Assembly (NCBI GenBank): GCA_019113825.1
Contig: DXGR01000092.1
Location: forward strand, 7,978-71,977
Reading direction: 5' to 3'
Length of the DNA: 64,000 bases
Source of the DNA: Candidatus Stackebrandtia excrementipullorum
GTDB lineage: Bacteria > Actinomycetota > Actinomycetes > Mycobacteriales > Micromonosporaceae
Shown: positions 1 through 64,000 of the stretch, piece by piece
Layout of the letters: the number at the start of each line of letters is the position of its first letter
How positions within the stretch are numbered: position 1 is the stretch's first letter
The notes under the pieces: generated by a model
The model's input: the letters and a program-made list of their open reading frames with translations, nothing else
Told to the model about the DNA's origin: nothing
The model's database searches: none
Translations under genes and position numbers: made by a program

Positions 1-2349
1 GGGATGGACCACGCCGGCATTTCGACGCAGAACGTCGTTGAGCGGCAACTGGCGGGAGAGGGACTGTCCCGGCACGATCTGGGGCGGGAACGATTCATCG
101 AGAAGGTCTGGGAGTGGAAGGCCGAGTACGGCGGCCGCATCGCCGGGCAGATGCGTCGACTCGGTGACGCCGTCGACTGGGACCGCGAACGGTTCACCAT
201 GGACGAGGGCCTGTCGCGCGCGGTGCAGACCATCTTCAAGCGACTGTACGACGACGGTTTGATCTACCGCGCCGAGCGCATCATCAACTGGTGCCCTCGC
301 TGTATGACGGCGCTATCCGACATCGAGGTCGAACACACCGACGACGACGGTGAACTCGTCAGCATCCGTTACGGCTCGGGCGACTCGGCGATCGTGGTGG
401 CCACGACGCGTGCGGAGACGATGCTTGGCGACACCGCGGTCGCCGTGCACCCCGACGACGAACGCTATGCGCACCTGATCGGCACCGAGGTCGAGCTCCC
501 GTTGACGGGACGCCGGATCCCCGTGATCGCCGACGAGCACGTCGACCCCGAGTTCGGGACAGGCGCCGTCAAGGTGACGCCCGCTCACGACCCCAACGAC
601 TTCGAGATCGGTCGGCGCCACGACCTTCCCGTGCTGGTCGTCATGGACGAGCGCGGAAACATCACCGCGCACGGACCGTTCGAAGGGCTTGATCGTTTTG
701 AGGCCCGCCCCGCGGTCGTGGAGGCGCTGCGTGCCGAGGGACGCATCGTGGACGAGAAACGTCCCTATGTGCATGCGGTGGGACACTGTGACCGCTGCGG
801 CACCACCGTTGAGCCTAGGTTGAGCAAGCAGTGGTTCGTGAAGGTGGAGAGCCTCGCTCAGGCCGCCGGCGACGCCGTGCGCGACGGAAAGGTGCGTATC
901 CACCCGCCCGAACAGGAAAGGCGTTACTTCTCCTGGGTCGACAACATCCACGACTGGTGTATTTCACGTCAACTGTGGTGGGGGCACCGGATACCGATCT
1001 TCTACGGCCCCGACGGCGACGTCGTGTGCGTCGGACCGGACGAGACACCGCCGGCCGGATACACGCAGGACTCAGACGTCCTCGACACGTGGTTCTCCTC
1101 CGCCCTGTGGCCGTTTTCGACGCTGGGGTGGCCGGACCGGACCGCCGCCCTGAAGAAGTTCTATCCGAACACCGTCCTGTCCACCGGTTACGACATCCTG
1201 TTCTTCTGGGTCGTGCGGATGATGATGTTCGGTATCTACGCGATGGACGAACCGCCGTTTGCCGACGTGTTCCTCCACGGGTTGATCCGTGACGATCAGG
1301 GCCGCAAAATGTCCAAATCCAAGGGCAACGGGGTCGATCCGTTGGACGTCATGGACGCGTACGGCAGCGACGCCCTGCGGTTTTTCCTGGCGCACAACAC
1401 GACGCCGGGTGGGGACCTGGTGGTCAACGACGAATGGATCCAGGGCTCACGTAACTTCTGCAACAAGCTGTGGAACGCGAGCCGCTTCGCCCTGATGTCG
1501 GGGGCGACGGTCGAGGGGCCACTGCCGACGGAGTTGTCCACCGTTGATCAGTGGATCCTGTCTCGGCTGTCGCGCACAATCGCCGAAGTCGACGAGCACT
1601 ACGAGCGTTTCGAGTTCGCGAAGATGGCGGATGCGCTCTACCACTTCGCGTGGGACGACGTGTGCGACTGGTACCTGGAACTGACCAAGCCGGTCCTCGC
1701 CGCCGGTGGTGCTGAAGCCGATGCGACACGACGCGTCCTCGGGCACGTGCTCGACAACCTTTTGAGGCTGCTGCACCCCGTCGTTCCGTTCATCACCGAG
1801 GAACTCTGGCTGGCCTTGACCGGTGGCGAGGAACGCGGCGAGTCGATCATGGTGACGTCGTGGCCGCAGCAGTCCGAAACTCACGAGCAGGCGGAGGAAA
1901 CGGTCGCCGCGTTGCAGCATCTGGTCACCGAGATCCGGCGGTTCCGCGCCGACCAGGGTCTTCGGCCGGGTCAACGTGTCGCCACGGCGCTCAACGGCCT
2001 CGACAAGATGGGTTTGACCGAGCATGAAACCCTGATCCGTTCGTTGGCGCGCTTGGAGCAGCCGGGCGACGATTTCACCGCCACGGCGACCGTGGCCGTC
2101 ACCGACGATGTGACGGCACAGCTCGACACGCGGGGAACGATCAACGTCGCCGCCGAGCGCGCTCGTTTGGAGAAGGCGTTGGCGGTGGCACGCAAGGAGC
2201 TGGACGGCACCTCCAAAAAGCTCTCGAACGATGCTTTCCTCGCCAAGGCTCCTGAGGAGGTCGTGGCGAAGATCCGCGACCGCCGGACGTCGGCCGAGGC
2301 CGACCTTGCCCGGGTTACCGCACAGCTGGAAGCTCTTCCGACCGCGTGA
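1..2349 (+). CDS. valS: Valyl-tRNA synthetase (5'-partial, runs off window start)
   Basis: DHAGIATQ-like start, editing domain, [29 protein letters not shown] motif, C-terminal coiled-coil arm; precedes folC. Confidence 0.98.
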
Positions 2350-2353
2350 CGTC

Positions 2354-2383
2354 GACGGCGGCGGGTCTTCTCCCGCCGCCGTC
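2354..2383 (+). terminator. Hairpin after valS
   Basis: Perfect 12-bp stem gacggcggcggg / cccgccgccgtc with 6-nt loop, 4 nt after the stop codon. Confidence 0.7.
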
Positions 2384-2466
2384 ACCTATGTCACCGTCGA
2401 AGTCGCTGCAGGCGACGCAGCCGTACCATTGACCGGTCCCTTTCATGCGCACGACCTGGAGCTTTC

Positions 2467-3810
2467 GTGACCACGCCCGAAGAATATGCCGAGTACTACG
2501 CTGTCGAAGCCGCGCTTCAGGCACGCGGATACACCCGGGTCAACTTCGACATGAATCGGATCAAGCGGCTCCTGGAGCTGCTGGGTGATCCGCATAAGAC
2601 GTTTCGGGCGGTGCATGTCACCGGCACCAACGGCAAAACCTCGATGGCGCGGTTGACCGAGTCGCTGTTGCGGGCTCACGGTCTACGGACCGGGCGTTTC
2701 ACGAGCCCACATCTGGACGAGGCGCGGGAACGTGTCAGCGTCGACGGGGAACCGATCAGTCCGGAACGCTTCGTCGCTGCTTTCGGCGAGGTCGCTCCGT
2801 TGGCCGCCATGGTCGACGCGGAGTTCGACGAACCGTTGACGTATTTCGAGGTGATGACCGCGCTGGCATTCGCGGCCTTCGCGGATACTCCGGTAGACGT
2901 CGCCGTGGTCGAGGTCGGTGTGGGCGGCGAAACCGACGCCACGAACGTTCTATCCGCCGAGGTGGCCATGATCGGGCCCGTCGGGTTGGACCACACGCGG
3001 TGGCTGGGCGAGACGATCACCGACATCGCCACCATGAAAGCCGGAATCATTCACAAGGGCGCCAATCTGGTGACCGCGGTCCAGGACCCCGAGGCGATGA
3101 TTCCGCTTGTGGAGCGCTGTCACGCCGTCGGTGCGTCGCTGGTGGCGCAGGGCCGCAAGTTCGAGGTGCTCGATCGTAATCTCGCGGTGGGCGGCCAGGC
3201 GCTGACCATGCAGGGCCCGAGCGGCTCGGTGTACGAGAACGTTTTCGTTCCGCTCCATGGTGCGTTCCAGGCCCAAAACGCGGTCATGGCGTTGGCCGCG
3301 ACGGAGTTGATCCTCGGTGCGGGGCAGGCACGGACGTTGGATGGGGACGTGGTGGCGGAGGGCTTCGCCGCTGCAACGTCACCGGGCCGACTTGAGCGTA
3401 TGCGCACGGCTCCCACCGTCCTGATCGACTCCGCTCACAACGAACTGGGTATGAAGGCCACCGTGGCGGCCGTGTCGGAGGAGTTCGCCTTCACCCGGCT
3501 GGTCGGGTTGATCGCGATGTCGGGGGACAAGGATGTTCGCGGCATGATCGAGGCGCTGCGGCCGATCTGCGACCATCTCGTGGTTAGTCAGTCCAGTGTT
3601 GAACGGGCCATGCCGACGGCGACGTTGACCAGGTTGGCGCACGATGTCTTCGAACCTGAAGAGGTCAGTTCGTTCCCGGACCTCGCCGATGCGATCGAGG
3701 CCGCAGTCCTCTTGGCCGAGGAGGGTGAAGCGGCTTACGGAGGTGCCGGTGTACTCATCACCGGATCGGTGTATACCGCGGGCGACGCGCGAAAGATGCT
3801 GGCCCGGTAG
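2467..3810 (+). CDS. folC: Folylpolyglutamate synthase/dihydrofolate synthase
   Basis: VHVTGTNGKTS P-loop, FTSPHL, EVGVGGETDATN, DSAHN; canonical valS-folC linkage. Confidence 0.97.
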   Translation: MTTPEEYAEYYAVEAALQARGYTRVNFDMNRIKRLLELLGDPHKTFRAVHVTGTNGKTSMARLTESLLRAHGLRTGRFTSPHLDEARERVSVDGEPISPERFVAAFGEVAPLAAMVDAEFDEPLTYFEVMTALAFAAFADTPVDVAVVEVGVGGETDATNVLSAEVAMIGPVGLDHTRWLGETITDIATMKAGIIHKGANLVTAVQDPEAMIPLVERCHAVGASLVAQGRKFEVLDRNLAVGGQALTMQGPSGSVYENVFVPLHGAFQAQNAVMALAATELILGAGQARTLDGDVVAEGFAAATSPGRLERMRTAPTVLIDSAHNELGMKATVAAVSEEFAFTRLVGLIAMSGDKDVRGMIEALRPICDHLVVSQSSVERAMPTATLTRLAHDVFEPEEVSSFPDLADAIEAAVLLAEEGEAAYGGAGVLITGSVYTAGDARKMLAR

Positions 3811-3821
3811 TCGCGGCGTGG

Positions 3822-3850
3822 TGGCGTGCGCGAACACGGGTCGCACACGC
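3822..3850. terminator. Hairpin between convergent folC and Cys-rich peptide gene
   Basis: ggcgtgcgcga / tcgcacacgcc, 11-bp stem with one mismatch. Confidence 0.55.
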
Positions 3851-3867
3851 CGTCGCATCGCACGGCT

Positions 3868-4038
3868 TCAGCAGAAGCAGACGGACGAACAACCCGTGCT
3901 TGCACAGCAGGTGCGGTAACACGGGTAGGCGCAGGCGCAGTTGGGGCACGGTTCGACCCAGCAGTCCGCCGCGATCGCGGTCTGTTCGGGAACGAATCGG
4001 TTCAGGATGCGGTCGCCGATCCTGTTGAGGTACTTCAC
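3868..4038 (-). CDS. Small Cys-rich peptide (24-aa leader + 32-aa core with 10 Cys), putative RiPP/bacteriocin-like precursor
   Basis: GGAGAG RBS before GTG at 4038; MKYLNRIGDRILNRFVPEQTAIAA-DCWVEPCPNCACAYPCYRTCCASTGCSSVCFC; fills an otherwise empty gap. Confidence 0.8.
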   Translation of the reverse strand: MKYLNRIGDRILNRFVPEQTAIAADCWVEPCPNCACAYPCYRTCCASTGCSSVCFC

Positions 4039-4077
4039 GGGGCTCTCCAAACACGGGCAATTGATGGACGTCTATTT

Positions 4078-4107
4078 ATTGTCGCCCCGGAGACGTGGAA
4101 CACGCAA
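4078..4107 (-). promoter_or_regulatory. Putative sigma70-type promoter of the Cys-rich peptide gene
   Basis: TTGCGT-N18-GACAAT on the minus strand, about 40 nt upstream of the start codon. Confidence 0.4.
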
Positions 4108-4248
4108 TCGTTCCGCGCTGCCGAATTTCCACGGATTGTCCACCACAAGCGCTGTCCCACAACGATTGTGTGCTCACCAAGACGCGCGGCCGAACATCGA
4201 GTGAGGTCGGTGGCGAGCACGTCCTACCGATCGGCGACAATCGTCGGC

Positions 4249-4656
4249 ATGACCGAGCCGTCCGACGGGCAGACCAGTGAACCCGACCCCTCCGAACGCT
4301 CCGGGCTGAAAAACCCGGTTCGAGCGGTGAGGGCAATGGGCGCGTCGGTCGTGGCACTGGAATTCATCGTGCTTCTCCTGGCCTTGCTGCCACTACGCAT
4401 GCTCGGCGTACAACCGTGGGGGCTCACACTCGGGATCACCCTCGGGTGCGCCGTGGTGTGCCTCATCCTCGCCTCCCGCATGAAACACGAATGGGCCTGG
4501 ACCGGCATCGGAGTCCTTCAGGTGGTCCTTCTCGTCGCCGGCCTGCTGCACTGGATGCTCGCCGCCGTCGGCATCGTCTTCGGGGTGACGTGGCTTTACG
4601 CAATGTCGGTTAAACGCCAGCTGTCGCGCCCACCGGTGCGCGACACCGACGGCTGA
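4249..4656 (+). CDS. DUF4233 family membrane protein
   Basis: Four hydrophobic segments, terminal WLYAMSVKRQL; usual position after folC in actinobacteria. Confidence 0.85.
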   Translation: MTEPSDGQTSEPDPSERSGLKNPVRAVRAMGASVVALEFIVLLLALLPLRMLGVQPWGLTLGITLGCAVVCLILASRMKHEWAWTGIGVLQVVLLVAGLLHWMLAAVGIVFGVTWLYAMSVKRQLSRPPVRDTDG

Positions 4657-5273
4657 AGCACAAGCGGGCACCACGTCGTCTCACGGGCGGCCGACGGCGT
4701 CGACACCGCGAGGCCGTCCGGTTTCGCCACGACGACCACGTAAGTTGAGGAACAACGCCGGTCCGGGCATCGGCGGTAGTGGTCGACGACGTTGGCAACG
4801 AAGTCCCCGAGGCGTAGCGCCGCATCGCGAACCGTCCGTTCAAATGCTCGTACCCGATCGCCTCCCAAATGAGACAGACAATGTGGATTTACATCCCTCG
4901 CCGGGGTCGGTCATGTGGCTCATGCACCGGTTTCTCCCATGGCCACGGGCGGTGGAGGACGGGGTAGGTGTGCCGCAGGCTGCTTGACCGCGATGGCGCG
5001 GATGGTCGCCGATTGGTCGGTCTCGCGCGCATGGAACTCGATGCTGTTAATCCTGCGAAAGAACTGTGGTCGCCCGGCCGGTCGACAGATCCCGCCGTTG
5101 TCCGTTCGTGAAAATCTCCCGCAGCGAGGCGATGACCTGCACCAAGACCGTTCTGCGACCTCCCTCTTACAGAGGGGCCTGCGGTGCAGGAGATGGCAAC
5201 ACCCGCTCCGCGCATCGTCTGCTTGATCACCGGGAAATCGGACATGCCGCGCGAAACCTCGCCCAATCAGTGA

Positions 5274-5752
5274 TCACAGGGTGACGGTCAGAACATCGTC
5301 GGTTTTCCCGTCGACGGGACCGAACCCGACCCGCAGGTATAGGTCACGGGCACGGTTTCCGGCCTCAACGCTCAGAGTGACCGCTTCCAGTTTCCGGTCC
5401 CTGGATGCAGCGAGCGCCTTGTCGACGAGCCTCGAGCCGATGCCGTGGCCCCGATAACCGGGTTTGACACATACGCTCAACTCGGGAACATCGGGCTTTA
5501 CGAATCCGTACCCGGGATCGTGCTCGGGGAGAAACAGCAGCCAAACGACGCCGACCCATCGCCCGTCGACCTCGGCGACGAAACCGAAGTCGCCTCGATC
5601 GGGTACCAGCCGCGTATAGTGCTCGAGCTTGGGTCTCCGAGGACATCGGCCGGCGAGAAACGCGGCGTCTCCCAATTCAGGTTAAGCACGGTGGCCTCCT
5701 GAAGGATCGCATCGCGGTCCGCACTCAATGGACGGTATCTCGCAGCGTTCAC
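5274..5752 (-). pseudogene. GNAT N-acetyltransferase with a 1-bp frameshift near 5631-5633
   Basis: N-terminal frame (EATVLNLNW..FSPADVLGDP) and C-terminal frame (KLEHYTRLVPDRGDFG..GYRGHGIG acetyl-CoA motif) join if one C is added to the ccc run. Confidence 0.75.
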
Positions 5753-5807
5753 AAACAGTGCCCTTCCGCTTCAAACGTTCACACCGCCGTCGGGCTGAAT
5801 GTCGCCG

Positions 5808-7361
5808 TCACAGCATCGCCGCGCCAGAAGGCGTTTTCCGTCGCACTTGCACTCCTTTGAATTCCGGGAGGCCGGTTACCGTTGAGCGCACACGCGCAGA
5901 ACACCACTTTTGTGCGTATGGACGCGCCAAGCGGAGACACGAATCTGCGACCGGGCAAAAACATACGCAACGACAACCCTTATCGTCCCGTCGGCGGGTC
6001 TGTGTTGCCGTCCACGAACACGAACCACAGATCCCGACGCGTCGTCTCAGCCCGGATAACCACCACAGGCTCAGGAACGTCGCGACTCCGATCGCCACCG
6101 CCGCCTGCGCGGTCAGCCACCATCGGATGCCGCGACGAGGCAACAGTCCGGCGACCGGTAGCAACCACACGGCGAACGGAAGGTATATCCGCTCGGCTTC
6201 GCCCACGGACAGGCCCGACACCAATGCAATGAGCACGACCACACCGATCGATGCCGGAACAACACAGAAGCGGTCACGCCGCAGCCACGCCAACGCCGCA
6301 CAGGTGGCGGGCCCTATCGCCAACGCCAGGGCCGCCGGGTTGGCGAACCAGAAATACCACGCGGGTCGATCTATCCATCCTTGACCGACCCGCACTTTCT
6401 GCGTGGCCAGGTCAAGCCCTTCAAACCAGTTGAATCCGGCGGCATACGCGGCGAGGAACAGTGCCACAACCACGATCCCACCCACGATCAGGGGACGGAT
6501 ACGTCGCTGTACGAGAACCACCGCGACCGCAAGAATGCCGATCAGAGCCAGCCCGTACGACAGAAAAAGGCTCAAACCGAGCACGAGCCCACCGGCTGCG
6601 GCGATGGCATCGCTTTCCATCCCTCGGCGGGCCGCGGCGTGCACGAGCAGGCACACCCCGATCGCGGCGAATCCGGCGAAGAACGCGTCGGCGCTGGTGG
6701 CGATCCACAACGCGGCCGGAGCGAATACGACGAACGGTGCTGCTCGACGCGCCACCGTCGCCGAGGCGAGGATCCGTGTGGCGGACAGCGTTGCCACACC
6801 TGCTGCGGCTCCCATACCGATGCACAGGACCGCGGCCGGCCCTCCACCGCCCCACCCGATACGGTCCATGATGGTGAGTAGCCCCAGGAAGCCCGGCGGG
6901 TGACCGGAAACATGAGTGGTCCACCGTGGTGGGTCCATGACGTGGTTGTTGAACTCGGCCAGAAACACCGACAGGTCGGTGACACGAGGCACGTCGTTCA
7001 GGTATTCGTAGGGTGTTGTGAGCGGTTCGGTCAGGGCGTTCGGTCCGTCCAACAGCGCCAACAGCACCGGCCAGACGACCCCGACACAGTAGACGACGAT
7101 CAGCAGCATCCGCCACGGAAGCAGTCGCGCCAGAAGCGGCCCCCACCGGATCCACAGCACCGCGGCCACCAACAGTACCGCGGTCCAGGCGTTGACGCGG
7201 ACTTCCCAATGCCCGGCAACCGGCCACGCGTCGCCCAGATGCAGGCGGTAACCGGACGCGTCCAGGTGACTTCCCCAGACGGCGCAACCGACGACCAGCG
7301 CGACGGCGACCACGACGATCGCAACGCTTATCCGACGTCGAGTCCCGGTGGAGAGCGCCAT
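5808..7361 (-). CDS. Polytopic membrane protein, GT-C glycosyltransferase-like; possible stop-codon loss
   Basis: Many TM segments, HVSGHPPG motif, E-x-ERI-x-LPF near the C terminus; hydrophilic tail after FLSLW. Confidence 0.7.
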   Translation of the reverse strand: MALSTGTRRRISVAIVVVAVALVVGCAVWGSHLDASGYRLHLGDAWPVAGHWEVRVNAWTAVLLVAAVLWIRWGPLLARLLPWRMLLIVVYCVGVVWPVLLALLDGPNALTEPLTTPYEYLNDVPRVTDLSVFLAEFNNHVMDPPRWTTHVSGHPPGFLGLLTIMDRIGWGGGGPAAVLCIGMGAAAGVATLSATRILASATVARRAAPFVVFAPAALWIATSADAFFAGFAAIGVCLLVHAAARRGMESDAIAAAGGLVLGLSLFLSYGLALIGILAVAVVLVQRRIRPLIVGGIVVVALFLAAYAAGFNWFEGLDLATQKVRVGQGWIDRPAWYFWFANPAALALAIGPATCAALAWLRRDRFCVVPASIGVVVLIALVSGLSVGEAERIYLPFAVWLLPVAGLLPRRGIRWWLTAQAAVAIGVATFLSLWWLSGLRRRVGICGSCSWTATQTRRRDDKGCRCVCFCPVADSCLRLARPYAQKWCSARVRSTVTGLPEFKGVQVRRKTPSGAAML

Positions 7362-7518
7362 GGCCACATCGTAAGTACGTGCCGTCGCACTTCGGGAACC
7401 GACAGACCGGTTCAGAGGGTTTTAACCGCCGTGTCGGCGACTCGAAGTACGAAGCAAGCCGACAATCAGGGTGTCGGCCTGCTTCGATGGTTCGAGCTCT
7501 ACGGCGAGATCACGCGGG

Positions 7519-8475
7519 TCAGGTCCCCGGTATCTCGACGGCGTCACCGAGGATTTCGTCTGCGGCACTGTACGGGTCGATGTCGGCGGTGGCGACCCGT
7601 TCGGAGATCTCGTCGGTGACGACGTGGCGTCGCGCCAACGCACCGAGCACAATCGCCGAAATCTCGGCCTTCGCACGTTCACGACGCCGACGATCCAGTT
7701 CACCGTGCTCGGCAAGCCAGTCACGGTGTTTGTCCACGGCCTCGATGAGTTCATCGATGCCCTCGCCACGGTGGGCGACGGTTTTGACGATGGGTTGACG
7801 CCACTCGTTGGGTTCACGCGTGACGAGAGCCATCATCGAACGGATGTCCCGCAGTGTCGCGTCCGCACCGTCCCGATCGGACTTGTTGATCACGAACACA
7901 TCGGCGACCTCGAGGATCCCGGCCTTGACGGCCTGAATGCCGTCACCCATGCCGGGAGCCAACAGAACCAACGTGGTGTCCGCCAGCCCCGCAATGTCCA
8001 CCTCGGCTTGCCCGACGCCGACGGTCTCGATCAGGATCACATCGAAACCGGAGGCTTCCAGGACCCTCAGGACCTGCGGTGTCGCTGCTGCGAGACCACC
8101 CAGGTGACCGCGCGAGGACATCGATCGGATGAACACCTCGGGATCGAGGGCGTGCTCCTGCATGCGCACCCGGTCACCGAGAATCGCGCCCCCGGTGAAC
8201 GGGCTCGACGGGTCGACGGCCAGGACGGCCACCCTAAGGCCCTGCTTGCGGTAGCCGGTTACCAGGGCGGTCGTCGTGGTCGATTTGCCGACGCCGGGCG
8301 AGCCGGTCAACCCGATCACCCGCGCGGCACGGTGCACCACGGGAAGGGCGGCAGCGACCTGACGTACCTGCGCCCCACCGTTTTCCACCAATGTGATCAG
8401 ACGTCCCAAAGCCCGCTGATCGCCCTCTTTGGCGCGGTCGGCGAGTTCGACGACGGCCTCATCGCTTCGAGTCAA
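7519..8475 (-). CDS. meaB: Methylmalonyl-CoA mutase-associated GTPase
   Basis: GLTGSPGVGKST, VDPSSPFTGGAILGDRVRM, ETVGVGQ, NKSD. Confidence 0.96.
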   Translation of the reverse strand: MTRSDEAVVELADRAKEGDQRALGRLITLVENGGAQVRQVAAALPVVHRAARVIGLTGSPGVGKSTTTTALVTGYRKQGLRVAVLAVDPSSPFTGGAILGDRVRMQEHALDPEVFIRSMSSRGHLGGLAAATPQVLRVLEASGFDVILIETVGVGQAEVDIAGLADTTLVLLAPGMGDGIQAVKAGILEVADVFVINKSDRDGADATLRDIRSMMALVTREPNEWRQPIVKTVAHRGEGIDELIEAVDKHRDWLAEHGELDRRRRERAKAEISAIVLGALARRHVVTDEISERVATADIDPYSAADEILGDAVEIPGT

Positions 8476-8479
8476 CGGC

Positions 8480-9673
8480 CTACACCCTCAGCAGCAGTGC
8501 GTCGCCCTGACCGCCGCCACCACACAGGGCGGCGGCGCCCAGGCCCCCACCACGGTGCTTGAGTTCGTGCGCCAAGGTCAGAACAAGACGAGCACCGGAC
8601 GCTCCGATGGGGTGCCCCAACGCGATCGCGCCGCCGTTGGGGTTGACGATCTCGGGATCGACCCCCAGGTCCTTGGTGGACTGGATACCGACCAAGGCGA
8701 ACGCCTCGTTGATTTCGATGACCGACAGGTCGGAGACCTCGTCACCGCTCTTGGCCAGTGCGGCCTTGATCGCGTTGCTCGGCTGGGAGTGCAGCGAACT
8801 GTCGGGGCCTGCGACCTGACCGTAGGCGACGATCTCGGCGAGGTATTCGAGACCGAGTTCCTCGGCCTTGGCCTTGCTCATGACGACGACGGCAGTCGCA
8901 CCGTCGGAGATCGGCGACGAGTTGCCGGCCGTGATGGTGCCGTCCTTGGCGAACGCGGGACGTAGTCTGCCCAGCACGTCCGTGTTCGTGTCGGCGCGCA
9001 CGCCTTCATCGGCTGCCACCGTGATCGGGTCGCCCTTACGCTGCGGGATTTCCAGGGGAGCGATCTCACGATCAAACCGGCCGTCTTTTTGGGCGGCGGC
9101 GGCGCGCGCGTGGCTTCGCGCGGCGAACTCGTCCTGCTCGGTGCGGCTGATACCCAACCGGCTGCTGTGGTTCTCGGTCGCCTCGCCCATCGGGATCTCG
9201 TCCCACGGGTCGGTCAGGCCATCAAGAGCCATGTGGTCGGATACGGTGACGTCGCCGTACTTGTACCCCTTGCGCTGCCCTGTCAGCAGGTGTGGCGCAC
9301 CGGTCATGGACTCCATACCACCGGCCACGGCGATGTCGATCTCGCCGGCGCGGATGAGCTGGTCGGCCAAGGCTATCGAGTTGAGGCCCGACAGGCACAC
9401 CTTGTTGACGTTGATGGCGGGGACACTCATGGGGATACCGGCCCCGACCGCAGCCTGACGTGCCGGGATCTGGCCGGCACCCGCCTGCAGTACCTGGCCC
9501 ATAATCACGTATTCGACCTGGTCAGGAGAAACACCGGCACGTTCGAGCGCCGCGGAAATCGCGTGCGCACCAAGTTTCGTGGCCGGGAGGTTTCCCAGCG
9601 CACCAAGCAACTTTCCGTTCGGGGTTCGGGCTCCGGCCACCAGGACGCTGGTGGTACGGGTGTCGGCTGCCAT
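8480..9673 (-). CDS. Acetyl-CoA C-acetyltransferase (thiolase)
   Basis: NKVCLSG catalytic Cys, [19 protein letters not shown]; usual meaB-thiolase-mce cluster. Confidence 0.96.
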
Positions 9674-9778
9674 GTTCGAGACCTCCAGATGAGTTTTCAC
9701 GCTCGCGCGCCGCCTGCTCGCAACTCGTCGTCGCATGCCGGCTGCACTACCAGGTTCACTTAAGCAAGACTAAGGGGC

Positions 9779-10207
9779 GTGACTGAAGTATCGCCCGTTG
9801 GGCTACTCGCTGTCGACCACGTCGGGATCGCCGTACCGGACCTGGCCGAGGCCGTCCGGTTTTACGAGGAGACCCTGGGCGGGCGCTGCGTACACGTGGA
9901 ACGAAACGAAGAACAAGGTGTCGAAGAGGCCATGGTCGCCTTTGGCGACGGAGGTACTCGCATCCAGCTGTTGGCACCGCTGTCTGCGGAGTCGACCATC
10001 GCGAAGTTCATCGGGCGCAACGGCCCCGGGCTTCAACAGTTGGCCTTCACCGTGGCCGATATCACCATGGCCTGCGAGTCGCTACGCGCCCAAGGCCTGC
10101 GGCTGCTCTACGACGCACCGAAACGTGGGACGTCGAACTCCCGCATCAACTTCGTGCACCCGAAGGACGCGGGTGGCGTATTGATCGAGTTGGTCGAACC
10201 GGCTTGA
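9779..10207 (+). CDS. mce: Methylmalonyl-CoA epimerase
   Basis: VDHVGIAV, IQLLAPL, GPGLQQLA, FVHPKDAGGVLIELVE. Confidence 0.96.
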   Translation: MTEVSPVGLLAVDHVGIAVPDLAEAVRFYEETLGGRCVHVERNEEQGVEEAMVAFGDGGTRIQLLAPLSAESTIAKFIGRNGPGLQQLAFTVADITMACESLRAQGLRLLYDAPKRGTSNSRINFVHPKDAGGVLIELVEPA

Positions 10208-10293
10208 CGGTGAGACGTGTGGCTTGAGTATCGGCCCTTGGACGACATAAGCCTTCTTCCGGTGCGTCAAACGCCCCGGTGAACATGGAGGTC

Positions 10294-10467
10294 GCGTCGG
10301 CGAAAGACCCGGCATCGGTACGCACGCGACGATCGAAAGAACCCAGACACCGAACGTGCCGGGCAGCCACCCCAGACTGCCCGGCACTCCCCCCGGTTTG
10401 GTTCACTCGCCCGCGTCGACTAAGGCTGGTAAACGGTGATCCGTTCTTCGCCTCGGTAACGCTGCGT
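10294..10467 (-). ncRNA. Candidate rod-shaped non-coding RNA (about 170-250 nt)
   Basis: Lies downstream of a near-consensus promoter, has no credible ORF, and shows nested complementary segments around the 11-bp core stem 10356-10366/10377-10387. Folded by eye only. Confidence 0.45.
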
Positions 10468-10474
10468 ATCTAGA

Positions 10475-10502
10475 ACTTTACTCTGCGGATTCGTCATGTC
10501 AA
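10475..10502 (-). promoter_or_regulatory. Near-consensus housekeeping promoter
   Basis: TTGACA (10502-10497), 16 nt, TAAAGT (10480-10475), with an AT-rich upstream tract. Confidence 0.65.
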
Positions 10503-10587
10503 GCGAATGGCGAGAAATTCGAGAAAAAGTTTTGAAGACCCGCCCGTACGATCAGCCACGGTCCGCCAAAGGTAATCCGGCATCACG

Positions 10588-11784
10588 TCACCGACCAGCA
10601 CCGACACCGGCACAGTAGCTCTCGCCGGTACCGGTGGTGAACACCTTCCCCACACCTGCCGGAATAAACGCGCCTTGGCCGGGTCGAAGCGTCAAAGAAC
10701 GCTCTCCGTCGTCGATCCGGAGGTCCCCCGACCAACAGAGGATGATCATGGCGCCCTCGGAATGCAGCTCCTGCTCCGTCACCTCATCGTCGAGCCGAAG
10801 GCGCCACAAGGCGAACTCCGGCACCGGAACCGACCATTGACGGAGACCCGGCGTGGGTTCGACGGCGGGGAAACGCGGCTCCGCCATCACCTCGAAACGC
10901 AGGACACGCAGCAGCTCCGGCACGTCCACGTGCTTGTCGGTCAACCCTCCGCGCAACACGTTGTCACTGGCGGCCATGACCTCGATGCCGACGCCACCCA
11001 GGTACGCGTGGAGATTGCCGGCCGGCATGTAGATGGCGTCGCCCGGCTCGAGGAAGAGATGATTGAGTAGCAACGCGACCAGGGCACCCGAGTCGTGCGG
11101 GTACCGAGTGCCCAGGCGGACCACCATCGCGTAGTCGGCCGCGTCGGGCCCCGCCTCGGCGAGGTCGGTCGCGGACGCCACCGCCGCAGCGACCAGCCGG
11201 GTGCGGTGATCAACCGGCAGTGTCAACAGCGTGGTCATCGCCTCGCGCAACGCCTGCGCCTCGTCATCCTGCCTGAGAACGGCGACCAGGCAGGACAGCT
11301 CGTCAACCTTGAGACGTTCGATCGCGTCGGCGGCTTCGGACGGGGGTCGGAATCCACACAGGGCTTCGAACCGGGTAACCGCACACAGCAGTTCGGGCTT
11401 GTGGTGGACGTCGACATACGACCGTTGCGGCGCGTCGAGAGGGACCCCTTCACGCGTCTGACGTGCGAAGCCGTCGGCGGCCTGCTCGCTGTCCGGGTGG
11501 GCCTGGAGTGACAGCGGCTCCTGAGCAGCCAACACCTTCAGCAAGAACGGCAGCCGCTGCCCGTACCGTTCCAGGGAGTCGGTGCCCAACGTCATCACCG
11601 GGTCGGCCGAGATCAGGTCGGCCAGCGACCTTCCGTCCTCAAGCATCGCGGGGTCGCGAGGGTGATCACCAAGCCACAACTCCGCTTCGGGCCGCTGCGT
11701 CGGCTCCGGTCGACCCTGCAAAGCAGCGATCGCACTGTGCGACCCCCATGCATACGGACGGATGGCTCCGTGAAGGAGTTCCAC
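10588..11784 (-). CDS. manA: Mannose-6-phosphate isomerase, class I
   Basis: YAWGS, AELWLGDHP, PLSLQAHP, HKPEL, HAYL, EVMAASDNVLRGGLT; GGGAG RBS before GTG 11784. Confidence 0.96.
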   Translation of the reverse strand: MELLHGAIRPYAWGSHSAIAALQGRPEPTQRPEAELWLGDHPRDPAMLEDGRSLADLISADPVMTLGTDSLERYGQRLPFLLKVLAAQEPLSLQAHPDSEQAADGFARQTREGVPLDAPQRSYVDVHHKPELLCAVTRFEALCGFRPPSEAADAIERLKVDELSCLVAVLRQDDEAQALREAMTTLLTLPVDHRTRLVAAAVASATDLAEAGPDAADYAMVVRLGTRYPHDSGALVALLLNHLFLEPGDAIYMPAGNLHAYLGGVGIEVMAASDNVLRGGLTDKHVDVPELLRVLRFEVMAEPRFPAVEPTPGLRQWSVPVPEFALWRLRLDDEVTEQELHSEGAMIILCWSGDLRIDDGERSLTLRPGQGAFIPAGVGKVFTTGTGESYCAGVGAGR

Positions 11785-11990
11785 GCTGACCAGTCTCCCT
11801 TGAATCGAAAGGTCACATCTTGAAATGGCCGCAGCCAGGCCTACCAGGCCCATGAATCTACCGGTCGACCAAAAATCTTAAATCGGGCAGAATGGTATAT
11901 AACCGGCTTTTCATCAACCGTCAGAGGTCGGTGGAGGGAACCGAAACCCGAAAATGGGTGATCACCCTCAAGGGGCACCCCGGGTATTAC

Positions 11991-12021
11991 ACGGCACCCG
12001 GGGCTAAGCCTCGGGTGCCGT
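11991..12021 (-). terminator. Hairpin after SIS-domain gene
   Basis: acggcacccggggc / gcctcgggtgccgt, 14-bp stem with one mismatch. Confidence 0.6.
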
Positions 12022-12034
12022 GTCGTTCGACATG

Positions 12035-13237
12035 TCAGGACGGAGTGGTCAAATCCAGATATTGCTTCATCTCGGCCACGGCGGGCACCGACATCGGGTC
12101 AAGGCCATGCGCCAACGCCAGATACACGGATGCGAAGTCCGGCACCGCAATCAACGAGGCGAGTCTCTCCAACGCACAACCGCCTTCAGCCGAAACGATG
12201 TCCAGGCGGATTCCACGACGCTCCGCAAGCTCGGCGACCGCGTCGGCCCGACGCGTGTCCGGTGGAGGAGCGGTGTCGTCCCCGTCGAGGCCGTCGTCAC
12301 GAAGCAGGATGATGCGAAGTCGAGTCCCAGAACCGCCGCCCTCGTCCGGGTCGGCGAAGATGTCGCGGCGACTCTCGGCCAGTGAACCGAACGCACCGTC
12401 CAGAAGTCCGACGCGACCACGGCCCACCTCCCCAAGCTCACCGGCCAAGACGGGGTAACGCGCATTTGCCGCGAGAGTGTCACCGAACCGGCGGGCGGCG
12501 ATGCCAGCCAGCGCCGTGCCACCCCACACGACCGGGACCGACCCCGCGATGTCCAATGCCATCGATTTGGCGGGGTTGACGAATGCATCGTTGCCGGGCT
12601 TACAACGTTCCGCGTCGGCGTCCAGACGAGCCGCCGTCTCGGCGATGTCGGCTTCGGCGATGCGCACCATTCCACATGCGCGACCGGCCAGCAGAACCGG
12701 AACCGTCAACGCCCACAGGCTCATCCGGGCGGGTGCACGCCTCGGCACGCCGATGTACGGCGCACGGGCGCTTCGGGCGACCGACTCCAACGGCGAATCG
12801 GGTGCGCCGACCGCGACCAGCCGCGCACCACGCCGCGCTGCGGCTTCGGCAGCCGCCAGCGCCTCAGGGCTACGTCCCGACGCGGACACGGCGATCACGA
12901 CATCGGCGGCGCCGACCCACCCGGGCACACCGGCGTTGCGGTGAGCGACCACCGGGACCGGACAGTTGGGGCCCGCGACGGTGGCGAGGATGTCACCGGT
13001 ACGGGCAGCGGTGCCGACACCCGCCACCACCACGGCGCGTGGCCGGCCTCCGTCGGCGAGAGAGGCGAGATCGGCCTCGGCGGCCAACGCTCCCGCCTCC
13101 CGAAGCTGAGGTCCCGCCGCTGCCGTCGCCAGGAGAGCTCCCCCCGGGTCGGCCGCGATCACCTTCTCCTCGGTGTCGATACGTTCGGGGTCTACGAGGC
13201 GGTCACCGGCCGCCTCCGAACGGTCTGCTCCGTTCAT
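12035..13237 (-). CDS. SIS-domain protein (bifunctional phosphoglucose/phosphomannose isomerase-like)
   Basis: VIAVSASGRSPE SIS motif, NPAKSMA, DFASVYLA; conserved position between Trm112 and manA. Confidence 0.85.
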   Translation of the reverse strand: MNGADRSEAAGDRLVDPERIDTEEKVIAADPGGALLATAAAGPQLREAGALAAEADLASLADGGRPRAVVVAGVGTAARTGDILATVAGPNCPVPVVAHRNAGVPGWVGAADVVIAVSASGRSPEALAAAEAAARRGARLVAVGAPDSPLESVARSARAPYIGVPRRAPARMSLWALTVPVLLAGRACGMVRIAEADIAETAARLDADAERCKPGNDAFVNPAKSMALDIAGSVPVVWGGTALAGIAARRFGDTLAANARYPVLAGELGEVGRGRVGLLDGAFGSLAESRRDIFADPDEGGGSGTRLRIILLRDDGLDGDDTAPPPDTRRADAVAELAERRGIRLDIVSAEGGCALERLASLIAVPDFASVYLALAHGLDPMSVPAVAEMKQYLDLTTPS

Positions 13238-13419
13238 CGGTCACCCTCACCGGCCATACGGGCCTCGTCAAGCAGCAAAACAGGTATCCCGTTGTCGATC
13301 CTGAACACACGGCGACACTCCTGGCAGGTCAGTGTCTGTGCCCGTGCGTCGTACTCCAACGGAGCATGATGCGTGTCAGGGCAGGCCAATACTTCCAGGA
13401 GCGTGGCGTCCAATGGCAT
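13234..13419 (-). CDS. Trm112 family protein
   Basis: LLEVLACP..C..C.R.FRIDNGIPVLLLDEA; start/stop overlap with the SIS gene. Confidence 0.92.
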   Translation of the reverse strand: MPLDATLLEVLACPDTHHAPLEYDARAQTLTCQECRRVFRIDNGIPVLLLDEARMAGEGDR

Positions 13420-13443
13420 GTGGTCTTGCCTCTCGTCTACTCG

Positions 13444-14796
13444 TCAACGACGGATACGGTCGAGTACCTCATCACGCAGCTGTGACATGCGTTCGGCGGT
13501 GGCGGCTTCGGCATTGAGTCGCAGCAGCGGCTCGGTGTTGGACGGACGAAGGTTGAACCACGCCCCGTCCTCAAAGGTGACGGTCAGCCCGTCCATGCGG
13601 TCGGTTTGGACGCCGTCGCCGCGATAATGCTCTTCAACGGCGTCGACGACGGCGGCCTGATCGGTCACGGTGGAGTTGATCTCGCCAGAGGAGTGGTACC
13701 GGTTGTACCCGGTGACCAGCTCCGACAGCGGCTTGTCGACCGCTCCGAGCGCGGCCAACACGTACATGGCGGCCAACATCCCGGTGTCCGCGAACCAGAA
13801 GTCGCGGAAGTAGTAATGGGCGGAGTGCTCACCGCCGAACACCGCTCCGGTCGCGGCCATCTCCGCCTTGATGTAGGAATGTCCCACTCGGGAGCGGACC
13901 GGTTTACCACCGGCTTCGGCCACGATTTCGGGTACGGCTTTCGAGGTGATCAGGTTGTGGATGACCGTCGCGCCGGGATGCTTGGCAAGTTCGGCTTCGG
14001 CAACCAACGCGGTGACTGCGCTGGGCGAGACGGGCTCGCCTCGCTCGTCGACGACGAAGCACCTGTCGGCGTCACCGTCGAAGGCCAACCCCAGGTCGGC
14101 ACCGGTTTCACGGACTTTGGCCTGTAGGTCGACGATGTTGGACGGTTCCAACGGATTGGCCTCGTGGTTCGGGAAGGTCCCGTCGAGTTCGAAGTACATC
14201 GGGATGACCCGGGCGGGGGTGCGCTTGTCCAAAACGGCGGGGACGGTGTGCCCGGCCATGCCGTTGCCGGCGTCGACGACCACGGTCAACGGACGGATCC
14301 GCGAAAGATCTACCAACGAATGCAGGTGGTCGGCGTACTCGGTGAGGTAATCGCCAACCGTGATGGAGCCGGGTTCATCGGCCAACGGCGCGAGTTCACC
14401 GTCCAAAATCGCCTGCGCCCGGTCACGAATGCGATCCAACCCGGAATCGATACTGACCGGCTTCGCGCCGGGCAGACACAGCTTGATCCCGTTGTACCGA
14501 GCCGGGTTGTGGCTTGCGGTGAACATGGCGCCCGCCACGTCGTGTCTGCCACTGACGAAGTACACCTGGTCGGTCGAACACAGGCCCGCATCGATGACCT
14601 CCGCTCCCGCGTCGCCCGCGGCCTGCGCAAACGCTGCCGCCAGTGATACTCCCGATTCCCGCATGTCGCGGCCGACCACGATGCGACGTTGACCGGTCTC
14701 GAGCACGAAAGCCCGCCCCAGTGCAGCGGCAACGGCCTCGTCCCACTGGTCGGGCACCACCCCGCGAATGTCGTACGCCTTGACGATGTCCTTCAT
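13444..14796 (-). CDS. manB: Phosphomannomutase/phosphoglucomutase
   Basis: KAYDIRG, TASHNP phosphoserine loop, DGDADR, GGEHSAH, RPSNTEP. Confidence 0.96.
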   Translation of the reverse strand: MKDIVKAYDIRGVVPDQWDEAVAAALGRAFVLETGQRRIVVGRDMRESGVSLAAAFAQAAGDAGAEVIDAGLCSTDQVYFVSGRHDVAGAMFTASHNPARYNGIKLCLPGAKPVSIDSGLDRIRDRAQAILDGELAPLADEPGSITVGDYLTEYADHLHSLVDLSRIRPLTVVVDAGNGMAGHTVPAVLDKRTPARVIPMYFELDGTFPNHEANPLEPSNIVDLQAKVRETGADLGLAFDGDADRCFVVDERGEPVSPSAVTALVAEAELAKHPGATVIHNLITSKAVPEIVAEAGGKPVRSRVGHSYIKAEMAATGAVFGGEHSAHYYFRDFWFADTGMLAAMYVLAALGAVDKPLSELVTGYNRYHSSGEINSTVTDQAAVVDAVEEHYRGDGVQTDRMDGLTVTFEDGAWFNLRPSNTEPLLRLNAEAATAERMSQLRDEVLDRIRR

Positions 14797-14931
14797 TGGC
14801 ACCACCGAAATTACGCCCCTCTCGCCGGGTCGAAGGTTGTCGCGTCCACGTTCACAATCGCCGCGGGTGAGCCTACCTCTACAGAACTCACCCGTGGCGA
14901 CCGTGCGGCCGACAACCCAGGCCGATTCGAC

Positions 14932-15351
14932 TCACGGATCACCCTCGGGCTCGGGCAGCCGCCGACCGGGATGCTGGCTCCCGACCACACGTAGATGCGG
15001 CCGCCCCGATGTCCCCCGGTCACCGGGCGCTCCGGGCCGTCGAGGAGGAGACACCTGCTCGGAAGCCTGCTCCGGTTTAGACCGGGCCGCCTCCCGTACG
15101 GCGTCGGCCAAGGCGACAAGATCGTCGCCCGACGGCATCGGTGTCGAATAGTCGTCGACATGGCGCACCAGCTGCCAACCGCGCGGTGCGGTCAGCTTCC
15201 GAGCATGTTCCTCACACAGGTCGTAGGTGTGCGGCTCCTGCGTGGTCGCCAACGGACCGACCACAGCGGTCGAATCGATGTAGACATACGTCAACGTGGC
15301 CACCGCGCTCTGTCGGCAGCCGTTCCGGGAACAGCGTCGATGCGATCTCAC
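14932..15351 (-). CDS. DUF3499 family protein
   Basis: RCSRNGC..AVATLTYVY, YDLCEEHA..LTAPRGW, C-terminal PHLRVV. Confidence 0.92.
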   Translation of the reverse strand: MRSHRRCSRNGCRQSAVATLTYVYIDSTAVVGPLATTQEPHTYDLCEEHARKLTAPRGWQLVRHVDDYSTPMPSGDDLVALADAVREAARSKPEQASEQVSPPRRPGAPGDRGTSGRPHLRVVGSQHPGRRLPEPEGDP

Positions 15352-15535
15352 GGCCGGAACGCTATCGCTGTCGCGCCGTCGGCGGTACCCGATATGTGTC
15401 CGACACGCCGAGGGCGGCAGCCGCGCCGCGCCCGGAAGCCGTTTGGTTCGATCATGTTGACCAACCTCCCAAGGTCATGACACTCCAGGCGGCCGGTTGT
15501 GGATAGTCACCGGCCACTCCCCTACGCTAGTCCGC

Positions 15536-15976
15536 GTGCGACACAGGGATCGCCGCGGACGCGGCTTGCGTGGTCGACTGGTGCCGGCCGCCGTGCCCAT
15601 GTCACGGACACCCGCCCAGTCTTTTGACGAACTGGTACTGGAATCGGTAGAGGCGATCGAGCGTTTCATCGACGACAACGACCAGTTGCCGGCGTCTCGA
15701 CTCCGCAACGTCGAGTTCGCGGTCGAAGACGTTCCCGGCCAGTTCAGCGCCTACGACACCGACGTCCTGGAGGACCGTGAGGTGCCGTTGGCCCGCCTGT
15801 TGCCGGCCCAACCGGGTACCGCCGGTCCACAGCCACGCATCGTCGTTTTCCGTCGGCCCCTGGAATTGCGAGCCAGTGGAAATGAGGAGCTGGCGGCTTT
15901 GGTCCGCAGTGTCATCGTGGAGCAGGTCGCCAACCTTCTCGACGTCGATCCCGCAGAGATCGACCCGGACGGTTGA
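15536..15976 (+). CDS. Zincin-like metallopeptidase family protein
   Basis: RDRRGRGLRG start, FDELV, IVVFRRPLE, VEQVANLLDVDP; divergent from DUF3499 as usual. Confidence 0.88.
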   Translation: MRHRDRRGRGLRGRLVPAAVPMSRTPAQSFDELVLESVEAIERFIDDNDQLPASRLRNVEFAVEDVPGQFSAYDTDVLEDREVPLARLLPAQPGTAGPQPRIVVFRRPLELRASGNEELAALVRSVIVEQVANLLDVDPAEIDPDG

Positions 15977-16170
15977 CGACCCGCGCACGGTGAGAACAAT
16001 CTTCGGAAGACGCCGTCGTCAAACCCCTTGTTCCGTTGCGTGATGGTTCGGGTGGTACGACGTTGTTCGAAAGCCCGCACACAACTCCTGGCATGCACGA
16101 CCTTCGGGCACCTTTTCGATGCATCGATTCACGCACCCGCTCACAACGGACGGATTTCGCAGACGGCCTC

Positions 16171-16584
16171 TTAGGCGGCTATGTGGACATGACTTGCGTT
16201 CGCCACGTCGGTGTTGTCGTCGATGTCGGACCGTCCGACGGCGTCGGCGGTTTCGGTGGGATTCTCCTGCGCCGCAACTCTGGTGGGCATCGGGATGACG
16301 ACACCGGCAGCGGCCTGACGGGCCGCCTCACGGGCTTCGCGTTTGACTTTTCTACGTTCGCGTTCCGACAGTCCACCCCAGATGCCGAATCGCTCGTCGT
16401 GTGCCAGAGCAAACTCCAGACACTCCGGTTTGACCTCACACCGGGTGCAGATGCGTTTTGCCTCCCTGGTTGAGCCTCCCTTTTCCGGGAAGAACGCCTC
16501 CGGGTCAGTTTGCGCGCACAGCGCGCGCTCCTGCCACTCGGGGACGTGTCCCAAGAGATCGGCCAGAAAGTCTTGGCCGTCCAT
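16171..16584 (-). CDS. whiB: WhiB family Fe-S transcription factor (WhiB/WhiB2 orthologue) with C-terminal extension
   Basis: WQERALCAQTDPEAFFPEKGGSTREAKRIC..C.V..EC, GIWGGLSERERR. Confidence 0.96.
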   Translation of the reverse strand: MDGQDFLADLLGHVPEWQERALCAQTDPEAFFPEKGGSTREAKRICTRCEVKPECLEFALAHDERFGIWGGLSERERRKVKREAREAARQAAAGVVIPMPTRVAAQENPTETADAVGRSDIDDNTDVANASHVHIAA

Positions 16585-16744
16585 GTACGTCCGCCTCCTC
16601 TTTCACGCGTCGACTCGTCGTCGACACGAAGCCCCCACTGTCTTCGGCTCGGCGCCCCTTCGTCCGCTGTCCGCGGTATCCGAGCCGTGTAGGCAAGGTG
16701 GCCGGAAGTGACCGTTTCGTCACCCCCGAAAACCTCACAGGTGA

Positions 16745-16774
16745 ATTACACGTGTGTAATACCCGTTCTGTCAT
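16745..16774 (-). promoter_or_regulatory. whiB promoter with palindrome over the -10 element
   Basis: ATGACA-N18-TGTAAT on the minus strand; inverted repeat ATTACAC-N2-GTGTAAT at 16745-16760. Confidence 0.55.
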
Positions 16775-16834
16775 GCCAAACCTGGTATTGGGCACAACAT
16801 TTTTTCTGCCATCCGCTATCTGAAGTGATACCGG

Positions 16835-17359
16835 TCAATGACGGACAGTAGTGCACGAGCGTAATCGGGTCGCAGCCGCCCTATCTCGTCGATCTGCACG
16901 TACCACCGCAATCATCGCCAAGGCGGCCAACGCCAAAAAGGAAATGTCGAGGACGAACCGCTCCACCGCGAATCGGGGGTCGATGAACACGCCGACGCCC
17001 ATGTTCTGCTGTTGTTCGGCGACATCCAGTCCGAACCCGAACGCCATTCCCGTGATCATCAACCCCGTGCCGATGAGAACGACGTAGGCCACGGCCGCCA
17101 AAAGGCGAAAAGGGCGACGCGGCGCCAACCAGGCCGCAGCCAACGGCAACCCCAACGGAATCACCCCGTACAGGGTGTCGTGCGCACGATCGGTGAAACC
17201 GAATCCGGCCGCACGGGACCCCAACGAGTCGCGTGGATCGGCGGCGCCGCCGAAAAACAACTGCGACAAGGCGACCAGTGTGAACACTCCGGCCACCACC
17301 AGCAACAAGGCTGCGCCCATGTTGCGGAAACGGTCGGAACCGAACAACGGACGAGACAC
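16835..17359 (-). CDS. Hypothetical membrane protein (about 4 TM)
   Basis: GGGG RBS before GTG; hydrophobic segments; fills the whiB-cofD gap. Confidence 0.7.
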   Translation of the reverse strand: MSRPLFGSDRFRNMGAALLLVVAGVFTLVALSQLFFGGAADPRDSLGSRAAGFGFTDRAHDTLYGVIPLGLPLAAAWLAPRRPFRLLAAVAYVVLIGTGLMITGMAFGFGLDVAEQQQNMGVGVFIDPRFAVERFVLDISFLALAALAMIAVVRADRRDRAAATRLRSCTTVRH

Positions 17360-17407
17360 GTGGCCCCTTTCTGTCGTTGCCGTGACGCCATGAGCGAGGA
17401 TGGAGCA

Positions 17408-18358
17408 ATGCGTATCGCGGTACTGGTCGGGGGAATCGGTGGAGCACGTTTCCTGATGGGCGTACGACGATTGCCCGCAGAGGTTACCGCGATAGTCAAC
17501 ACCGCAGACGACTTGACACTGCACGGGCTGCGAGTCTGTCCCGACCTGGACAGCGTCATGTACACGTTGGGCGACGGGGCCGACCCGGAGCGGGGCTGGG
17601 GTCGCGCGGGCGAATCATTCACCGTCGGCTCCGAACTCGCCGAGTACAACGCCGAGGCACCGTGGTTTTCGCTGGGTGACAAGGACCTGGCGACGCATCT
17701 GGTGCGGACCCGCATGCTCGACGCCGGATATGGGCTGACTGCGGTGACGGCCGCCCTGTGCGAACGTTGGAAGCCGGGAGTCGAACTGTTGCCCATGTCC
17801 GACGACCGCGTGGAGACGCACGTCGTCGTGTCCGACGAGGACGGCCGACGGGCCATCCACTTTCAGGAGTGGTGGGTCCGACACCGCGGAAAAATCGAGA
17901 CCGACCGTTTCGTATTCACCGGTGCCGCACAGGCCAAACCCGCTCCCGGTGTCATCGAGGCATTGCGCGACGCCGACGCGGTCCTGATCGCTCCGAGCAA
18001 CCCGGTCGTGTCGATTGCGCCGATCCTCGGTGTGCCGGGGATTCGCGAGGTATTGCGTTCCACATCGGCGCCGGTCGTGGGCGTGTCACCGATCATCGCC
18101 GGCGCACCCGTACGGGGCATGGCCGATCGATGCCTCGAGGTACTGGGAGAACCCGTGACGGCACAGGCGGTGGGTGCGATGTTCGGCCCACGCCACGACG
18201 GGGAGGGTGTCTTGGACGCCTGGTTGGTCGACGAAACCGACCGGAACACCACGATCGACGGCCTGACCGTCGGCTCGGCGCCACTGTGGATGTCATCGCC
18301 GGAGGCGACCGAGGCCATGGCCAGGGCCGCCCTCGAGTTGGTCGAGGTGACGGCGTGA
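17408..18358 (+). CDS. cofD: 2-phospho-L-lactate transferase (F420 biosynthesis)
   Basis: LVGGIGGARF, VCPDLDSVMYTLG, HFQEWWV, PSNPVVSI, SPII.G. Confidence 0.96.
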   Translation: MRIAVLVGGIGGARFLMGVRRLPAEVTAIVNTADDLTLHGLRVCPDLDSVMYTLGDGADPERGWGRAGESFTVGSELAEYNAEAPWFSLGDKDLATHLVRTRMLDAGYGLTAVTAALCERWKPGVELLPMSDDRVETHVVVSDEDGRRAIHFQEWWVRHRGKIETDRFVFTGAAQAKPAPGVIEALRDADAVLIAPSNPVVSIAPILGVPGIREVLRSTSAPVVGVSPIIAGAPVRGMADRCLEVLGEPVTAQAVGAMFGPRHDGEGVLDAWLVDETDRNTTIDGLTVGSAPLWMSSPEATEAMARAALELVEVTA

Positions 18359-19647
18359 CCGTCGAGATCATTCCGGTCACGGGGATCGGAGAGGTCGAAC
18401 CCGGCGACGTTCTCGCCGACATCGTCGCCGAAGCCGCGCCATGGCTGGCCGACGGCGACGTCCTGGCGGTTACCAGCAAAATCGTCAGTAAGGCCGAAGG
18501 CAGATACTTCGACGGCGACAAGGACAAGGCCGTCGACTCCGAAACCACGGCCGTCGTGGCGTCTCGCGGCGGCACTCGCATCGTAAGAAACCGGCACGGC
18601 CTGGTACTGGCGGCAGCGGGTGTGGACGCTTCCAACGTCGAGCCGGGACGACTCATCCTGCTACCACTCGATCCCGACGCCTCCGCCCGCGAACTGCGTG
18701 CGGGGTTGAAGGAGCGCCTGGAGGTCGACGTTGCCGTCGTCGTCACCGACACCCTGGGCAGGGCGTGGCGCGTCGGCCAGGTCGACACCGCCATCGGAGT
18801 CGCCGGGATGGCCCCGACCCTGGACCTGCGTGGCGCCGTCGACTCTTACGGCAACGACCTGTCGGTGACGATGACAGCCGTAGCCGACGAGGTCGCAGCA
18901 GCAGCCGACCTGGTCAAAGGGAAGACCACGGGAATTCCGGTCGCCGTGCTCCGGGGACTGTCGACCGTGGACGGGCGGGACGGGCCCGGGGCGGCCGCTC
19001 TCGTCCGTGCTCCCGAGCAGGACATGTTCGGGATGGGAACCGCCGAGGCTCGGGCTCAAGGGCGCCGCGAGGCGATGACGGGCCGTCGCACGGTTCGCGA
19101 GTTCACGTCCGCTCCCGTCGATCGCACCGCCATCGAACGCGCCGTGGCGGCGGCGATCACGGCACCGGCCCCGCACCATTCGACACCGTGGCGGTTCGTT
19201 CACGTCACAGCGCGACGGACTTCACTGTTGTCACGTATGCGTGAAGCCTGGATCGCCGACCTCACCGCCGACGGACTGTCCCAGCCGGCCGTGGATCGGC
19301 GGATCAGCCGTGGCGATGTTCTATGGCATGCGACGGAAATCGTCGTCCCCGTCCTGGTGACCGACGCCGAACACTCCTATCCCGACTCACGACGTCGCGG
19401 TGCCGAACGGACGATGTTCACCGTCGCCATGGGGGCCGGCGTTCAAAACCTGCTGGTGGCTCTGTCCACGGAGGGGCTCGGCGCCTGCTGGGTCTCATCA
19501 ACGATGTTCTGTCCCGATGTTGTCCGGGACGTGCTCGACCTGTCGTCGGACTGGCACCCGATGGGCGCGGTGGCGATCGGACATCCCGCCGTTCAACCGC
19601 CACCGCGATCCGAACCCGACATCACGGGTTTCCTGCTCAGTCGCTGA
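18355..19647 (+). CDS. cofE: Coenzyme F420-0:L-glutamate ligase with C-terminal nitroreductase domain (FbiB type)
   Basis: VTSKIVSKAEG, AGVDASN, DTLGRAWR, DEVAAAADLVKGK, then RRTVREF, APAPHHSTPWRF, CWVSSTMFC; GTGA overlap with cofD. Confidence 0.95.
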   Translation: MTVEIIPVTGIGEVEPGDVLADIVAEAAPWLADGDVLAVTSKIVSKAEGRYFDGDKDKAVDSETTAVVASRGGTRIVRNRHGLVLAAAGVDASNVEPGRLILLPLDPDASARELRAGLKERLEVDVAVVVTDTLGRAWRVGQVDTAIGVAGMAPTLDLRGAVDSYGNDLSVTMTAVADEVAAAADLVKGKTTGIPVAVLRGLSTVDGRDGPGAAALVRAPEQDMFGMGTAEARAQGRREAMTGRRTVREFTSAPVDRTAIERAVAAAITAPAPHHSTPWRFVHVTARRTSLLSRMREAWIADLTADGLSQPAVDRRISRGDVLWHATEIVVPVLVTDAEHSYPDSRRRGAERTMFTVAMGAGVQNLLVALSTEGLGACWVSSTMFCPDVVRDVLDLSSDWHPMGAVAIGHPAVQPPPRSEPDITGFLLSR

Positions 19648-21093
19648 TCAACTCATCAGCTCCGCCGCGGCCACGATCAGGTCGGCCAACTCCGCGACGT
19701 CGGCGTCCTCGGTCGCGGTGGCCAGTTCAGCCGCGTGCTCGGCCAATGCCGTGACATCGATCGCCTGTGCATAATCGCCACCCCGCAACAGCTCGGCGAA
19801 GGCACCGGCCACCAGGTCGACGGCCAGGCGCGGCGACGCATCCGCCAAGTCCACGTCGACCGCTGCGATACCCGCGTCACCATCGCGTGTATCCGGTTCG
19901 TCGGTATCGGGGTCCAGCCACCGAACCGTCGCGTTTGCGAAGCCGTCGGCCGCCTGCTCGGTCAACGTGACCGCGTACAACGCGGTCACGTGGTGGCCCG
20001 GCCCGACCTCTCCACCGTCGACGGCGTCGTTGGTGAAGTCCTCGTCGGCGACATCCCGGTTCTCGAAGCCGATCAGTCGGTACTTCTCCACCATGTCGGT
20101 GTCGAACGCCACCTGTACCTTGGCGTCCTTGGCCCGCACGGCCAGCGTCGCCGCCAACTGTTGCTCGAACAGTTTCTTCGCCTGAGTGGCGGTGGAGAAG
20201 TAGACGGCGAACCCGTCACCGTTGTCGGCCAGTTGCTCCATCAGTTGGTCGCCGTATCCCGTTCCGACGCCCACGCACAGCAACGTGATGCCTGCGGCGG
20301 CCTGGTCACGGGCCGTCGCCAGGATGTCCTCGTGCTCGGTGGAACCGACGTTGGGCAACCCGTCGGACAACAGGATCACCCGGTTCACCGCGTCGGCTCG
20401 ATACCCGTCGGAGGCGGTCTGATAGGCCAGCCTCAGCCCGTCCTCGACATTGGTGGATCCGGCCGTGGCAAGCTCGTCGATCGCGGTGTGCAAGGCCGCC
20501 TTGTCCGACACCGGAGTCATAGGCTGAAGCACCTCGGCCTCATCCGAGTAGGTCACGAGCGCAACCGCGTCACCGGGGCGCAGCTGGTCGACCAACAGGT
20601 GCAGCGACTCCTGCACCACCGGCAGTCGGGCCGGGTCGTTCATGGAGCCGGATGTATCGATCACAAAAGTCAGGTGGGCGTCGGTCCGCTCGTCGGCCGG
20701 TTCGGTCTTCGTCTGAAGACCGACACGCATGATGTGGCTAGGTTCGTCGTCGGTGACGTACCAGTCGGGCGTGCGGGCACCGTCGATAGTCACCGTGAAC
20801 CCGTGGTCGTCCGGCTCCTCGTAGTCCTGAGCGAACGCGTTGACGAACTCCTCGGGCCTCACGGTGTCCTGTTGCGGCAACCGACCGTTGAGGATGCTGT
20901 CACGGGCATACTCATACGACGCCGTGTCGATGTCCACCGCGAAGGTGGAGAGGTTGTCCTCCTCCGTCGGCACCGCGTCGTTGAAGACCACCGCCCCATC
21001 GGAGGTGACGGCCCCCTGGTCCTCGGTACCGCTACAACCGGCGGCCACCAGCCCCGTCGCGGCCACCGCGATCACCGTCTTCGAAAATCTCAT
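19648..21093 (-). CDS. von Willebrand factor A domain lipoprotein (YfbK-like)
   Basis: Lipobox LVAAG-C; STFAVDIDTASY, DTSGSM MIDAS, LLSDG, ENR..ADEDF..D.VDGGEVG. Confidence 0.9.
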   Translation of the reverse strand: MRFSKTVIAVAATGLVAAGCSGTEDQGAVTSDGAVVFNDAVPTEEDNLSTFAVDIDTASYEYARDSILNGRLPQQDTVRPEEFVNAFAQDYEEPDDHGFTVTIDGARTPDWYVTDDEPSHIMRVGLQTKTEPADERTDAHLTFVIDTSGSMNDPARLPVVQESLHLLVDQLRPGDAVALVTYSDEAEVLQPMTPVSDKAALHTAIDELATAGSTNVEDGLRLAYQTASDGYRADAVNRVILLSDGLPNVGSTEHEDILATARDQAAAGITLLCVGVGTGYGDQLMEQLADNGDGFAVYFSTATQAKKLFEQQLAATLAVRAKDAKVQVAFDTDMVEKYRLIGFENRDVADEDFTNDAVDGGEVGPGHHVTALYAVTLTEQAADGFANATVRWLDPDTDEPDTRDGDAGIAAVDVDLADASPRLAVDLVAGAFAELLRGGDYAQAIDVTALAEHAAELATATEDADVAELADLIVAAAELMS

Positions 21094-21220
21094 CGTCGCG
21101 CCCCTTCGTTTGTCGCGAGAGTCGACAATGAGAGGTGTCACGGGTGGCCGGGGGTTCCACTCGATGCCGTTTCGTCGTCAAGTTGCTACCGGGCGACACC
21201 GAGTCGTTATCGTGAGACGG

Positions 21221-22312
21221 TTACGTGAGGTCGCTTCGGCCGCTCGTCTTCAGTTCGTCGACGAGTTTTTTGACGTCCTGCGCGCGATCACGAGGGCACA
21301 CCAACAGAGCGTCGGGAGTGTCCACGACCACCAGATCGTCGACGCCGAGCACCCCGACGGTGCGTCGCGAAGCGGGAACGACGACGTTTCGGCGCGCGTC
21401 GAGGGCCACCACGGCCGGTTCGATGCCGGCGGTGTCGATCACGACGTTGCCGATGTCGTCGGACGGGGGCAGGACGCTGCCAAGCGTGTCGAAGTCACCG
21501 ACGTCGTTCCACCCGAAGTCGCCGGGGACCACTCCGACCTTGCCGGCCGACGCTGCGCCCTCCATGACCGCGTAGTCGATCGAGATGCGTTCCAGGGTCG
21601 GCCATATCCGTCCGAGTCGTTCCTCACGGTCGGGTGAGTCCCAGTGGGCGGCCAACTCCCGCACGGCGGTGTGCATTGCCGGGCGTTGCCTGGCCAACTC
21701 GGCGAGGAACGCATCGACCCGCCAGACGAACATGCCCGCGTTCCACAGATAGTCGCCGCTGGAAACATATTCGACGGCGGCGACGTGGTCGGGCTTCTCC
21801 TTGAACTCCGCCAGGAGGTGTCCCACGGGCAAAGCACGGCCCCGCCGCAAATATCCGTACCCGGTCTCTGGGCCGGTGGGGGTGATACCGATCGTCATGA
21901 GCAGCCCGTCGGCTGCCGCCTCCATCGCACGCTGAACGGTGGCGGTGAAGACCTGCCGGTCGGCGATCAGGTGGTCGGCGGCGAAGGCACCGACCACGGC
22001 GTCCGGGTCGCGTTCGGCGATCACGGCGTTGGCCAGCGCAATCGCTGGAGCCGAGTCCATCGGAGACGGTTCGACGAGAATGTTCGGCTCGGGAAGTTTC
22101 GGTAGCTGACGCGCAACCGCCGCCGCGTGACCGGTACCGGTCACGACATATTGATGATCCGGATCCGACAAGTCGGCCAACCGGTTCACGGTCGCCTGCA
22201 ACAGTGAATGCTCGCTCCCGGTCAAGGGAAGCAGGAACTTGGGATTCTGGGAGCGCGAGAGCGGCCACAACCTTGTTCCACTGCCCCCGGCAGGGATCAC
22301 CGTATACAACAT
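21221..22312 (-). CDS. manC: Mannose-1-phosphate guanylyltransferase
   Basis: VIPAGGSGTRLWPLSR..PKF, ADH, ETGYGY, FKEKP, WNAGMF, SIDYAVME, WNDVG. Confidence 0.96.
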   Translation of the reverse strand: MLYTVIPAGGSGTRLWPLSRSQNPKFLLPLTGSEHSLLQATVNRLADLSDPDHQYVVTGTGHAAAVARQLPKLPEPNILVEPSPMDSAPAIALANAVIAERDPDAVVGAFAADHLIADRQVFTATVQRAMEAAADGLLMTIGITPTGPETGYGYLRRGRALPVGHLLAEFKEKPDHVAAVEYVSSGDYLWNAGMFVWRVDAFLAELARQRPAMHTAVRELAAHWDSPDREERLGRIWPTLERISIDYAVMEGAASAGKVGVVPGDFGWNDVGDFDTLGSVLPPSDDIGNVVIDTAGIEPAVVALDARRNVVVPASRRTVGVLGVDDLVVVDTPDALLVCPRDRAQDVKKLVDELKTSGRSDLT

Positions 22313-22316
22313 GCCG

Positions 22317-23486
22317 TCAGTATGACGTCCCGTCGTCATCGGTTTGGTGGGGCTTACCGGCAGCTCGACGCCAAGTCGCCAGGTGAGCGGCGGCCGAACG
22401 CTCCCAGGTGAACTCACGTGCGCGTTCAACGCCGAGAACGGACAGTTTCGCGCGCTGCTGCTCATCATCGAGCAGCGCGCTCAAATCCCTGGCGATGTCC
22501 TCGGGTTCCTCGGTGGTGTAGGCCACCGCGTCTCCACCGACCTCCGGCAGTGACAACCGTGGGGTCGTCAGCACGGGGGCCCCGCAGGCCATGGCTTCCA
22601 CGATCGGCAGACCGAAGCCCTCACCGTGCGACGGGTACGCCGCAGCGACCGCGCCGCCCAGGTACCCCGGGAGGTCGGTGAAACGCAGGTAACCCGGTCG
22701 CACGACCTTCAAGTGGGACGGAATCTGCGACACCGCGTCGTCGATGGCGTCGTCGTGGCCGGAGCCCCCCGCCAGAACCAACGCCGGCGGGTTCGGACGC
22801 TCCGCCACCGCTGCCGCCCAACCGCGAACCAGATTGGGCACGTTCTTGCGCGGCTCCATCACTCCGAGGAACGCCACGTACGGTGTGTCCGCCAGCCCGA
22901 GGCGCGCAGCGACGCGGGCCTTCTCCGCATCATCGGGAATGTAGAACGACCGTGGGTCGACACCGTGATAGGCGACGGCGGTTTTATCGGCGTCGGCGTC
23001 CAACAGACGGATCAATTCGTCGCGGGTCGCCTTGCTCGGCACGATGATTTGTGCCGCCCTCCGCAGCGAGGTTTTGATCGCCGAACGCATGAACGCGCCG
23101 CGGTGACGGTCGTAGTGTTCACGTTCGGTGAAAAACGTGGCGTCGTGAATGGTCACCGTGATCGGACAGCTCGACCGCAGTGGAGAACTGTAGAACGGCG
23201 AGTGCAAAACATCGACCCCCAGCTGCTGCGCCAACAGCGGCAGGCCCGTCTGTTCCCACGCCAGCCGCGCCGGCCGATGCGCCACCGCAGCGGGCGCGGC
23301 CACCACCTCCGCGCCCGGGGCCAAAGCCACATACCGGTCGGCGTCGGTGCGCTGACACACCACGAACACGTCGACCGGTTCATCGGAGGCGACCAACGCC
23401 GCCAACAGACCGTCCACATAGCGGCCTACTCCACCGCGGTCGGCAGGCACGCTCGTGGCGTCGACAAGTACACGTACACCGGACAC
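22317..23486 (-). CDS. Glycosyltransferase family 4 (GT-B)
   Basis: GGVGRY, TIHDA, EPRKN, EGFGLPIVEAMACG; AGGAG RBS. Confidence 0.93.
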   Translation of the reverse strand: MSGVRVLVDATSVPADRGGVGRYVDGLLAALVASDEPVDVFVVCQRTDADRYVALAPGAEVVAAPAAVAHRPARLAWEQTGLPLLAQQLGVDVLHSPFYSSPLRSSCPITVTIHDATFFTEREHYDRHRGAFMRSAIKTSLRRAAQIIVPSKATRDELIRLLDADADKTAVAYHGVDPRSFYIPDDAEKARVAARLGLADTPYVAFLGVMEPRKNVPNLVRGWAAAVAERPNPPALVLAGGSGHDDAIDDAVSQIPSHLKVVRPGYLRFTDLPGYLGGAVAAAYPSHGEGFGLPIVEAMACGAPVLTTPRLSLPEVGGDAVAYTTEEPEDIARDLSALLDDEQQRAKLSVLGVERAREFTWERSAAAHLATWRRAAGKPHQTDDDGTSY

Positions 23487-23819
23487 AGTTGATCCACTCC
23501 TGTCGATGACAACGTTCTTTGTCGCGTGTCGTCGCTCGGTGTCCTCAACGGGAACGATCACCGTGGCCGACACGACCCGCCCGTCGCGCCCGGCCCGACT
23601 CGGTGGCCTGACACGCATCGTCGGTCCCACGGTTGAGCCTACGCCGCCGCCGGAGACCGGTGAAAAGCGATGTCCGCCCACACTTCACACACACGTCACA
23701 CCACCGTGCGCACGGTGACGCATGCCGAGAGCAAGCGGAAAACGACATCGGCACCGAGCGAGGCCACATGACGCTCACCCGGTGCCGACCATTCGCCGAA
23801 GGCGTCCGAGGACGACTTC

Positions 23820-24557
23820 TCAGCGATAGCCGCCGTAGTGCTGATCCGAGTAGCGTTGCTGGGCTCCGGCAGCACGGCCGGCGTCGTAGTCGTACTCGTC
23901 CTGGCCATAACCGTCCGCAGCGTAGGGGGAGCGCTGCTGCGGCACCGGAGCCTGATACGGCTGATCGGGGGTGTCGAACGGGTTGGGGGGCCGTTCGTCG
24001 TAACCGTCACCCACCGTCGGTTGATCCAGTTGCCGGGTCGAACCCGAGTCCCCCAGAGGGGCGGCCGACTCTGTGGCCTCCCCTGTGGTCGGTGTGGTCC
24101 CCGCGAGACTGGCGGTATCCAAGTCGACGCGTTCGGCCTCTTCTTCGGCCTTACGTCCCCGCCATCTGGAGGGGAACAACGCCGTAGACAACAGGACCGC
24201 TCCGATGACCACGATCATTCCGGTGTCACCGGCGACCATGAGCGAGTCCCGTGGCAGCAGGTTGCTCACCAGAGCCTCGGGAAGGTGCAACGCCGCCATG
24301 TCTCCGCGAAACAGCGCGAATCCGACCACGTAGGTCAGACCGGCGACGACGGGACCGGCCGGTGACAGCCGTGACGCCGCCAACAAACCCAGCAACACCC
24401 CCGCCGCCGCGAACATGGCTACGGCGATGATGCGCCCCGGGGCCTCGCCACCCGACTCGAAAGCGCCGGGGTTGAGGCCGATTTGGGCGGCGCCTATGAG
24501 CAGCCACGCAAGCGGAGCGATGAGAATGCCTGCGAACAGGCTTGCGATGTGCCGCAT
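23820..24557 (-). CDS. Hypothetical membrane protein with acidic/Pro-rich cytoplasmic tail
   Basis: AGGAG RBS; four hydrophobic segments followed by a low-complexity tail. Confidence 0.75.
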   Translation of the reverse strand: MRHIASLFAGILIAPLAWLLIGAAQIGLNPGAFESGGEAPGRIIAVAMFAAAGVLLGLLAASRLSPAGPVVAGLTYVVGFALFRGDMAALHLPEALVSNLLPRDSLMVAGDTGMIVVIGAVLLSTALFPSRWRGRKAEEEAERVDLDTASLAGTTPTTGEATESAAPLGDSGSTRQLDQPTVGDGYDERPPNPFDTPDQPYQAPVPQQRSPYAADGYGQDEYDYDAGRAAGAQQRYSDQHYGGYR

Positions 24558-24673
24558 GAGGGGTCTCCTAAAAACGGTGCGGTGTCGCTTTGGCGGCCAT
24601 CCTTCCGCATTTGGGCCTCCCGTGGTGAGGCAGTATGGGGCGACGTCCAATCCGTCGCCAGGAGAGGTAACCG

Positions 24674-26617
24674 ATGTCTCCCGATTTGTTGTGGAATCCA
24701 CCCGAAGATGCAGCGACCGCCACCCGGATGGGACGGTATCTGACGTGGTTGGACAAACCCGAACTGTCGAACTACGACGACCTGTGGTCGTGGTCGGTCG
24801 ACAATCCCGGGGACTTCTGGGCGTCGATCTGGCGCCATTTCGAGGTGAGCCGGGCCCAGGTCACGGGAGCCGAGGCGCTGCCGGATGAGCGGATGCCGGG
24901 AGCCGTCTGGTTCGACGGACACGAGCTCAACTACGCCGAGCTCATGCTGCGTGCTCCCGGTCGCGCCGACGACGACGTCATCGTGGTGGCCCGTAGCGAT
25001 TCACGTCCGGACGTGGAATTGACCGTCGCCGACCTGCGCGCCCAGGTGGGCGCGTGCCGGGCGGGGCTCGAACGTCTCGGAGTCTCGTCGGGTGATCGGG
25101 TCGCCGCGTACCTGCCGAACATTCCCGAGGCCGTGGTCGTCCTTTTGGCGTGCGCGAGCCTGGGGGCGATTTTTTCCAGTTGTGCTCCCGAGTTCGGAAT
25201 CCGCAGTGTGTGCGACCGGTGGAGGCAGATCGAACCGACGGTTCTGGTCACGGTCGACGGTTACCGCTACGGTGACAAGCACATCGATCGACGCGACGAG
25301 GTCGCCACGATCCGCGCCGAGTTGCCGAGCGTTTCGCACGTGGTGGCTCTCGACTACACCGGAGGTACCGTCCCCGACGCGATCGGCTGGGACGAGCTGT
25401 TGTCGCAGCCGGCCGAGCCCCGCTTCAACCCGGTGCCGTTCGAGCATCCGCTGTATGTGCTCTATTCATCGGGCACCACGGGCCTGCCCAAACCGATCGT
25501 TCACGGCCACGGTGGCATCGCCTTGGAGCACTTGAAGATGCTGGGGCTTCATCACGATCTCGGGCCGGCCGACCGGTTCTACTGGTTCTGCACCACCGGC
25601 TGGATGATGTGGAACTACCTGGTGTCCGCACCGCTGGTGGGAGCGACCATGGTGTTGTTCGACGGCAATCCGACCGACCCGGATCTCAGCGCCCAGTGGC
25701 GCATGATCGAAGAGTGCGGGATCACGAACTTCGGTACCTCGGCGCCATACCTGTTGGCATGTCGAAAACGTGGCATCAAACCCTCCGAAGTGGCTGATCT
25801 CTCGGGGCTTCGCGGCATCGGCTCCACCGGTTCACCGCTTCCCCCGGAAGGCTTCGACTACGTCTACAGTGACATTTCGGATTCGGTGATGTTGACGTCG
25901 CTGTCCGGCGGCACCGATGTGTGCACCGGTTTTGTGGGGGGCGCTCCGTTGGTACCGGTCTACCGTGGTGAGATCGCCTGCCGATGTCTTGGTGCGAGGG
26001 TCGAAGCCTTTGATCCACAAGGCAACCCACTCATCGGGGAACAGGGCGAGCTCGTGATCACCGCTCCGATGCCGTCGATGCCGGTCGGTTTCTGGGGCGA
26101 CGACGACGGCAGTCGCTACCGAGAGGCCTACTTCGACACCTTTGACGGGGTCTGGCGTCACGGCGACTGGATCACCGTCACCGAACGAGGCACCTGTGTC
26201 ATCACCGGCCGTAGCGACGCGACGCTCAAGCGCGGCGGTGTGCGGTTGGGCACCGCGGAGTTCTACTCGGTGGTGGAGGCGCTCGACGAGGTGGCCGACT
26301 CGCTCGTTGTTCACCTGGAGGACCCCAACGGCGGAATGGGCAGGCTGTTGCTGTTCGTCGTCCCGGCTCCGGGGGTTGACGTGGACGCCGGCCTGCGTAA
26401 GCGCATCGCCGCCGAACTCCGCTCGAGCCTGTCCCCTCGGCACGTCCCCGACCAACTTCACGCTGTGACCGCCGTGCCTCGCACCCTGTCGGGTAAGAAG
26501 CTCGAGGTTCCGGTCAAACGCATCCTCACCGGCACGCCGATCGAGGTTGCCGCGGCGGCCGGTGCCCTCGCCAACCCCGAGTCACTGGAGCAGTATCTCC
26601 ACCTCGGTCGGACCTGA
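24674..26617 (+). CDS. Acetoacetate-CoA ligase
   Basis: LYSSGTTGLPKPIVHGHGG, TTGWMMWN, SGGTDVC, WRHGD, GRSDATL, SGKKLEVPVK. Confidence 0.94.
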   Translation: MSPDLLWNPPEDAATATRMGRYLTWLDKPELSNYDDLWSWSVDNPGDFWASIWRHFEVSRAQVTGAEALPDERMPGAVWFDGHELNYAELMLRAPGRADDDVIVVARSDSRPDVELTVADLRAQVGACRAGLERLGVSSGDRVAAYLPNIPEAVVVLLACASLGAIFSSCAPEFGIRSVCDRWRQIEPTVLVTVDGYRYGDKHIDRRDEVATIRAELPSVSHVVALDYTGGTVPDAIGWDELLSQPAEPRFNPVPFEHPLYVLYSSGTTGLPKPIVHGHGGIALEHLKMLGLHHDLGPADRFYWFCTTGWMMWNYLVSAPLVGATMVLFDGNPTDPDLSAQWRMIEECGITNFGTSAPYLLACRKRGIKPSEVADLSGLRGIGSTGSPLPPEGFDYVYSDISDSVMLTSLSGGTDVCTGFVGGAPLVPVYRGEIACRCLGARVEAFDPQGNPLIGEQGELVITAPMPSMPVGFWGDDDGSRYREAYFDTFDGVWRHGDWITVTERGTCVITGRSDATLKRGGVRLGTAEFYSVVEALDEVADSLVVHLEDPNGGMGRLLLFVVPAPGVDVDAGLRKRIAAELRSSLSPRHVPDQLHAVTAVPRTLSGKKLEVPVKRILTGTPIEVAAAAGALANPESLEQYLHLGRT

Positions 26618-26700
26618 TTCGGCGGCCTATGCACGCGGTCCGGAGGTCTTTCCTCGGTGGTGGTCGCGCTCGGCGTGCAATGCGCCGAACGCGGCTGCGG

Positions 26701-27423
26701 TCACGCTCGCTGAAGAATGCGGGTGTGGAGGTCGGCGAGCCTGGCGCACGGCTCGATCCCCAGTTGGGAGGCAAGCAGGGTACGTAGGTCGCGGAACGCT
26801 TTCAACGCTCCGGCGGGGTTTCCGGCGTCCCGTAGGCCGAGCATCAGCAGATACCACGCCGATTCACGCGTCGGTTCCCACGCGATGATGTGGCGGGCAC
26901 CGGCGACGACCGTGGTGGTGTCGCCGAGCCCAAGGTTGGCTCGCAGCAGGTCTTCGGTGGCGGCCAGGCGCTGCTCCTCCAGCGAAATGGAGTGCATGCG
27001 CAATGTCGGCCCCATCGGCACGTCGTCGAGGGCTCGGCCGCGCCAGAGCCCCAGCGCGTTGTCCAGTTGTTCAACCGCCCGATCGAAGTCGCGCTCGACC
27101 AGGGCGGTGCGCCCGGTACGGCATTGGACGCTGAAGCGTTCCGCGTCCAACTCATCACCCGACCGTCGCAGCAGATAACCGCTCTGGCGGGTGACGATGC
27201 GGTTTTCGGTCAGAGCACCGCGAAGGCCACTGAGGTAGGTGCGCAGGTTCGCCACCGCCGATTCGGGAGGGTTGTCCTCCCACAGCTCGGTAACCAGTTG
27301 TTTAACCGGAACCGTGCGTTGTCCGCTGACCAACAGAACCGCCAGGATCGCCTTCTGCTTCGGAGAAAAGGCTGCGGCAGTCGTGTCGTCGTCCATTCCG
27401 ACAGGTCCGAGTATTCGGAACAT
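26701..27423 (-). CDS. SARP (AfsR/DnrI/RedD family) transcriptional regulator: wHTH + BTAD only
   Basis: FRILGPV, LWEDNPPESAVANLRTY.S.LR, GYLL, ALGLWRG.AL, LGIEP...L..LH.RIL. Confidence 0.92.
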   Translation of the reverse strand: MFRILGPVGMDDDTTAAAFSPKQKAILAVLLVSGQRTVPVKQLVTELWEDNPPESAVANLRTYLSGLRGALTENRIVTRQSGYLLRRSGDELDAERFSVQCRTGRTALVERDFDRAVEQLDNALGLWRGRALDDVPMGPTLRMHSISLEEQRLAATEDLLRANLGLGDTTTVVAGARHIIAWEPTRESAWYLLMLGLRDAGNPAGALKAFRDLRTLLASQLGIEPCARLADLHTRILQRA

Positions 27424-27650
27424 GACCTCCACCGTCCTGTTGTCGATGTACGGGATCGAGCATGGTCGGTCGGTCGGCACCGCGCCTTTCGGCAACATTG
27501 CACGGGCTTGCGTCAGTCTTGTGCCAGGGTTGTATTTCGTTCAACAACCCGTTGATACATCCCGTCCACCATCACGACGCCCAGGCTGGGCAATTTCGAC
27601 GCGGCATGACATCATCTTGGTGTCAATATCGCACCATCCGAGGAGTCACC

Positions 27651-29279
27651 GTGGACACCCCCGCTTATCTACACCTGGTCGCCCAGGCCGAGGAGGCCAC
27701 CGCTCGCGACGACTTCTCCACCGCCGCGGGCCTGTGGCACGACGTGACCGACGTCAACCCGACCGGCGGCTACCTGTGGTACCGGCTCGGCCAGGCCGAA
27801 TACGAATCCGGCCGATACGAAGCCGCACTGACGGCGTTCGAGCAAGCCGGAGAACGCGGCGTGTGCCACCGACGCCCTCAATTCGTGCGTCTCCCCGCCG
27901 AACTGGCGCTCGACATCGCCCGGTGCCACGCTCGGCTCGGCAACCGTGAAGCCGCAATCGAATCGATCACCGCAGCGGTTGAACTCGGCCTGTACGACCT
28001 GAACGAGCTGTCCGACGATGTGTTCAAAGACGTCGCCGACGATCGACGATTCCGGCAACTGACGATGCCGTCGGCGCCGGCCGAGCGCAACGCCGGATGG
28101 CGTACCGATCTGACGCTCCTGACCGCCGAAATCCTGCGGCGGTCTCCGGTCGCGCATCGATACGGGAACGACGTGGCCCGAGCGTCGACCGAGCTCGAAC
28201 GACGCATCCCCGTATTGTCCGATGCTCGCATCGTCGCCGAGTTTCACCGCATCCTTGCCCTGTTGGGCGATGGCCACGCCTTCATCACGACAACCCAACC
28301 CGAACTTCCGTTGCGCCTGTTTCGGTTCGAGGAGACGGTCGTCGTCATCGCGGCGCCTCCTCGGCTTGCGCACCTGATCGGTGGTGAGCTGACCGCCGTC
28401 GACGACCGACCCGTCGACGACGTCCTCGCCGAGCTGGAACCGCTCGTCGCCAGAGACAACCGGCAACAACTTCTGAACGACGGCACGACACGGCTACGCG
28501 ACATCGCGACCCTTCACGCGCTCGGGTTGACCGAACGTCCCGACCGTGCCGTGATCGATGTGACCGGCCCGACCGGCGTGCAGCGGGTCACCGTCCACAC
28601 CGTCGACGTCCCCGCACCAAGCCGGATGAACCGGTTTCGTCCCGACGGCTGGGTGTGGCTTCCGGAGAAGGCCGAGAGGACACCGTTGCATCTGGCTCGA
28701 CTGGCCGAGCCCTACTGGTACGAGTATCTTCCGGACCACGACCTGTTCTATTTCGGGTTCAACTCGGTTGTCGAGGACGGCAAGTCACCGCTACCGAGTT
28801 TCTTCGCCGACATGTTCGATCACTTCGACGAGGTGAAGCCCTACCGGTTCGTCGTCGATGTGCGATGGAACGGGGGCGGTAACACGTTCAAAGCCCTTGA
28901 ACTTCTGAACCGGGTCCTGGCCCGCCCGGACCTCAACAGGCCGGATCGCCTGTTCGTCATCACGGGACGCAACACGTTCTCCGCCGCACAAAACACCGTC
29001 ACCACCCTGTGGCTCCACACCGATGCGACGTTCGTGGGTGAACCCACCGGGTCGAGCCCCAATTTCACCGGGGAGGTCGTCGGATTTCAACTCCCTCACA
29101 GCGGCCTGACCGCAAACGTCTCCGATCTGCACTGGCAGACCTCGGTACCGCTGGATCATCGAACCTGGATCGAACCGGACCTCTACGCACCGCCCCGGCT
29201 GAGCGACTGGTTGGCGGGTCACGACCCGGCGCTCGCGGCGATCACCCGATATCCGAGAAGGGACGGGAGTGACGCATAG
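27651..29279 (+). CDS. TPR-containing S41-like serine peptidase, no signal peptide
   Basis: N-terminal TPR helices; LGDGHA, DVRWNGGGN, TFSAA (nucleophile Ser), GEPTGSSPN; AGGAG RBS. Confidence 0.8.
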   Translation: MDTPAYLHLVAQAEEATARDDFSTAAGLWHDVTDVNPTGGYLWYRLGQAEYESGRYEAALTAFEQAGERGVCHRRPQFVRLPAELALDIARCHARLGNREAAIESITAAVELGLYDLNELSDDVFKDVADDRRFRQLTMPSAPAERNAGWRTDLTLLTAEILRRSPVAHRYGNDVARASTELERRIPVLSDARIVAEFHRILALLGDGHAFITTTQPELPLRLFRFEETVVVIAAPPRLAHLIGGELTAVDDRPVDDVLAELEPLVARDNRQQLLNDGTTRLRDIATLHALGLTERPDRAVIDVTGPTGVQRVTVHTVDVPAPSRMNRFRPDGWVWLPEKAERTPLHLARLAEPYWYEYLPDHDLFYFGFNSVVEDGKSPLPSFFADMFDHFDEVKPYRFVVDVRWNGGGNTFKALELLNRVLARPDLNRPDRLFVITGRNTFSAAQNTVTTLWLHTDATFVGEPTGSSPNFTGEVVGFQLPHSGLTANVSDLHWQTSVPLDHRTWIEPDLYAPPRLSDWLAGHDPALAAITRYPRRDGSDA

Positions 29280-29417
29280 GAGCAGCAGTGATCTGGGGAT
29301 ATAACTGAAGGTAACGATCCGGCATCGACGACGGTTCGGGCTTGACGTCACCACCGGGGTGGCTCGTAGAGTTCTCGGCGCACCTACCCCGACTTATCCG
29401 GCCACCCCCCAGGACTG

Positions 29418-30422
29418 TTGATGAGATCCGTGCTTGTCGCCTTTGCCGCGCTGTTGCTGACCGTGGCGGTGGCCGTGCCCGTCACACAAGCCGAGGAACC
29501 CGGCGGGGAGGACTGCGACCCCGCCGACACTCAGCCCGGGATCGCCACCCTCGGGTACCTGTCGTCCCAGATCGACAACGCTGCGGCCATCCACACCATC
29601 GCGTTGGAACGCGGGCTCCCCGAACGGGCGTCGCTCATCGCCATCACGGCGTCCATGGCCGATACCGGTTTGACGAGCCTCACCGCCGACGACGAGACCA
29701 CGGGAATAGGCGTTTTCGCCCAGGAACCGGCGCCCGACACCGGCGACGCGGAACAGTTGGCCGATCCGTACTTCGCCGCGGGCCGGTTCTTCGACCGCAT
29801 GGTGGACATCGACGATTGGCTCGACATGCCGCCCGCACAGGTCGCACGCGTCATGCAGGGCGCCGATCAGGGAACCGTTTACGCGCAGAACCAGGCAAGT
29901 GCCCGCGTCGTGGTAACAATGTTGCAAGGCAGTATCGACTGTCTTCCGGTCGTCTCGGCCGGCCGGTATCAACACCCGGTCCCCGGCGTCGCCGCCGGTG
30001 GCGGGTTCCGTACGCCCTCCGGTCCCGGACACGACGGTGTCGACTTCTCCACTTACCGCGGCACCCCGATTCACGCTGTAGCCGACGGCACGGTGGTGAC
30101 GGTGCTGTGCAACGCCCACACCGGTGACGGTGAGGCCTACTCGTGCGACATCGACGGCAGCCCCCAGGTTTACGGCTGCGGCTGGTATCTGGAGCTGCTG
30201 CACGCCGACGGCTCCGTCACCCGCTACTGCCACTTCGAGGCCGAACCGCCGGTGAAGGTCGGCGAGCGGGTCTCGGCCGGGCAGGTCATCGGCCACATGG
30301 GGTCGTCCGGCAACTCCTCGGGCCCCCATCTGCACTTCGAAACCCACGTGGCCTATCCCGCGTGGCCTGAAACGGCCATGGACCCGAAGGTGTACCTCGC
30401 CAAGCGCGGCGTCACCATGTAA
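29418..30422 (+). CDS. Secreted M23 metallopeptidase with N-terminal lysozyme-like domain
   Basis: Signal peptide; HDGVD and HLH zinc motifs; upstream domain of the ..NA..I...A....LP.RA..IA type. Confidence 0.9.
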   Translation: MMRSVLVAFAALLLTVAVAVPVTQAEEPGGEDCDPADTQPGIATLGYLSSQIDNAAAIHTIALERGLPERASLIAITASMADTGLTSLTADDETTGIGVFAQEPAPDTGDAEQLADPYFAAGRFFDRMVDIDDWLDMPPAQVARVMQGADQGTVYAQNQASARVVVTMLQGSIDCLPVVSAGRYQHPVPGVAAGGGFRTPSGPGHDGVDFSTYRGTPIHAVADGTVVTVLCNAHTGDGEAYSCDIDGSPQVYGCGWYLELLHADGSVTRYCHFEAEPPVKVGERVSAGQVIGHMGSSGNSSGPHLHFETHVAYPAWPETAMDPKVYLAKRGVTM

Positions 30423-31139
30423 CGGTTGCCACATGTCGGCTATCCATCGGGGTCATGATGGTGTCGTGGACGGGGCGGTCCGCTCACCGTGGTCGCACCC
30501 GCCGGGCAATGTCGGCGGTGAGAACGGCTCGAACCACAACGAGTACGGCCGCTTCATCGTGGGAGCCGGTGAATTCAGGAACCGATGAGCAGCCGGCCGA
30601 GTTGCGCCGCATCGGCGCGTCCGCAACGCGGGCGGGCTCCTGATCAACAGACCGCGGCCGACCGACGCCACTTCTTTCGCCCGGACCGCGATCACCTCGC
30701 GGAGCATCGATCGGTCGGCGCGTTCACGCGGGCTCCGTTTGGAAGGATCGGCCTATGGCAGCGGCCGTGAAGTTCACCTCCAGGGCGACGGCCCCGGACC
30801 TCACGGGGCGCCGTCGTGGCCCGCGGGCCGCGCCTTGAACGACGGTCACGGCGCCGCCCGCGCGCTTATCCGGGTTCACACGACGCACAGATTTCAACGC
30901 CGGGTGTCGGTTGTTCACAGTCGCTCAAATGCCCGCCGACCGAGACTGAAGCCGCTTCACGGTTCTTCGCGTTGTGCAAGGCCGTCGCACCAAAGACGAC
31001 GACGTCGTGGAAGGCCACGGCTCGATCGAGTTGTTCGGCGGCGGCAGCGGCGGCGAGGCGAGTGCCGCCTCGCGGCGCAGGCGTAGGGTCCGGCACCGCG
31101 GCGTCGTGTATTGCCACCTGCCGGACCATACGATCGGGT

Positions 31140-31970
31140 TTAGTCGAAGCGATCCCGGTTGACGAACCGGGCCACGCCCCGCCACGACTGCGGACCCATG
31201 ACTCCGTCCACCGGACCGGTGTAACCGTGGTGTGAAGCCAGCCTTTGCAAAGCGGAATAGGTGTTCGGGCCGGGTACTCCGTCCACCGGACCGGTGTAAC
31301 CGTGGTGGGAGGCCAGGTAACGCTGCATCCCCGCATAAGTGTTCGGGCCGGGCACTCCGTCGACGGGCCCGGTGTAACCGGCGTCGATGCGCACCCAGTT
31401 CTGAACACGCATCCAGAAGATCGGTCCGGGAACACCGTCCTGCTCGGTGGCGGTCTTGGGCAGGCCGCCACCACCACCGCCATCGAGATACACCAGCGGA
31501 TTGATGCGAACACCAGCCGGGTTGATCATGTGCCAGTGGAGATGGGGGCCGGTCGAGTTACCGGAACCGGGTGCGCCTTTGGCACCACCGGACAGGCCGA
31601 CGTTGTCGCCCGCCGACACACGGGTGCCGTTGCCGAGGACGAACTGCGACAGGTGCATGTACTGCGTGCGATACCCGTTGGGATGCGCGATGGTCACGGT
31701 GTGGCCACCGGTTCCGAGCTCGGGGGTGTTGGTGACCGTGCCGCCACCGCATGCGGGAAGGTTGGTGCCGACGGACAGTGGATAGTCGATACCTCCCAAA
31801 GAGCCGCGGGCGATGTGCTCGGCCCAGCCGGAGGAGATGGGATAGCCGGAAAAGGGGTTGTAGAAATCCGATGCGGCTGCGGTGGTGGGAAGGGCCGCGC
31901 CAACGACTCCGGCACCGATGACGGCTGCGGAGCCGCGGAGAAGACGGCGCCGCGAAAACGATCGAGACAT
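31140..31970 (-). CDS. Tat-exported M23 peptidase with three C-terminal peptidoglycan-binding repeats
   Basis: SRRRLL Tat motif, GGIDY, YMHL, GPHLHWH, three GYTGPVDGVxGP repeats; AGGAG RBS. Confidence 0.9.
   Translation of the reverse strand: MSRSFSRRRLLRGSAAVIGAGVVGAALPTTAAASDFYNPFSGYPISSGWAEHIARGSLGGIDYPLSVGTNLPACGGGTVTNTPELGTGGHTVTIAHPNGYRTQYMHLSQFVLGNGTRVSAGDNVGLSGGAKGAPGSGNSTGPHLHWHMINPAGVRINPLVYLDGGGGGGLPKTATEQDGVPGPIFWMRVQNWVRIDAGYTGPVDGVPGPNTYAGMQRYLASHHGYTGPVDGVPGPNTYSALQRLASHHGYTGPVDGVMGPQSWRGVARFVNRDRFD
31201..31380. repeat. Three intragenic repeats (periods 75 and 78 bp) encoding the PG-binding units
   Basis: actccgtccaccggaccggtgtaaccgtggtg identical at 31201 and 31276, variant at 31354. 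Confidence 0.9.
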
Positions 31971-32103
31971 GAGGTTCTCCTTAGTGGGCATGCCGGGTGG
32001 ACGTTCCCGGCCCGGGGGTCGTGTAAGCCATCGGGGACGACGGGTCACACCGCATCCAATATCCCACCGCGCACGCCACCGCTCAATCGCCGCGCCACTG
32101 TGT

Positions 32104-32140
32104 TTCGGAGTGTTCACCCGTGACGGGTGAACACTCCGAA
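32104..32140 (-). terminator. Hairpin after cbs
   Basis: Perfect 17-bp stem ttcggagtgttcacccg / cgggtgaacactccgaa. Confidence 0.8.
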
Positions 32141-32143
32141 TCC

Positions 32144-33508
32144 CTAGCGTCCCTGAAGGTAGGACAGAAGGTCCTGCCGCGTGACGATGCCGACGGGTTT
32201 ACCGTCGACCAGGACGACGGCCGCGTCGTCCTTGGCGAGCAGCTCCACGGCCCGGGAGACCGGTTCACCTCCACCGATCATCGGGAGGGCCGGCCCGACG
32301 TGACGCTCCACCGGTTCGTGCAGTGCCGCCGCCCCGGTGAACAGGGCGTCCAGAAGGTCGCGTTCGGCGACGGCTCCGGCGATCTCACCGGTGACGACCG
32401 GCGGTTCGGCCTTGAGGACGGGCATCTGTGAGACGCCGTACTCACGGAGGATGCCGATCGCGTCCCGGACGGTGTCGTTGGGGTGAACGTGAACGAATTC
32501 GGGCAGGTTGCCGGTCTTTCCGGCCAGTACCTGGGCGACCGTCGTGTCGACGTCGCCCTCCTTCATGAAGCCGTATTCGGTGAGCCATTCCTCATTGAAG
32601 ATCTTCGACAGGTACCCGCGTCCACCGTCGGGCAGCAGCACGACGACGACGTCGTCCGGGCCGGCCTTCCGTGCCACCTCCAGCGCGGCGACCACGGCCA
32701 TTCCACAGGAACCGCCGACGAGGAGCCCCTCCTCTTCGGCCAGACGACGGGTCATGGCGAATGACGCGGCGTCGGTGACCTCGACGATTTCGTCGCAGAT
32801 TTCACGGTCGTAGTTGTCGGGCCAGAAGTCTTCGCCGACACCTTCCACCAGGTAGGGGCGGCCGGTTCCTCCCGAGTACACCGAACCCTCGGGGTCGGCG
32901 CCGATCACCTTGACCGGTCCCTGGTCCTTCAGGTAGCGACCGGTGCCCGAGATCGTTCCGCCGGTACCGACGCCGGCCACGAAGTGGGTGATTTTTCCTT
33001 CGGTCTGATCCCACAACTCGGGGCCGGTGGTCTCGTAGTGCGAACGCGGGTTGGCCGGGTTGGAGTACTGGTCCGGTTTCCAGGCTCCGGGGATCTCATC
33101 CACCAGCCGATCGGACACCTTGTAGTAGGACCGCGGGTCCTCCGGTGCCACGGCGGTCGGGCACACCACCACCTGAGCTCCGTACGCCTTCAGTACGTTG
33201 CGCTTGTCTTCGGAGACCTTGTCCGGGCATACGAAGACGCAGCGGTAGCCCTTCTGCTGCGCAACCATGGCCAGCCCGACACCGGTGTTACCACTGGTCG
33301 GCTCCACAATGGTGCCTCCGGGCTTCAAGAGCCCGGCCGCTTCGGCGTCCTCGATCATGCGGGTGGCGATGCGGTCCTTGACGCTGCCACCGGGGTTGAC
33401 ATATTCGACCTTGGCCAATACCAGGGCGTCGATGCCCTCGGTGACCTTGTTCAGCTTCACCAGCGGGGTGTCACCGATCAGGTCGACTACTGAATTGACG
33501 TAACGCAT
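32144..33508 (-). CDS. cbs: Cystathionine beta-synthase with C-terminal CBS domains
   Basis: NPGGSVKDR PLP Lys, EPTSGNTG, GVGTGGT, EGVGED, GGSCG, CBS pair. Confidence 0.96.
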   Translation of the reverse strand: MRYVNSVVDLIGDTPLVKLNKVTEGIDALVLAKVEYVNPGGSVKDRIATRMIEDAEAAGLLKPGGTIVEPTSGNTGVGLAMVAQQKGYRCVFVCPDKVSEDKRNVLKAYGAQVVVCPTAVAPEDPRSYYKVSDRLVDEIPGAWKPDQYSNPANPRSHYETTGPELWDQTEGKITHFVAGVGTGGTISGTGRYLKDQGPVKVIGADPEGSVYSGGTGRPYLVEGVGEDFWPDNYDREICDEIVEVTDAASFAMTRRLAEEEGLLVGGSCGMAVVAALEVARKAGPDDVVVVLLPDGGRGYLSKIFNEEWLTEYGFMKEGDVDTTVAQVLAGKTGNLPEFVHVHPNDTVRDAIGILREYGVSQMPVLKAEPPVVTGEIAGAVAERDLLDALFTGAAALHEPVERHVGPALPMIGGGEPVSRAVELLAKDDAAVVLVDGKPVGIVTRQDLLSYLQGR

Positions 33509-33616
33509 GAGGGTGAGCTTAGATCCCTCGCCGGTTTAACCACCGTTCAGGCAGCCGACACCAGGCGTGCAACCGGCGCACGAAAGGCGGCACCGCGAGT
33601 TCCACAGCACCGGAAG

Positions 33617-33633
33617 TTACCGGTAAGTATGCT
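33617..33633 (+). promoter_or_regulatory. Palindrome plus -10 element of a leaderless thiolase gene
   Basis: TTACCGGTAA (33617-33626); TATGCT (33628-33633) ends 7 nt before the ATG. Confidence 0.5.
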
Positions 33634-33640
33634 CCACCAC

Positions 33641-34885
33641 ATGACTGAAGCCGTGATAGTCGCGACCGCCCGCACCCCCATCGGACGTGCCGGCAAGGGG
33701 TCGCTCAAGGACATGCGACCGGACGATCTGGCGGCCACCGCGATCACGGCCGCTCTCGCCAAGGTTCCGCAGCTGGCGGCCGACCACATCGACGATCTCT
33801 ATCTCGGTTGTGGCCTGCCCGGCGGGGAGGCGGGGTTCAACATGGGGCGCGTGGTCGCCGTCATGATGGGCCACGACCGGCTCCCGGCGGCCACGTTGAC
33901 CCGGTACTGCGCATCGTCGCTACAGACGACACGCATGGCCGCTCACGCGATCAAGGCGGGCGAAGGGGACGTCTTCATCTCGGCCGGCGTGGAGGTCGTC
34001 TCCCGGTACGCGCGCGGCAGTTCCGACGGCCTGCCGCCCGAAGCACAGGAACTGGTCGGCGGTGGGTGGCAGAACCCCGCCTTCGACGACGCACGGGCAC
34101 GCACCGCGCGACAGGCATCCGAGGGCGCCACCGACTGGAGTGACCCACGCGAATCGGGCGAGATGCCCGACATCTACCTCGCCATGGGGCAGACCGCCGA
34201 GAACCTGGCGCGGCTGCGCGGCATCACCCGTGAAGAGATGGACGAGTTCGGTGTCCGCTCTCAGAACCTGGCGGAGAAGGCCATCGCGGACGGCTTCTGG
34301 GCCGACGAGATCACACCGGTCACGCTTCCCGACGGCACCGTCGTCGATGCCGATGACGGCCCCCGCCCGGGTGTGACCATGGAGGGCGTCGCCGGATTGA
34401 AACCGGTGTTCCGCGAGAACGGTTTGATCACCGCCGGAAACTGTTGCCCTCTCAACGACGGCGCGGCCGCGGTGATCGTGACCAGCGACACCAAAGCCGC
34501 CGAGCTGGGCCTGACGCCGCTGGCCCGGATCGTGTCGACCGGTGTCACCGCCATGTCGCCGGAGATCATGGGTATCGGCCCCGTGGAGGCCTCTCGACAG
34601 GCTCTGCACAGGGCGGGACTCACCATCGACGACATGGACCTCGTCGAGATCAACGAGGCCTTCGCAGCACAGGTCATACCGTCCTATCAGGATTTGGGTG
34701 TGCCGCTGGAGAAACTCAACGTGCACGGCGGGTCCATCGCGGTCGGACATCCCTTCGGCATGACCGGAGCACGGATCACCGGCACGCTGTTGAACGGGCT
34801 CCGACGCACCGGAGGTCGGTACGGCCTGGAGACGATGTGCGTCGGTGGTGGCCAGGGCATGGCCATGATCATCGAGCGCCTGTAA
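33641..34885 (+). CDS. Acetyl-CoA C-acyltransferase (thiolase)
   Basis: RYCASS catalytic Cys, NEAFA, GHPFG.TG, MCVGGGQG. Confidence 0.96.
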   Translation: MTEAVIVATARTPIGRAGKGSLKDMRPDDLAATAITAALAKVPQLAADHIDDLYLGCGLPGGEAGFNMGRVVAVMMGHDRLPAATLTRYCASSLQTTRMAAHAIKAGEGDVFISAGVEVVSRYARGSSDGLPPEAQELVGGGWQNPAFDDARARTARQASEGATDWSDPRESGEMPDIYLAMGQTAENLARLRGITREEMDEFGVRSQNLAEKAIADGFWADEITPVTLPDGTVVDADDGPRPGVTMEGVAGLKPVFRENGLITAGNCCPLNDGAAAVIVTSDTKAAELGLTPLARIVSTGVTAMSPEIMGIGPVEASRQALHRAGLTIDDMDLVEINEAFAAQVIPSYQDLGVPLEKLNVHGGSIAVGHPFGMTGARITGTLLNGLRRTGGRYGLETMCVGGGQGMAMIIERL

Positions 34886-34890
34886 CACCG

Positions 34891-34928
34891 TCGGGCGAGT
34901 CACCACCTCGCGATGGTGACTCGCCCGA
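34891..34928 (+). terminator. Hairpin after thiolase
   Basis: Perfect 15-bp stem tcgggcgagtcacca / tggtgactcgcccga. Confidence 0.8.
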
Positions 34929-34975
34929 TGTCGTTTCCTCTCGCGTGTGACCGATCCGGCGGGTCCTCCACGGAA

Positions 34976-35019
34976 TTGTCCACAGGCGCGGGTTGTCCAC
35001 AGGGCGGGCTCGGTCCACA
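34976..35019 (+). promoter_or_regulatory. DnaA-box cluster
   Basis: TTGTCCACA at 34976 and 34993 (perfect actinomycete consensus) and CGGTCCACA at 35011. Confidence 0.6.
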
Positions 35020-35122
35020 GCCGGTAGCGCCGCTTCAGGTTGCGTTCAGCCGAGACCTGTTACGTTCAAGCCATGGGGTGGAGGATGGCGGCCCCCACGC
35101 CGACGACACCGTTTGCAGCCCC

Positions 35123-36409
35123 TCAGACAGCCTGCAACGCCTCGGAGGAGATCTCCGATACGGATGTGTAGCCCGCCAGCCCCATGGTCAGATCCAGTTC
35201 CGCCACGAGGTTTCGCATCACCGCGGCAGCTCCTTGCGCACCGGCGAGGGTGAGACCGTACACCCATGGTCGCCCGACCCCCACCGCCGAGGCGCCCAGC
35301 GCAAGCGCTTTGAACGCGTCCGCCCCGCCGCGGACACCGCTGTCGAACAACACCGGTACCCGCCCGTCCACGGCTCGCGTGACGGCCGGGAGTGCGTCGA
35401 GGGCACCGATCGCTCCGTCGATCTGTCGGCCGCCGTGGTTGGAGACCATGACCGCGTCGACACCGTGATCGAGGGCCGAACGCGCATCGTCGGGGTGCTG
35501 AATCCCTTTGAGCACTATGGGCAGATCGGTGTGGTCGCGCAGAAACGCCAGGTCCCGCCATGTCAGTGACGAACGCGAAAAGACGTCGAGGAACGTCTCG
35601 ACGGCCGCTCGCGGTAGCGGTGATCGGAGGTTGTCCAGCAACCGACCGGGGTATTCACGGCTCATGGACGCCAGAGTCGCCAACGCGGCCGGGGTCGGTG
35701 CGGGACGTTTACCGCCGGATTTCGCGGCCGCTCGTTTGCGCACCAGGTCCAGGAAAACGGGATCGCTTGTGTACTGGGCGATGCCTTGGCCGCGGGCGAA
35801 CGGCAGGTACGCCTCGTCAAGGTCACGGGGACGCCAACCCAGCATGTGGGTGTCCAGCGTGACGACGATCGCGGTGGCTCCGGCGGCTTCGGCACGTGAG
35901 ACGAGGCTGGCGACGAGGTCGTCGTTGCTGCTCCAGTACAGCTGGAACCAATGTTGACCGTCGCCGATCTCGGTGGCGATGCGTTCCATGGGCAGTGACG
36001 CCTGGTTGGAAACCATCATGGGCACGGCCAGATCCCGGGCCGCCTGCGCTACGGCCACATCGGCCAGCGGGTGCACGAGTTCCAGGACACCGATCGGGCT
36101 GAGAAGAAACGGGGTCGGGAGCCGCCTGCCCAGCAGCTCGATCGACAGGTCTCGGGTCGCGACGTCCCGCAACATGCGCGGCACGATCTTCCATCGCCCG
36201 AAGGCGACTCGGTTGTCCCGCGCGGTGGTCTCCATTCCCGCTGAACCGACGACGTAGGCGGCCGCGCGACGGGACATCTTGCGGGTGGCGGCCGCGGCCA
36301 GTCTCGCTGGAGAGACCGGAATGATCGGCGCTCGGCCGATGGCGCCATTGCGGTAGACGTCCGATTGAACCCGTCTGCCGTAACCTTCCGCCGGAGGACT
36401 CTGAGCCAT
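35123..36409 (-). CDS. FMN-dependent alpha-hydroxy-acid oxidase (lactate 2-monooxygenase-like)
   Basis: PIGVL, WFQLYW, VTLDT..LGWRPRDL, VLKGI, SNHGGRQ, DSGVRGGAD. Confidence 0.93.
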   Translation of the reverse strand: MAQSPPAEGYGRRVQSDVYRNGAIGRAPIIPVSPARLAAAATRKMSRRAAAYVVGSAGMETTARDNRVAFGRWKIVPRMLRDVATRDLSIELLGRRLPTPFLLSPIGVLELVHPLADVAVAQAARDLAVPMMVSNQASLPMERIATEIGDGQHWFQLYWSSNDDLVASLVSRAEAAGATAIVVTLDTHMLGWRPRDLDEAYLPFARGQGIAQYTSDPVFLDLVRKRAAAKSGGKRPAPTPAALATLASMSREYPGRLLDNLRSPLPRAAVETFLDVFSRSSLTWRDLAFLRDHTDLPIVLKGIQHPDDARSALDHGVDAVMVSNHGGRQIDGAIGALDALPAVTRAVDGRVPVLFDSGVRGGADAFKALALGASAVGVGRPWVYGLTLAGAQGAAAVMRNLVAELDLTMGLAGYTSVSEISSEALQAV

Positions 36410-36708
36410 CACGCACCATCCTGTTTCGTCGGTTGACGGCAGTCTATGACCATCGATCACGCCCCGCTGGACCGTTCGGGCATGCAAACGACTTCACAGG
36501 GCGCCCGTGCACGACGGTCGCGAGCTTCGCCGACTTCAACCGAAACGGGTTGCGGGAAGGTGTTCGGGGCATCCGCCCACATCGGCCTTCACGGGCATCG
36601 AGACATCCCACGACACACTCACAGTGATGAACCGATGCGTTGGCGTGCAGAAGATCGGACAAATTCCATGAAGTTTCCACAAATATTACCGGCCGGTTAC
36701 CCGTGGCA

Positions 36709-36738
36709 TTGACAGGTGTCGCCGATCACTTCGATGAT
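36709..36738 (+). promoter_or_regulatory. Putative promoter of the nuclease pair
   Basis: TTGACA-N18-GATGAT. Confidence 0.45.
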
Positions 36739-36786
36739 GAGAAAACGTCGCGACCCCCGCGACGTCTACACCCTTCGGAGACGGCA

Positions 36787-37818
36787 ATGCCACGACTTCG
36801 TTCCCCCATCACCATCGCGGTGGCGGCCGGCCTGGCCGGAACGGCTTCCCTGATCGGTTTTTCGGCCAACCCGGCATCGGCCGAGACCGTCACGGTTCCG
36901 CTCCACACCATGGTGGCCGACCTTCCGGTGGCCGACGAACAACGCGACGGATACGACCGTGACCTGTTCAAGCATTGGATCGACGAGGACGGTGACGGCT
37001 GCAACACCCGCTACGAGGTGCTGATCGAGGAGGCCGTAACCGCCCCCACCGTCGACGACGACTGCAAATTGACCGGCGGCGAATGGTACTCCTATTTCGA
37101 CGACAAGACCGTCGATTCACCCTCGGGTATCGGCATCGACCACTTCATCCCGTTGGCCGAGGCGTGGGACTCCGGTGCTCACTCGTGGACCGACGACAAA
37201 CGTCGCGACTTCGCCAACGACCTCGGTGACGAGCGGGCGCTGGTGGGTGTGACCACGAGCTCCAACTCGTCGAAGGGCGACCGAGACCCCGCCGAGTGGA
37301 TGCCGCCCAACCCGGACGCGACCTGTCGGTACGTCACCGAGTGGGTCGCCGTCAAGACCCGTTGGGGCTTGACGGTCGACGACACCGAGAAGGCGGCGTT
37401 GACCGACCTGGCGGGCGACTGTCCCAACGAAGACATCACCGTCGATGTCGTTGACGGGGCGTCTACTCCTCCGGGGGACTCGTGCGCAGCCGTGAATGCG
37501 ACAGCGGTCGACATTCCCGACACGAAGATCGCCACGAGCGTGGTTACGGTGTCGGACTGTTCGGGCAACGCATCGGCCACGAGCACGGTGACCGTGGAGA
37601 TCACACACCCGGATCGCGGCGACGTGTCGGTCTGGCTTTACGCACCGGACGGGACGCATTACGTCCTGAAGCCCGCAGGCGGGTCGGGCGCAGACCTTCG
37701 GGCCGAGTACGAGGTGGACCTGTCCGACGAGACCGCCGTCGGCGATTGGACACTGTCGGTAAAGGACTACTCCTACGGCGAGTCGGGAAGCCTCGACTCC
37801 TGGAGCATCCAACTGTGA
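36787..37818 (+). CDS. Secreted DUF1524/HNH-type nuclease with C-terminal proprotein-convertase P-domain
   Basis: Signal peptide ending PASA; GYDRDLFKHWIDEDGDGCNTR, IDHFIPLAEAW, N.SKGDRDPAEW; C-terminal V.V.ITHPDRGD...L..P.G..W.L.V.D...G.SGSLDSWSI. Confidence 0.88.
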   Translation: MPRLRSPITIAVAAGLAGTASLIGFSANPASAETVTVPLHTMVADLPVADEQRDGYDRDLFKHWIDEDGDGCNTRYEVLIEEAVTAPTVDDDCKLTGGEWYSYFDDKTVDSPSGIGIDHFIPLAEAWDSGAHSWTDDKRRDFANDLGDERALVGVTTSSNSSKGDRDPAEWMPPNPDATCRYVTEWVAVKTRWGLTVDDTEKAALTDLAGDCPNEDITVDVVDGASTPPGDSCAAVNATAVDIPDTKIATSVVTVSDCSGNASATSTVTVEITHPDRGDVSVWLYAPDGTHYVLKPAGGSGADLRAEYEVDLSDETAVGDWTLSVKDYSYGESGSLDSWSIQL

Positions 37819-37825
37819 GGGTCGT

Positions 37826-37854
37826 CCCGGTGGCCGGAGCTGCCGGTCGCCGGG
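37826..37854 (+). terminator. Hairpin between the two nuclease genes
   Basis: cccggtggccgg / ccggtcgccggg stem including G-U pairs. Confidence 0.5.
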
Positions 37855-37928
37855 GCACCGAGCTCTTGTTCACGTGGGCCGGTGTGGCATGGTCGTGTAC
37901 CACCCCCCTAAGCCCCTGAGAGACCACA

Positions 37929-38699
37929 ATGAACCGTTATCCCCTGCGTGTCGGTGTCGCGGCAGCCTCTTTGATCGCCTTGTCGGTGGCGTCGGGCTGT
38001 GACGTTCTGGACGAACTGACCGATTCGGACTCCGTCTCCCATTCCCTGACCTCTGCGGTCGAGGCGTTGGAGGTCGCACCGGAACAACGCGACGGCTACG
38101 ACCGCGATCTGTTCAAGCATTGGATCGACGAGGACGGCGACGGCTGCAACACCCGCTACGAGGTGCTGATCGAGGAGGCCGTAACCGCCCCCACCGTCGA
38201 CGACGACTGCAACCTGACCGGCGGCGAATGGACGTCCTATTACGACGGTGAGACGGTCGACGACCCCAAGAGACTGCACATCGACCATGTGGTGCCTTTG
38301 GCCGAAGCATGGGATTCGGGTGCCGATTCCTGGAGTGATGATCGGCGAAGAGCCTTCGCGAACGACATGGGCGACGAACGTTCTCTGATCGCGGTGACAG
38401 CCGGTTCGAACACCTCCAAGTCCGACCGGGATCCGGCGGAGTGGTTGCCCGAGATCGAGGCCGAACACTGCCGGTATGTGACCGAGTGGGTCGCGGTGAA
38501 GACGCGTTGGTCGCTGGCCGTCGACGATGCCGAACGCGACGTGCTGGTGGATGTGGCCGACGGTTGTGAGGCGACGGAGTTCGCTGTTGAAGTGGTGGAC
38601 GACAGCACGGCCGCTCACGAGGCGGCAACCGTTCAAGCTGCGGTCGCTCCGGCCATGCACCGGCGCCGTGTCAACGGTGGAGGACCCCTCCGTCGGTAA
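37929..38699 (+). CDS. DUF1524/HNH-type nuclease, lipoprotein
   Basis: Lipobox VASG-C; same nuclease motifs (IDHVVPLAEAW, NTSKSDRDPAEW). Confidence 0.88.
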   Translation: MNRYPLRVGVAAASLIALSVASGCDVLDELTDSDSVSHSLTSAVEALEVAPEQRDGYDRDLFKHWIDEDGDGCNTRYEVLIEEAVTAPTVDDDCNLTGGEWTSYYDGETVDDPKRLHIDHVVPLAEAWDSGADSWSDDRRRAFANDMGDERSLIAVTAGSNTSKSDRDPAEWLPEIEAEHCRYVTEWVAVKTRWSLAVDDAERDVLVDVADGCEATEFAVEVVDDSTAAHEAATVQAAVAPAMHRRRVNGGGPLRR

Positions 38700-39951
38700 C
38701 CGATCCGCGTTTGTGACGACTGCGGGTCAACGCGCGTACGGCCGGTGGGCCGGTTACGGCGACCATGGCCGTCAGCAAGGCGGGCACGACCAGCGCTGTG
38801 GGAAGACTGCTGGCTTCGGCCAGGTGTCCGATCGCGGCCGGGCCGATGAGAAGTCCTGCGCTTCCGAACACGGTGACCGTCGACAGTGCCCTGCCCACCG
38901 AACCGGCACCGGATCCGACCGCGCTGAAGATGACCGGGATCATGGTCGCGAGTCCGGCTCCGGCGCAGAACCAGCCGATGCTTGCCACGGGCATCGCGGC
39001 ATCGGCGGCGGTCGGTGCCAGGAGTACGAGCCCGTAGCCGACGGTGGCCAGGGTTCCGGCCGTGAACAGGGTGCGTTCCGAGCCGAGGCGTGCGCGAATG
39101 GGATCGCCCAACAGTCGGACGGTGGTCATGGCGACGCTGAACACGGTGTAGGCGATGGGTGCGACCGCGAGGTCGACGGCAAGGACTTGACGTGCGTGGA
39201 CACCGGCCCAGTCGATCGCGGCGCCTTCGCTGATATGCGCGCCGAACGCCACGATCCCCAACAGGAGGACGACTCCCCAGCGCATACCACCGGCTGCGGT
39301 GGTGTCGGTGTCGGTGGTGGGCGGCGGGGGCGACAACATGCGCCCGAATACACCGAATAGGACGGCCGCCAGTACCGCGCCGCCGGCGAGCATGTACTGC
39401 GGATCGAGTTCCAGGTGGTTTCCGGCTGCGGTGAGACCTCCTCCAACGGCTCCTCCGAGACTCCAGAATCCGTGGAAGGAGGAGACGATGGGGCGTGCGT
39501 AATAGGTCTCGACCTCTATGGAGTTAACGTTCATCGAGACTTCGATGCCCCCGACGGTGGCGCCGTAGAGAACGGCCGCGATCGCCAGGTATGTGTAGTC
39601 GTCGGCCAACGCCGGTCCCAACAGCGCCAACGCCGTCACCGGCCCGCATATGCGGGTCACGGTGCGGCTGGTGAACCTGTCGCAGGCGCGTCCGACGAAC
39701 ATCATGCTCACCAGTGCCCCCGTGGCGATGAGCAGGAGGACATTACCCAATCTGGCGGGCCCGAGGACGAGCCGCTCGTCGAGGGCGGGCAGCCCGGCCG
39801 CCCAGCAGCCCATGATGAAACCCGACGTGGCGAAGTAGCCGAACACACCGACACGAGCGCGGGTGTGTGTCGACGGCGTCCGGCTGTTGGTGCGCAACGA
39901 CATCAGGACTCCCAGCAGCCGGAGGACACGGGACGCCGAGTCGGCCGTCAT
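38671..39951 (-). CDS. MFS transporter
   Basis: About 12 TM segments, SSFHGFWSLG, EGAAIDW, VRLLGD. Confidence 0.92.
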   Translation of the reverse strand: MTADSASRVLRLLGVLMSLRTNSRTPSTHTRARVGVFGYFATSGFIMGCWAAGLPALDERLVLGPARLGNVLLLIATGALVSMMFVGRACDRFTSRTVTRICGPVTALALLGPALADDYTYLAIAAVLYGATVGGIEVSMNVNSIEVETYYARPIVSSFHGFWSLGGAVGGGLTAAGNHLELDPQYMLAGGAVLAAVLFGVFGRMLSPPPPTTDTDTTAAGGMRWGVVLLLGIVAFGAHISEGAAIDWAGVHARQVLAVDLAVAPIAYTVFSVAMTTVRLLGDPIRARLGSERTLFTAGTLATVGYGLVLLAPTAADAAMPVASIGWFCAGAGLATMIPVIFSAVGSGAGSVGRALSTVTVFGSAGLLIGPAAIGHLAEASSLPTALVVPALLTAMVAVTGPPAVRALTRSRHKRGSVTDGGVLHR

Positions 39952-40007
39952 GACCACACAGCGCTATGTTCTCGGCGTGAGCATAATGACGAATGCGACC
40001 TGCCACA

Positions 40008-41189
40008 ATGAGTCGCATGTCACGTGGCTTCACCAGCGAAGACCTGCGCGCTTTGAACCGGGTGCGCCTTCTGCGCGCCGTTCACGACCACGGGGCCACC
40101 GTGACGCGAGCCCGCTTGACCGAACTGCTCGGCATGGCACGTGGCACGGCTTCGGTCCTTGTCGCCGAACTGACCGATGCCCGACTGCTGGCCGAAACGC
40201 CGACCCGACGCCACGGCCGCGGCCGTCCCAGCCTCATACCCGGACCGCATCCCGACGGACCCGTCGCTCTGGCCGTTCACCTACGCGAAGACGATTGGGA
40301 GCTGGCCGCCACGGAGTTGGGCGGACGCACCACCACCCTGGGCGAATTCCGACACGACAACGTTCCTTCCACTGTCTACACTTCGATCGGCGAGCGTCTT
40401 CGGCATTACCACCGCCACTACGGTTCCCGGCTGATCGGTGTGGGTATTTCCATCGCGGGCCCGGTACGCGACGGAAGGTTCGTGCACGTGTCGCATCCGG
40501 AATGGAGTCAGGTCGACATCTCACCGTGGCTGGGCGACATGGACCTACCCGTTCGGCTCGCCAACGACGCGACCCTGGCCGCGATCGCCGAAGCCCGCCG
40601 AGGCCGTTTGCGTGGCGTCGATCTGGCGCTTCACCTGCACGTCGACTTCGGAGTCGGAGGGTGCCTGGTGGTCGACGGCAAACCTCTCGGTGGCGCGCAC
40701 GGGGTGGCCGGCGAGTTCGGACACATGCGTCTGACCGACGACAACGCGCCCTGCGCGTGTGGAGCGACCGGGTGTTGGGGAGGTTCGGTCGGTGTGGCGT
40801 CGATGCTTCGTGACTACGGCGTTGTGGCCGATGGCGGCGGAGGACGCGAACAAGCACTGTCGCTTCTAGACCGTTACGCCTCAGGCGATACGAAAGCGGC
40901 AGACGCACTCACCCGCAATGTCAACGCCCTGAGCCAAGGCATCGGTGGGCTTGTCAACGCGCACGATCCCCGACTGGTCACCGTGTCCGGGCTCGGCGCG
41001 CGACTTCTCGACATCGCCGGGCCCCGACTTCGTTCCGCCTACACCGACGCGCTCATGCGATATCACCGGGCCGACCCGCCACCGATCCTGGCCGCCCGCC
41101 TCGGGGGGCACGCTCCTCTGGTGGGCGCCGCCGAGTCGGTGTTCGACGACTTTCTGACGCCCGAAGGTGTGAAGCGTTTCCCGATGTGA
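40008..41189 (+). CDS. ROK family transcriptional regulator
   Basis: N-terminal HTH, GRGRPS, LANDATLAAIAE, GEFGHM, C.CG..GC zinc motif; divergent from the MFS gene. Confidence 0.93.
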   Translation: MSRMSRGFTSEDLRALNRVRLLRAVHDHGATVTRARLTELLGMARGTASVLVAELTDARLLAETPTRRHGRGRPSLIPGPHPDGPVALAVHLREDDWELAATELGGRTTTLGEFRHDNVPSTVYTSIGERLRHYHRHYGSRLIGVGISIAGPVRDGRFVHVSHPEWSQVDISPWLGDMDLPVRLANDATLAAIAEARRGRLRGVDLALHLHVDFGVGGCLVVDGKPLGGAHGVAGEFGHMRLTDDNAPCACGATGCWGGSVGVASMLRDYGVVADGGGGREQALSLLDRYASGDTKAADALTRNVNALSQGIGGLVNAHDPRLVTVSGLGARLLDIAGPRLRSAYTDALMRYHRADPPPILAARLGGHAPLVGAAESVFDDFLTPEGVKRFPM

Positions 41190-42440
41190 TCACGTGGCGG
41201 CAGGCTGCATCACGACACCACCGGCGACCCTGCTGGGAAACCGCGACAGCAAATACGTCAAACGGCCGGGTGCCGGTTCCGCTCGTGTCGCCGCGAGGAC
41301 CTGCACCGCCTGCTTCAGGAGCGCGACCGTCAACGGCTCGCCGGGGCAGCGATGTCCGTCGAGGCGGTCACCACCACCCTGCGGGATCAGGTCGAACGAG
41401 TCGGGAACTCGCTCGAAGAATCGCGTGGGGTCGAAGTCGTCGGATTGTCGCCACAACGAGGGATCGTGGTTTGTTCCGTACACGTCCAGGACGACACGGG
41501 TGCCGGGTTTGAACTCCTGTCCTCGCCAGACGAAACGTCGCCGGGGCCACGCGGACAGAAAAGGAGCGAACGGAAAATACCGTCGTACCTCGTGTGTGAA
41601 CGCGGTGGTCTCGGGCTCAACGCCGTCCGACAACGGCTCCCGCCACCGAGGATGTTCGTGCAACGCCAGAGCGGCGAACGCCACGAACCACGCCACCGCA
41701 ACCGTCGGACGCAACAGGTTCAGCAGTTCGTCGGCCGCGGTGTCGAGACCAAGCAGTCCGCCGTTGCGATCACGGTGAAAAGCAACCACCGACACCGCCC
41801 GATTCGGGTCGGCACCACCGAGACCCGCTCGAACCGCACGGATACGCGCCTTCGCCCACCGTCGACACCGCCACCGCGCCCGTCGGGCTTTCACGCCACC
41901 GACCGCCAGATCGCCGAAACCGTCGACGATCACAGCAAGATCGGACGCAAACCGGGTGAACCCGGGGCCGTCGGTGGCCAGCCCCGCCCAGCGACACACC
42001 GCCGTGGCGAGGACCTGCACCGCCTCATCGAACAGCACGATGGTAGACGGAGGACCCGCCGGCGGAAGACGCTCGAGCCACAGTCTCCCGGTCATATCGG
42101 TGATCTCTGAGACGGCCGCCGCGTCCACAAGATCCACAAACATCGCCTTTCGGTGACGGTGGTCCACACCGTCGAGACCGTGCACCGTGTTCTTTCCGAA
42201 CAACGTGCCCTTCACCGGCTCGGGCACCACGCCGACCCTGGTGAACTTGGTGTTGTCGTAGAAGATCTGCGCCGCGTCATGTCCACGCATGAAAATGGTC
42301 GGCCGCCCGAGGAACCTGGCACGAAAACCGTCGGTGCCTCGATGTCGCAAACGATCGCCGATGAACGAATACCCGGTGCGATACAGGGCAATGCTCACAT
42401 CGCCCGACAGTTTGGGGAACCCCGTCGCCTGATCAGTCAT
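41190..42440 (-). CDS. Cytochrome P450, CYP152 fatty-acid peroxygenase family
   Basis: LFGKNTVHGLDG..H..RK.MF, NLLRP substrate Arg, EVRRYFPF, PQGGG....HRCPGE heme Cys. Confidence 0.92.
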   Translation of the reverse strand: MTDQATGFPKLSGDVSIALYRTGYSFIGDRLRHRGTDGFRARFLGRPTIFMRGHDAAQIFYDNTKFTRVGVVPEPVKGTLFGKNTVHGLDGVDHRHRKAMFVDLVDAAAVSEITDMTGRLWLERLPPAGPPSTIVLFDEAVQVLATAVCRWAGLATDGPGFTRFASDLAVIVDGFGDLAVGGVKARRARWRCRRWAKARIRAVRAGLGGADPNRAVSVVAFHRDRNGGLLGLDTAADELLNLLRPTVAVAWFVAFAALALHEHPRWREPLSDGVEPETTAFTHEVRRYFPFAPFLSAWPRRRFVWRGQEFKPGTRVVLDVYGTNHDPSLWRQSDDFDPTRFFERVPDSFDLIPQGGGDRLDGHRCPGEPLTVALLKQAVQVLAATRAEPAPGRLTYLLSRFPSRVAGGVVMQPAAT

Positions 42441-42510
42441 ATGCACTCCCGAAGCACGATCGTAGTGCCGTACCCGTCAACCGGCACCGGAGTTGACCAC
42501 AACACAGCAC

Positions 42511-42536
42511 GTTTCGGGCCGAAGGGCGGCGGGTAT
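42511..42536 (+). promoter_or_regulatory. SigB/SigF-type promoter upstream of the LLM gene
   Basis: GTTT-N16-GGGTAT. Confidence 0.7.
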
Positions 42537-42619
42537 GGACAGGCCAACGACTACTGATCGCCTTGGCCCGGGTAAGCGGTTGTCGCGTGGAAACCCGGGC
42601 GGGGACGCAGGGAGTGACA

Positions 42620-43339
42620 ATGCGTATCGGGTATCAACCTATCGGAGACGATCCGCAAAACCTGTTGAAGCAAGCCGAGCTCGCCGAGGAAGCCGGATTC
42701 GACGGTCTGTGGATCGCCGACGACGGTCTGGAACCTTTTGTCTGGTCCATCGCCGGCGCTCTCAGCCAACGCACCTCGTTGCCCGTGACGGCGCTCGTCG
42801 ACTGTTCAACCACTCGGATCCACCCCGTTGTCCTCGCCAGAGCCGCCGCCACCTGCGCGATGTTGTCGCAACATTTCACCCTCGGCCTCAATTTGGCGAA
42901 TCGTTCCGACGACCGATTGCCCGACCAACAACGCCGCGACATGCTCGTGGAGGCCGTCGATGTCATCAAACGACTGTGGACGGGTGAACGGGTCAACCAC
43001 CACGGCAGTTACTACACCGTTGAGGACACCCGCCTGTCGACGCCTCCGAAGAGACCGCCACCGGTGTACCTGTTGGCGCACGACATCGCAACGGTCCGGT
43101 TGGCCGACACCATTGCCGACGGCGTCATCGTGGGCGGTGACGAATCCGACCTCATGACGGAGAAGCCTTCCGCCGTGCACGTCGTCATGGACGGCGGAGA
43201 CGGGGTCGACGCTCAGATTCGGTTGCTGGATCGTCTGTACGAGAACGGCTGCGAGAACGTCTACCTGTCGGTTCCCGACAGTGGAGACGAGGCCTTCTTT
43301 CGCGGATTCGAACAGCACGTTCAACCGCGTTACGTTTGA
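42620..43339 (+). CDS. Degenerate LLM-class (F420-dependent-like) oxidoreductase
   Basis: AELAEEAGFD, PFVWS, HPVVLARAAAT, RLWTG; only 239 aa and missing the active-site His motifs. Confidence 0.8.
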   Translation: MRIGYQPIGDDPQNLLKQAELAEEAGFDGLWIADDGLEPFVWSIAGALSQRTSLPVTALVDCSTTRIHPVVLARAAATCAMLSQHFTLGLNLANRSDDRLPDQQRRDMLVEAVDVIKRLWTGERVNHHGSYYTVEDTRLSTPPKRPPPVYLLAHDIATVRLADTIADGVIVGGDESDLMTEKPSAVHVVMDGGDGVDAQIRLLDRLYENGCENVYLSVPDSGDEAFFRGFEQHVQPRYV

Positions 43340-43359
43340 GTCACACAGGGTGCGGGTAA
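43334..43359 (+). promoter_or_regulatory. SigB/SigF-type promoter upstream of the 43382 gene
   Basis: GTTT-N16-GGGTAA. Confidence 0.65.
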
Positions 43360-43381
43360 AACCGCCTTCCGAATTCGGGAG

Positions 43382-43702
43382 GTGAGCACGATGTATGACA
43401 ACTCGCCGGATTTTCACGCCGCCGAGCGGCGGCACAGCACCCGCGACAGACAAACCGAGGACGCGCGGCGCCGTCGCCGGGACGGCAGCGAGCCCATGCG
43501 GGCGAAATCGCTGCCACCGCGAACGAAGTCCATGTTCGCGCTGGCAGCGCTGATATTCAACGGTGCCCTGGCGGTGTTGGCATACCTGGCCGGGTTCACC
43601 GTCGCCGCCGTCATCCTGGCGGTGATCGCCGTGGCCATGCTGGTCGATCTTGCTTGGCAGGGCCACAAAATCCGTAAAGAGAAACGTGCCGGGCGGCTGT
43701 GA
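43382..43702 (+). CDS. Small 2-TM membrane protein (DUF6343-like)
   Basis: GGAGG RBS; GSEPMRAKS.. followed by two TM helices and a basic tail. Confidence 0.7.
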   Translation: MSTMYDNSPDFHAAERRHSTRDRQTEDARRRRRDGSEPMRAKSLPPRTKSMFALAALIFNGALAVLAYLAGFTVAAVILAVIAVAMLVDLAWQGHKIRKEKRAGRL

Positions 43703-43755
43703 CGGCCGTTCGACGACCACCCGGTTCGCCAGGTGCCGAAAGAAGGGGAGGAAGC

Positions 43756-44085
43756 ATGCCTCAAGCGGCGTGGAACAAGAAGCGTGAGCGTCAATACGAA
43801 CATGTCAAGGACAGCGAAAAGAAGCAGGGCCGCAGCGACCGACGTGCCGAGGAGATCGCCGCTCGCACGGTGAACAAGGAACGCGCCCGTAGCGGCGAAT
43901 CCCGAACCTCGAGCCGCAGCTCCACCAAGGACATCTCCTCGGGCAGGCGTGGCGGCAAACGGTCCGGTTCGGAACCGGGTGGTCGCACGCGCGACCAGCT
44001 GTACAACGAGGCCCGCCAGAAGAACGTCAAGGGGCGCTCGAAGATGTCGAAGGCGGAGCTGGAGAAGGCCGTCGGTCGGCGATGA
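43756..44085 (+). CDS. Small basic protein (often labelled plasmid-stabilisation or Rho N-terminal-like protein)
   Basis: KKRERQYEHVKDS, EEIAARTVNKERAR.GE, TRDQLYNEARQKNVKGRSKMSKAEL. Confidence 0.88.
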   Translation: MPQAAWNKKRERQYEHVKDSEKKQGRSDRRAEEIAARTVNKERARSGESRTSSRSSTKDISSGRRGGKRSGSEPGGRTRDQLYNEARQKNVKGRSKMSKAELEKAVGRR

Positions 44086-44087
44086 TG

Positions 44088-44131
44088 CGTGTGTCGCGGT
44101 GACACCGGTGTCGGTGTCACCGCGACACACG
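44088..44131. terminator. Bidirectional hairpin between convergent genes
   Basis: Perfect 20-bp stem cgtgtgtcgcggtgacaccg / cggtgtcaccgcgacacacg with 4-nt loop. Confidence 0.85.
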
Positions 44132-44135
44132 ATCG

Positions 44136-44969
44136 TCAGCGAACCGAAACCGATGTGACGCGGTGCGTCCGCAGGCCTTCACGAAGCTTCGTCAGCGTCT
44201 GTTTCAACAGTCGCGACACGTGCATCTGCGACAGCTTCACCCGTTCGGCTATCTGCGCCTGGGTGAGATCGTCGGCGTAACGCATCGCAAGGATGCGCCG
44301 TTCCCGTTCGGGCAGCCGCTCGATGATCGGCTGCAACGACGTCCGGGTTTCAGCGGTGTGCATGGCCGGGTCGTCGTCGCCGATCAGTTGCGACAGGTCC
44401 TCCTCCGAGCCGGGATGAGCGGGAGCCTGTAGCGAGACGGCGTCATAGGCGTGCACGCAGGCCATGCCTTCGCGCACCTGGTCCGGCGACATTTGCAGGT
44501 ACTGCGCATAGTCGTCGACGCCCGGTGTCCGCCCCAGTTCCTGGTGCAGCACCGGCGTGGCCTTGTTGAGTGCCAGGCGGGTCTCCTGCAACCGCCTGGG
44601 CACCCGGATTATCCAACCCTTGTCACGGAAGTGACGTTTGAGCTCGCCCTGAATCGTGGGGACGGCGAAGCGGGTGAAAGCGCCACCACGGCGACTGGAG
44701 TAACCGTCGACGGCCTTGATGAGCGCCAGACGCGCAACCTGGGTCAGGTCGTCCAGCGGGACACCTCGATGGTCGAAGCGGCGAGCCAACCTGTCGGCCA
44801 GCGGCATCGCATGTTCGACGATGTCGTGCCGCAGCGCGTCGCGCCGGGCCTCGGTGTCGGTGATCGCCGCCAACTCGTCCAGCGCCGGCGCGAGCTGGTT
44901 GTCCAGCCCGTCGGCGGTTGTGTCGATGGCGGTCGTACGAGAGGAAAGTGTTGCTGCAACGTGGGTCAT
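44136..44969 (-). CDS. SigB/SigF/SigG family RNA polymerase sigma factor
   Basis: DDLTQVARLALIKAVD, FAVPTIQGELKRHFRD..W..RVPRRLQE, TQAQIAERV.LSQMHVSRLL. Confidence 0.95.
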   Translation of the reverse strand: MTHVAATLSSRTTAIDTTADGLDNQLAPALDELAAITDTEARRDALRHDIVEHAMPLADRLARRFDHRGVPLDDLTQVARLALIKAVDGYSSRRGGAFTRFAVPTIQGELKRHFRDKGWIIRVPRRLQETRLALNKATPVLHQELGRTPGVDDYAQYLQMSPDQVREGMACVHAYDAVSLQAPAHPGSEEDLSQLIGDDDPAMHTAETRTSLQPIIERLPERERRILAMRYADDLTQAQIAERVKLSQMHVSRLLKQTLTKLREGLRTHRVTSVSVR

Positions 44970-45253
44970 GATGTCGACTCCGCGAATCCCCACCGGCCTG
45001 TCATGTGCATGACAAACGCAGGCCAAGTGGTTGTGGTGTCTGAGTGGGCCCGTTGCTTGAGCACCTGAAGCGAGTGAGGGCCAGGTCTAGACCCTGTCGC
45101 TGTCGGCAAGCCTATGCGAAGGTCACGGAAATGTAAAGATCACCACCGCCGGGATTTTTCAATGGAACGAAGACGGGTCGATCGTGACGTTCCCAACTCA
45201 TCTCCCTGCACACGGCTGTGGACAATCACGGCCGAATCTGGTCATCTTGACGA

Positions 45254-47554
45254 ATGAGCGACGACGCGGCGCAAAGCCCCGATTCGATCGAAGCACTATC
45301 CAACGCCGTGAACCATCTGCGTGCCGAGCGGGACGGTCTGCGCCAGGCGATGCGTCACCGAGCGGTCATCGAGCAGGCGAAGGGCATGCTCGCCGAACGT
45401 CTCACCGTGTCCCCCGATCAGGCGTTCGGCAAACTCGTGGAACTGTCCAGCCGCAGCAACGTGAAGGTTGCCGAACTGGCGGCCGCCCTGGTGGCCAGGC
45501 AGGTTCCCGACTCGCCTCAGACCCCTGAATATCTGGTTCCGGACGCAGCTGCCGAGGCCAAACCCGAACCGGTACCCGAATCGTCGGTCACCGCCGCGGT
45601 CGGCAGTGTTCAAGCTGCTCTCCAGCTGCTCAATTCACAGATCGGCACGGTTTCCTCTTTCGACAACCTTGCGCACACGATAGCGTCGGCGACCGAATGT
45701 TGGCCGCGTCCGGAAAACGTGCTCATCCTCGTACCGGAGGCCGACGGCGCCCTGCGTTTGACGGGCTCGGCGGGGATGTCGACGTCGACGCGAAGCCAGT
45801 GGGAACGAATCCCACCGATCGAGGAGCTCCCGATCGTGTCGGCCATGGTCAACCGCGCGGCGGTGATGCTATCCGACGCCGACGCGGTCCAACGACAGTT
45901 TCCAGTGGTTGCCGACCATCCTCACGAGGCATTGATCGCCGTGCCGCTGATCCACGAGGATCGACTGGCCGGCGTTCTCGAACTGACCTGGAGTGAGGCG
46001 TTGACCGATGCGGAGGCGATGTTGTCGCGCCTCTACGCGATCACCGACGCGTGCGCGCGCCGCTGTGAGAAGCTCGTCGCCACCTTGCACTCCACCGATA
46101 CCGACGTCGTTCACACCGTCGAGCCCGCAACGCTGGCTCTTTTTATGGAGGCGTTGAGCGAACCCGCGGTACTCATGAGCCCCGTGTGGTCGGACGACCA
46201 CATTGTCGACTTTCACATCGAGCTGGCGTCGGCACCCGCCCGTGACGCGGCGCGGACGGAGCAGATCAACAAAACCGGTGGCACCCTGCTGACCACGCTC
46301 CCCCGGGTGGGAAGCCATGTCCTTCTGCCGGCTCTCGTCCAGGCGATGAACTCCGGCGAGCCGCAGCAGCTGTCGAACGTGTTCATCGACGGCGACCTGG
46401 AGGCGACCGATCTTGATTACCGAGTCGACCTGCACGCCGTCCGACTGTGGGACCGGGTGCTGTTGACCTGGCGGTTCATCCCCGACTCGGAACGCATGTG
46501 GCCACAGTTCCGGTTTCTCGAAAAGACGCTGTGCAGCGGTTCGGTCTGTTTCGACACCGAGGACGAGACCGCCGTGTGGAGCCCCGGTGCACGGGCACTG
46601 TTCGCGCTCTCCGCGGAGGACTCCCCGCCGACCGCCGACGCGCTGGCTCACATGTGGCACGCCGACGACGTGGGCGAGCTCACCGCGGCGGCGGCCGCCG
46701 CCGAACCGGGGGAATCGGTGAGCGCCAACGTTCGCGGTGCGGGACCGTACGGCGGCCGAGAATTCGCGGTGACCATGTGCACCGACCCGGCACAACCTGC
46801 TCGCATCACGATGGTGATCCGTGACGCTCGCGCCACCGGCAGCGTGATGAGCGAACACAACAAGGTGGCCGCCGCCGCCGAGCGGATCAAGCTCGTCGAC
46901 GCGTCGGAACGCATCGAGCAGCTGACCAGGTCGGCCGCCGACGACAACATCGACCAGGTCACGTGCCAGGTGGTGTCGCCGGTGGATGCGGCGTGCTGGG
47001 TCGACCGCGTGAAGTTGTCCGACGGGTCACTGCTCCTCGTCGTCGGCGAGGTGATCGAAGGTGAACCGGAGGCGCATCGGCAACAGTTGAGACATGCGGC
47101 CGTCGCGTACGCGATCGCCGGGATGGAACCGCACGAAATCCTTTCGCACCTTAACGATCTGTGTTGCCGGACCGGTAGCGCCGCGGCGATGTCGGTGGCG
47201 TCGTTGGACGCCAAGGAGAATCTTCTACGGTGGGCGACCGCCGGTCAGAACGTCCCCATCGTCGTGGACCCCTCGGGTAAGGCACGGCTGCAAACCGGCA
47301 CGACGAGCCTGACGTTGGGGGCGACCCCCGACATCGAGCACCACGTCAACACGGTGGAGCTTCCGAGTGACAGTCGTGTCGTGTTGTACTCCGAAAGTCT
47401 GCTGACGTCGCCGAACGGCCGGCTGCCGCACACGTTGGCGGCGCTGTTGGAAACGGCCTCACACCACGACGTCCAGGAAGCCGCTACACGTTTGCACGCC
47501 GACCTCGGCGGTGACTTCGACCTGTGCCTGGTCGCGGCCGACATCGCCAGCTGA
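45254..47554 (+). CDS. ANTAR-GAF-PAS-like protein with degenerate SpoIIE/PP2C domain
   Basis: ANTAR VIEQAKGMLAER...AF..L...S...NVKV..LA; GAF ALIAVPL; C-terminal PP2C-like fold with altered Asp motifs. Confidence 0.85.
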   Translation: MSDDAAQSPDSIEALSNAVNHLRAERDGLRQAMRHRAVIEQAKGMLAERLTVSPDQAFGKLVELSSRSNVKVAELAAALVARQVPDSPQTPEYLVPDAAAEAKPEPVPESSVTAAVGSVQAALQLLNSQIGTVSSFDNLAHTIASATECWPRPENVLILVPEADGALRLTGSAGMSTSTRSQWERIPPIEELPIVSAMVNRAAVMLSDADAVQRQFPVVADHPHEALIAVPLIHEDRLAGVLELTWSEALTDAEAMLSRLYAITDACARRCEKLVATLHSTDTDVVHTVEPATLALFMEALSEPAVLMSPVWSDDHIVDFHIELASAPARDAARTEQINKTGGTLLTTLPRVGSHVLLPALVQAMNSGEPQQLSNVFIDGDLEATDLDYRVDLHAVRLWDRVLLTWRFIPDSERMWPQFRFLEKTLCSGSVCFDTEDETAVWSPGARALFALSAEDSPPTADALAHMWHADDVGELTAAAAAAEPGESVSANVRGAGPYGGREFAVTMCTDPAQPARITMVIRDARATGSVMSEHNKVAAAAERIKLVDASERIEQLTRSAADDNIDQVTCQVVSPVDAACWVDRVKLSDGSLLLVVGEVIEGEPEAHRQQLRHAAVAYAIAGMEPHEILSHLNDLCCRTGSAAAMSVASLDAKENLLRWATAGQNVPIVVDPSGKARLQTGTTSLTLGATPDIEHHVNTVELPSDSRVVLYSESLLTSPNGRLPHTLAALLETASHHDVQEAATRLHADLGGDFDLCLVAADIAS

Positions 47555-47702
47555 GAAGTCGGCTTTCAGCCCGCCGATCGGTAGCGCGGTGCCGGTCGCC
47601 ACCTCGCGTGCGCCGAAAGGTCGGTGTGTACAGGTGTACAAGGCCTTCTCCGCCTGATCCGTCCGCACGGACGACGTTCACAGGCGGTTTTTGAGGGCGG
47701 CG

Positions 47703-48767
47703 TCATCGGGACCCGAGAACGTCGGCCAGGTCGAACTTCACGACCTCTTCCAGTTGGGCGTACGTGCACGTATCGGGGTCGCGGTCGGGTCGCCACCGCA
47801 CGAACTGTGCGGTGTGCCGAAACCGGTCGCCTTCAAGATGGTCGTATGAAACCTCTGCCACGAGCCGTGGTTTCAGGGGTGTGAACGCCAGATCCTTGCC
47901 CGCCGCCCACCGACTGCCCTCCGCGTTGCGGGGCGTTCGTTTACCGGCGTCCTGTCGTTCCCGTGACCAGGGGTGGTCGTCGGTGTCGGTGACCAATGGC
48001 TGAAGCTCACCGAAAAGCTCTTCACGCCGCTTCGTGCTGAACGCTCCTATCGCCCCGACGTTGAGAAGGTCCCCGTCGGCGTTGTACAGGCCCAACAGCA
48101 GCGACCCGACACGACCGGGTCCACTTTTATGGACTCGGTAACCCGCAACGACACAATCGGCAGTACGAACGTGTTTGATCTTCAGCATGGTGCGCTTGTC
48201 GGGCTGATACACCCCGTCGACGGGTTTCGCGATAACGCCGTCGAGGCCGGCGCCCTCGAACTCGGTGAACCAGCGGGCTGCCACCGCAGGGTCCAGTGTG
48301 GCGGGCGTGACGTGAACGGGCGCGACGACATCGCCCAGCACGTCCTCCAGAAGTGCGCGCCGTCGGGCCATCGACTCGCGGCGCACGTCCACGTCGTCGA
48401 CGGCGAGCACGTCGAAGGCCACGAACGATGCCGGCGTTTCGTGCGACAACAACCTGACCCGGCTGTCGGCCGGGTGAATGCGTTGTTGCAGCGCCTCGAA
48501 GTCGAGACGGTCGGTCGAGGCGATCACGATCTCTCCGTCCAGAACGCACCGGCGCGGTAGCTGCCCACGGAACGCGTCGACGAGTTCGGGAAAGTAACGG
48601 GTCATGGGGCGGGTGTTACGGCTCCCGATCTCCACGTCGTCCCCGTCTCGGAACACGACGGCGCGGAATCCGTCCCACTTGGGTTCGAAAAGGTGACCTT
48701 TCTGGGGGATCTTGGCGACGGGTTTGGCCAACATCGGTTTGACCGGCGGCATCACCGGAAGATCCAT
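47703..48767 (-). CDS. ligC: ATP-dependent DNA ligase, LigC type
   Basis: PMLAK, FEPKWDGFR, LDGE, GLDGVIAK, KIKH.RTADCVV.GYR, FRHTAQF.RWRPDR. Confidence 0.93.
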   Translation of the reverse strand: MDLPVMPPVKPMLAKPVAKIPQKGHLFEPKWDGFRAVVFRDGDDVEIGSRNTRPMTRYFPELVDAFRGQLPRRCVLDGEIVIASTDRLDFEALQQRIHPADSRVRLLSHETPASFVAFDVLAVDDVDVRRESMARRRALLEDVLGDVVAPVHVTPATLDPAVAARWFTEFEGAGLDGVIAKPVDGVYQPDKRTMLKIKHVRTADCVVAGYRVHKSGPGRVGSLLLGLYNADGDLLNVGAIGAFSTKRREELFGELQPLVTDTDDHPWSRERQDAGKRTPRNAEGSRWAAGKDLAFTPLKPRLVAEVSYDHLEGDRFRHTAQFVRWRPDRDPDTCTYAQLEEVVKFDLADVLGSR

Positions 48768-48800
48768 GACGTCATCCTTCGCATCCAGTCGGCATACGGC

Positions 48801-49718
48801 CTACACGTCGGGAACACGCGGTCCCGGGTCCAGCAGCGGTTTCCACAGGTCGCCGTCACGTTCCAACCGCTCCAGCACGGCATCGGGCGCAAACCCGCCG
48901 TCCAGGTCCGGCACCATCTCATCCCAGGTCAACGGGGTCGAGATGGTGGGGGCACCACGATTTCTCAACGAATACGGCGCCACCGTGGTCTTGGCGGCGT
49001 TGTTCTGGCTCCAGTCGATGAGGACGCGCCCGGTGCGGTGGACCTTGCGCATGTTCCCGGTAATCAGGTCGGGGTGTTCGGCCGACAATTCGTACGCCAC
49101 AGCACGGGCGTATGCCGACACCTCCTTGTCTGTCTGTTCGGCCGCGATGGGGCAAGCCAAATGGACGCCCTTCTTGCCGGAACTTTTCGGGTAGGCGGTC
49201 AGCCCGTCCTCGGCAAGGCGATCACGCAGGATGATCGCCACCTCGACACAGTCGCCGATGTCGGCGCCCTCACCGGGGTCCAGGTCGATCACGAGCCGGT
49301 CGGGGTGTCGGGGTTCCCGTCGACGTTCCACCTTCCATTGCGGGACGTGCAGCTCGAGGGCGGCCAGATTACCCAGCCACGCCAGTGACGCCACGGAGTC
49401 GACCATGACGAAATCGGTAAACGCTCGGTCCTTTGTCGACCCGGGGGTCGGCAGGTTCTCGGTACGCACCCAGTCGGGTGTCCCCTTGGGTGCGTTCTTC
49501 TCGTAAAACGACTTGTCACCGGTGCCGTGCGGGTATCGGATACGGGTCACGGGGCGGTCGATCACGTGAGGAAGAAGGTGCTCGGCCACCTGAACGTAGT
49601 AGTCGATCACCTCGCCCTTGGTGAAACCGGTATCGGGATACAGCACCTTGGACAAACGTGTGACGATTAGCCGCCGCCCGTCCACGGTCACCTCGGTGGG
49701 TTGCCTCTCGCTGCCCAT
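48801..49718 (-). CDS. Stand-alone LigD primase-polymerase domain
   Basis: RYPHG....FYEKN, ELHVP, DLDP, KSSGKKGVH, LIDWSQN....TTVAPYSLR; no ligase or phosphoesterase domain. Confidence 0.92.
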   Translation of the reverse strand: MGSERQPTEVTVDGRRLIVTRLSKVLYPDTGFTKGEVIDYYVQVAEHLLPHVIDRPVTRIRYPHGTGDKSFYEKNAPKGTPDWVRTENLPTPGSTKDRAFTDFVMVDSVASLAWLGNLAALELHVPQWKVERRREPRHPDRLVIDLDPGEGADIGDCVEVAIILRDRLAEDGLTAYPKSSGKKGVHLACPIAAEQTDKEVSAYARAVAYELSAEHPDLITGNMRKVHRTGRVLIDWSQNNAAKTTVAPYSLRNRGAPTISTPLTWDEMVPDLDGGFAPDAVLERLERDGDLWKPLLDPGPRVPDV

Positions 49719-49855
49719 GCGCCCAGAATATGTGCATTACGGACATTTGGATGGCAAAGTCGCCAGTCGACACCGACCGGCGCGAGTGGGCTCGCGGACG
49801 AAGAGCCGGAAATCCAGCCGTCTACGTATGGCGCGACCCTGCTTGAATAACGTCC

Positions 49856-50695
49856 GTGACGACGGAATCAGCCTTCAGAAGAGTCGGCGACCTGCGAGCC
49901 GATTACGACGACCAGATCCGTACCCGGCTGGTGGCACATCACCCCGAAACGGAGACCGTGGAGCAGATCGGACCCCTGTGGCGAAAGACGGTCGACGGCG
50001 GCCGTGGCTTCATCACCTACCGGGATCTGGGCGGGCTCACCGGCAAACGCCTGGACGAACTCATCACCGTTCAACGCGATCATTTCGCCGCATTGGGCAG
50101 CGAGGTTGAGTGGCGGTTCCACGGCGACGACGAACCCGGCGACCTCCGTGACCGGTTGTCGGCAGCAGGCTTCGCTCCCGAGGCCGCCGAAACCCTCATG
50201 CTCGGCGAGGCCGCCGAACTGGCCATCGCACCTCGCCTGCCCGAGTCCGTGACGTTGCGGGAGCTGTCGGCGACGGCCGATCTGGAACGTGTTCGGCTCG
50301 TGGAGGAGGCGGTGTGGGGCGTCGATCATGCGTGGCTACCCGAGGCACTGGCCGGCGAGATCGCCTCCAGTAGCGACCCCGTTGTCGTCATCGGCGCCGA
50401 ATACGGTGAAGACCTGGTGGGCGCGGCATGGATCCGTATGTACAGTGGCACTCGGTTCGCCGGCCTGTGGGGAGGCTCGACCATGCCCGACTGGCGCGGG
50501 AAGGGCGTCTACCGGGCCATGGTGGCCCGGCGCGCGCAGATCGCATTGGCACGAGGATTCGACGCGCTCCAGGTGGACGCGCCATCCACGAGCGCAACCG
50601 TTCTCACCCGCTTGGGGATGCACGCCGTAGCCGAGACGGTCCCCTATGTCTGGAGGCCCGCACAGGCGAAAATCGCTGGCGCACAACCACAATGA
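49856..50695 (+). CDS. GNAT N-acetyltransferase
   Basis: FAGLWGGST.PDWRGKGVYRAMVARR motif, with an N-terminal duplicated fold. Confidence 0.88.
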   Translation: MTTESAFRRVGDLRADYDDQIRTRLVAHHPETETVEQIGPLWRKTVDGGRGFITYRDLGGLTGKRLDELITVQRDHFAALGSEVEWRFHGDDEPGDLRDRLSAAGFAPEAAETLMLGEAAELAIAPRLPESVTLRELSATADLERVRLVEEAVWGVDHAWLPEALAGEIASSSDPVVVIGAEYGEDLVGAAWIRMYSGTRFAGLWGGSTMPDWRGKGVYRAMVARRAQIALARGFDALQVDAPSTSATVLTRLGMHAVAETVPYVWRPAQAKIAGAQPQ

Positions 50696-50698
50696 AAA

Positions 50699-50728
50699 AC
50701 CGGATCGCCACGGGGGAAGCGATCCGGT
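50699..50728 (+). terminator. Hairpin after the GNAT gene
   Basis: 10-bp stem accggatcgc / gcgatccggt. Confidence 0.65.
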
Positions 50729-51076
50729 CTCTGTGGATTGAATCACAATCGACGCCCACCCGCATCACCCGAAAGAGTGACGCGGGTGTGACGTTGTCCC
50801 ATCATGTCGGATGTGGTCACTCGTCGACACCACCGGTTTCCGGTCCGACACAGCCGAACCTGCGAAGATCACTCCACAAGCATCACCGCCCGACGGCGTC
50901 GGGTGCGGACTATCGTCGCGAGGCCCGTCGGTCCGGTGTACCTCGCCCGTTGTGAGCAGCGGTTCGAGTGAGTGGATCACGCGAGGAAAATCCTGCATGC
51001 CGCGTCGTGTCCGCAGCCCCTTCGGAAACCCCCGAGGCGCCATCCGAACGCCGCGAAACGAAACAGCGGCTGCTTC

Positions 51077-52279
51077 TCAAGGGGAGATCACCTTCAGCGC
51101 CCGAGCGATCTTGACGTCGTGGGCCATGAACATGTCCAGTCCATCCAGTTCAGCCGGATCGAACCACCCGAAATCGACCGCCTCAACCGTGGTGCGGGGT
51201 TTTGGCGACGCCCCGTCAATCCTGCCCACGTAAACGAAACACACGAAGTCGCTATCCACTCCGAGGGTTCGGCCGTCATACGCTCCGGCAAGCCCGTCCA
51301 CCACGACATCGACTCCCAATTCCTCTTGGCACTCACGCACCGCCGTGGCCGCAGACGACTCGCCCACCTCACTGCCGCCGCCGGGCATCGCCCATTCACC
51401 GGTGTCGGAACGTCGCATCAACAGAATCCGGCCATCGTCGCCGATGATGAGCATCTCCCCCGCCGCGTTCGGAGTCACCACATCCAGCGGCCCGAAGTCG
51501 GCCGGAACCAAAGGTCTGTCGTCGTTCTCGGTGGCCAGCACCGCCTCCGCCGTCTCCAAAACACGGCCCCACCGCTGCGTGTTATACGGATCGGTCGTCT
51601 TTTCCACGCCTTCCGACGCGATCGACCGCATGCGTTCGAGAATGTTCGATACCGGGGCGGGCAGATACAGCGGCGCGTCCAACACGTCACGGTCGCTACC
51701 GTCGATGATGTACCTCGTCAACGCGTCGGGGGGCGTCGTCAGATGATCGGCCGCCACCGGTGTCGTCGCGAAGGCGTCGGCGGGCACGAACGTCACATCG
51801 ACCACGTAGGTCAGATAGTACGTGTGGCACATCGGTAGACCCGCCGCAACGCTGTCACAGACTCCGTGCGGCACCGGCACGATCTCCTCGTCGGGGATCA
51901 CCCGACGTGCCAACTCCCGCAACGCCGTCTCGGGGTCCTGTTCATACGACACGAAACCATGTGGTGCGCCGGGGACACCGGTTTCGGGGTCCCCGACCAA
52001 CATGACGCCGTCACGCTGATGGCTGAGGATCAGGACGACCCCCAGCCGCGGCGTTGCCGGCCCGTTGACGGCACGAAACGCCGCCTCGATCTCCTCCGCC
52101 TCACGCAGGTCCACCTGGGCCAACAACCGAGCGGCCAACGACCTCAACTCGGTAAAACGCTCTGCGTCACCCGCATCCGGCCCGTAGTACAGCCCGTTGG
52201 CCGCCTCGGCCCGCAGTTCATCTGCCAACAACCCGATTCTGCGTTCCCTGGAGCCGATCACCGCTGAGGTTTCATTCAT
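51077..52279 (-). CDS. Tandem Nudix hydrolase (two Nudix_N + Nudix units)
   Basis: Intact Nudix box G-GSEVG-E-SSAATAV-RECQEELGV in unit 2; degenerate box in unit 1. Confidence 0.88.
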   Translation of the reverse strand: MNETSAVIGSRERRIGLLADELRAEAANGLYYGPDAGDAERFTELRSLAARLLAQVDLREAEEIEAAFRAVNGPATPRLGVVLILSHQRDGVMLVGDPETGVPGAPHGFVSYEQDPETALRELARRVIPDEEIVPVPHGVCDSVAAGLPMCHTYYLTYVVDVTFVPADAFATTPVAADHLTTPPDALTRYIIDGSDRDVLDAPLYLPAPVSNILERMRSIASEGVEKTTDPYNTQRWGRVLETAEAVLATENDDRPLVPADFGPLDVVTPNAAGEMLIIGDDGRILLMRRSDTGEWAMPGGGSEVGESSAATAVRECQEELGVDVVVDGLAGAYDGRTLGVDSDFVCFVYVGRIDGASPKPRTTVEAVDFGWFDPAELDGLDMFMAHDVKIARALKVISP

Positions 52280-52314
52280 AGCGGTTCACGGTACCCATAG
52301 ACAACATTGCTCGG

Positions 52315-53081
52315 TCACCGCAGGAAATCCCCGACCAAACGTGCCACCTCCTGCGGCGCCTGCGTCACCATGCCGTGGCCTGCATCGAATTCGGCGGTAA
52401 CAAGATTCGTGCGTCGAGCGGCAAGCTTCGCCACGTCCTCACGCACTCCGGCTCGGTGAGCCGCCGTCAACTCCTTGAGGTGATCGGGGACGCCCGCCAG
52501 GTCATGAGCCGCCGACACGAGCAAAACGGAACATCAACCTTCGCAACGACCGGTAGACAGTCGACGAACCAGTCCGATCGGCGGACGGCCTCGACCGTGG
52601 CCGCCGAGACCCGCAGGTAGGCCCGGTCGTCACGAACCCGAACCGCACGAGGTGACATGGCGGCGACCGCCGCGTCCGGTAGCGGGGCCGCCATCGCAGC
52701 CGACTGGGCGTCGAACATCGCCGCAAGTTCGGCGAGAGCCTCATCACGACGGTCGTCGCTCATACCCCGATAGTTCCTGCCGCCCAGCGAGTGGCCCACG
52801 ATCGCGGGCCGGTCGAGGCCGCACCGTTTCGCGACGGCGTGCAGGTCTGCGAGAACCGCATCCAGGTCCCACTCGGCGTCGTCGGAGTGGCCGTGGCCGC
52901 GTAGATCCATGGATACGAGACGAAATCCGGCGAGGTGAGGTGTCAGTGGTGTCCAATCGTCGAGAGTCCCCCCGAGGCCGTGAATCAGCATCAAGTCGGG
53001 TCCGATACCTCCGTGGTCGCGAGCGGCGATCGCGATGTCGCCGTGTTCCACGTACATGTCAGTGATGTGATCGTCTCGCAT
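52315..53081 (-). pseudogene. Alpha/beta hydrolase, frameshifted and internally deleted
   Basis: LIHGLGG, DLRGHGHS, GHSLGG nucleophile, catalytic His in DAGHG in another frame; 1-bp loss in the run at 52523-52526. Confidence 0.75.
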
Positions 53082-53538
53082 GTGTTCCCCTCAGGCGACG
53101 GCGAATCGACGCGGACGTCACTCCCCCACTCGAGTGGCGTTCGAGCTTGCCGCGGGCCAGCAGGTCTGCGACTCCCTGGCGGCTGATGCGCAGCATCGCC
53201 GCCGCCGTGGCCTGCGGAACCGACTCCACCGACGGATGCCCGGACCGGCTCGCCACCGCGCGGCCCAGTGGAGTCCCCCACCAGGCGTGAGGTGGGTCGA
53301 ATGCGGTGTCGCCCGGGTACAACGCCGCGACGAGGCGCACGACGGCGGCGGTCGCGGTGGCGTCGTCGCCGTCGAGTAGCTGAGCCGCCCAGGCTTCGGC
53401 GTTCACCTCGAGCCGACTGCGCACCGGCTCCACCGCGTCGGCTTGATCGGCCAACAGGATCTCGAGCGGATCGAGGAATCTGACCCGCAGAAGCCGACGC
53501 AGGTCTGCGACGAGTTCGACATGGGTTGTTGTGTCCAT
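53059..53538 (-). CDS. Hypothetical protein with C-terminal HTH
   Basis: VPQATAAAMLRISRQGVADLLARGKL HTH; WWGTPLGR motif; overlaps the hydrolase start. Confidence 0.75.
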   Translation of the reverse strand: MDTTTHVELVADLRRLLRVRFLDPLEILLADQADAVEPVRSRLEVNAEAWAAQLLDGDDATATAAVVRLVAALYPGDTAFDPPHAWWGTPLGRAVASRSGHPSVESVPQATAAAMLRISRQGVADLLARGKLERHSSGGVTSASIRRRLRGTHARRSHH

Positions 53539-53543
53539 GGCGG

Positions 53544-53574
53544 ACCCTAGCGCTACTTGACAGCCACCGTCAAG
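53544..53574 (-). promoter_or_regulatory. Leaderless promoter with inverted repeat over -35
   Basis: TTGACG-N18-TAGGGT-N5-ATG; CTTGAC-N7-GTCAAG at 53556-53574. Confidence 0.55.
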
Positions 53575-53585
53575 GAGTAGGGCGT

Positions 53586-54536
53586 CTACCTATTTCCGGG
53601 CTGTTCCCTCCGTACCGCCAACGGAAGTGAGAACGTCACGTCCTCCACCACGGCGATGTCCTCCTCCACGACCACCGGACCGAGACCACCCAGGAACGTC
53701 ACGACGGCCTCGACCAGGTGAGGTGGCGCCGAAGCCCCCGCGGTCAACCCCACAACCGAAACACCCTCCAGCCAGCGGAGGTCGATGTCGTCGACATCCT
53801 CGATCAAACGGGCTTCGGCACCGGCACCGTCGGCCAGCTCCACCAGACGCCGCGAATTCGACGAATTGGCCGACCCCACCACCAGAACCAGCTGCGCACG
53901 ATGCGCGACGCGCGCCAACGCCGACTGACGATTCGACGTGGCGTAACAGATGTCCTCCACCGCCGGCCCTCTCAAACGGGGGAACCGTTCACGCAACACG
54001 GCGATGATCCGTTCGGTCTCCGACACCGACAACGTCGTCTGTGTCACATAGGAGACCCGCTCCGGGTCGGGAACGGTCACGGTCGCCGCATCGGTCTCGG
54101 ATTCAACCAACACGATCGAACCGGGCGCCTCCCCCATGGTCCCCGTCACCTCGTCGTGCCCGGCATGACCGATCAACACCACGGTGTCCCCGGCGGCCGC
54201 AAACCGACGCACCTGACCGTGCACCTTCGCCACCAGCGGACACGTCGCGTCGATGACGTCGAGTCCCCGTCTCGCCGCGTCGTCACGTACCTGCGGCGCG
54301 ACACCGTGCGCCGAGAAGACGACACACGCACCGTCCGGCACGGCGTCCAGCTCGGAAACAAAGACCGCGCCCTTGGTCTCCAGCTCGGCTACGACATGTG
54401 TGTTGTGCACGATCTGCCTGCGCACGTACACGGGTGCTCCATATCGAACCAATGCGAGTTCGACGATCTCGATGGCGCGCTCCACCCCCGCACAGAAAGC
54501 TCGAGGCGAGGCCAACAACACGGTTCGTGGGGACAT
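53586..54536 (-). CDS. ispH: 4-hydroxy-3-methylbut-2-enyl diphosphate reductase
   Basis: PRAFCAGVERA, IVHN, FSAHG, DATCPLVAKVH, GHAGHDEV, ICYATSNRQ, SSNS, TAGASAP. Confidence 0.97.
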   Translation of the reverse strand: MSPRTVLLASPRAFCAGVERAIEIVELALVRYGAPVYVRRQIVHNTHVVAELETKGAVFVSELDAVPDGACVVFSAHGVAPQVRDDAARRGLDVIDATCPLVAKVHGQVRRFAAAGDTVVLIGHAGHDEVTGTMGEAPGSIVLVESETDAATVTVPDPERVSYVTQTTLSVSETERIIAVLRERFPRLRGPAVEDICYATSNRQSALARVAHRAQLVLVVGSANSSNSRRLVELADGAGAEARLIEDVDDIDLRWLEGVSVVGLTAGASAPPHLVEAVVTFLGGLGPVVVEEDIAVVEDVTFSLPLAVRREQPGNR

Positions 54537-54583
54537 TGACGAAACTCCTCGACTCGGTCGGTGACAGGGCGACGACAATCGAC

Positions 54584-55627
54584 TTAATGGTCGCGGCAGG
54601 TGACCAGCCGCGCCAACGCCTCCAGTTCCGCCGTCGACCGTCGGTTCAGGCCGCCGTTTCGCAGCCGCTCGACGGCTCGCTCCAGCAGAGCATCGGCCTC
54701 CCGACCCGACCATAGGCGACCGCCGGCCGCCACGATCAGGTCAGCCGCCACGGCACGGTCGGCCGGGCTCAATTCACCGTCGCGGTAATACAGGCGAGCG
54801 AGTCGTCGTCCATGAGGGGTCGCCGAATTCAACGCCGCCACGACCGGCAGCGACTTCTTGCGGTTGTACAGATCCGAATGCGCCGGCTTGCCCGTCACCA
54901 CCGGGTCACCCCAGATACCCAGAAGATCGTCGACGAATTGGAACGCCAACCCGAGTTCCGAACCGAAGGTGCGCAACAACGCCACCTGGTCACGGTCACC
55001 ACCGCCGAACAACGCCCCCAGGGCACACGCGCCACCCAACAACGCACCCGTCTTGGACGCGGCCATGGCCACACACTCCTCAACGGCCACGTCGCCTCGC
55101 CGTTCGAAGGCCATGTCGACGCTTTGCCCGTCGATCAGTTCCTGAATCGTGGCGTTCAACAGCCGCACCCCCTCCACGGCACGGGGGTGGCCGTCGGCCG
55201 CCACGACGTCCATCGCCAGCGTCGACAGTGCGTCACCGGCCAAAATCGCCTCGCCCTCACCGAACACCGTCCACGCCGTGGGTCGATGGCGACGTGTCAC
55301 GTCCCGATCGATCACGTCGTCGTGCAGCAGCGAAAAGTTGTGCACCAACTCGACGGCGGCCGCCGCCCGTACCGCCGCAGGCCCCGCCTCGCCGACGGCC
55401 TCGGCGCACACCAACGCCAACGTCGGTCGGATTGCCTTCCCGCCCGGCTCCTCCACAGTGCACCCCTCGGCATCCCACCAGCCCAGGTGATAACCCGCGA
55501 TGCGACGCATCGTGGGCCCCAACGTGTCGACGGCGTCACGCAGAACCGGTTCGATTCGCCGCCTAGCCGCCCGGATCACCTCGGCTGCGGTCCGGCTTTC
55601 GGCTATGTCCGTCGTGGTCATGTCCAT
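54584..55627 (-). CDS. Short-chain polyprenyl diphosphate synthase (encapsulin-cargo type)
   Basis: GGKAIRP, HNFSLLHDDVID (FARM), RRHRPT, KTGAL, FQFVDDLLGIWGDP..TGKP..SDL..RKKSLPV. Confidence 0.93.
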   Translation of the reverse strand: MDMTTTDIAESRTAAEVIRAARRRIEPVLRDAVDTLGPTMRRIAGYHLGWWDAEGCTVEEPGGKAIRPTLALVCAEAVGEAGPAAVRAAAAVELVHNFSLLHDDVIDRDVTRRHRPTAWTVFGEGEAILAGDALSTLAMDVVAADGHPRAVEGVRLLNATIQELIDGQSVDMAFERRGDVAVEECVAMAASKTGALLGGACALGALFGGGDRDQVALLRTFGSELGLAFQFVDDLLGIWGDPVVTGKPAHSDLYNRKKSLPVVAALNSATPHGRRLARLYYRDGELSPADRAVAADLIVAAGGRLWSGREADALLERAVERLRNGGLNRRSTAELEALARLVTCRDH

Positions 55628-55685
55628 CCTTCTTCGCCGACAAACGGAAAAAGCCGGATGGTTTGCTCCACCCGGCCGTCAATGA

Positions 55686-56141
55686 TCAGCCGTATCGACC
55701 GATCTCGACACTCTCCAACATCCCCAACGCATCGGGCACAAGGGTGCCGACCGGGAACGACCTGATGGCCTTCTCATCCGTCCTCGTGAAACGCATCGAC
55801 AGACCCGGCCGGTACCCGTCGGGGGCGCCCGTCTGACGTAGGCGGACCACGCCCTCATCGTCGTCGACGCCATGCAAGATCGGCAGGCCTTCCGGTTCCG
55901 GTGGGATCGTGCGCCCCCGGGGACCGGCATCGGCAAACGAGCTCCACCGGTCTCCGACGGTGTGAGTGAGACGACGGTGCCCGCGATAAACGCCGCTGGT
56001 CCGCACCCACTGTCGGATCTTCACCGGCCATCGCAACGAAATGCCCTGCCTCCGCGGAATCGACTTCGTCGTGGCCGGGTTTCTGACGGTGGCGGTGGAC
56101 AAGCTCCGATTCTTTGGTTCGGTCTCCACTGCGACAGGCAT
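55686..56141 (-). pseudogene. Truncated, decayed family 2B encapsulin shell gene
   Basis: SLSTATVRNPATTKSIPRRQGISLRWPVKIRQWVRTSGVYRGHRRLTHTVGD matches the recalled N terminus of family 2B shells; stops after 151 aa; directly upstream of the cargo-type prenyltransferase. Confidence 0.75.
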
Positions 56142-56367
56142 GGTCGTCCCCCGTATATATCGAGTCGGGAAGCACCGGCCGGTCATGGCCGGGGTGCGCA
56201 CCGAACAGTAGAGCGTCACCGGGTCACGACTTGACAGCACGCGCCGACAACAGCGCCAATTTCTGCTTTGCTAAATCTTGCGGCCCAACAGATGGACGTA
56301 TGTCGCCGTTCGGCGCGAAACCTCGCGGTTCTTCCCCCCCACCGCTTCGGTGCCATAGCCTTCACTC

Positions 56368-57336
56368 ATGAGCGATCTCGACATCCGGCCGACCGTGCGG
56401 GAATGCGGCGGCCGCGCCGACGTCACGGCACAACCCGTCCGGGAACTGTTGACCGGGCGTGACATGCCCCTGGGAGAAAGCACGGTGGTGCGGCGTCTGC
56501 TCCCGACTCTCGGACGCCGCATGATCGGAGCATGGTGTTTCGTGGACCACTACGGTCCCGACGACATCGTCGACAAACCGGGTATGCAGGTGCCACCACA
56601 CCCGCATACCGGCCTGCAAACGGTCAGTTGGCTCCGGCAAGGCGAGATTCTCCACAATGACAGCCTCGGAAGCAGCCAGGTCCTCACACCCGGCGCCCTC
56701 GGATTGATGACCGCCGGCCGAGGCATATCGCACTCCGAACAGACGCCACGCTCCCACGCGCCGCTTCTGCACGGTGCTCAACTGTGGGTGGCGCTACCCG
56801 ACGAACACCGCCACGTCGCACCCGCCTGGGAGTACCACCAGGGCACTCCGGTCGATCACGGGTCGGGAGTGACGTCGACGGTGATCCTCGGCGAGTTCGC
56901 GAACGTCACCTCACCCGGTACGACGTATTCACCGTTGGTCGGGGTGGCGCTCGACGTCGCCGGAGGGACTTCCACGAACCTGCCGTTGGAACGCGACTTC
57001 GAGTACGCGGCGCTGGCCATGCACGGGCGCGTCGATATCGACGGTGTACCCGTGGAACCGGGAAGTCTTCTCTATCTGGGCAGCGGCCGCAGCCGACTAC
57101 CCGTAGAGGCCACACACGACGGTGCCGTCATGCTGTTGGGTGGAGAACCCTTCGAGGAGAAGCTCCTCATGTGGTGGAACTTCATCGGGAGGACCGACGA
57201 CGAGGTCCGGCGGTACCGCGACCAGTGGCAACAACGGGACCCGCGTTTCGGTGAGGTCGACTCGTACGACGGGGCACGCCTGTCCGCGCCACCGTTCCCC
57301 GACCTTCCGTTGAAGCCGCGCGGCCGTACCAGGTAA
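56368..57336 (+). CDS. Pirin family protein
   Basis: WCFVDHYGP, PHPHTGLQTVSW, H.DSLG, MTAGRGISHSE, QLWVALP, GGEPF.E...MWWNF. Confidence 0.95.
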   Translation: MSDLDIRPTVRECGGRADVTAQPVRELLTGRDMPLGESTVVRRLLPTLGRRMIGAWCFVDHYGPDDIVDKPGMQVPPHPHTGLQTVSWLRQGEILHNDSLGSSQVLTPGALGLMTAGRGISHSEQTPRSHAPLLHGAQLWVALPDEHRHVAPAWEYHQGTPVDHGSGVTSTVILGEFANVTSPGTTYSPLVGVALDVAGGTSTNLPLERDFEYAALAMHGRVDIDGVPVEPGSLLYLGSGRSRLPVEATHDGAVMLLGGEPFEEKLLMWWNFIGRTDDEVRRYRDQWQQRDPRFGEVDSYDGARLSAPPFPDLPLKPRGRTR

Positions 57337-57342
57337 AACGGC

Positions 57343-57382
57343 CCGTGGTCGTCGTGCCGACGGACCGACACGACGACCACGG
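57343..57382. terminator. Bidirectional hairpin between pirin and livF
   Basis: 14-bp stem ccgtggtcgtcgtg / cacgacgaccacgg. Confidence 0.75.
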
Positions 57383-58123
57383 TCACGCACTCTCGTCGGC
57401 CGACGCCGGATGCACCGCGACCCCCGAGGAATCCAACGCCAACGCCGCGTAGACCGCCGAACCGTCGGAGCGAACGTCCTCGCCGTCGAAAACGTGAGTG
57501 ACCCGACCGTTGTCCAGTACGCACAACTTGTCGGCGACCGCGATCGGCCACCGTGGTTGCGGGGCCGCCAGAACGATCGCCATACCCGACCGCGCCAACC
57601 GCGACACGGTTTCCTGGATCTGTTGCACGACAACCGGTGCGAGGCCTTCGGTCGGCTCGTCCAGCAGCAGTACCCGTGGCCCGGTCAACAGTGCTCTCGC
57701 CACGGCCAGCATCTGCTGTTCACCACCGGACAACTGTGCGCCGCGACTACGTCGTCGCTGCGCCAACCGGGGAAACATCTCCCAAATACGATCCGGCGTC
57801 CACTCGCTGCCGCGCCGCCGGGAGATCGCGATGTGCTCGGCAACCGTCACGGTGCCGAAAACCCTGCGTCCCTGCGGCACGTAACCGATACCGGCCCGAG
57901 CGCGGCGGTGAACGGGCCAACCGGTCACCACCCGGGAGTCCCACCGCACCGTGCCCTCTGCGGGCAACAATCCGGCGATCACCTGCATCAACGTGGACTT
58001 ACCCGCACCGTTGTGCCCGACCACCGCCGTGATCTTCCCCGGTTCCGCGGTCAGGTCGACGTCGTGTAGCACGGCGCCCCCCTGATATCCGGCCGTCACG
58101 GCTTCCAGCTCAAGCAGACTCAT
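57383..58123 (-). CDS. Branched-chain amino acid-type ABC transporter ATP-binding subunit (LivF-like)
   Basis: GHNGAGKST, LSGGEQQM, LLLDEPTEGLAP. Confidence 0.93.
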   Translation of the reverse strand: MSLLELEAVTAGYQGGAVLHDVDLTAEPGKITAVVGHNGAGKSTLMQVIAGLLPAEGTVRWDSRVVTGWPVHRRARAGIGYVPQGRRVFGTVTVAEHIAISRRRGSEWTPDRIWEMFPRLAQRRRSRGAQLSGGEQQMLAVARALLTGPRVLLLDEPTEGLAPVVVQQIQETVSRLARSGMAIVLAAPQPRWPIAVADKLCVLDNGRVTHVFDGEDVRSDGSAVYAALALDSSGVAVHPASADESA

Positions 58124-58862
58124 CAGTTGTCCCCAGATACACCTCGGCAACCCGCGGATCGGCGGCGATCTCGGCGGGAGTGCCGGTGGCCAATTCACGT
58201 CCTTCATGGAGCACCGTCACGTCGTCGGCGATCGCGGTGACCACGTCCTGGTGGTGCTCAACCAACAGGACGGTCAAATCCTCGGGGAGGCCGCGAAGGC
58301 ACTCCACCAGCGCCTCGGTGTCGGAGTCGGTCAGCCCCGCCGCCGGTTCGTCCAATAGCAACAGACGAGGTTCACTCATCAACGCCATCGCGATCTCCAG
58401 CAGCCGCCGACGACCGTGCGACAGTTCACCCGCCACCGTCTCGGCGTCATCGGCCAGCCCCAACGTGTCCAGTTGTCTCATCGCCTCGGCTGCCAGATAC
58501 CGGCGTCGCGCAGCGGGCTGCCACCGGTATTGCGTCCGATGTGGTCTCGCTGCCGTCGTCAGATTCTCCAGACACGTGAACGTGTCCAGCAGCGCGGGCG
58601 TCTGGAAGGTCCGGGCGATCCCCCGACGGGCACGCCGATGGGATGCACGGCGCGTGATGTCGACGCCGTCGAAGCGAATTCGACCGGAGGTCGGTTTCAC
58701 CGCCCCGGCGATCATGTGCAGGACCGTGGACTTACCGGCACCGTTACAACCGATCAACGCATGCCTGTCGCCCTGCGCCACGGTGAAGGAGAACCCGTCG
58801 ACGGCGTGGACGCGCCCGTAGTGACGGACCAGGTCGTCGACGACGAGAAGTTTGCTGTTCAT
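58110..58862 (-). CDS. ABC transporter ATP-binding subunit (LivG-like)
   Basis: GCNGAGKST, ARTFQ, LSHG, LLLDEPAAG, VEHH, VAEVYLG. Confidence 0.93.
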   Translation of the reverse strand: MNSKLLVVDDLVRHYGRVHAVDGFSFTVAQGDRHALIGCNGAGKSTVLHMIAGAVKPTSGRIRFDGVDITRRASHRRARRGIARTFQTPALLDTFTCLENLTTAARPHRTQYRWQPAARRRYLAAEAMRQLDTLGLADDAETVAGELSHGRRRLLEIAMALMSEPRLLLLDEPAAGLTDSDTEALVECLRGLPEDLTVLLVEHHQDVVTAIADDVTVLHEGRELATGTPAEIAADPRVAEVYLGTTDESA

Positions 58863-59857
58863 GTGGCCCCTCCTCTCTTCAACCGCATCAGGCCGACGCG
58901 TCTCATCGCACCGGCGAAACCGTCCGGCAGCAGGTACACAACCGCGATGAACAACAATCCGAGGACCAGCGGCCCATGCTCGGCGACGGACGTAGAGGCC
59001 CAGTCCCGAATCATCAGCACCAGACCGATCCCGAAAACGGCGCCGTTGAGGGAACTCGCGCCACCGATCACCACGGCCATCAAAACCAGCGCCGATATCG
59101 TGAAGTTCGCATCCGCCGGAAAGACCATGCGTTGACTCGACGCCATCAACGACCCGCCGATACCGGCGACCGCCCCGGCACCCACGTATACGCCGACCAG
59201 GTAGATGCCGACGCGGTGCCCGTCGGCACGCATCCTGGCCTCGTTGTCACGGATTCCACGGATGAGTCGCCCCGGTGTGGCGGCCGTCAACGCCGCCACG
59301 ATGCCGACCACCACGACCGCCACGCCGAAGCAGTACCAGTACATGGATTCGGGATCGACCATCGGGTCGGACCCGAAGAAGAACCGGGTGGCGTCATATC
59401 GACCGGTTCCGTCGGTGCCGCCGCTGACACTGGTCCAGCGTTGCATGACCTCATAGGTCAACTCACCGATCGCCAACGTGAGCATCAGAAAAACCACGCC
59501 GCGGGTACGCACCACCGCCGGGCCCAACACCAGACAGAAGATCGCGGCGGCCGCCGCAGACGCCAGGACCAACAAGGGTCCCACCGTGAGACCGGCGCGG
59601 ATCAACACGACCGTGGTGTACATGCCGACGGCGTAGGGAGCGACCTGTCCCAGGCTGGGCAGGCCGGCGTTGCCTGCGAGGATCGCGACACTGACGGCCA
59701 GCAGTCCGAGCGCGAGCACCTCCGACAACGACATCAACGTGTACGCGTCCAACACGAATGGCATGCACGCCAAGACGATCACGACGACAACACTGAACAG
59801 ACGGGCATCCAGCAGACGCCCCGGCGTCAGATTCTTCAATGGACTAGGCCGAGTCAT
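58859..59857 (-). CDS. ABC transporter permease (LivM-like)
   Basis: GLPSLGQ, MLTLAIGE, GGTDG, GIRDNEAR...G. Confidence 0.92.
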   Translation of the reverse strand: MTRPSPLKNLTPGRLLDARLFSVVVVIVLACMPFVLDAYTLMSLSEVLALGLLAVSVAILAGNAGLPSLGQVAPYAVGMYTTVVLIRAGLTVGPLLVLASAAAAAIFCLVLGPAVVRTRGVVFLMLTLAIGELTYEVMQRWTSVSGGTDGTGRYDATRFFFGSDPMVDPESMYWYCFGVAVVVVGIVAALTAATPGRLIRGIRDNEARMRADGHRVGIYLVGVYVGAGAVAGIGGSLMASSQRMVFPADANFTISALVLMAVVIGGASSLNGAVFGIGLVLMIRDWASTSVAEHGPLVLGLLFIAVVYLLPDGFAGAMRRVGLMRLKRGGAT

Positions 59858-60729
59858 GTGCGACCTCCCAACAGCAACGGTGGGGGTTTTCGCACCAACA
59901 GGGCCACCGCCATCGCGCCGAACAACAGGTACGGGGTCCAGTCCGGTGCCAACGCGACACCGAACGTGTGGACCTGCCCCACCGCGAGAGCCGCGATAAA
60001 GGCGCCTCCGACCGACCCCAGTCCGCCCACCACCACGATGATGAGCGACTGCATGAGCACCACGTTGGCGGTGTTCGGGCCGGGGCCGAGAATCGGTGCG
60101 CCCAAAGCGCCGGCCAGTCCGGCCACGGCGCCGGCGACGGTCAAGACTCCGCCGAGAACGAGGCGGGGGCTGGTCCCGATCGCCGCGACCATCTGTCGAT
60201 CGTCGACCATGGCGCGGACCAGGGCCCCGACACGACTTTTCGTGATGATCAACCAGCCGACGATCGCCAGGATCGATGCGAACCCGATGAACAACAGGTG
60301 GTAGGCGGAGTAATGGTGCCCTCCGATCGTGACCGGGCCGCTGAGCGCATCCGGTAGGACGGGACGTTTGTAGGAGGCACCGAAGGCCACCACAAGAAGA
60401 TGCCCCACCACCAGCGATATACCGAAGGTCAACAGAGCCTGAGCCATGTGACCGCGTTTCGCCAACGGCGCCACGGCGACCGACAGTCCACTGCCGAACA
60501 GCGCTCCGGCGAGTGCTCCGACGAGCACGGCCAACAGCAGTCCGGTCCAGCTTCCGTCGGACATCACGAATGCGGCGTATCCGCCGACGGCAAAAAACGT
60601 TCCATGTGCCAGGTTCAGGACGTCGGCGACTCCAAAAGCCAACGTGAGTCCACTGGCAACAGTGAATAGCAACAGACCGTAGGCAAGGCCTCCGATCAGA
60701 TGCGGCACAAAACCATCCAAGAAATCCAC
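59854..60729 (-). CDS. ABC transporter permease (LivH-like)
   Basis: GLTLAFGVADVLNLAHG, VVVVGGLGS-type motif. Confidence 0.92.
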   Translation of the reverse strand: MDFLDGFVPHLIGGLAYGLLLFTVASGLTLAFGVADVLNLAHGTFFAVGGYAAFVMSDGSWTGLLLAVLVGALAGALFGSGLSVAVAPLAKRGHMAQALLTFGISLVVGHLLVVAFGASYKRPVLPDALSGPVTIGGHHYSAYHLLFIGFASILAIVGWLIITKSRVGALVRAMVDDRQMVAAIGTSPRLVLGGVLTVAGAVAGLAGALGAPILGPGPNTANVVLMQSLIIVVVGGLGSVGGAFIAALAVGQVHTFGVALAPDWTPYLLFGAMAVALLVRKPPPLLLGGRT

Positions 60730-60785
60730 GGCGGGAAATCTCCTTGTCCGGTGAAACGGGTCGAAAACTGCACGACGACCGACGG

Positions 60786-60861
60786 CAGACGGTCGGAGCA
60801 GGAGTCGCGCCGACCGTCTGTGAACGATGCCGTGACGGGACGGCCTTCACGCCGTCCCGTC
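60786..60861 (-). other. Two stem-loops downstream of the solute-binding protein gene (mRNA stabiliser or partial terminator)
   Basis: 11-bp stems at 60786-60796/60810-60820 and 60834-60844/60851-60861. Confidence 0.55.
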
Positions 60862-60869
60862 ATCCTTTG

Positions 60870-62051
60870 TCATCCGCCGATCGTGGCCAATTCGTCGATA
60901 ACCACGTTCGCCAGCTGCTGACCGTCCAATTGGACCTGCCGCAGATACCACTTCTGAATGGGTGAGTGGGCGTTTTCGCTGAACCGCCACGGGCCGCGAG
61001 GGCTGTCGATCTCGCCCAACGCAGCGATGGCTTCGTTGATCGCCGCGGGCGTGACCTCCTGGTCCATGGGGATCGACGCGATGGCACGGTCCAGTACCTG
61101 CGCGGCGTCCCATGCACACACCGAGTACAACGCCGGTTGGCCGGGGTGCCCGGCAGCCGACCATGCGGCGACGAATTCCCGGTTGGCGGCGTTGTCGAGG
61201 TCGGGTGAATAGTTCATGACGCTGTAGACGCCTTCAGCGTCGTCACCTTGTGCGTTCAACACCGATCCTTCGGTGATGAACGACCCGTACAGGGGAATGT
61301 CCTTCGCATCCGAATTCGCCCACTGCTTCACAAAATTGATGGCCGCCTCGCCGGCGTAAAAGGTGTAAATCGCCACTGCGTCCGTGCGGGCGATTTCTGT
61401 GAAATAAGGGGTGAAGTCGGTCGTCGCGGGGAAGGGTGTCCACAGGGCCTCGTCCTCTACGTTGGCCAGTGTGCCGCCCTCGGCGAGAAAGGTCTTGGTG
61501 AAACCGTTCAGCTGGTCGTAACCGCCCTGGTATCCCGGACCGATCGCGTACACGGGCCCGTCGATGTTCTCGACCATGTACGGCGCGATGGCGGTGCCGT
61601 TCTCCTCGGAGATCCAGCTGGTGTGCCACAAGCCCTGCAACTGGTCGGGGTCCAACGTCGGGCGTCCGCCGGAGCCGATGAGCGGCATCTCGTGTTCCTG
61701 AGCGAGAACGGAGATCTCGGCATAGGAACCACCGGCCATGACACCGGTCAAGGCACTGACCTCGTCTTGCAGAATGAACTTCTCCGCGACGTCGACCGCC
61801 GTCTCGGGGCCTTCGCCTTCGTTTCCAACCAACAACTCGACATCACGTCCGCCGAGTTTTCCGTCATGCGTGTCAAGGTAGAGCTGGAAGCCGTTGCGCA
61901 TTTCCTCGCCCGGCTCCTGGTAAATACCGGTGAGCGGTGTGATCAGCCCGATCTTGACGGCGTCTGGGTTTTCCTCGCTTCCTGAACATCCGGCCAGCAC
62001 CATCGTCAGCGCAGTCCCCAACAGCAGGGCGCGCCTTGGTAGTTGCTTCAT
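60870..62051 (-). CDS. ABC transporter substrate-binding lipoprotein (LivK-like periplasmic binding protein type 1)
   Basis: Lipobox LAG-C; IGLITPLTG, YSPDLDNAAN..FV, DSPRG. Confidence 0.92.
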   Translation of the reverse strand: MKQLPRRALLLGTALTMVLAGCSGSEENPDAVKIGLITPLTGIYQEPGEEMRNGFQLYLDTHDGKLGGRDVELLVGNEGEGPETAVDVAEKFILQDEVSALTGVMAGGSYAEISVLAQEHEMPLIGSGGRPTLDPDQLQGLWHTSWISEENGTAIAPYMVENIDGPVYAIGPGYQGGYDQLNGFTKTFLAEGGTLANVEDEALWTPFPATTDFTPYFTEIARTDAVAIYTFYAGEAAINFVKQWANSDAKDIPLYGSFITEGSVLNAQGDDAEGVYSVMNYSPDLDNAANREFVAAWSAAGHPGQPALYSVCAWDAAQVLDRAIASIPMDQEVTPAAINEAIAALGEIDSPRGPWRFSENAHSPIQKWYLRQVQLDGQQLANVVIDELATIGG

Positions 62052-62143
62052 GCGTTCTCCAAGTGGGGGTGGAGGGGTAGAACTAACTACATCGGTGGGA
62101 GACCGCATTGATGGGGGGTGAGGTCTCCCACCGACCATCCGGA

Positions 62144-62548
62144 TCAGCCGTGGGTGGGCTGACCGGAACGTGGGTGTGGGGTCAGCGCCGGGCCGACCTT
62201 GTTGATCAGATCGGCCAGTTCGTGACCCACCTGTCCGATGTCGCAGCCGTGGGCCGCGAGGGCGAGCAGGCTCGCGCCGCTGGAAACGGCCATGGAGAAC
62301 ATGTACCCGCCGCGCATCTCGGTCAGGTTGCTGACGACGGGATCCGCTTGAAGCGAGCGGGCGGCTCCCCCGAGCAGGCTCACCAGGCCGGAGGCGATGG
62401 CCGCCAACCGGTCGGCGTCGTCAACGGCCAGGTCGTCGTTTCTGGCGACCAACAGTCCGTCGGCGGCCACGGCGATCACGTGGGTGACGTGCGGGACACG
62501 TTCTACAAAGTCGTTAAGCAGGAAATCCAGGTCAAGGTCAGTCGTCAC
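62144..62548 (-). CDS. Roadblock/LC7 domain protein (conservon CvnB-like)
   Basis: LDFLLNDFV..VP.V...IAVAADGLL, ADRLAAIASGL.SL, EMRGG, DIGQVGHE. Confidence 0.93.
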   Translation of the reverse strand: MTTDLDLDFLLNDFVERVPHVTHVIAVAADGLLVARNDDLAVDDADRLAAIASGLVSLLGGAARSLQADPVVSNLTEMRGGYMFSMAVSSGASLLALAAHGCDIGQVGHELADLINKVGPALTPHPRSGQPTHG

Positions 62549-64000
62549 AGCGTGGCTCTCGATCTGTTTGAGTCAGTGGAGGCAGGGCGTTTGGCGGCCA
62601 GGCCCCGGGCGTATGCCGCGTAGGTGGCCCCCACGGCGTCCGGGTCTCTGAACTCGCCGCCGGTTTGAGGTGTCGTGTTGGGAGTGATCTGGCCGGGCAC
62701 CAGCTGCGCCATCGGTACCCGTGTCGGCAGTTGGCCGTCGGGAACCGCACGAGGGGGCAGTGTTGCCTGTGCCGATGCGGGATCGGGCCGATCCTGCATC
62801 GGTTCACCGGATCGATGCCGTGTCGGATCGGCCGCACCGGAGCGCCGCTGGCGCGGAATCCGGGACGTCGAATCATCGACATCGGTCCAATCGAATTGGA
62901 CGATCGGCATCTCCATGGTGTCGTCCAAGTGCGACGACTCCCTTGTAGTTGGACGATTCTCCGTGATCGCCGCCGGTGCCGGCGGAATGGCGGGCCTAGG
63001 CTTCCGCTTCTTCTGCCGATCCGACTTCTGGAACAGCGGCGCCTTCTTCGGCGGTTCGATCGGCCGGTGTTTGACACCCATCTTGTCGGGCGCCTCCGCC
63101 AACAACGCCGCCGGAACGGTCACCTCGGCGATCGTTCCACCGTTCTGGCCCGGCCGCAACTGCACCCGGATGCCCCGGCGCGCAGCAATGTGCCCGACCA
63201 CCGTCAGCCCCATGGAACGTACGGCCTCCAAGTCCAGAGGCGGCCGCGCCATCAAACGCTCGTTGATCGCATCCACCTGCTCGGGAGGCATACCGATGCC
63301 CTCGTCCTTGATCTGGACGATCAGTCGGTCGGCCAACAGGCGAGCGGTCACCTGGATCTGTGGCTTGGAGTAGCGGGTGGCGTTGTCCATCAACTCCGCC
63401 AGCAACTTCACCACGTCGTCCACGGCGTCCGCGCGAATCGCAACCCCCTCGTCGACCATGCCAACGTCGACACGCGTGTACTGCTCGATCTGTCCTCCGG
63501 CGGCGGTCAACACGCCCCCCACGGGCTCGTCGCCGGATCGGACCTTCGCCGGTGATGCTCCACCCAGCACCAACAACGAGTCATTCGATCGTGCAAGCAG
63601 CGTGACCAGGTGGTCGAGCGCAAACAGGCGTTCAAGCCGTTCCGGGTCCAATTCGCTGCGTTCGGCCTCGTCCAACGCGGCCGTCAAACGACCCGTCAGC
63701 GAGTGTCCTCGTCGCGCCAGGTTGACGAAAATCGCACCGATGTGGACACGCAGCAATGCCTGCTGCGCCGCCACACGCACCGCTTCACGGTGAACCTGGT
63801 TGAATGCGGCACCCACCTCTGCGATCTCGTCCTGACCGCGTACCTCCACCGGAGGTGTCATACCGTCGGCGAACTGTTCGGGAGTCAGTTCACCGAGAAC
63901 CTCGTGGTCGTCAAACCGTGCCACGGCTTCGGGAAGGTCCTTTTGAGCCACCCGGTGAGCGGCATCACGCATCCGCCGGAGACCGCGCACGACCGGGCGC
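62545..64000 (-). CDS. Conservon CvnA-like sensor histidine kinase (5' end outside window)
   Basis: HAMP, FVNLARR, LF.LDHL, AELMDNATRYS, DEGIGM, MGL.VV, terminal RDPDAV...A.YARG tail. Confidence 0.92.
   Translation of the reverse strand, partial: RPVVRGLRRMRDAAHRVAQKDLPEAVARFDDHEVLGELTPEQFADGMTPPVEVRGQDEIAEVGAAFNQVHREAVRVAAQQALLRVHIGAIFVNLARRGHSLTGRLTAALDEAERSELDPERLERLFALDHLVTLLARSNDSLLVLGGASPAKVRSGDEPVGGVLTAAGGQIEQYTRVDVGMVDEGVAIRADAVDDVVKLLAELMDNATRYSKPQIQVTARLLADRLIVQIKDEGIGMPPEQVDAINERLMARPPLDLEAVRSMGLTVVGHIAARRGIRVQLRPGQNGGTIAEVTVPAALLAEAPDKMGVKHRPIEPPKKAPLFQKSDRQKKRKPRPAIPPAPAAITENRPTTRESSHLDDTMEMPIVQFDWTDVDDSTSRIPRQRRSGAADPTRHRSGEPMQDRPDPASAQATLPPRAVPDGQLPTRVPMAQLVPGQITPNTTPQTGGEFRDPDAVGATYAAYARGLAAKRPASTDSNRSRATL

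Follow-up and report, generated by a model that had tools for sequence, protein, structure and literature searches.

A cysteine-rich peptide gene between folC and a DUF4233 gene in Candidatus Stackebrandtia excrementipullorum, an orphan member of a leader-defined actinomycete family

Our analysis of a 64,000-nucleotide stretch of DNA from Candidatus Stackebrandtia excrementipullorum (hereafter the window) indicates that positions 3868..4038 are best explained as a small functional gene that has a promoter and a ribosome-binding site of its own and encodes the precursor of a ribosomally made, leader-guided, disulfide-rich peptide. We are highly confident that the gene is genuine, that it is under selection and that it belongs to an actinomycete family defined by its leader. 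It joins a predicted, uncharacterised class as a new orphan subfamily member: it has the conserved leader of the family, with D9, P17, A21 and A23, and an even-Cys core after an A-x-A site. Missing at this locus are neighbouring genes for an S26 peptidase, an ABC exporter, a thioredoxin-fold protein and a MauE/DoxX protein.

The gene, its signals and its orthologues

The features of the locus, in coordinates of the window, are the following.

3868..4038, minus strand: precursor gene, 56 codons plus TGA with a GTG start, from ORF listing, translation and GC3
3970..4038, minus strand: leader, residues 1-23, MKYLNRIGDRILNRFVPEQTAIA, an amphipathic helix followed by the cleavage-type site P17-x3-A21-x-A23
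3871..3969, minus strand: core, residues 24-56, ADCWVEPCPNCACAYPCYRTCCASTGCSSVCFC, with 10 Cys at positions conserved in orthologues and paralogues
4043..4048, minus strand: Shine-Dalgarno sequence GGAGAG, 4 nt upstream of the GTG, from sequence
4078..4083, minus strand: -10-like hexamer GACAAT, from sequence, under the threshold of the consensus scan
4102..4107, minus strand: -35-like hexamer TTGCGT, from sequence, 18 nt from the -10
4051, no strand assigned: end of an RNA-derived contig, the same in runs X9 and X10
3823..3851, no strand assigned: hairpin with an 11-bp stem, from RNA folding, between the convergent folC and precursor genes

The minus-strand reading frame runs from a GTG at 4038 to a TGA at 3870..3868 and translates to MKYLNRIGDRILNRFVPEQTAIAADCWVEPCPNCACAYPCYRTCCASTGCSSVCFC (56 aa). 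It lies between folC (2467..3810, plus strand) and a DUF4233 gene (4210 or 4249..4656, plus strand; confirmed by Pfam with E = 4e-19), convergent with the former and divergent from the latter. An alternative TTG start at 4050 would yield a 60-aa product; the GTG is at the start position seen in homologues. The first-pass annotation had described a 56-aa ORF with its own ribosome-binding site, and both are present as described, with GGAGAG 4 nt before the GTG. G+C by codon position in the ORF frame is 0.46/0.60/0.83, and the GC3 of 0.825 lies in the neighbours' range of 0.71-0.83, a match that holds for leader and core alike. When Cys density was compared across the six frames of the 64-kb window, the core of the ORF stood at 10 Cys in 32-33 residues and the other open 32-residue stretches carried at most 7. 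No paralogue of the peptide was found within the window, and Rfam and tRNA scans of the window returned no matches. The earlier expectation that small-ORF callers would probably miss the gene did not hold, since the identical 56-aa product is already called as a gene on five metagenome contigs (L001-L005); their DNA is more than 98.7% identical to the window, which makes them the same species and uninformative for selection.

Selection can be read from the equivalent gap in relatives. A 403-kb metagenome scaffold (L008), with 86% identity to the window in FolC and ValS and 62% in DUF4233, carries two tandem copies between folC and DUF4233, namely P0002 (56 aa, 65% identical) and P0004 (51 aa), and a third lineage (L036-L038) carries a single copy, P0010, in the equivalent position. 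Relative to P0002, neither the length nor the stop codon of the ORF has changed. Over the 56 codons there are 19 non-synonymous and 12 synonymous differences, which correspond to a dN/dS of 0.19 (leader 0.25, core 0.15) at a dS of ~1.1, and none of the ten Cys codons is lost, with TGT/TGC changes at two of them. The core of this pair is under purifying, not diversifying, selection.

DNA of the locus is present in chicken-gut, farm, manure, bovine and food-production metagenomes, and two metatranscriptome runs, X9 and X10, contain it as well. In both of these runs an RNA-derived contig spans valS, folC and the entire small ORF and ends at 4051, which is 13 nt upstream of the GTG, with the Shine-Dalgarno sequence covered. 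There is no RNA coverage over 4052..4268 in either run, and the DUF4233 RNA contigs start at 4269 and 4317; this gap, the divergent promoter region, is fully covered in DNA runs. Contig depth varies from gene to gene over 14 kb, as expected of RNA, and the strain in the RNA runs differs within the ORF by one variant, 3955 G>A, which is synonymous. The pattern fits a minus-strand 5' end near 4051-4072; the RNA assemblies are unstranded, so they place the ORF region in RNA with its strand unproven, and read-through from folC could give the same signal.

The promoter proposed in the first-pass annotation, TTGCGT-N18-GACAAT, matches 7 of 12 consensus positions, and a consensus promoter scan of the locus left the pair below threshold and did not report it. 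Equivalents are found in orthologues, however: the hexamers aligned to GACAAT are CATAAT and CATACT, and the -35 hexamers in L008 and L036 are TTGTGC and TTGTGG, spaced at 17 nt against 18 in the window. The -35 (TTGyGy), the -10 and GGAGA align in three orthologous loci, and GGAGA is invariant in four aligned family upstream regions. Since the -35 and -10 elements are conserved within upstream DNA that is otherwise poorly conserved, the promoter call, weak by consensus, is rescued. The downstream hairpin fares less well. Its stem is indeed present at 3823..3851, but its energy is ordinary at the local G+C when compared with shuffles (z = -0.89, not significant) and it has no U-tract; it is a possible bidirectional terminator of folC and the precursor gene. 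The sole terminator called by the scan was set aside, its position being inside the precursor ORF itself.

A conserved leader and cores with even cysteine counts

The peptide gave no match in Pfam and NCBIfam scans even at an E of 10, and a word-indexed search with the single peptide recovered only the peptide itself. An exhaustive phmmer search over 1.84 billion representatives returned six small homologues, and profile searches enlarged the family to 73 protein clusters, all of them "hypothetical protein" or nameless, with E-values of 1e-8 to 1e-21 for the phmmer and profile matches. The phmmer matches P0003 and P0006 were discarded as long repeat proteins aligned through low-complexity stretches. 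At the DNA level, a hand-made degenerate pattern for the leader, which locally matched known copies only, found 20 true loci among 22 matches in species-representative genomes; the matches L021 and L030 are false positives with no Cys-rich core. The family now holds at least 85 peptides from Glycomycetales, Micromonosporales, Streptosporangiales and Streptomyces, in the genera Stackebrandtia, Phytomonospora, Actinorhabdospora, Actinoplanes, Dactylosporangium, Virgisporangium, Catenuloplanes, Rhizomonospora, Planomonospora, Acrocarpospora, Actinomadura and Streptomyces. The P0005 cluster, closely related to the window peptide, comes from Candidatus Stackebrandtia excrementipullorum as well, in line with a probable Glycomycetales origin of the window. 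In full-text literature searches no experimental paper on the family came up, and the only trace of it found there was decRiPPter (2020).

The first 23 residues are what holds this family together. The family alignments A1 and A2 show no variation at N5, D9, P17, A21 and A23, and the invariant columns appear in A3 as well; in an alignment of 71 leaders the D, the P and both A residues are present in 71/71, and N5 is the majority residue (37/71). The family consensus is M-x3-N-(R/K)-L-(A/G)-D-R-(L/V/M)-L-x-(R/K)-(L/V)-(A/V)-P-x3-A-x-A, with leaders of 23-24 residues. For the window peptide the leader has a hydrophobic moment of 0.75 and a mean hydrophobicity of -0.24, with charges at R6, D9, R10, R14 and E18. 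Sec and Tat signal peptides have an uncharged hydrophobic h-region of 7-15 residues, to which Tat signals add an RR motif, and we rejected both for this leader, which is a charged amphipathic helix with no such h-region. Its sole likeness to a signal peptide is in the c-region, where position -7 is P and positions -3 and -1 are both A. The earlier description of an amphipathic, non-Sec leader with an AxA-type end thus agrees with both the moment of 0.75 and the invariant A21-x-A23, and the division into leader and core is upheld by N-terminal 23 residues that are conserved in at least 85 peptides in front of hypervariable cores. The leader is the putative recognition handle for dedicated family machinery.

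The cores that follow fall into 22 core types by single-linkage grouping. The Cys count is even (4, 6, 8 or 10) in all 85 cores (73 belong to database proteins, 9 were taken from loci and 3 from publications) and odd in none; even parity over the 22 core types would have p ~2e-7 if it were random. Moreover, within a core type the Cys count changes by two only. Strictly even counts that change by two are the signature of obligatory Cys-Cys pairing, and the 85/85 even cores strongly support the earlier prediction of a disulfide-rich peptide. The Cys spacing given in the first-pass annotation, C-x4-C-x2-C-x-C-x3-C-x3-CC-x4-C-x3-C-x-C, is exact, but the core length of 32 aa is not, since the invariant A21-x-A23 gives 33 aa (A24..C56). 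The core also carries the aromatic residues W27, Y38, Y41 and F55.

Within the subfamily of the window peptide there is a scaffold of 8 Cys, C-x4-C-x3-C-x3-CC-x4-C-x3-C-x-C, to which the window peptide and P0002 add the pair C34 and C36. P0005 lacks the second and seventh scaffold Cys, and P0009 the third and eighth. These paired losses in two sequences suggest disulfides C31-C54 and C40-C56 (window numbering), and would point to a connectivity other than the cystine knot. An AF2 model built on a 13-sequence alignment has a mean pLDDT of 68 (core 70-84, leader below 55) and places short beta strands in three segments (residues 26-30, 41-45 and 49-55). Foldseek comparison of this model with the PDB found no match with E below 8, and the family profile found no meaningful match among PDB sequences. 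With a model of moderate confidence and nothing from Foldseek, the defensin/knottin-like fold suggested earlier finds no support, and the metal-binding alternative offered beside it agrees poorly with the even-Cys rule, with the aromatic residues and with the export and oxidation genes near other family members.

The first-pass annotation had also listed what would count against its reading, namely an absence of transcription or translation, an absence of homologues that conserve leader and Cys spacing, and an absence of purifying selection on the Cys codons in close relatives. What we find is RNA-derived contigs (unstranded) that cover the ORF, homologues that keep the leader and the Cys positions, and a dN/dS of 0.19 with ten of ten Cys codons kept.

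Partner genes, orphan copies and a proposed route to the mature peptide

Neighbouring ORFs of family members were clustered and then assigned with Pfam, and four kinds of partner recur. The first are small S26 signal peptidases (PF10502), which score 74-81 bits against TIGR02227, whose cut-off is 47. The second are MsbA/HlyB-type ABC exporters, ~600 aa long, which combine ABC_membrane and ABC_tran domains and lack a peptidase domain; the third are thioredoxin-fold proteins (Redoxin/AhpC-TSA) that carry a CxxC motif and a membrane helix at the N terminus; and the fourth are MauE/DoxX membrane proteins (PF07291). SARP or XRE regulators are also often near clustered precursors. At least 12 loci (L012, L014, L016, L017, L018, L020, L022, L025, L027, L028, L029 and L031) have one or more partners in an 8-kb block, a lower bound given that the blocks are not centred on the precursor. 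In Actinoplanes at least five tandem precursors lie next to MauE and S26 genes. Radical-SAM, MNIO, LanM/LanB/LanC and YcaO genes do not recur across these clustered loci. The statement in the first-pass annotation that similar leaders occur next to MauE/DoxX, thioredoxin, S26 and ABC genes is now confirmed by Pfam, with one or more of these genes at 12 loci or more.

At the window itself, searches with tblastn, HMMs and Pfam found no S26, thioredoxin-fold, MauE or ABC partner gene in the 64 kb, in agreement with the earlier observation that accessory genes are missing there, and the window copy is therefore an orphan. Weak ORF matches at 14995..15477 and 43417..44178 belong to no Pfam family and were dismissed as partner genes. 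The other Glycomycetales copies at L008 and L036 are orphans too. A second conserved locus in Stackebrandtia (L006, L010, L033/34) is likewise without partners and consists of a gene for a 114-aa protein with 4 TM segments, two or three tandem precursors, DUF2470 and heme oxygenase. The idea that small membrane proteins encoded divergently from the precursors, DUF4233 in the window and this 114-aa protein, are cryptic MauE/DoxX proteins was rejected by BLASTP, Pfam and hhalign (probabilities of 5.4% and 0.8%). Scattered single precursor genes in Phytomonospora, Stackebrandtia albiflava and Actinorhabdospora are further orphans, and across the family adjacency to partners is frequent, not universal.

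How could a precursor without partner genes give rise to a mature peptide? We think it probable that the product is cleaved at A-x-A, exported, closed by five disulfides and matured in trans. The leader would be recognised by dedicated machinery, an S26-type peptidase would cut after the invariant A21-x-A23, and an ABC transporter would export the 33-residue core (ADCW...CFC). A MauE and thioredoxin-fold pair would support the formation of five intramolecular disulfides from the 10 Cys, a step for which the precedents are MauE/MauD and SviE/SviF; the core with five disulfides has a predicted monoisotopic mass of 3505.17 Da. Since this orphan gene sits alone between folC and DUF4233, the maturation of its product would have to rely on machinery encoded elsewhere in the genome. 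Actinorhabdospora filicis has one precursor, P0036, directly before an S26 peptidase gene (L039) and a second (L032) without a partner nearby, and this mix of clustered and orphan precursors sets a precedent for processing in trans.

The side of the membrane on which these steps take place is less certain. Cluster S26 and thioredoxin-fold proteins begin at once with a hydrophobic N-terminal helix, with no K/R before it and 2-5 after it, and two of the cluster S26 proteins are without any helix. By the positive-inside rule this K/R pattern implies that the S26 and thioredoxin catalytic domains may face the cytoplasm, which leaves the order and the side of cleavage and oxidation uncertain. As for the role of the product, our leading guess is antimicrobial action or competition, prompted by hypervariable cores behind a fixed leader, tandem arrays and nearby SARP regulators, with signalling as the alternative.

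More generally, we put forward as a speculative extension, with the odds rather against it, that the family is a bacterial counterpart of venom-peptide libraries, in which one leader and one S26/MauE/thioredoxin/ABC machine serve hypervariable cores, and that a single unlinked machine in Glycomycetales matures dispersed orphans, much as in the prochlorosin system one enzyme serves many scattered precursors. The peptidase and redox parts may then act at the cytoplasmic face of the membrane, and the window precursor would have become fixed in a housekeeping locus.

Other readings of the locus have to be weighed against a leader-guided, disulfide-rich precursor. The very high Cys content, with its CC and CxC motifs, might belong to an intracellular metal-binding or redox protein, metallothionein-like or a zinc/copper buffer, whose helix stays uncleaved as an anchor to the membrane or to a partner; the gene is an orphan with no exporter nearby, and the S26 and thioredoxin-fold partners may face the cytoplasm. 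Metal sites need no Cys parity, however, whereas the family has even counts in 85/85 cores with changes in pairs. Moreover, its hypervariable cores are rich in aromatics (here W27, Y38, Y41 and F55), unlike metallothioneins, it clusters with an ABC exporter and a leader-type peptidase, and the peptide has no Pfam or NCBIfam match, so that we regard a metal-binding role as quite improbable. Somewhat less improbable, although still unlikely, is a heavily modified RiPP in which the Cys residues are sites for thioether, sactionine or thiooxazole formation by unlinked enzymes. decRiPPter did rank the MauE clusters as candidate RiPP classes, an orphaned precursor makes enzymes elsewhere conceivable, and bufferins are reported as an example of Cys modification in Cys-rich peptides that have DoxX neighbours. 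Against modification, the recurrent neighbours at the 12 or more loci are only S26, ABC, thioredoxin-fold and MauE proteins and regulators, and the even-Cys rule fits Cys-Cys pairing.

It could finally be asked whether there is a gene here at all, or only a non-functional chance ORF in G+C-rich DNA, antisense to the 3' untranslated tail of folC. Spurious ORFs are many in G+C-rich genomes, other frames of the window also contain Cys-rich stretches, the RNA assemblies do not resolve the strand, and promoter and terminator are each non-significant when taken alone. Yet an orthologue keeps the frame, the length and the stop at a dS of 1.1 with a dN/dS of 0.19, the GC3 is 0.825, at least 85 homologues share the conserved leader, and both the Shine-Dalgarno sequence and the promoter elements are conserved. 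We consider a chance ORF the least plausible of these readings and very improbable indeed.

Comparison with known systems

Conotoxins, knottins, defensins and other disulfide-rich mini-proteins are valued as stable scaffolds for drugs, and little is documented about them in bacteria. Three features now define the actinomycete family: its leader is invariant, its Cys counts are even, and a processing set of four genes recurs beside its precursors. The leader pattern is a simple search key for it. Our analysis supplies testable predictions in the form of a cleavage site, a mass of 3505.17 Da and two disulfide pairs, and the orphan precursors are a natural case for asking whether maturation works in trans. 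If the family is indeed a counterpart of venom-peptide libraries, it would yield stable, bioactive mini-proteins of a new class. The producer is found in poultry-gut, manure and farm metagenomes, and thus an antimicrobial or signalling role could matter for community ecology.

The nearest comparison comes from genome mining. Among the candidate RiPP families reported by decRiPPter (Kloosterman et al., PLoS Biol 2020, PMC7794033), three from Streptomyces contain mauE, one of them mauD as well, and their precursors have at least 8 Cys. The three precursors in its supplementary table (PMC7794033) have 24-residue leaders that end in LL-x-R-x-V-P-x3-A-x-A, in exact register with our family profile, and their cores have 10, 8 and 8 Cys. 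This MauE class consists of computational predictions only, and the Streptomyces leaders are without N5 and D9 and score weakly (7-21 bits). The window gene differs from it in having another core type (Glycomycetales DCW...CC...GC..C.C) and no mauE neighbour.

Two systems of known function share the redox partners. Class I lasso peptide clusters (sviceucin, siamycin, humidimycin) also make an exported actinomycete disulfide peptide and encode SviE (DoxX), SviF (a CxxC thioredoxin) and ABC transporters, with SviF dispensable for disulfide formation (PMC9266682). Here, in contrast, there is no lasso cyclase or B-protease, no macrolactam is expected, and the leader and the cleavage enzyme (S26) differ. 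In methylamine dehydrogenase, the small subunit is a short polypeptide of 12 Cys, very rich in disulfides, that needs MauE and a thioredoxin-like partner, MauD, which is the precedent for this pair (summarised in PMC7794033). That substrate, however, is part of an enzyme, carries a TTQ cofactor and is targeted to the periplasm by a long signal, and the other mau genes are missing here.

For the leader and its peptidase the comparison is with other systems. Class II or double-glycine bacteriocins resemble the family in being ribosomal and unmodified or disulfide-only, with an amphipathic non-Sec leader, a variable core and a dedicated ABC exporter. Such bacteriocins are recognised by a GG/GA/GS cleavage motif and by an ABC exporter with an N-terminal C39 peptidase domain. 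We rejected this assignment, since the leader of the window peptide ends in A-I-A, an A-x-A and not a G-G motif, and the ABC exporters of the family are without a C39 domain and are accompanied by a separate S26 peptidase instead. The NiSOD protease SodX is a small dedicated S26 peptidase that trims a short N-terminal leader from one substrate, and the cluster S26 proteins resemble this cytoplasmic protease, matching its model TIGR02754 below the cut-off. They pass the general signal peptidase I model instead, and the substrates are unrelated.

Among Cys-rich peptides, a metallothionein type would have metal-binding Cys clusters, no leader, few if any aromatic residues and a cytoplasmic location, and it is made improbable by the conserved cleavable-type leader, the aromatic residues of the core and the strict even-Cys rule. 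Bufferins have a Sec signal, a DUF2282-type precursor and MNIO (DUF692) and DUF2063 partners; this type was rejected, since the precursor here has no Pfam match and no MNIO-type gene recurs in the neighbourhoods. The animal and plant superfamilies of conotoxins, knottins and defensins share with the family a conserved N-terminal pre/pro region, hypervariable cores with even numbers of Cys and a CC doublet in the middle of the framework. The likeness is an analogy only; no relationship in sequence or detectable fold was found, and the paired Cys losses in the subfamily of the window peptide point to CII-CVII and CIII-CVIII, unlike a cystine knot.

RNA coverage and the 519-residue membrane protein

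Two features of the window are considered here:

4052..4268, intergenic region separating the divergent precursor and DUF4233 genes
5808..7367, minus strand, gene for a 519-aa multi-TM protein, with a Cys-rich C-terminal tail at about 5808..6060

The intergenic region has zero RNA coverage in the two metatranscriptomes and is covered in the DNA runs; positions 4074..4082 within it, ATTTATTGT, form a patch that is unusually rich in A+T for a genome with 65% G+C. Over window positions 1..14000 the depth of the RNA contigs varies strongly from gene to gene, being about 25-65 for valS-folC and meaB-thiolase, about 9-12 for the DUF4233 gene and about 3-4 for the GNAT and 519-aa membrane protein genes. 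We conclude from this gene dependence that the organism was transcriptionally active in the samples, which are labelled 'whole organism metagenome'.

The 519-aa protein has no family match in Pfam or NCBIfam. Its tail holds 7 Cys within 32 aa, and in one RNA-run strain carries an in-frame 3-nt insertion at 6050/6051. A GCRCVCFC motif in the tail resembles the GCSSVCFC at the C-terminus of the precursor peptide.

Precursor loci in other genomes

Among the loci carrying family precursors (L-numbers, with positions within each locus block), the partner with the tightest linkage seems to be the S26 signal peptidase. Actinorhabdospora filicis has a minimal pair of precursor and S26 peptidase (L039:10001-10627), adjoining a STAND/TPR regulator, and another precursor with no partner in its 8-kb block (L032:6017-6205). 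Actinoplanes sp. NPDC049548 encodes at least five tandem precursors of 4 Cys each (L012:5587-6772; consecutive locus tags AB0J80_27780-27805), with diverged cores and nearly identical leaders, and S26 and MauE genes lie directly downstream.

Stackebrandtia species share a second conserved locus of orphan precursors (L006:8928-10833; L010:1635-3499; L033/L034), adjoining DUF2470/heme oxygenase and heme-uptake genes. Here 2-3 tandem precursors are divergent from the gene for a nearly invariant, Cys-free 4-TM protein of 114-115 aa, which has no detectable relationship to MauE/DoxX.

Topology of the partner proteins

Several cluster proteins begin with a hydrophobic helix:

S26 peptidases: L029:3314-3793, L014:7008-7445, L020, L025
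Thioredoxin-fold proteins: L031:2413-2949, L014:2754-3266, L020, L022, L028

Two S26 proteins (L012 and L027) are without it. Since the helix stands at the very N-terminus, with no K/R before it and 2-5 after (RRLREH being conserved in the thioredoxin-fold proteins), the positive-inside rule would place the catalytic domains of both protein groups in the cytoplasm, where one would not expect signal-peptidase and TlpA-like proteins to act.

What the first reader, a model, noticed from the sequence alone, without database searches (positions are those of the whole stretch)
10221..10502. Strong promoter driving an ORF-less, rod-shaped candidate ncRNA (6S/Ms1-like?)
Seen: the best housekeeping promoter match I noticed in the window (TTGACA-N16-TAAAGT, minus strand) points into a gap of about 260 nt that ends at the convergent mce gene and holds no credible ORF. 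Nested pairings found by eye: 10294-98/10458-62, 10299-307/10445-52, 10310-16/10438-43, an asymmetric bubble (10317-23 versus 10417-37), 10324-28/10412-16, 10340-43/10400-03, 10349-54/10393-98, and a perfect 11-bp core 10356-66/10377-87. Two further hairpins follow (10259-79, 10221-53). A rod of about 170 nt with a central bubble is the architecture of 6S RNA. Actinobacteria are mainly known for the RNAP-binding Ms1 RNA, which usually has a different gene context. Inference: an undescribed abundant regulatory RNA, or an orphaned 5' leader or antisense RNA to mce.
Basis: partly seen in the sequence, partly recalled or inferred. Interest (0 to 1): 0.72.

Follow-up and report, generated by a model that had tools for sequence, protein, structure and literature searches.

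The report
Conserved actinobacterial small RNA gene
The flagged gap holds a compact small RNA gene of about 120 nt that is missing from the RNA catalogues searched. It has its own promoter, a terminator and an invariant G-rich single-stranded motif, is conserved across two orders of actinobacteria, and is not the 260-nt 6S-like rod first proposed.

Summary
The promoter and the GC hairpin are real. The 260-nt 6S-like rod is not.

Comparative data define a compact minus-strand gene of about 120 nt, with a start near 10467 and a 3' end near 10346. Its parts are:
- a sigma-A-type promoter at a fixed distance from a conserved 5'-ACGCAGCG end
- a bulged 5' hairpin
- an invariant, largely unpaired 16-nt motif, AACCAAACCGGGGGGA (10403-10388)
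- a strongly covarying terminator hairpin (10387-10356)

The same gene is present in all 10 syntenic genomes fetched through manA alone (Glycomycetales and Micromonosporales). It is also in about 75 soil-metagenome contigs. It usually lies between manA and ahcY. In several lineages it is inverted, or lacks ahcY or manA beside it, so it is an independent gene rather than a leader.

Conservation stops just after the hairpin. No Rfam family, plasmid, phage or paper matches.

Expression is not demonstrated. The public RNA runs are held only as contigs, and one shows no coverage of the 5' half.

Best reading: a new family of trans-acting small RNA that works through its G-rich single-stranded motif. 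Its partner may be a C-rich RNA such as 6C, but that is speculative.

The parts
10497..10502 (-). -35 hexamer TTGACA
   Evidence: Found by the consensus scan. TTGAC is at the same distance (-35/-36) from the conserved 5' end in 73 of 76 distinct family members. It is invariant in the four closest relatives.
10474..10480 (-). -10 region (TAAAGT / AAAGTT). The family consensus is TGT-GACTCT, an extended -10 at -15..-7.
   Evidence: A at position 2 and T at position 6 of the hexamer at -12..-7 are conserved across the family.
10467..10467 (-). Inferred transcription start, the A of 5'-ACGCAGCG. Not mapped experimentally.
   Evidence: It lies 7 nt after the -10. Sequence conservation begins here, and nt 2-4 form the closing helix.
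10408..10466 (-). 5' domain. The closing helix P1 is CGC-A-GCG paired with CGC-GCG. Inside it is a variable, bulged hairpin, which is longer in this lineage than in Micromonosporales.
   Evidence: All six first folds give the same topology. P1 cells are 99% paired, with one compensatory G-C to A-U change in the Salinispora locus. In the inner hairpin, 5 of 6 pairs show double changes, and its loops are UUCG, UACG, GAAG or GAAA tetraloops.
10388..10403 (-). Invariant motif AACCAAACCGGGGGGA in the linker between the two hairpins. This is the proposed interaction site (seed).
   Evidence: It is identical in all 10 genomes retrieved through manA only. Predicted unpaired probability is about 1.0 for AACCAAA and 0.3-0.7 for the G run. 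G6 and C6 runs are about 10-fold depleted in the window.
10356..10387 (-). Terminator hairpin: 13-bp stem GUGCCGGGCAGUC / GGCUGCCCGGCAC with a 6-nt loop.
   Evidence: All 15 stem pairs in the family show changes on both sides, and 94.5% of cells are paired (MAFFT-based count).
10346..10355 (-). U-rich tail GUUCGGUGUC (GUUCGGUUUU in relatives). This is the probable 3' end.
   Evidence: It is conserved in window, L098, L099 and L001. The alignment becomes unalignable immediately after it.
10208..10345 (.). It is NOT part of the conserved RNA. It is probably the mce 3' UTR or spacer.
   Evidence: It cannot be aligned among the four closest relatives. Twelve strain differences fall in 10228-10261. 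The contig of RNA run X11 runs from mce to 10390.

Best explanation
Window 10467 to about 10346 (minus strand) is an independent small-RNA gene of about 120 nt. It belongs to a family that is not in Rfam.

Proposed steps:
- A housekeeping-type promoter starts transcription at the A of ACGCAGCG (inferred).
- The 5' end is locked into a hairpin domain, and a GC-rich hairpin with a short U-rich tail ends the RNA. Structure is shown by covariation. Termination is inferred.
- Between the two hairpins lies an invariant, mostly unpaired 16-nt motif, AACCAAACCGGGGGGA.
- The RNA most likely acts in trans through this motif by base-pairing with a C-rich RNA partner (inferred).

The partner is unknown. 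The most concrete candidate is the C-rich loops of the actinobacterial 6C sRNA, which would make this RNA a decoy or sponge. C-rich mRNA sites are the alternative.

Because it follows manA without a strong intervening terminator, manA read-through may also feed into it, as in 3'-UTR-type sRNAs. In this lineage the hairpin probably also serves as the 3' end of the convergent mce mRNA.
For: PROMOTER
- Present in the window.
- Kept at a fixed distance from the conserved 5' end in 73 of 76 family members.

CONSERVATION
- 56 nt are 100% identical to Ca. Stackebrandtia faecavium, although manA is only 65% identical at the protein level.
- The element is present in 10 of 10 syntenic loci fetched by manA alone: window, L001-L005, L096, L098-L100. 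These span Glycomycetales and Micromonosporales.
- It is also in about 75 metagenome contigs.

STRUCTURE
- Fold z-scores run from -2.6 to -6.5.
- 93-96% of cells are paired, 20-24 of 31 pairs have changes on both sides, 0 of 500 shuffles reach the observed values, and the slid controls collapse.

INDEPENDENCE FROM NEIGHBOURS
- The element is inverted between manA and ahcY in L053/L055 and L036/L072.
- It is convergent with ahcY in L076.
- ahcY is absent or displaced in window, L001, L020, L098, L099 and L100.
- manA is absent in the L067 type.
- 40 of 59 spacers carry a separate -10-like box for ahcY.

SEED AND SELECTION
- The motif is predicted to be accessible.
- G6 runs are rare in this genome.
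- Across strains, purifying selection is visible: 1 difference in 10345-10510, against 14 in 10208-10261 and 5 in 10511-10587.

PRECEDENTS
- 6C binds single-stranded G-rich stretches such as AGGGGGG through the loop UCCUCCCCCCCU without a chaperone (PMC6486639).
- RosA and RsaI are stand-alone sRNAs whose single-stranded G-rich regions sponge C-rich sRNAs (PMC8216469).
- The M. tuberculosis 6C L3 loop paired to the motif gives -19 kcal/mol. This is an illustration only.
Against: - No direct proof of the transcript. The public RNA runs are available only as unstranded contigs.
- Run X11 covers mce up to 10390 and shows nothing on 10391-10781. X7 covers the whole gap, promoter included. Soil metatranscriptomes show depth of only 2-8.
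- No target was found in the 64-kb window, in the ahcY start regions, or in neighbouring genes of 75 loci.
- In 59 of 68 loci the element sits a median 107 nt upstream of ahcY on the same strand. A cis contribution is therefore not excluded.
- In Micromonosporales the tail after the hairpin is U-poor, so termination may be leaky.
- For the metagenome set, invariance of CGCAGCG and AACCAAACCGGGGGG was imposed by the search pattern. Only the 10 manA-retrieved genomes are unbiased.
- Complementarity of a G6 run to a C-rich loop carries little information.
Confidence: 0.55

Rival explanations
1. Cis-acting leader or attenuator of ahcY (S-adenosylhomocysteine hydrolase), like a riboswitch. The 5' domain and motif would sense a signal, and the hairpin would terminate or let transcription run into ahcY. 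The copy in this window would be an orphan.
For: In 59 of 68 distinct loci with enough sequence, ahcY is the next gene on the same strand, a median 107 nt after the hairpin. Low-depth contigs in two runs read from the element into the spacer. The U-tract is weak in Micromonosporales.
Against: - The element keeps promoter, motif and hairpin when inverted (L053/L055, L036/L072), when convergent with ahcY (L076), and when ahcY is elsewhere (window, L001, L020, L098-L100).
- No conserved alternative (antiterminator) pairing is seen. The stem sequence varies while the linker never does.
- The stem is very stable.
- 40 of 59 spacers carry their own -10-like box.
- There is no match to the SAH riboswitch or to any Rfam cis-regulator.
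- The motif shows no complementarity to the ahcY start region beyond shuffled controls.
Confidence: 0.12
2. Protein- or ribosome-binding decoy. The unpaired purine-rich motif, which resembles a G-rich ribosome-binding site, would titrate an RNA-binding protein or 30S subunits rather than pair with another RNA.
For: The absolute invariance of 16 nt across two orders is more typical of a protein or ribosome contact, or of a multi-partner site, than of a single-target seed. AGGGGGG is a mapped ribosome-binding site in mycobacteria (PMC6486639).
Against: No start codon sits at a workable and conserved distance after the G run, and no ORF is conserved. Predicted pairing to the 16S 3' end is weak, about -11 kcal/mol. 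No partner protein is suggested by gene context.
Confidence: 0.15
3. The element has no function as an RNA product. It is simply the shared (bidirectional) terminator and 3' UTR of manA and of the convergent mce gene, and the promoter is fortuitous.
For: In RNA run X11 the mce-side contig stops 3 nt after the hairpin. There is no strong terminator between the manA stop and the hairpin.
Against: A terminator does not explain three observations. First, a -35/-10 pair is kept at a fixed distance in 96% of members. Second, the 5' hairpin covaries and a 16-nt single-stranded motif is invariant. Third, the element persists where it is not downstream of manA (L100, the L067 type, and the inverted copies).
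Confidence: 0.08
4. A 6S- or Ms1-like RNA polymerase-binding rod of 170-260 nt.
For: The strong housekeeping promoter and the ORF-less gap are real. The claimed arms are complementary. Ms1 was reported as not found in Glycomycetales, so that niche is open (PMC9130861).
Against: - The rod is about 30 kcal/mol worse than the MFE, and the full-length z-score is -1.44.
- Its 3' half is absent or unalignable in the closest relatives, and is polymorphic between strains.
- The conserved unit is about 120 nt, below the roughly 160-nt minimum for 6S or Ms1 (PMC9130861).
- There is no Rfam 6S hit, even at E up to 10.
- The family also exists in Micromonosporales, where Ms1 is predicted at a different locus (PMC9130861).
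Confidence: 0.02
5. It encodes a small protein.
For: Mechanical ORFs start at GUG 10406 and GUG 10387.
Against: Those start codons are not conserved. Length variation in the hairpins does not come in threes, and substitutions are compensatory in stems. There is no Pfam match.
Confidence: 0.02

Closest known systems
6C sRNA (B11 / ncRv13660c / scr3558; Rfam 6C)
   Same: Both are stand-alone sRNAs of about 100 nt, conserved across orders of high-GC Gram-positives. In both, function is vested in a short, invariant, homopolymer-rich, unpaired motif. 6C acts without a chaperone through G-C pairing (PMC6486639).
   Different: 6C carries C-rich hairpin loops, whereas this RNA carries a G-rich linker between hairpins. 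There is no sequence or covariance-model similarity. The genomic locus differs. The distribution seen here is narrower, limited to Glycomycetales and Micromonosporales. It may be a partner of 6C rather than a relative.
RosA (Bacillus subtilis) and RsaI (Staphylococcus aureus) sponge sRNAs
   Same: Both are stand-alone genes with a sigma-A promoter and a Rho-independent terminator. Both expose single-stranded G-rich regions that could pair with C-rich sRNAs (PMC8216469).
   Different: RosA and RsaI are from Firmicutes, are longer (RosA about 229 nt) and share no homology with this RNA. Here the C-rich partner is only hypothesised and nothing has been tested.
6S RNA and Ms1 RNA
   Same: Both are ORF-less RNAs driven by a strong housekeeping promoter in an actinobacterium.
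   Different: 6S is about 180 nt and Ms1 about 300 nt, and both are rods with a central bubble. Ms1 lies between a HAD-IB hydrolase and an oxidoreductase (PMC9130861). This RNA is about 120 nt, has no conserved rod, and lies beside manA.
SAH riboswitch and other terminator-type leaders upstream of ahcY
   Same: The usual position is about 100 nt upstream of ahcY, with a strong hairpin.
   Different: No Rfam match was found. The element works as a unit in either orientation and without ahcY. No alternative pairing is seen.
3'-UTR-type sRNAs with their own promoter (for example the enterobacterial DapZ and MicL; from my own knowledge)
   Same: The promoter lies just after or within the end of the upstream gene, and the terminator is shared with that mRNA. 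Here the -35 is 85 nt after the manA stop.
   Different: Those are Hfq-dependent proteobacterial RNAs. Here the link to manA is broken in several lineages.

Membership tests
6S RNA | Match to the Rfam 6S covariance model | tested here: not met
   There were no hits at gathering score in the window. None appeared at E up to 10 in 10100-10700, nor at E up to 5 in 8 related loci.
6S RNA | Conserved rod of about 160-200 nt with a central bubble | tested here: not met
   The rod is not the MFE, and the full-length z-score is -1.44. The 3' half is not conserved. The conserved unit is about 120 nt.
6S RNA | Binds the RNA polymerase holoenzyme and templates pRNA | not testable with these tools
   This needs pull-down and pRNA sequencing.
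Ms1 RNA | About 300 nt (about 230 nt in Streptomyces), located between the HAD-IB hydrolase / morphological-differentiation gene and an oxidoreductase (PMC9130861) | tested here: not met
   The flanking genes are manA and a VOC/mce gene, or ahcY in relatives. Length is about 120 nt.
6C sRNA | Two hairpins with C-rich loops, and a match to the Rfam 6C model | tested here: not met
   No Rfam hit was found. The loops are not C-rich, and the conserved motif is G-rich.
SAH riboswitch / cis leader of ahcY | Match to the Rfam model | tested here: not met
   No hit was found.
SAH riboswitch / cis leader of ahcY | Always upstream of, and co-oriented with, the regulated gene | tested here: not met
   59 of 68 loci fit this. 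The element is nevertheless intact when inverted, convergent or without ahcY.
Stand-alone trans-acting sRNA | Own promoter, conserved in position | tested here: met
   This is sequence evidence only.
Stand-alone trans-acting sRNA | Terminator hairpin supported by covariation | tested here: met
   All 15 stem pairs show changes on both sides.
Stand-alone trans-acting sRNA | Discrete transcript of the predicted size | tested here: inconclusive
   Only unstranded contigs were available. X11 shows nothing over the 5' half, X7 covers everything, and soil runs have depth 2-8.
Stand-alone trans-acting sRNA | Conserved, accessible seed | tested here: met
   The 16-nt motif is invariant in 10 of 10 unbiased genomes and is predicted to be unpaired.
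Stand-alone trans-acting sRNA | Identified target with complementary site | tested here: inconclusive
   None was found in the 64-kb window or in neighbouring genes. Whole genomes were not available.
G-rich sponge sRNA (RosA/RsaI type) | Single-stranded G-rich region in a stand-alone sRNA | tested here: met
   
G-rich sponge sRNA (RosA/RsaI type) | Pairs with a C-rich sRNA and lowers its activity or stability | not testable with these tools
   The 6C gene of a carrier genome could not be fetched. The only result is an illustrative duplex with the M. tuberculosis L3 loop, at -19 kcal/mol.

The most novel reading that the evidence does not exclude
This RNA would be the G-rich counterpart of the 6C sRNA. 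Its invariant unpaired GGGGGGA, flanked by AACCAAACC, would pair with the UCCCCCC of 6C's C-rich loops and act as a sponge or antagonist. That would be the first sRNA-sRNA regulatory pair in Actinomycetota, analogous to RosA-RoxS in Bacillus. Its conserved place next to manA (cell-envelope mannose supply) and ahcY (methyl cycle) might tie 6C activity to those pathways.
Probability: 0.15. Interest if true: 0.78.

Novelty: new member of a known kind. Interest (0 to 1): 0.6.

Why it matters
[quoted passage not shown] 6C, Ms1 and a handful of others make up the list. Those bacteria also lack Hfq and ProQ, so each conserved example helps show how their RNA regulation works.

This family has a clean architecture and a 16-nt motif frozen across two orders. 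It occurs in antibiotic-producing genera that can be cultured and manipulated (Micromonospora, Salinispora, Actinoplanes). A covariance model is now available to trace it.

A single-stranded G6 run is unusual in genomes that avoid such runs. That points to a specific and testable partner class, C-rich RNAs such as 6C.

The finding also corrects the annotation of the manA-ahcY spacer in hundreds of genomes.

Tried and rejected
STRUCTURE AND KNOWN FAMILIES
- The 6S/Ms1 rod is rejected on energy, shuffles, conservation and size (PMC9130861).
- Rfam at gathering and at permissive E-values gave nothing, for the window and for 8 loci.

OTHER COLLECTIONS AND LITERATURE
- BLAST of the element against plasmids and phages gave no match.
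- A full-text search for the motif string found 0 papers.
- Two keyword searches for an sRNA near ahcY or manA in actinobacteria found nothing relevant.

EXPRESSION
- Five read-laying runs on RNA-labelled runs returned only Logan contigs, which are unstranded and of low depth. They do not settle expression.

TARGETS
- The seed was scanned against the whole window, against ahcY start regions and against 8-mers in 75 loci. Nothing rose above chance.

DISTRIBUTION
- Streptomyces, Streptosporangium and Microtetraspora manA hits proved to be paralogues in other contexts and lack the element. They say nothing about those orders.
- The most divergent metagenome type turned out to be Natronosporangium, still in Micromonosporaceae. 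No third order was demonstrated.

OTHER READINGS
- The small-ORF reading is rejected.
- A G-quadruplex idea was dropped because the first G run is not conserved in the window, L001 or L002.

Full report
WHAT IS IN THE WINDOW

The 380-nt gap 10208-10587 lies between two genes. One is manA (type I phosphomannose isomerase, 10588-11853, minus strand), the last gene of a pmm / SIS-isomerase / manA row.

TTGACA (10502-10497), 16 nt, TAAAGT (10480-10475) on the minus strand scores 10 of 12. The mechanical ORFs in the gap hit no Pfam family. Rfam finds nothing in the whole window at gathering score. At E up to 10 in the gap it returns only a meaningless hit, H19_2 at E = 9.8.

THE ROD DOES NOT HOLD

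The 262-nt transcript folds to -111.1 kcal/mol, but not as a rod. Its z-score against dinucleotide shuffles is only -1.44. Enforcing them costs about 30 kcal/mol. The first 133 nt alone give z = -4.18, with 0 of 200 shuffles folding as well.

COMPARATIVE EVIDENCE REDEFINES THE OBJECT

The closest species-representative genome is Ca. Stackebrandtia faecavium, with manA 65% identical. Directly after its manA it has a TTGACA / TATTGT promoter and the same ACGCAGCGTTACC start. It then has 56 nt that are 100% identical to window 10403-10348.

Four Micromonosporaceae genomes carry, in the same place, a promoter, ACGCAGCG, a small hairpin, the string GGGAACCAAACCGGGGGGA, and a long GC hairpin of unrelated sequence.

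I then fetched four more relatives through manA alone:
- the Salinispora tropica manA locus (L096)
- two uncultured relatives with manA 77% and 71% identical (L098, L099)
- Actinorhabdospora filicis (L100)

All four have the element. So 10 of 10 syntenic loci, sampled without reference to the RNA, contain it with AACCAAACCGGGGGGA unchanged. They span Glycomycetales and Micromonosporales.

A pattern scan of metagenome contigs (CGCAGCG, 30-60 nt, AACCAAACCGGGGGG) returned 81 loci. About 2 were expected by chance. Three look like chance hits and the rest have the full architecture. For these loci the two anchor strings are invariant by construction.

ANATOMY

- Promoter: TTGAC sits at -35/-36 in 73 of 76 distinct upstream regions. 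The -10 region reads TGT-GACTCT, an extended -10 with A2 and T6 kept.
- Start: the RNA begins at the A of ACGCAGCG.
- 5' domain: nucleotides 2-9 pair with CGCGCG (helix P1, with a bulged A). P1 encloses a bulged hairpin whose apex is a tetraloop (UUCG, UACG, GAAG or GAAA), or a longer variable arm in the window's clade.
- Linker: about 22 nt follow, containing the invariant motif.
- 3' hairpin: it has 13 to more than 25 pairs.

On a MAFFT alignment of 71 sequences, 93% of cells pair and 20 of 31 pairs have changes on both sides. No shuffle out of 500 reaches these values, and sliding the partners collapses pairing to 35-57%. On the model-fitted alignment of 78 sequences the figures are 95.6% and 24 of 31. 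All 15 pairs of the 3' stem covary. P1 shows one G-C to A-U change, in the Salinispora locus.

The linker is predicted to be open. Unpaired probability is about 1.0 for AACCAAA and 0.3-0.7 for the G run.

Typical length to the end of the hairpin is about 113 nt. Window coordinates are:
- start: 10467
- 5' domain: 10466-10408
- motif: 10403-10388
- hairpin: 10387-10356
- tail GUUCGGUGUC: 10355-10346

WHERE THE RNA ENDS

I aligned the window with L098, L099 and L001. Identity runs from the -35 through the hairpin and GUUCGGU, then vanishes.

The stretch 10208-10345 holds the 3' half of the proposed rod and both 'further hairpins'. It is therefore not part of the conserved RNA. Between strains of this organism, 12 differences are packed into 10228-10261, and they abolish the 10221-53 hairpin. 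Promoter plus RNA (10345-10510) show a single change, in an internal loop.

INDEPENDENT GENE OR LEADER?

In 59 of 68 distinct loci with enough flank, ahcY (SAH hydrolase) is the next gene on the same strand. The median distance from hairpin to ahcY start is 107 nt. That is a real association and keeps a cis role alive.

Several observations argue the other way:
- The element is inverted between manA and ahcY in L053/L055 and L036/L072.
- It is convergent with ahcY in L076.
- It is followed by other genes in L020, L098, L099 and L100.
- It lacks manA upstream in the L067 type.
- It has no ahcY anywhere in this 64-kb window.

In all these cases promoter, motif and hairpin are intact. Forty of 59 spacers carry a separate TAnGGT-type -10 box for ahcY. 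The stem sequence varies freely while the linker never does, so no conserved antiterminator pairing exists. I conclude it is a gene in its own right.

IS IT TRANSCRIBED?

This is not shown. The organism appears in chicken-gut, farm, manure and bovine metagenomes and in two RNA-labelled runs of one study. Those runs are available only as unstranded contigs.
- In X11, depth of about 52 runs from mce to 10390, 3 nt past the hairpin. It is then zero up to 10781. The hairpin therefore looks like the 3' end of the convergent mce mRNA, and the 5' half of the small RNA is not seen.
- In X7, one contig spans 9000-10699, including the promoter.
- Soil metatranscriptomes hold the family at depth 2-8, next to ahcY at thousands.

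Standard libraries lose structured 120-nt RNAs, so this is weak evidence either way. It does contradict the word 'abundant'.

HOW IT MOST LIKELY WORKS

The design is a protected 5' hairpin, an exposed invariant linker and a terminator hairpin. That is the design of a trans-acting base-pairing sRNA.

The motif is G-rich, which is unusual. It cannot mask Shine-Dalgarno sequences, and it must pair with C-rich RNA. G6 and C6 runs are about 10-fold depleted in this window, with 15 seen against 153 expected. The same depletion was reported for Mycobacterium smegmatis (PMC6486639).

That paper shows that 6C sRNA binds unpaired G-rich stretches such as AGGGGGG. It does so through its loop UCCUCCCCCCCU and without a chaperone. 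In Firmicutes, the stand-alone sRNAs RosA and RsaI use single-stranded G-rich regions to sponge the C-rich sRNAs RoxS/RsaE and FsrA (PMC8216469).

By analogy, the most concrete hypothesis is that this RNA pairs with 6C or another C-rich RNA. The duplex with the M. tuberculosis L3 loop is -19 kcal/mol at the G run. Any G6 run would give a similar figure, so this is a lead and not evidence.

I found no target in the window, in ahcY start regions or in neighbouring genes. A protein or ribosome decoy role is a fair rival.

COMPARISON WITH KNOWN FAMILIES

It is not 6S, Ms1, 6C or an SAH riboswitch. No model matches, and size, shape and context are all wrong (PMC9130861).

The sequence is absent from plasmids and phages, and the motif appears in no paper of the library.

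I could not show it outside Glycomycetales and Micromonosporales. The Streptomyces, Streptosporangium and Microtetraspora loci I obtained are manA paralogues in other contexts. The most divergent metagenome type is Natronosporangium, a member of Micromonosporaceae.

VERDICT

What is there is a new family of an ordinary kind, a small regulatory RNA. Its motif conservation is unusually strong, and it suggests a testable and potentially novel partner hypothesis.

Noticed in passing
window 10228-10261 and 10542-10575: Strain differences in public metagenome runs cluster in two short blocks. Twelve changes and one insertion fall just after the mce stop, and five fall between the manA stop and the -35. 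The 3 kb around them differ at only a handful of sites. The first block rewrites the hairpin at 10221-53.
   Followed up: partly
window 10356-10390, plus strand: In RNA-labelled run X11, the contig coming from mce (depth about 52) ends at 10390, 3 nt past the hairpin. No contig covers 10391-10781. The sRNA terminator hairpin seems to double as the 3' end of the convergent mce mRNA.
   Followed up: partly
whole window: Runs of six G or six C are about 10-fold rarer than base composition predicts, with 15 seen against 153 expected. This matches the depletion reported for Mycobacterium smegmatis.
   Followed up: no
L015 71-172 (minus strand): A lower-GC metagenome contig has AACCAAACCGGGGGGA followed by a long hairpin and UUUCCCCGG, but a different 5' part. 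The family model hits it partially (E = 0.001). It may be a distant relative or chance.
   Followed up: no
L006 4195-4490, L009 2295-2680, L010 4210-4560: Three Streptomyces loci hold a manA homologue followed by a secreted glycosidase. They share a CTAAACTTAACCGGTTT box right after the manA stop and a conserved, structured-looking leader of about 330 nt. It has no Rfam match.
   Followed up: no
spacer between the element and ahcY in L004, L017, L039, L041, L046, L047, L085, L091 and others: A recurrent CGTA(A/T/G)GGTGG box, a TAnGGT-type -10, lies 30-60 nt upstream of the ahcY start. It is probably the ahcY promoter and is seen in 40 of 59 spacers.
   Followed up: partly
window 10588-11853: The public gene call for manA is 401 aa (P0001). 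That is 20 codons shorter than the longest ORF from the first ATG.
   Followed up: no
window, origin: The best named manA relatives are Stackebrandtia species (61-65% identity). The sequence recurs in chicken-gut, farm, manure and bovine metagenomes. The source is probably an uncultured Glycomycetaceae of animal-farm habitats. Glycomycetales is an order where Ms1 RNA was reported as not found (PMC9130861).
   Followed up: partly

What the first reader, a model, noticed from the sequence alone, without database searches (positions are those of the whole stretch)
55628..56141. Fossil family 2B encapsulin shell gene in front of its cargo enzyme
Seen: a 151-aa ORF that would be called hypothetical. 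Its sequence SLSTATVRNPATT-KSIPRRQGISLRWPVKIRQWVRTS-GVYRGHRRLTHTVGD..IPPEPEGLPILHGVDDDE tracks the recalled family 2B shell N terminus (SLxTAAARNLATTTKSxPQMQxISSRWLLxxLPWVxxxGGxYRVNRRLxYxVGDG..IPxELGELPxLRGFDDxE). A shifted frame near 55700-55660 reads DRSIRLIIDGRVEQ, like the start of the inserted cNMP-binding domain. The remaining roughly 300 aa of the HK97 shell are missing. Established: family 2B shells are encoded beside polyprenyl-transferase or terpene-cyclase cargo genes. Inference: this lineage lost the nanocompartment but kept the cargo enzyme intact, a natural test of whether encapsulation is needed. Alternatively, a paralogous shell elsewhere loads the cargo in trans.
Basis: partly seen in the sequence, partly recalled or inferred. 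Interest (0 to 1): 0.75.

Follow-up and report, generated by a model that had tools for sequence, protein, structure and literature searches.

The report
Gutted encapsulin shell gene, cargo intact
A 151-codon gene is the leftover of a protein-shell (family 2B encapsulin) gene that lost its middle 300 codons, while the two terpenoid-precursor enzyme genes behind it stayed intact; it is a real but fairly ordinary pseudogene that offers a natural comparison of the enzyme with and without its local shell gene.

Summary
The ORF is real: window 55686..56141, minus strand, 151 aa. It descends from a family 2B encapsulin shell gene (NCBIfam NF041163, E 7e-27; solved shell 9bhu, E 4e-32).

It is an in-frame internal deletion, not a 3' truncation. 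Residues 5-96 match shell profile positions 8-101 (N-arm). Residues 93-149 match positions 403-465 (C-terminus). About 300 codons are gone: the whole cNMP-binding domain and about three quarters of the HK97 part. The breakpoints lie in a short direct repeat that encodes E-D-[D/N]-E at both sites.

The remnant is decaying:
- 17 of 41 columns invariant in 87 intact shells are changed.
- dN is about 9 times that of the sister lineage.
- A further 15-bp deletion is polymorphic in the population.

The deletion appears in more than 20 independent metagenome assemblies, so it is not an assembly collapse. Syntenic relatives carry intact 465-468 aa shells at this position. One relative carries an independent TAG at codon 101.

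The polyprenyl transferase and IspH genes downstream are intact and show unchanged constraint.

It is the shell stop region plus one arm of a conserved hairpin that follows the shell gene.

Whether an intact shell exists elsewhere in this genome could not be tested. Interest is modest.

The parts
55686..56141 (-). 151-aa remnant ORF of a family 2B encapsulin shell gene. It keeps the native start (ATG, where relatives have GTG) with a GGGGGA Shine-Dalgarno-like run upstream, and the native stop region.
55854..56141 (-). Residues 1-96: the shell N-terminal segment (N-extension, N-arm and everything before the cNMP-binding domain), matching profile positions 8-101. Two 1-codon deletions lie in codon repeats (ACG ACG ACC to ACG ACG; GGC GGC to GGC).
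55851..55865 (-). Deletion junction, GAC GAC GAT GAG GGC (D-D-D-E-G). It matches both the N-side repeat (GAG GAC GAT GAG G in L057, residues 98-101) and the C-side repeat (GAG GAC AAC GAG G in L001, residues 403-406). About 300 codons between them are lost.
55686..55853 (-). Residues 97-151 plus the stop codon: the shell C-terminal segment, matching profile positions about 407-465. The equivalents of the cargo-pocket residues F430 (kept) and Y441 (now F) fall here. The L264 and L285 equivalents are deleted.
55742..55743 (-). Site of a further 15-bp in-frame deletion (CACTATTCGGCGGTG, encoding HYSAV) that is polymorphic in the species. The allele in L091 (protein P0154, 156 aa; 99.7% identical DNA overall) still has these bases.
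55652..55677 (-). Stem-loop (10 pairs) followed by a U-rich run, in the 58-nt spacer between the remnant and the PT gene. It is the weakened counterpart of a strong GC hairpin that follows the shell stop codon in relatives.
54584..55627 (-). Intact polyprenyl transferase of the 'family 2 encapsulin cargo' type, similar to GGPP synthase. Motifs LLHDDVIDRD and FVDDLLG are present. A conserved RBS, AAGAAGGATGG, precedes the ATG.
53586..54536 (-). Intact IspH/LytB (HMBPP reductase) gene, the third gene of the conserved shell-PT-ispH unit.
56142..56367 (.). Divergent intergenic region between the pirin gene (56368..57336, plus strand) and the remnant. It is the presumed promoter region of the former shell operon. 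No sigma-70 consensus match was found, and it is poorly conserved with L001 and L057.

Best explanation
The ORF is a dead family 2B encapsulin shell gene.

Origin. In the ancestor the locus read pirin <> shell (about 466 aa) - polyprenyl transferase - IspH, as it still does in the closest relatives. Recombination or replication slippage between two short direct repeats removed about 300 codons. Both repeats encode E-D-[D/N]-E, in the same codon phase, about 0.9 kb apart. The N-terminal 96 residues were fused in frame to the last 55 residues.

Consequence for the protein. The product lacks the whole cNMP-binding insertion and about three quarters of the HK97 part of the shell protein (S. albiflava residues 227-402 of 227-466), by implication the P-domain and most of the A-domain. 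It also lacks two of the four residues of the cargo-binding pocket. It cannot build a shell.

Decay since then (inferred). The remnant has drifted essentially without constraint: many changes at otherwise invariant positions, small slippage deletions, and one further deletion still polymorphic.

Why it is still an ORF (inferred). The big deletion was in frame for mechanistic reasons, and stop codons arise slowly in 65% GC DNA.

Current role (inferred). It is still transcribed at a low level, most simply as the 5' part of the old operon transcript. The PT and IspH genes remain under normal purifying selection and presumably work as free cytosolic enzymes that convert HMBPP to IPP/DMAPP and then to a polyprenyl (GGPP-like) diphosphate.
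For: Homology and anatomy:
- NF041163 matches in two stretches with a whole-protein E of 7e-27, but the score is 94.6 bits against a cut-off of 400.
- The profile of 87 intact shells maps residues 5-96 to positions 8-101 and residues 93-149 to positions 403-465.
- tblastn and PDB searches agree.
- The cNMP-binding domain lies at about residues 88-214 and the HK97 part at 227-466 of the S. albiflava shell.

Orthology by synteny: intact shells occupy the same slot in L001, L094 and L096.

Breakpoint repeats and codon-repeat slippage are visible in the DNA.

Decay:
- 17 of 41 invariant columns and 24 of 69 columns at 95% conservation or more are changed. Intact shells average 0.75 changes, maximum 6.
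- Window-branch dN is 0.25 against 0.03 in sister L094; omega is 0.44 against 0.07.
- Cargo, ispH and pirin have equal dN on both branches, with omega 0.12-0.18.
- The species carries a polymorphic 15-bp deletion and an M-to-T variant.

Reality of the deletion: at least 23 contigs from independent assemblies, 99.4-99.98% identical to the window, carry it, and DNA contigs span the junction.

Transcription: one RNA-library contig covers 55807-56128, across the junction.

No other shell-like sequence occurs in the 64-kb window in any frame.

Intact cargo: NF041169 scores 459.6 bits against a cut-off of 450, over its full length.
Against: - The reading frame is open over 151 codons, all five indels are multiples of three, and the native RBS and start are kept. 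This could hint at selection for translation. However, three indels lie in codon repeats, the large deletion lies between in-phase repeats, and neutral simulation gives P(no stop) of 0.1-0.3. The hint is therefore weak.
- The branch-average omega is 0.44, not 1. That fits neutrality over roughly the last 40% of the branch, but it also fits continuing weak constraint. dS of about 0.6-1.0 is near saturation.
- The RNA evidence is one low-depth contig in one of three RNA libraries, and it may include DNA carry-over.
- The structure prediction was uninformative: single sequence, mean pLDDT 37.
Confidence: 0.85

Rival explanations
1. The mini-ORF is kept open by selection. Either translation through it is needed to express the downstream PT-ispH genes (translational coupling, or avoidance of Rho-dependent polarity), or the N-arm/C-terminus fusion has acquired a function of its own.
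For: - The frame is open, the native Shine-Dalgarno-like run and start codon are retained, and all five indels are in frame.
- The remnant is transcribed.
- Other in-frame internally deleted shell ORFs exist in public data: P0005, P0006, P0008, P0013 and P0047.
Against: - Every in-frame indel has a mechanistic explanation.
- Stop-free survival under neutrality is not unlikely (P 0.1-0.3).
- 17 of 41 invariant positions are changed, and a 5-codon deletion plus a missense variant segregate within a population that is 99.4-99.98% identical.
- Protein databases list only ORFs, so the in-frame examples are an ascertainment effect.
- In L092 and L093 such remnants sit beside an intact shell paralogue.
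- A hairpin with a U-run lies between the remnant and the PT gene, and the PT gene has its own conserved RBS.
Confidence: 0.1
2. The nanocompartment is not lost. An intact family 2 shell encoded elsewhere in the genome packages this PT in trans, so only a redundant local copy decayed. This is compatible with the local gene being dead.
For: - Two-shell operons are common: 18 of the 80 related loci have two tandem shells (PMC8346489).
- Where internally deleted second copies were found (L092, L093), an intact copy sits next to them.
- Actinomycetes often carry several family 2B systems (PMC11550324; bioRxiv 10.64898/2026.07.21.739788).
Against: - No other shell-like sequence occurs in the 64-kb window.
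- The syntenic relatives have a single shell at this locus.
- Nothing beyond the window could be searched, so this rival is untested rather than disfavoured.
Confidence: 0.2
3. The short gene is an assembly or sequencing artefact: a collapse between repeats in a full-length shell gene.
For: The breakpoints lie in a short direct repeat, which is the kind of sequence at which collapses can occur.
Against: - The repeat is only about 13 bp, far below read length.
- The identical junction appears in at least 23 contigs from different samples and assemblers (ENA, Logan and NCBI).
- Single contigs of 12-16 kb cross it with no mismatch.
- The flanking retained parts are heavily diverged, which a collapse would not cause.
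Confidence: 0.01

Closest known systems
Family 2B encapsulin shell proteins (NCBIfam NF041163; Streptomyces griseus EshA/Sg Enc, solved shell structures 9bhu/9bix/9bje; PMC11550324)
   Same: Clear homology at both ends: residues 5-96 and 93-149. It occupies the same operon position, directly upstream of a polyprenyl transferase and IspH, with the same start codon position and the same hairpin after the stop codon as orthologues.
   Different: It lacks profile positions of about 102-402: the cNMP-binding insertion with its metal-binding subdomain, the linker, and about three quarters of the HK97 part. The score is 94.6 bits against a cut-off of 400. 17 of 41 invariant residues in the retained parts are changed. 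It cannot form a shell.
Orthologous intact loci in Stackebrandtia albiflava DSM 45044 (L001) and in uncultured relatives (L094/L095, L096/L097)
   Same: Same gene order (ABC transporter, pirin <> shell, PT, ispH, and further on nudix and LigD). PT is 71-72% identical, IspH 74-82% and pirin 73-78%.
   Different: Their shells are full length (465-468 aa) and are the most conserved proteins of the locus: 89-92% identical among L094, L096 and L098, against 73-79% for the PT. The window's retained segments are only 60% identical to L094.
Other disrupted family 2B shell genes found here: L098/L099 (TAG at codon 101), P0047 in L092, P0005 in L093
   Same: Shell inactivated while PT and ispH stay intact. 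P0047 and P0005 are also in-frame N-terminus/C-terminus fusions. The L098 stop lies within a few codons of the window's 5' breakpoint.
   Different: L098 has a single GAG-to-TAG change in an otherwise perfectly conserved gene, so it is a very recent event, and it is independent because its sister L094 is intact. In L092 and L093 the decayed copy is the second of two shells and an intact copy remains adjacent. In the window the only local copy is gone.
Family 4 'A-domain' encapsulins (PF08967/DUF1884; PMC8346489)
   Same: Short (about 100-150 aa) proteins derived from an HK97-fold shell protein and encoded next to an enzyme.
   Different: Family 4 proteins retain a complete, conserved A-domain and form a stable family. 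This ORF retains only the last 55-60 residues plus the N-arm, has no PF08967 hit, is confined to one species, and shows decay.

Membership tests
Family 2B encapsulin shell protein (NF041163) | Whole-protein score at or above the curated cut-off (400 bits) | tested here: not met
   94.6 bits, with two partial stretches only
Family 2B encapsulin shell protein (NF041163) | Complete HK97-type shell-forming domain (E-loop, P-domain, A-domain) | tested here: not met
   Only profile positions 403-465 of the C-terminal HK97 part (about 227-466) remain. The PF19307 match covers model positions 192-254 of 254 only.
Family 2B encapsulin shell protein (NF041163) | Internal cNMP-binding domain insertion, the feature that separates 2B from 2A | tested here: not met
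   No PF00027 hit. Profile positions 102-402 are absent. The shifted-frame 'fragment' scores -2.6 bits.
Family 2B encapsulin shell protein (NF041163) | Conserved N-arm sequence (SLSTAAARNLATTTKS.PQMQGISSRWLL..LPW...GG.YRVNRRL) | tested here: inconclusive
   Homology is certain (66.8 bits, E 8e-23), but many invariant residues are replaced or deleted (17 of 41 across the retained parts).
Family 2B encapsulin shell protein (NF041163) | Encoded next to a terpenoid-pathway cargo gene (polyprenyl transferase or terpene cyclase) | tested here: met
   A PT matching NF041169 starts 58 nt downstream, followed by ispH. Gene order is the same as in loci with an intact shell.
Family 2B encapsulin shell protein (NF041163) | Self-assembly into a T=1 icosahedral shell | not testable with these tools
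   Requires expression followed by TEM or SEC. The single-sequence AlphaFold2 model is not confident (mean pLDDT 37).
Family 2 encapsulin cargo polyprenyl transferase (NF041169) | Whole-protein score at or above the curated cut-off (450 bits), full-length match | tested here: met
   459.6 bits; residues 14-347 match model positions 1-334 of 334
Family 2 encapsulin cargo polyprenyl transferase (NF041169) | Catalytic first and second aspartate-rich motifs (DDxxD) | tested here: met
   LLHDDVIDRD and FQFVDDLLG are in the translation. PF00348 scores 192 bits.
Family 2 encapsulin cargo polyprenyl transferase (NF041169) | Disordered terminal cargo-loading domain (50-100 residues at the N-terminus, as described for encapsulin-associated PTs in PMC8346489) | tested here: not met
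   Only about 12 residues precede the first conserved helix, both in the window and in orthologues that have intact shells. There is no C-terminal extension. The feature is therefore uninformative for this clade.
Family 2 encapsulin cargo polyprenyl transferase (NF041169) | Physical encapsulation in a family 2B shell | not testable with these tools
   The papers read describe it only as an in-silico association (PMC8346489; bioRxiv 10.64898/2026.07.21.739788).
Family 4 A-domain encapsulin (PF08967) | Match to the DUF1884/A-domain model | tested here: not met
   The only Pfam hit is PF19307, over its C-terminal end.

The most novel reading that the evidence does not exclude
Shell loss is not mere decay but is favoured and recurrent in this Stackebrandtia-like group. 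Two sister lineages disabled the same, otherwise extremely conserved, shell gene independently and within a few codons of each other: the window's deletion begins at about codon 99-101, and L098 has GAG-to-TAG at codon 101. Both kept PT and IspH under full constraint. In this reading the in-frame mini-ORF, or in L098 the split into an N-arm peptide plus a GTG-started cNMP-binding/HK97 protein, is retained because translation through it, or the pieces themselves, still serve PT-IspH expression or function.
Probability: 0.12. Interest if true: 0.55.

Novelty: new member of a known kind. Interest (0 to 1): 0.35.

Why it matters
What family 2B shells do for polyprenyl transferases is unknown. For the two cargo enzymes studied so far, 2-MIB synthase and geosmin synthase, encapsulation hardly changes kinetics (PMC11550324; bioRxiv 10.64898/2026.07.21.739788).

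This species, widespread in farm, poultry and manure metagenomes, has destroyed the only shell gene of the locus. Close relatives (PT 71-75% identical) keep theirs, and one relative has just acquired a stop codon. Together they form a ready-made comparative series:
- Does the PT still load into an orthologous shell?
- Does it behave differently when free?
- Does the terpenoid output change?

The finding that the PT and IspH evolve at the same rate and under the same constraint with or without the shell already suggests that the enzyme does not depend on the shell for its function.

The finding also warns annotators that short 'hypothetical' or 'Crp/Fnr partial' ORFs upstream of such PT genes can be shell relics. 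Beyond that, it is a pseudogene of a known family.

Tried and rejected
1. Rejected on a profile score of -2.6 bits, wrong order, and homology to the stop region and spacer of intact loci.
2. A second shell or displaced middle piece within the window. A six-frame profile search and tblastn found none.
3. Selection on the reading frame inferred from 5 of 5 in-frame indels. Dropped after the DNA showed codon-repeat slippage and in-phase direct repeats at every site.
4. Selection inferred from the absence of stop codons. Neutral simulation gives P of 0.1-0.3, and 177 stop-free stretches of at least 151 codons exist in the window's six frames. Uninformative.
5. Testing the cargo for a decayed loading peptide. 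This PT clade has no long disordered terminus even where shells are intact, so the test has no power.
6. Structure prediction of the remnant. Single sequence, mean pLDDT 37; not used further, and no fold search was run.
7. Population dN/dS within the remnant. The contigs were retrieved by exact protein identity, so zero variation among them is by construction. Only the cluster variants P0154 and P0155 are informative.
8. The word-index homologue search with the remnant returned only 3 proteins. The exhaustive search was needed.
9. A first codon alignment with MAFFT misplaced the C-terminal segment. It was redone with forced segments.
10. The species itself could not be named. The best genome hit is S. 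albiflava at 72% PT identity.
11. A sigma-70 promoter scan found nothing upstream.
12. A literature search for encapsulin pseudogenes found nothing relevant.

Full report
**The observation**

The minus strand of the window carries an ORF at 55686..56141. It has an ATG start, 151 codons and a TGA stop. A GTG-extended version of 184 codons runs to 56240.

Three genes follow on the same strand:
- A 347-aa polyprenyl transferase (PT) at 54584..55627, starting 58 nt downstream.
- An IspH/LytB gene at 53586..54536.
- A 159-aa ORF.

A pirin gene (56368..57336) lies upstream on the other strand.

**What the ORF is**

NCBIfam places the ORF in NF041163, the family 2B encapsulin shell protein, with E 7.2e-27. 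The score is only 94.6 bits against a curated cut-off of 400, and the match falls in two separate stretches. Pfam sees only the last 63 positions of PF19307.

I built a profile from 87 full-length shells found next to related PT genes. Against it:
- Residues 5-96 align to profile positions 8-101 (66.8 bits).
- Residues 93-149 align to positions 403-465 (52.3 bits).
- The four residues DDDE are shared by both alignments.

tblastn with the Stackebrandtia albiflava shell, and a search of solved structures, give the same picture (9bhu, 9bix and 9bje: E 4e-32 to 2e-29, two stretches each).

In the S. albiflava protein the cNMP-binding domain occupies about residues 88-214. The part shared with family 2A shells occupies 227-466.

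The ORF is therefore an in-frame fusion of the N-terminal arm to the last 55 residues. It lacks the entire cNMP-binding insertion and about three quarters of the HK97 part.

Four residues line the cargo-binding pocket of the S. griseus shell: L264, L285, F430 and Y441 (PMC11550324). They map to L262, L283, F428 and Y439 of S. albiflava. In the remnant the two leucines are deleted, the phenylalanine is kept and the tyrosine is now phenylalanine.

**Orthology and how the deletion arose**

The locus is collinear with S. albiflava DSM 45044 (L001): pirin, shell of 468 aa, PT, ispH, a 163-aa ORF and a hydrolase.

A search with the PT found three closer uncultured relatives:
- L094/L095 have an intact 466-aa shell.
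- L096/L097 have an intact 465-aa shell.
- L098/L099 have the shell gene interrupted by a single in-frame TAG at codon 101.

All four have one shell gene exactly where the window has the remnant. The start codon position and the Shine-Dalgarno-like run are conserved.

At the DNA level the junction reads GAC GAC GAT GAG GGC. Relatives have GAG GAC GAT GAG G at codons 98-101 and GAG GAC AAC GAG G at codons 403-406. A deletion between these in-phase direct repeats, about 0.9 kb apart, produces the observed in-frame fusion.

**Decay**

Three lines of evidence show that the remnant has lost constraint.

1. Conserved positions. Within the retained columns, 41 are invariant in all 87 intact shells, and the remnant differs at 17 of them. 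Of 69 columns conserved at 95% or more it differs at 24. Intact shells average 0.75 differences, with a maximum of 6.
2. Substitution rates. I used L094 as sister and L096 or L001 as outgroup.

| Gene | dN, window branch | dN, L094 branch | omega, window branch | omega, L094 branch |
|---|---|---|---|---|
| Shell, retained codons | 0.25 | 0.03 | 0.44 | 0.07 |
| PT | 0.10 | 0.09 | 0.16-0.17 | 0.15-0.16 |
| IspH | 0.08 | 0.04 | 0.13-0.18 | 0.08-0.11 |
| Pirin | 0.09 | 0.07 | 0.12-0.14 | 0.14 |

   In the relatives the shell is normally the best-conserved protein of the locus: 89-92% identical among L094, L096 and L098, against 73-79% for the PT. If omega became 1 after inactivation, the shell has been dead for very roughly the last 40% of this lineage's separate history. 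This estimate is rough because dS is near saturation.
3. Ongoing erosion. A variant allele (P0154, L091; DNA 99.7% identical overall) still has 15 bp, encoding HYSAV, that the window has lost. Another variant carries an M-to-T change.

**Is the ORF kept open by selection?**

All five indels are multiples of three, and there is no stop codon. I do not read either as evidence of selection.
- Three of the indels are losses of one unit from tandem codon repeats (ACG ACG ACC, GGC GGC, GCG GCG).
- The large deletion lies between in-phase repeats.
- Neutral simulation of 60-160 substitutions leaves the frame stop-free in 10-30% of trials. The window is 65% GC.

**Reality of the deletion**

The exact 151-aa protein is encoded on at least 23 contigs from independent ENA, NCBI and Logan assemblies. 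All have the same neighbours and are 99.4-99.98% identical to the window over up to 12 kb. The source runs are labelled farm, chicken gut, manure, food production, bovine, digester and soil metagenomes. Single DNA contigs of 12-16 kb cross the junction without a mismatch. Assembly collapse is excluded.

**Transcription**

One of three RNA libraries that contain this organism has a 322-nt contig (55807-56128) that spans the junction. All three show pieces of ispH or the PT, and two show pirin. Depth is low, and DNA carry-over cannot be excluded.

**The claimed cNMP fragment**

The peptide DRSIRLIIDGRVEQ does appear in a shifted frame at 55700-55659. It is not a relic of the cNMP-binding domain.
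- Its first third is a shifted reading of the conserved shell end, VEIGRYG-stop.
- The rest is the left arm of a stem-loop at 55677-55652.
- It aligns base for base with the spacer after the stop codon of relatives that have complete shells.
- Its profile score is -2.6 bits, below more than 20 chance fragments elsewhere in the window.

**The cargo side**

The PT passes the NF041169 cut-off over its full length (459.6 bits against 450). It keeps both aspartate-rich motifs and evolves under the same constraint as in shell-bearing relatives.

I could not test for a decayed loading peptide. In this PT clade only about 12 residues precede the first conserved helix, even where the shell is intact. 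The literature describes 50-100 disordered residues with no conserved motif, and treats PT encapsulation as an in-silico association (PMC8346489; bioRxiv 10.64898/2026.07.21.739788).

**How common is shell loss?**

- Of 80 related PT loci from different species, 71 have one or two shells upstream. All 87 of those shells are full length and free of stops.
- Nine loci have no shell within the available flank and no recognisable relic.
- The exhaustive protein search turned up other in-frame internally deleted shells with different breakpoints: P0005, P0006, P0008, P0013 and P0047.
- In the two I could place (L092, L093), the relic is the second copy of a two-shell operon and an intact copy sits beside it.
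- In the window the only local copy is gone.
- The TAG in L098/L099 is independent of the window's deletion, because L098's sister L094 is intact.

**Limits**

Only 64 kb of the genome is available, and the one genome-collection scan did not contain this species. An intact shell elsewhere in the genome is therefore neither shown nor excluded. The AlphaFold2 model of the remnant is not confident (mean pLDDT 37).

**Verdict**

This is a genuine relic of a family 2B shell gene. It arose by a repeat-mediated internal deletion, is fixed in one uncultured actinomycete species related to Stackebrandtia, and is still eroding. The PT-IspH pair is untouched.

Noticed in passing
L098 2535-3935 and L099 163-1563 (closest relative by PT identity, 74%): The orthologous shell gene is interrupted by one in-frame TAG at codon 101 (GAT GAC GAA TAG GTG; relatives have GAG). 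The remaining 365 codons are fully conserved, and a GTG follows the stop directly. The same sequence occurs in two independent runs. The event is independent of the window's deletion, because sister L094 is intact, yet it lies within a few codons of the window's 5' breakpoint.
   Followed up: partly
window 55652-55677 (minus strand); spacer after the last shell gene in 62 related loci (e.g. L001 5870-5903, L007 about 5915-5960, L094 and L098 about 3945-3985): A strong GC-rich hairpin follows the shell stop codon in most loci. The best 45-nt fold has a median of -31.7 kcal/mol, against -20.1 for in-gene controls; 76% against 10% are at or below -25; Mann-Whitney p = 3e-17. The window keeps a weakened version (-20.7) followed by a U-run. 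It may act as an intercistronic attenuator or an mRNA-stabilising element that sets the shell-to-cargo ratio.
   Followed up: partly
window 52467-53081 (minus strand), indel near 52527: The neighbouring alpha/beta-hydrolase gene carries a 1-bp deletion relative to L081. This gives a 204-aa frameshifted product instead of 255 aa. Both alleles occur in the population. Even the 255-aa form is 30-40 aa shorter than the orthologues (S. albiflava 294 aa, L098 285 aa), with residues missing just after the GHSLGG nucleophile motif. A second gene of this neighbourhood therefore appears to be decaying.
   Followed up: partly
L092 5001-5444 (P0047) and L093 5001-5486 (P0005): Other in-frame N-terminus/C-terminus fusion relics of family 2B shells, with different breakpoints. 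Each is the second shell gene of a two-shell operon next to an intact 471-474 aa shell. L092 reads shell, 72-aa ORF, relic, PT, ispH. L093 reads PT, ispH, shell, relic, 724-aa terpene synthase.
   Followed up: partly
window 53586-57336 compared with L001 and L057: Third-codon-position GC of the window's genes is 0.77, against 0.87-0.93 in the Stackebrandtia relatives. This is a marked compositional shift in this lineage, which is found in farm, poultry-gut and manure metagenomes.
   Followed up: no
window 54584-55627 and the PT genes of L001-L080: PTs of this 'encapsulin cargo' clade have only about 10-20 residues before the first conserved helix and no C-terminal extension, even beside intact shells. 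They lack the 50-100 residue disordered domain described for encapsulin-associated PTs, so how or whether they are loaded is unclear.
   Followed up: partly
L004, L005, L014, L018, L031, L037, L041, L052, L062: Nine of the 80 related PT loci have no shell gene and no recognisable relic within the available flank. In L005 and L031 the contig ends close to the PT gene, downstream of it in L005 and upstream in L031. Shell-less relatives of this PT clade therefore exist in other actinomycete genera.
   Followed up: no
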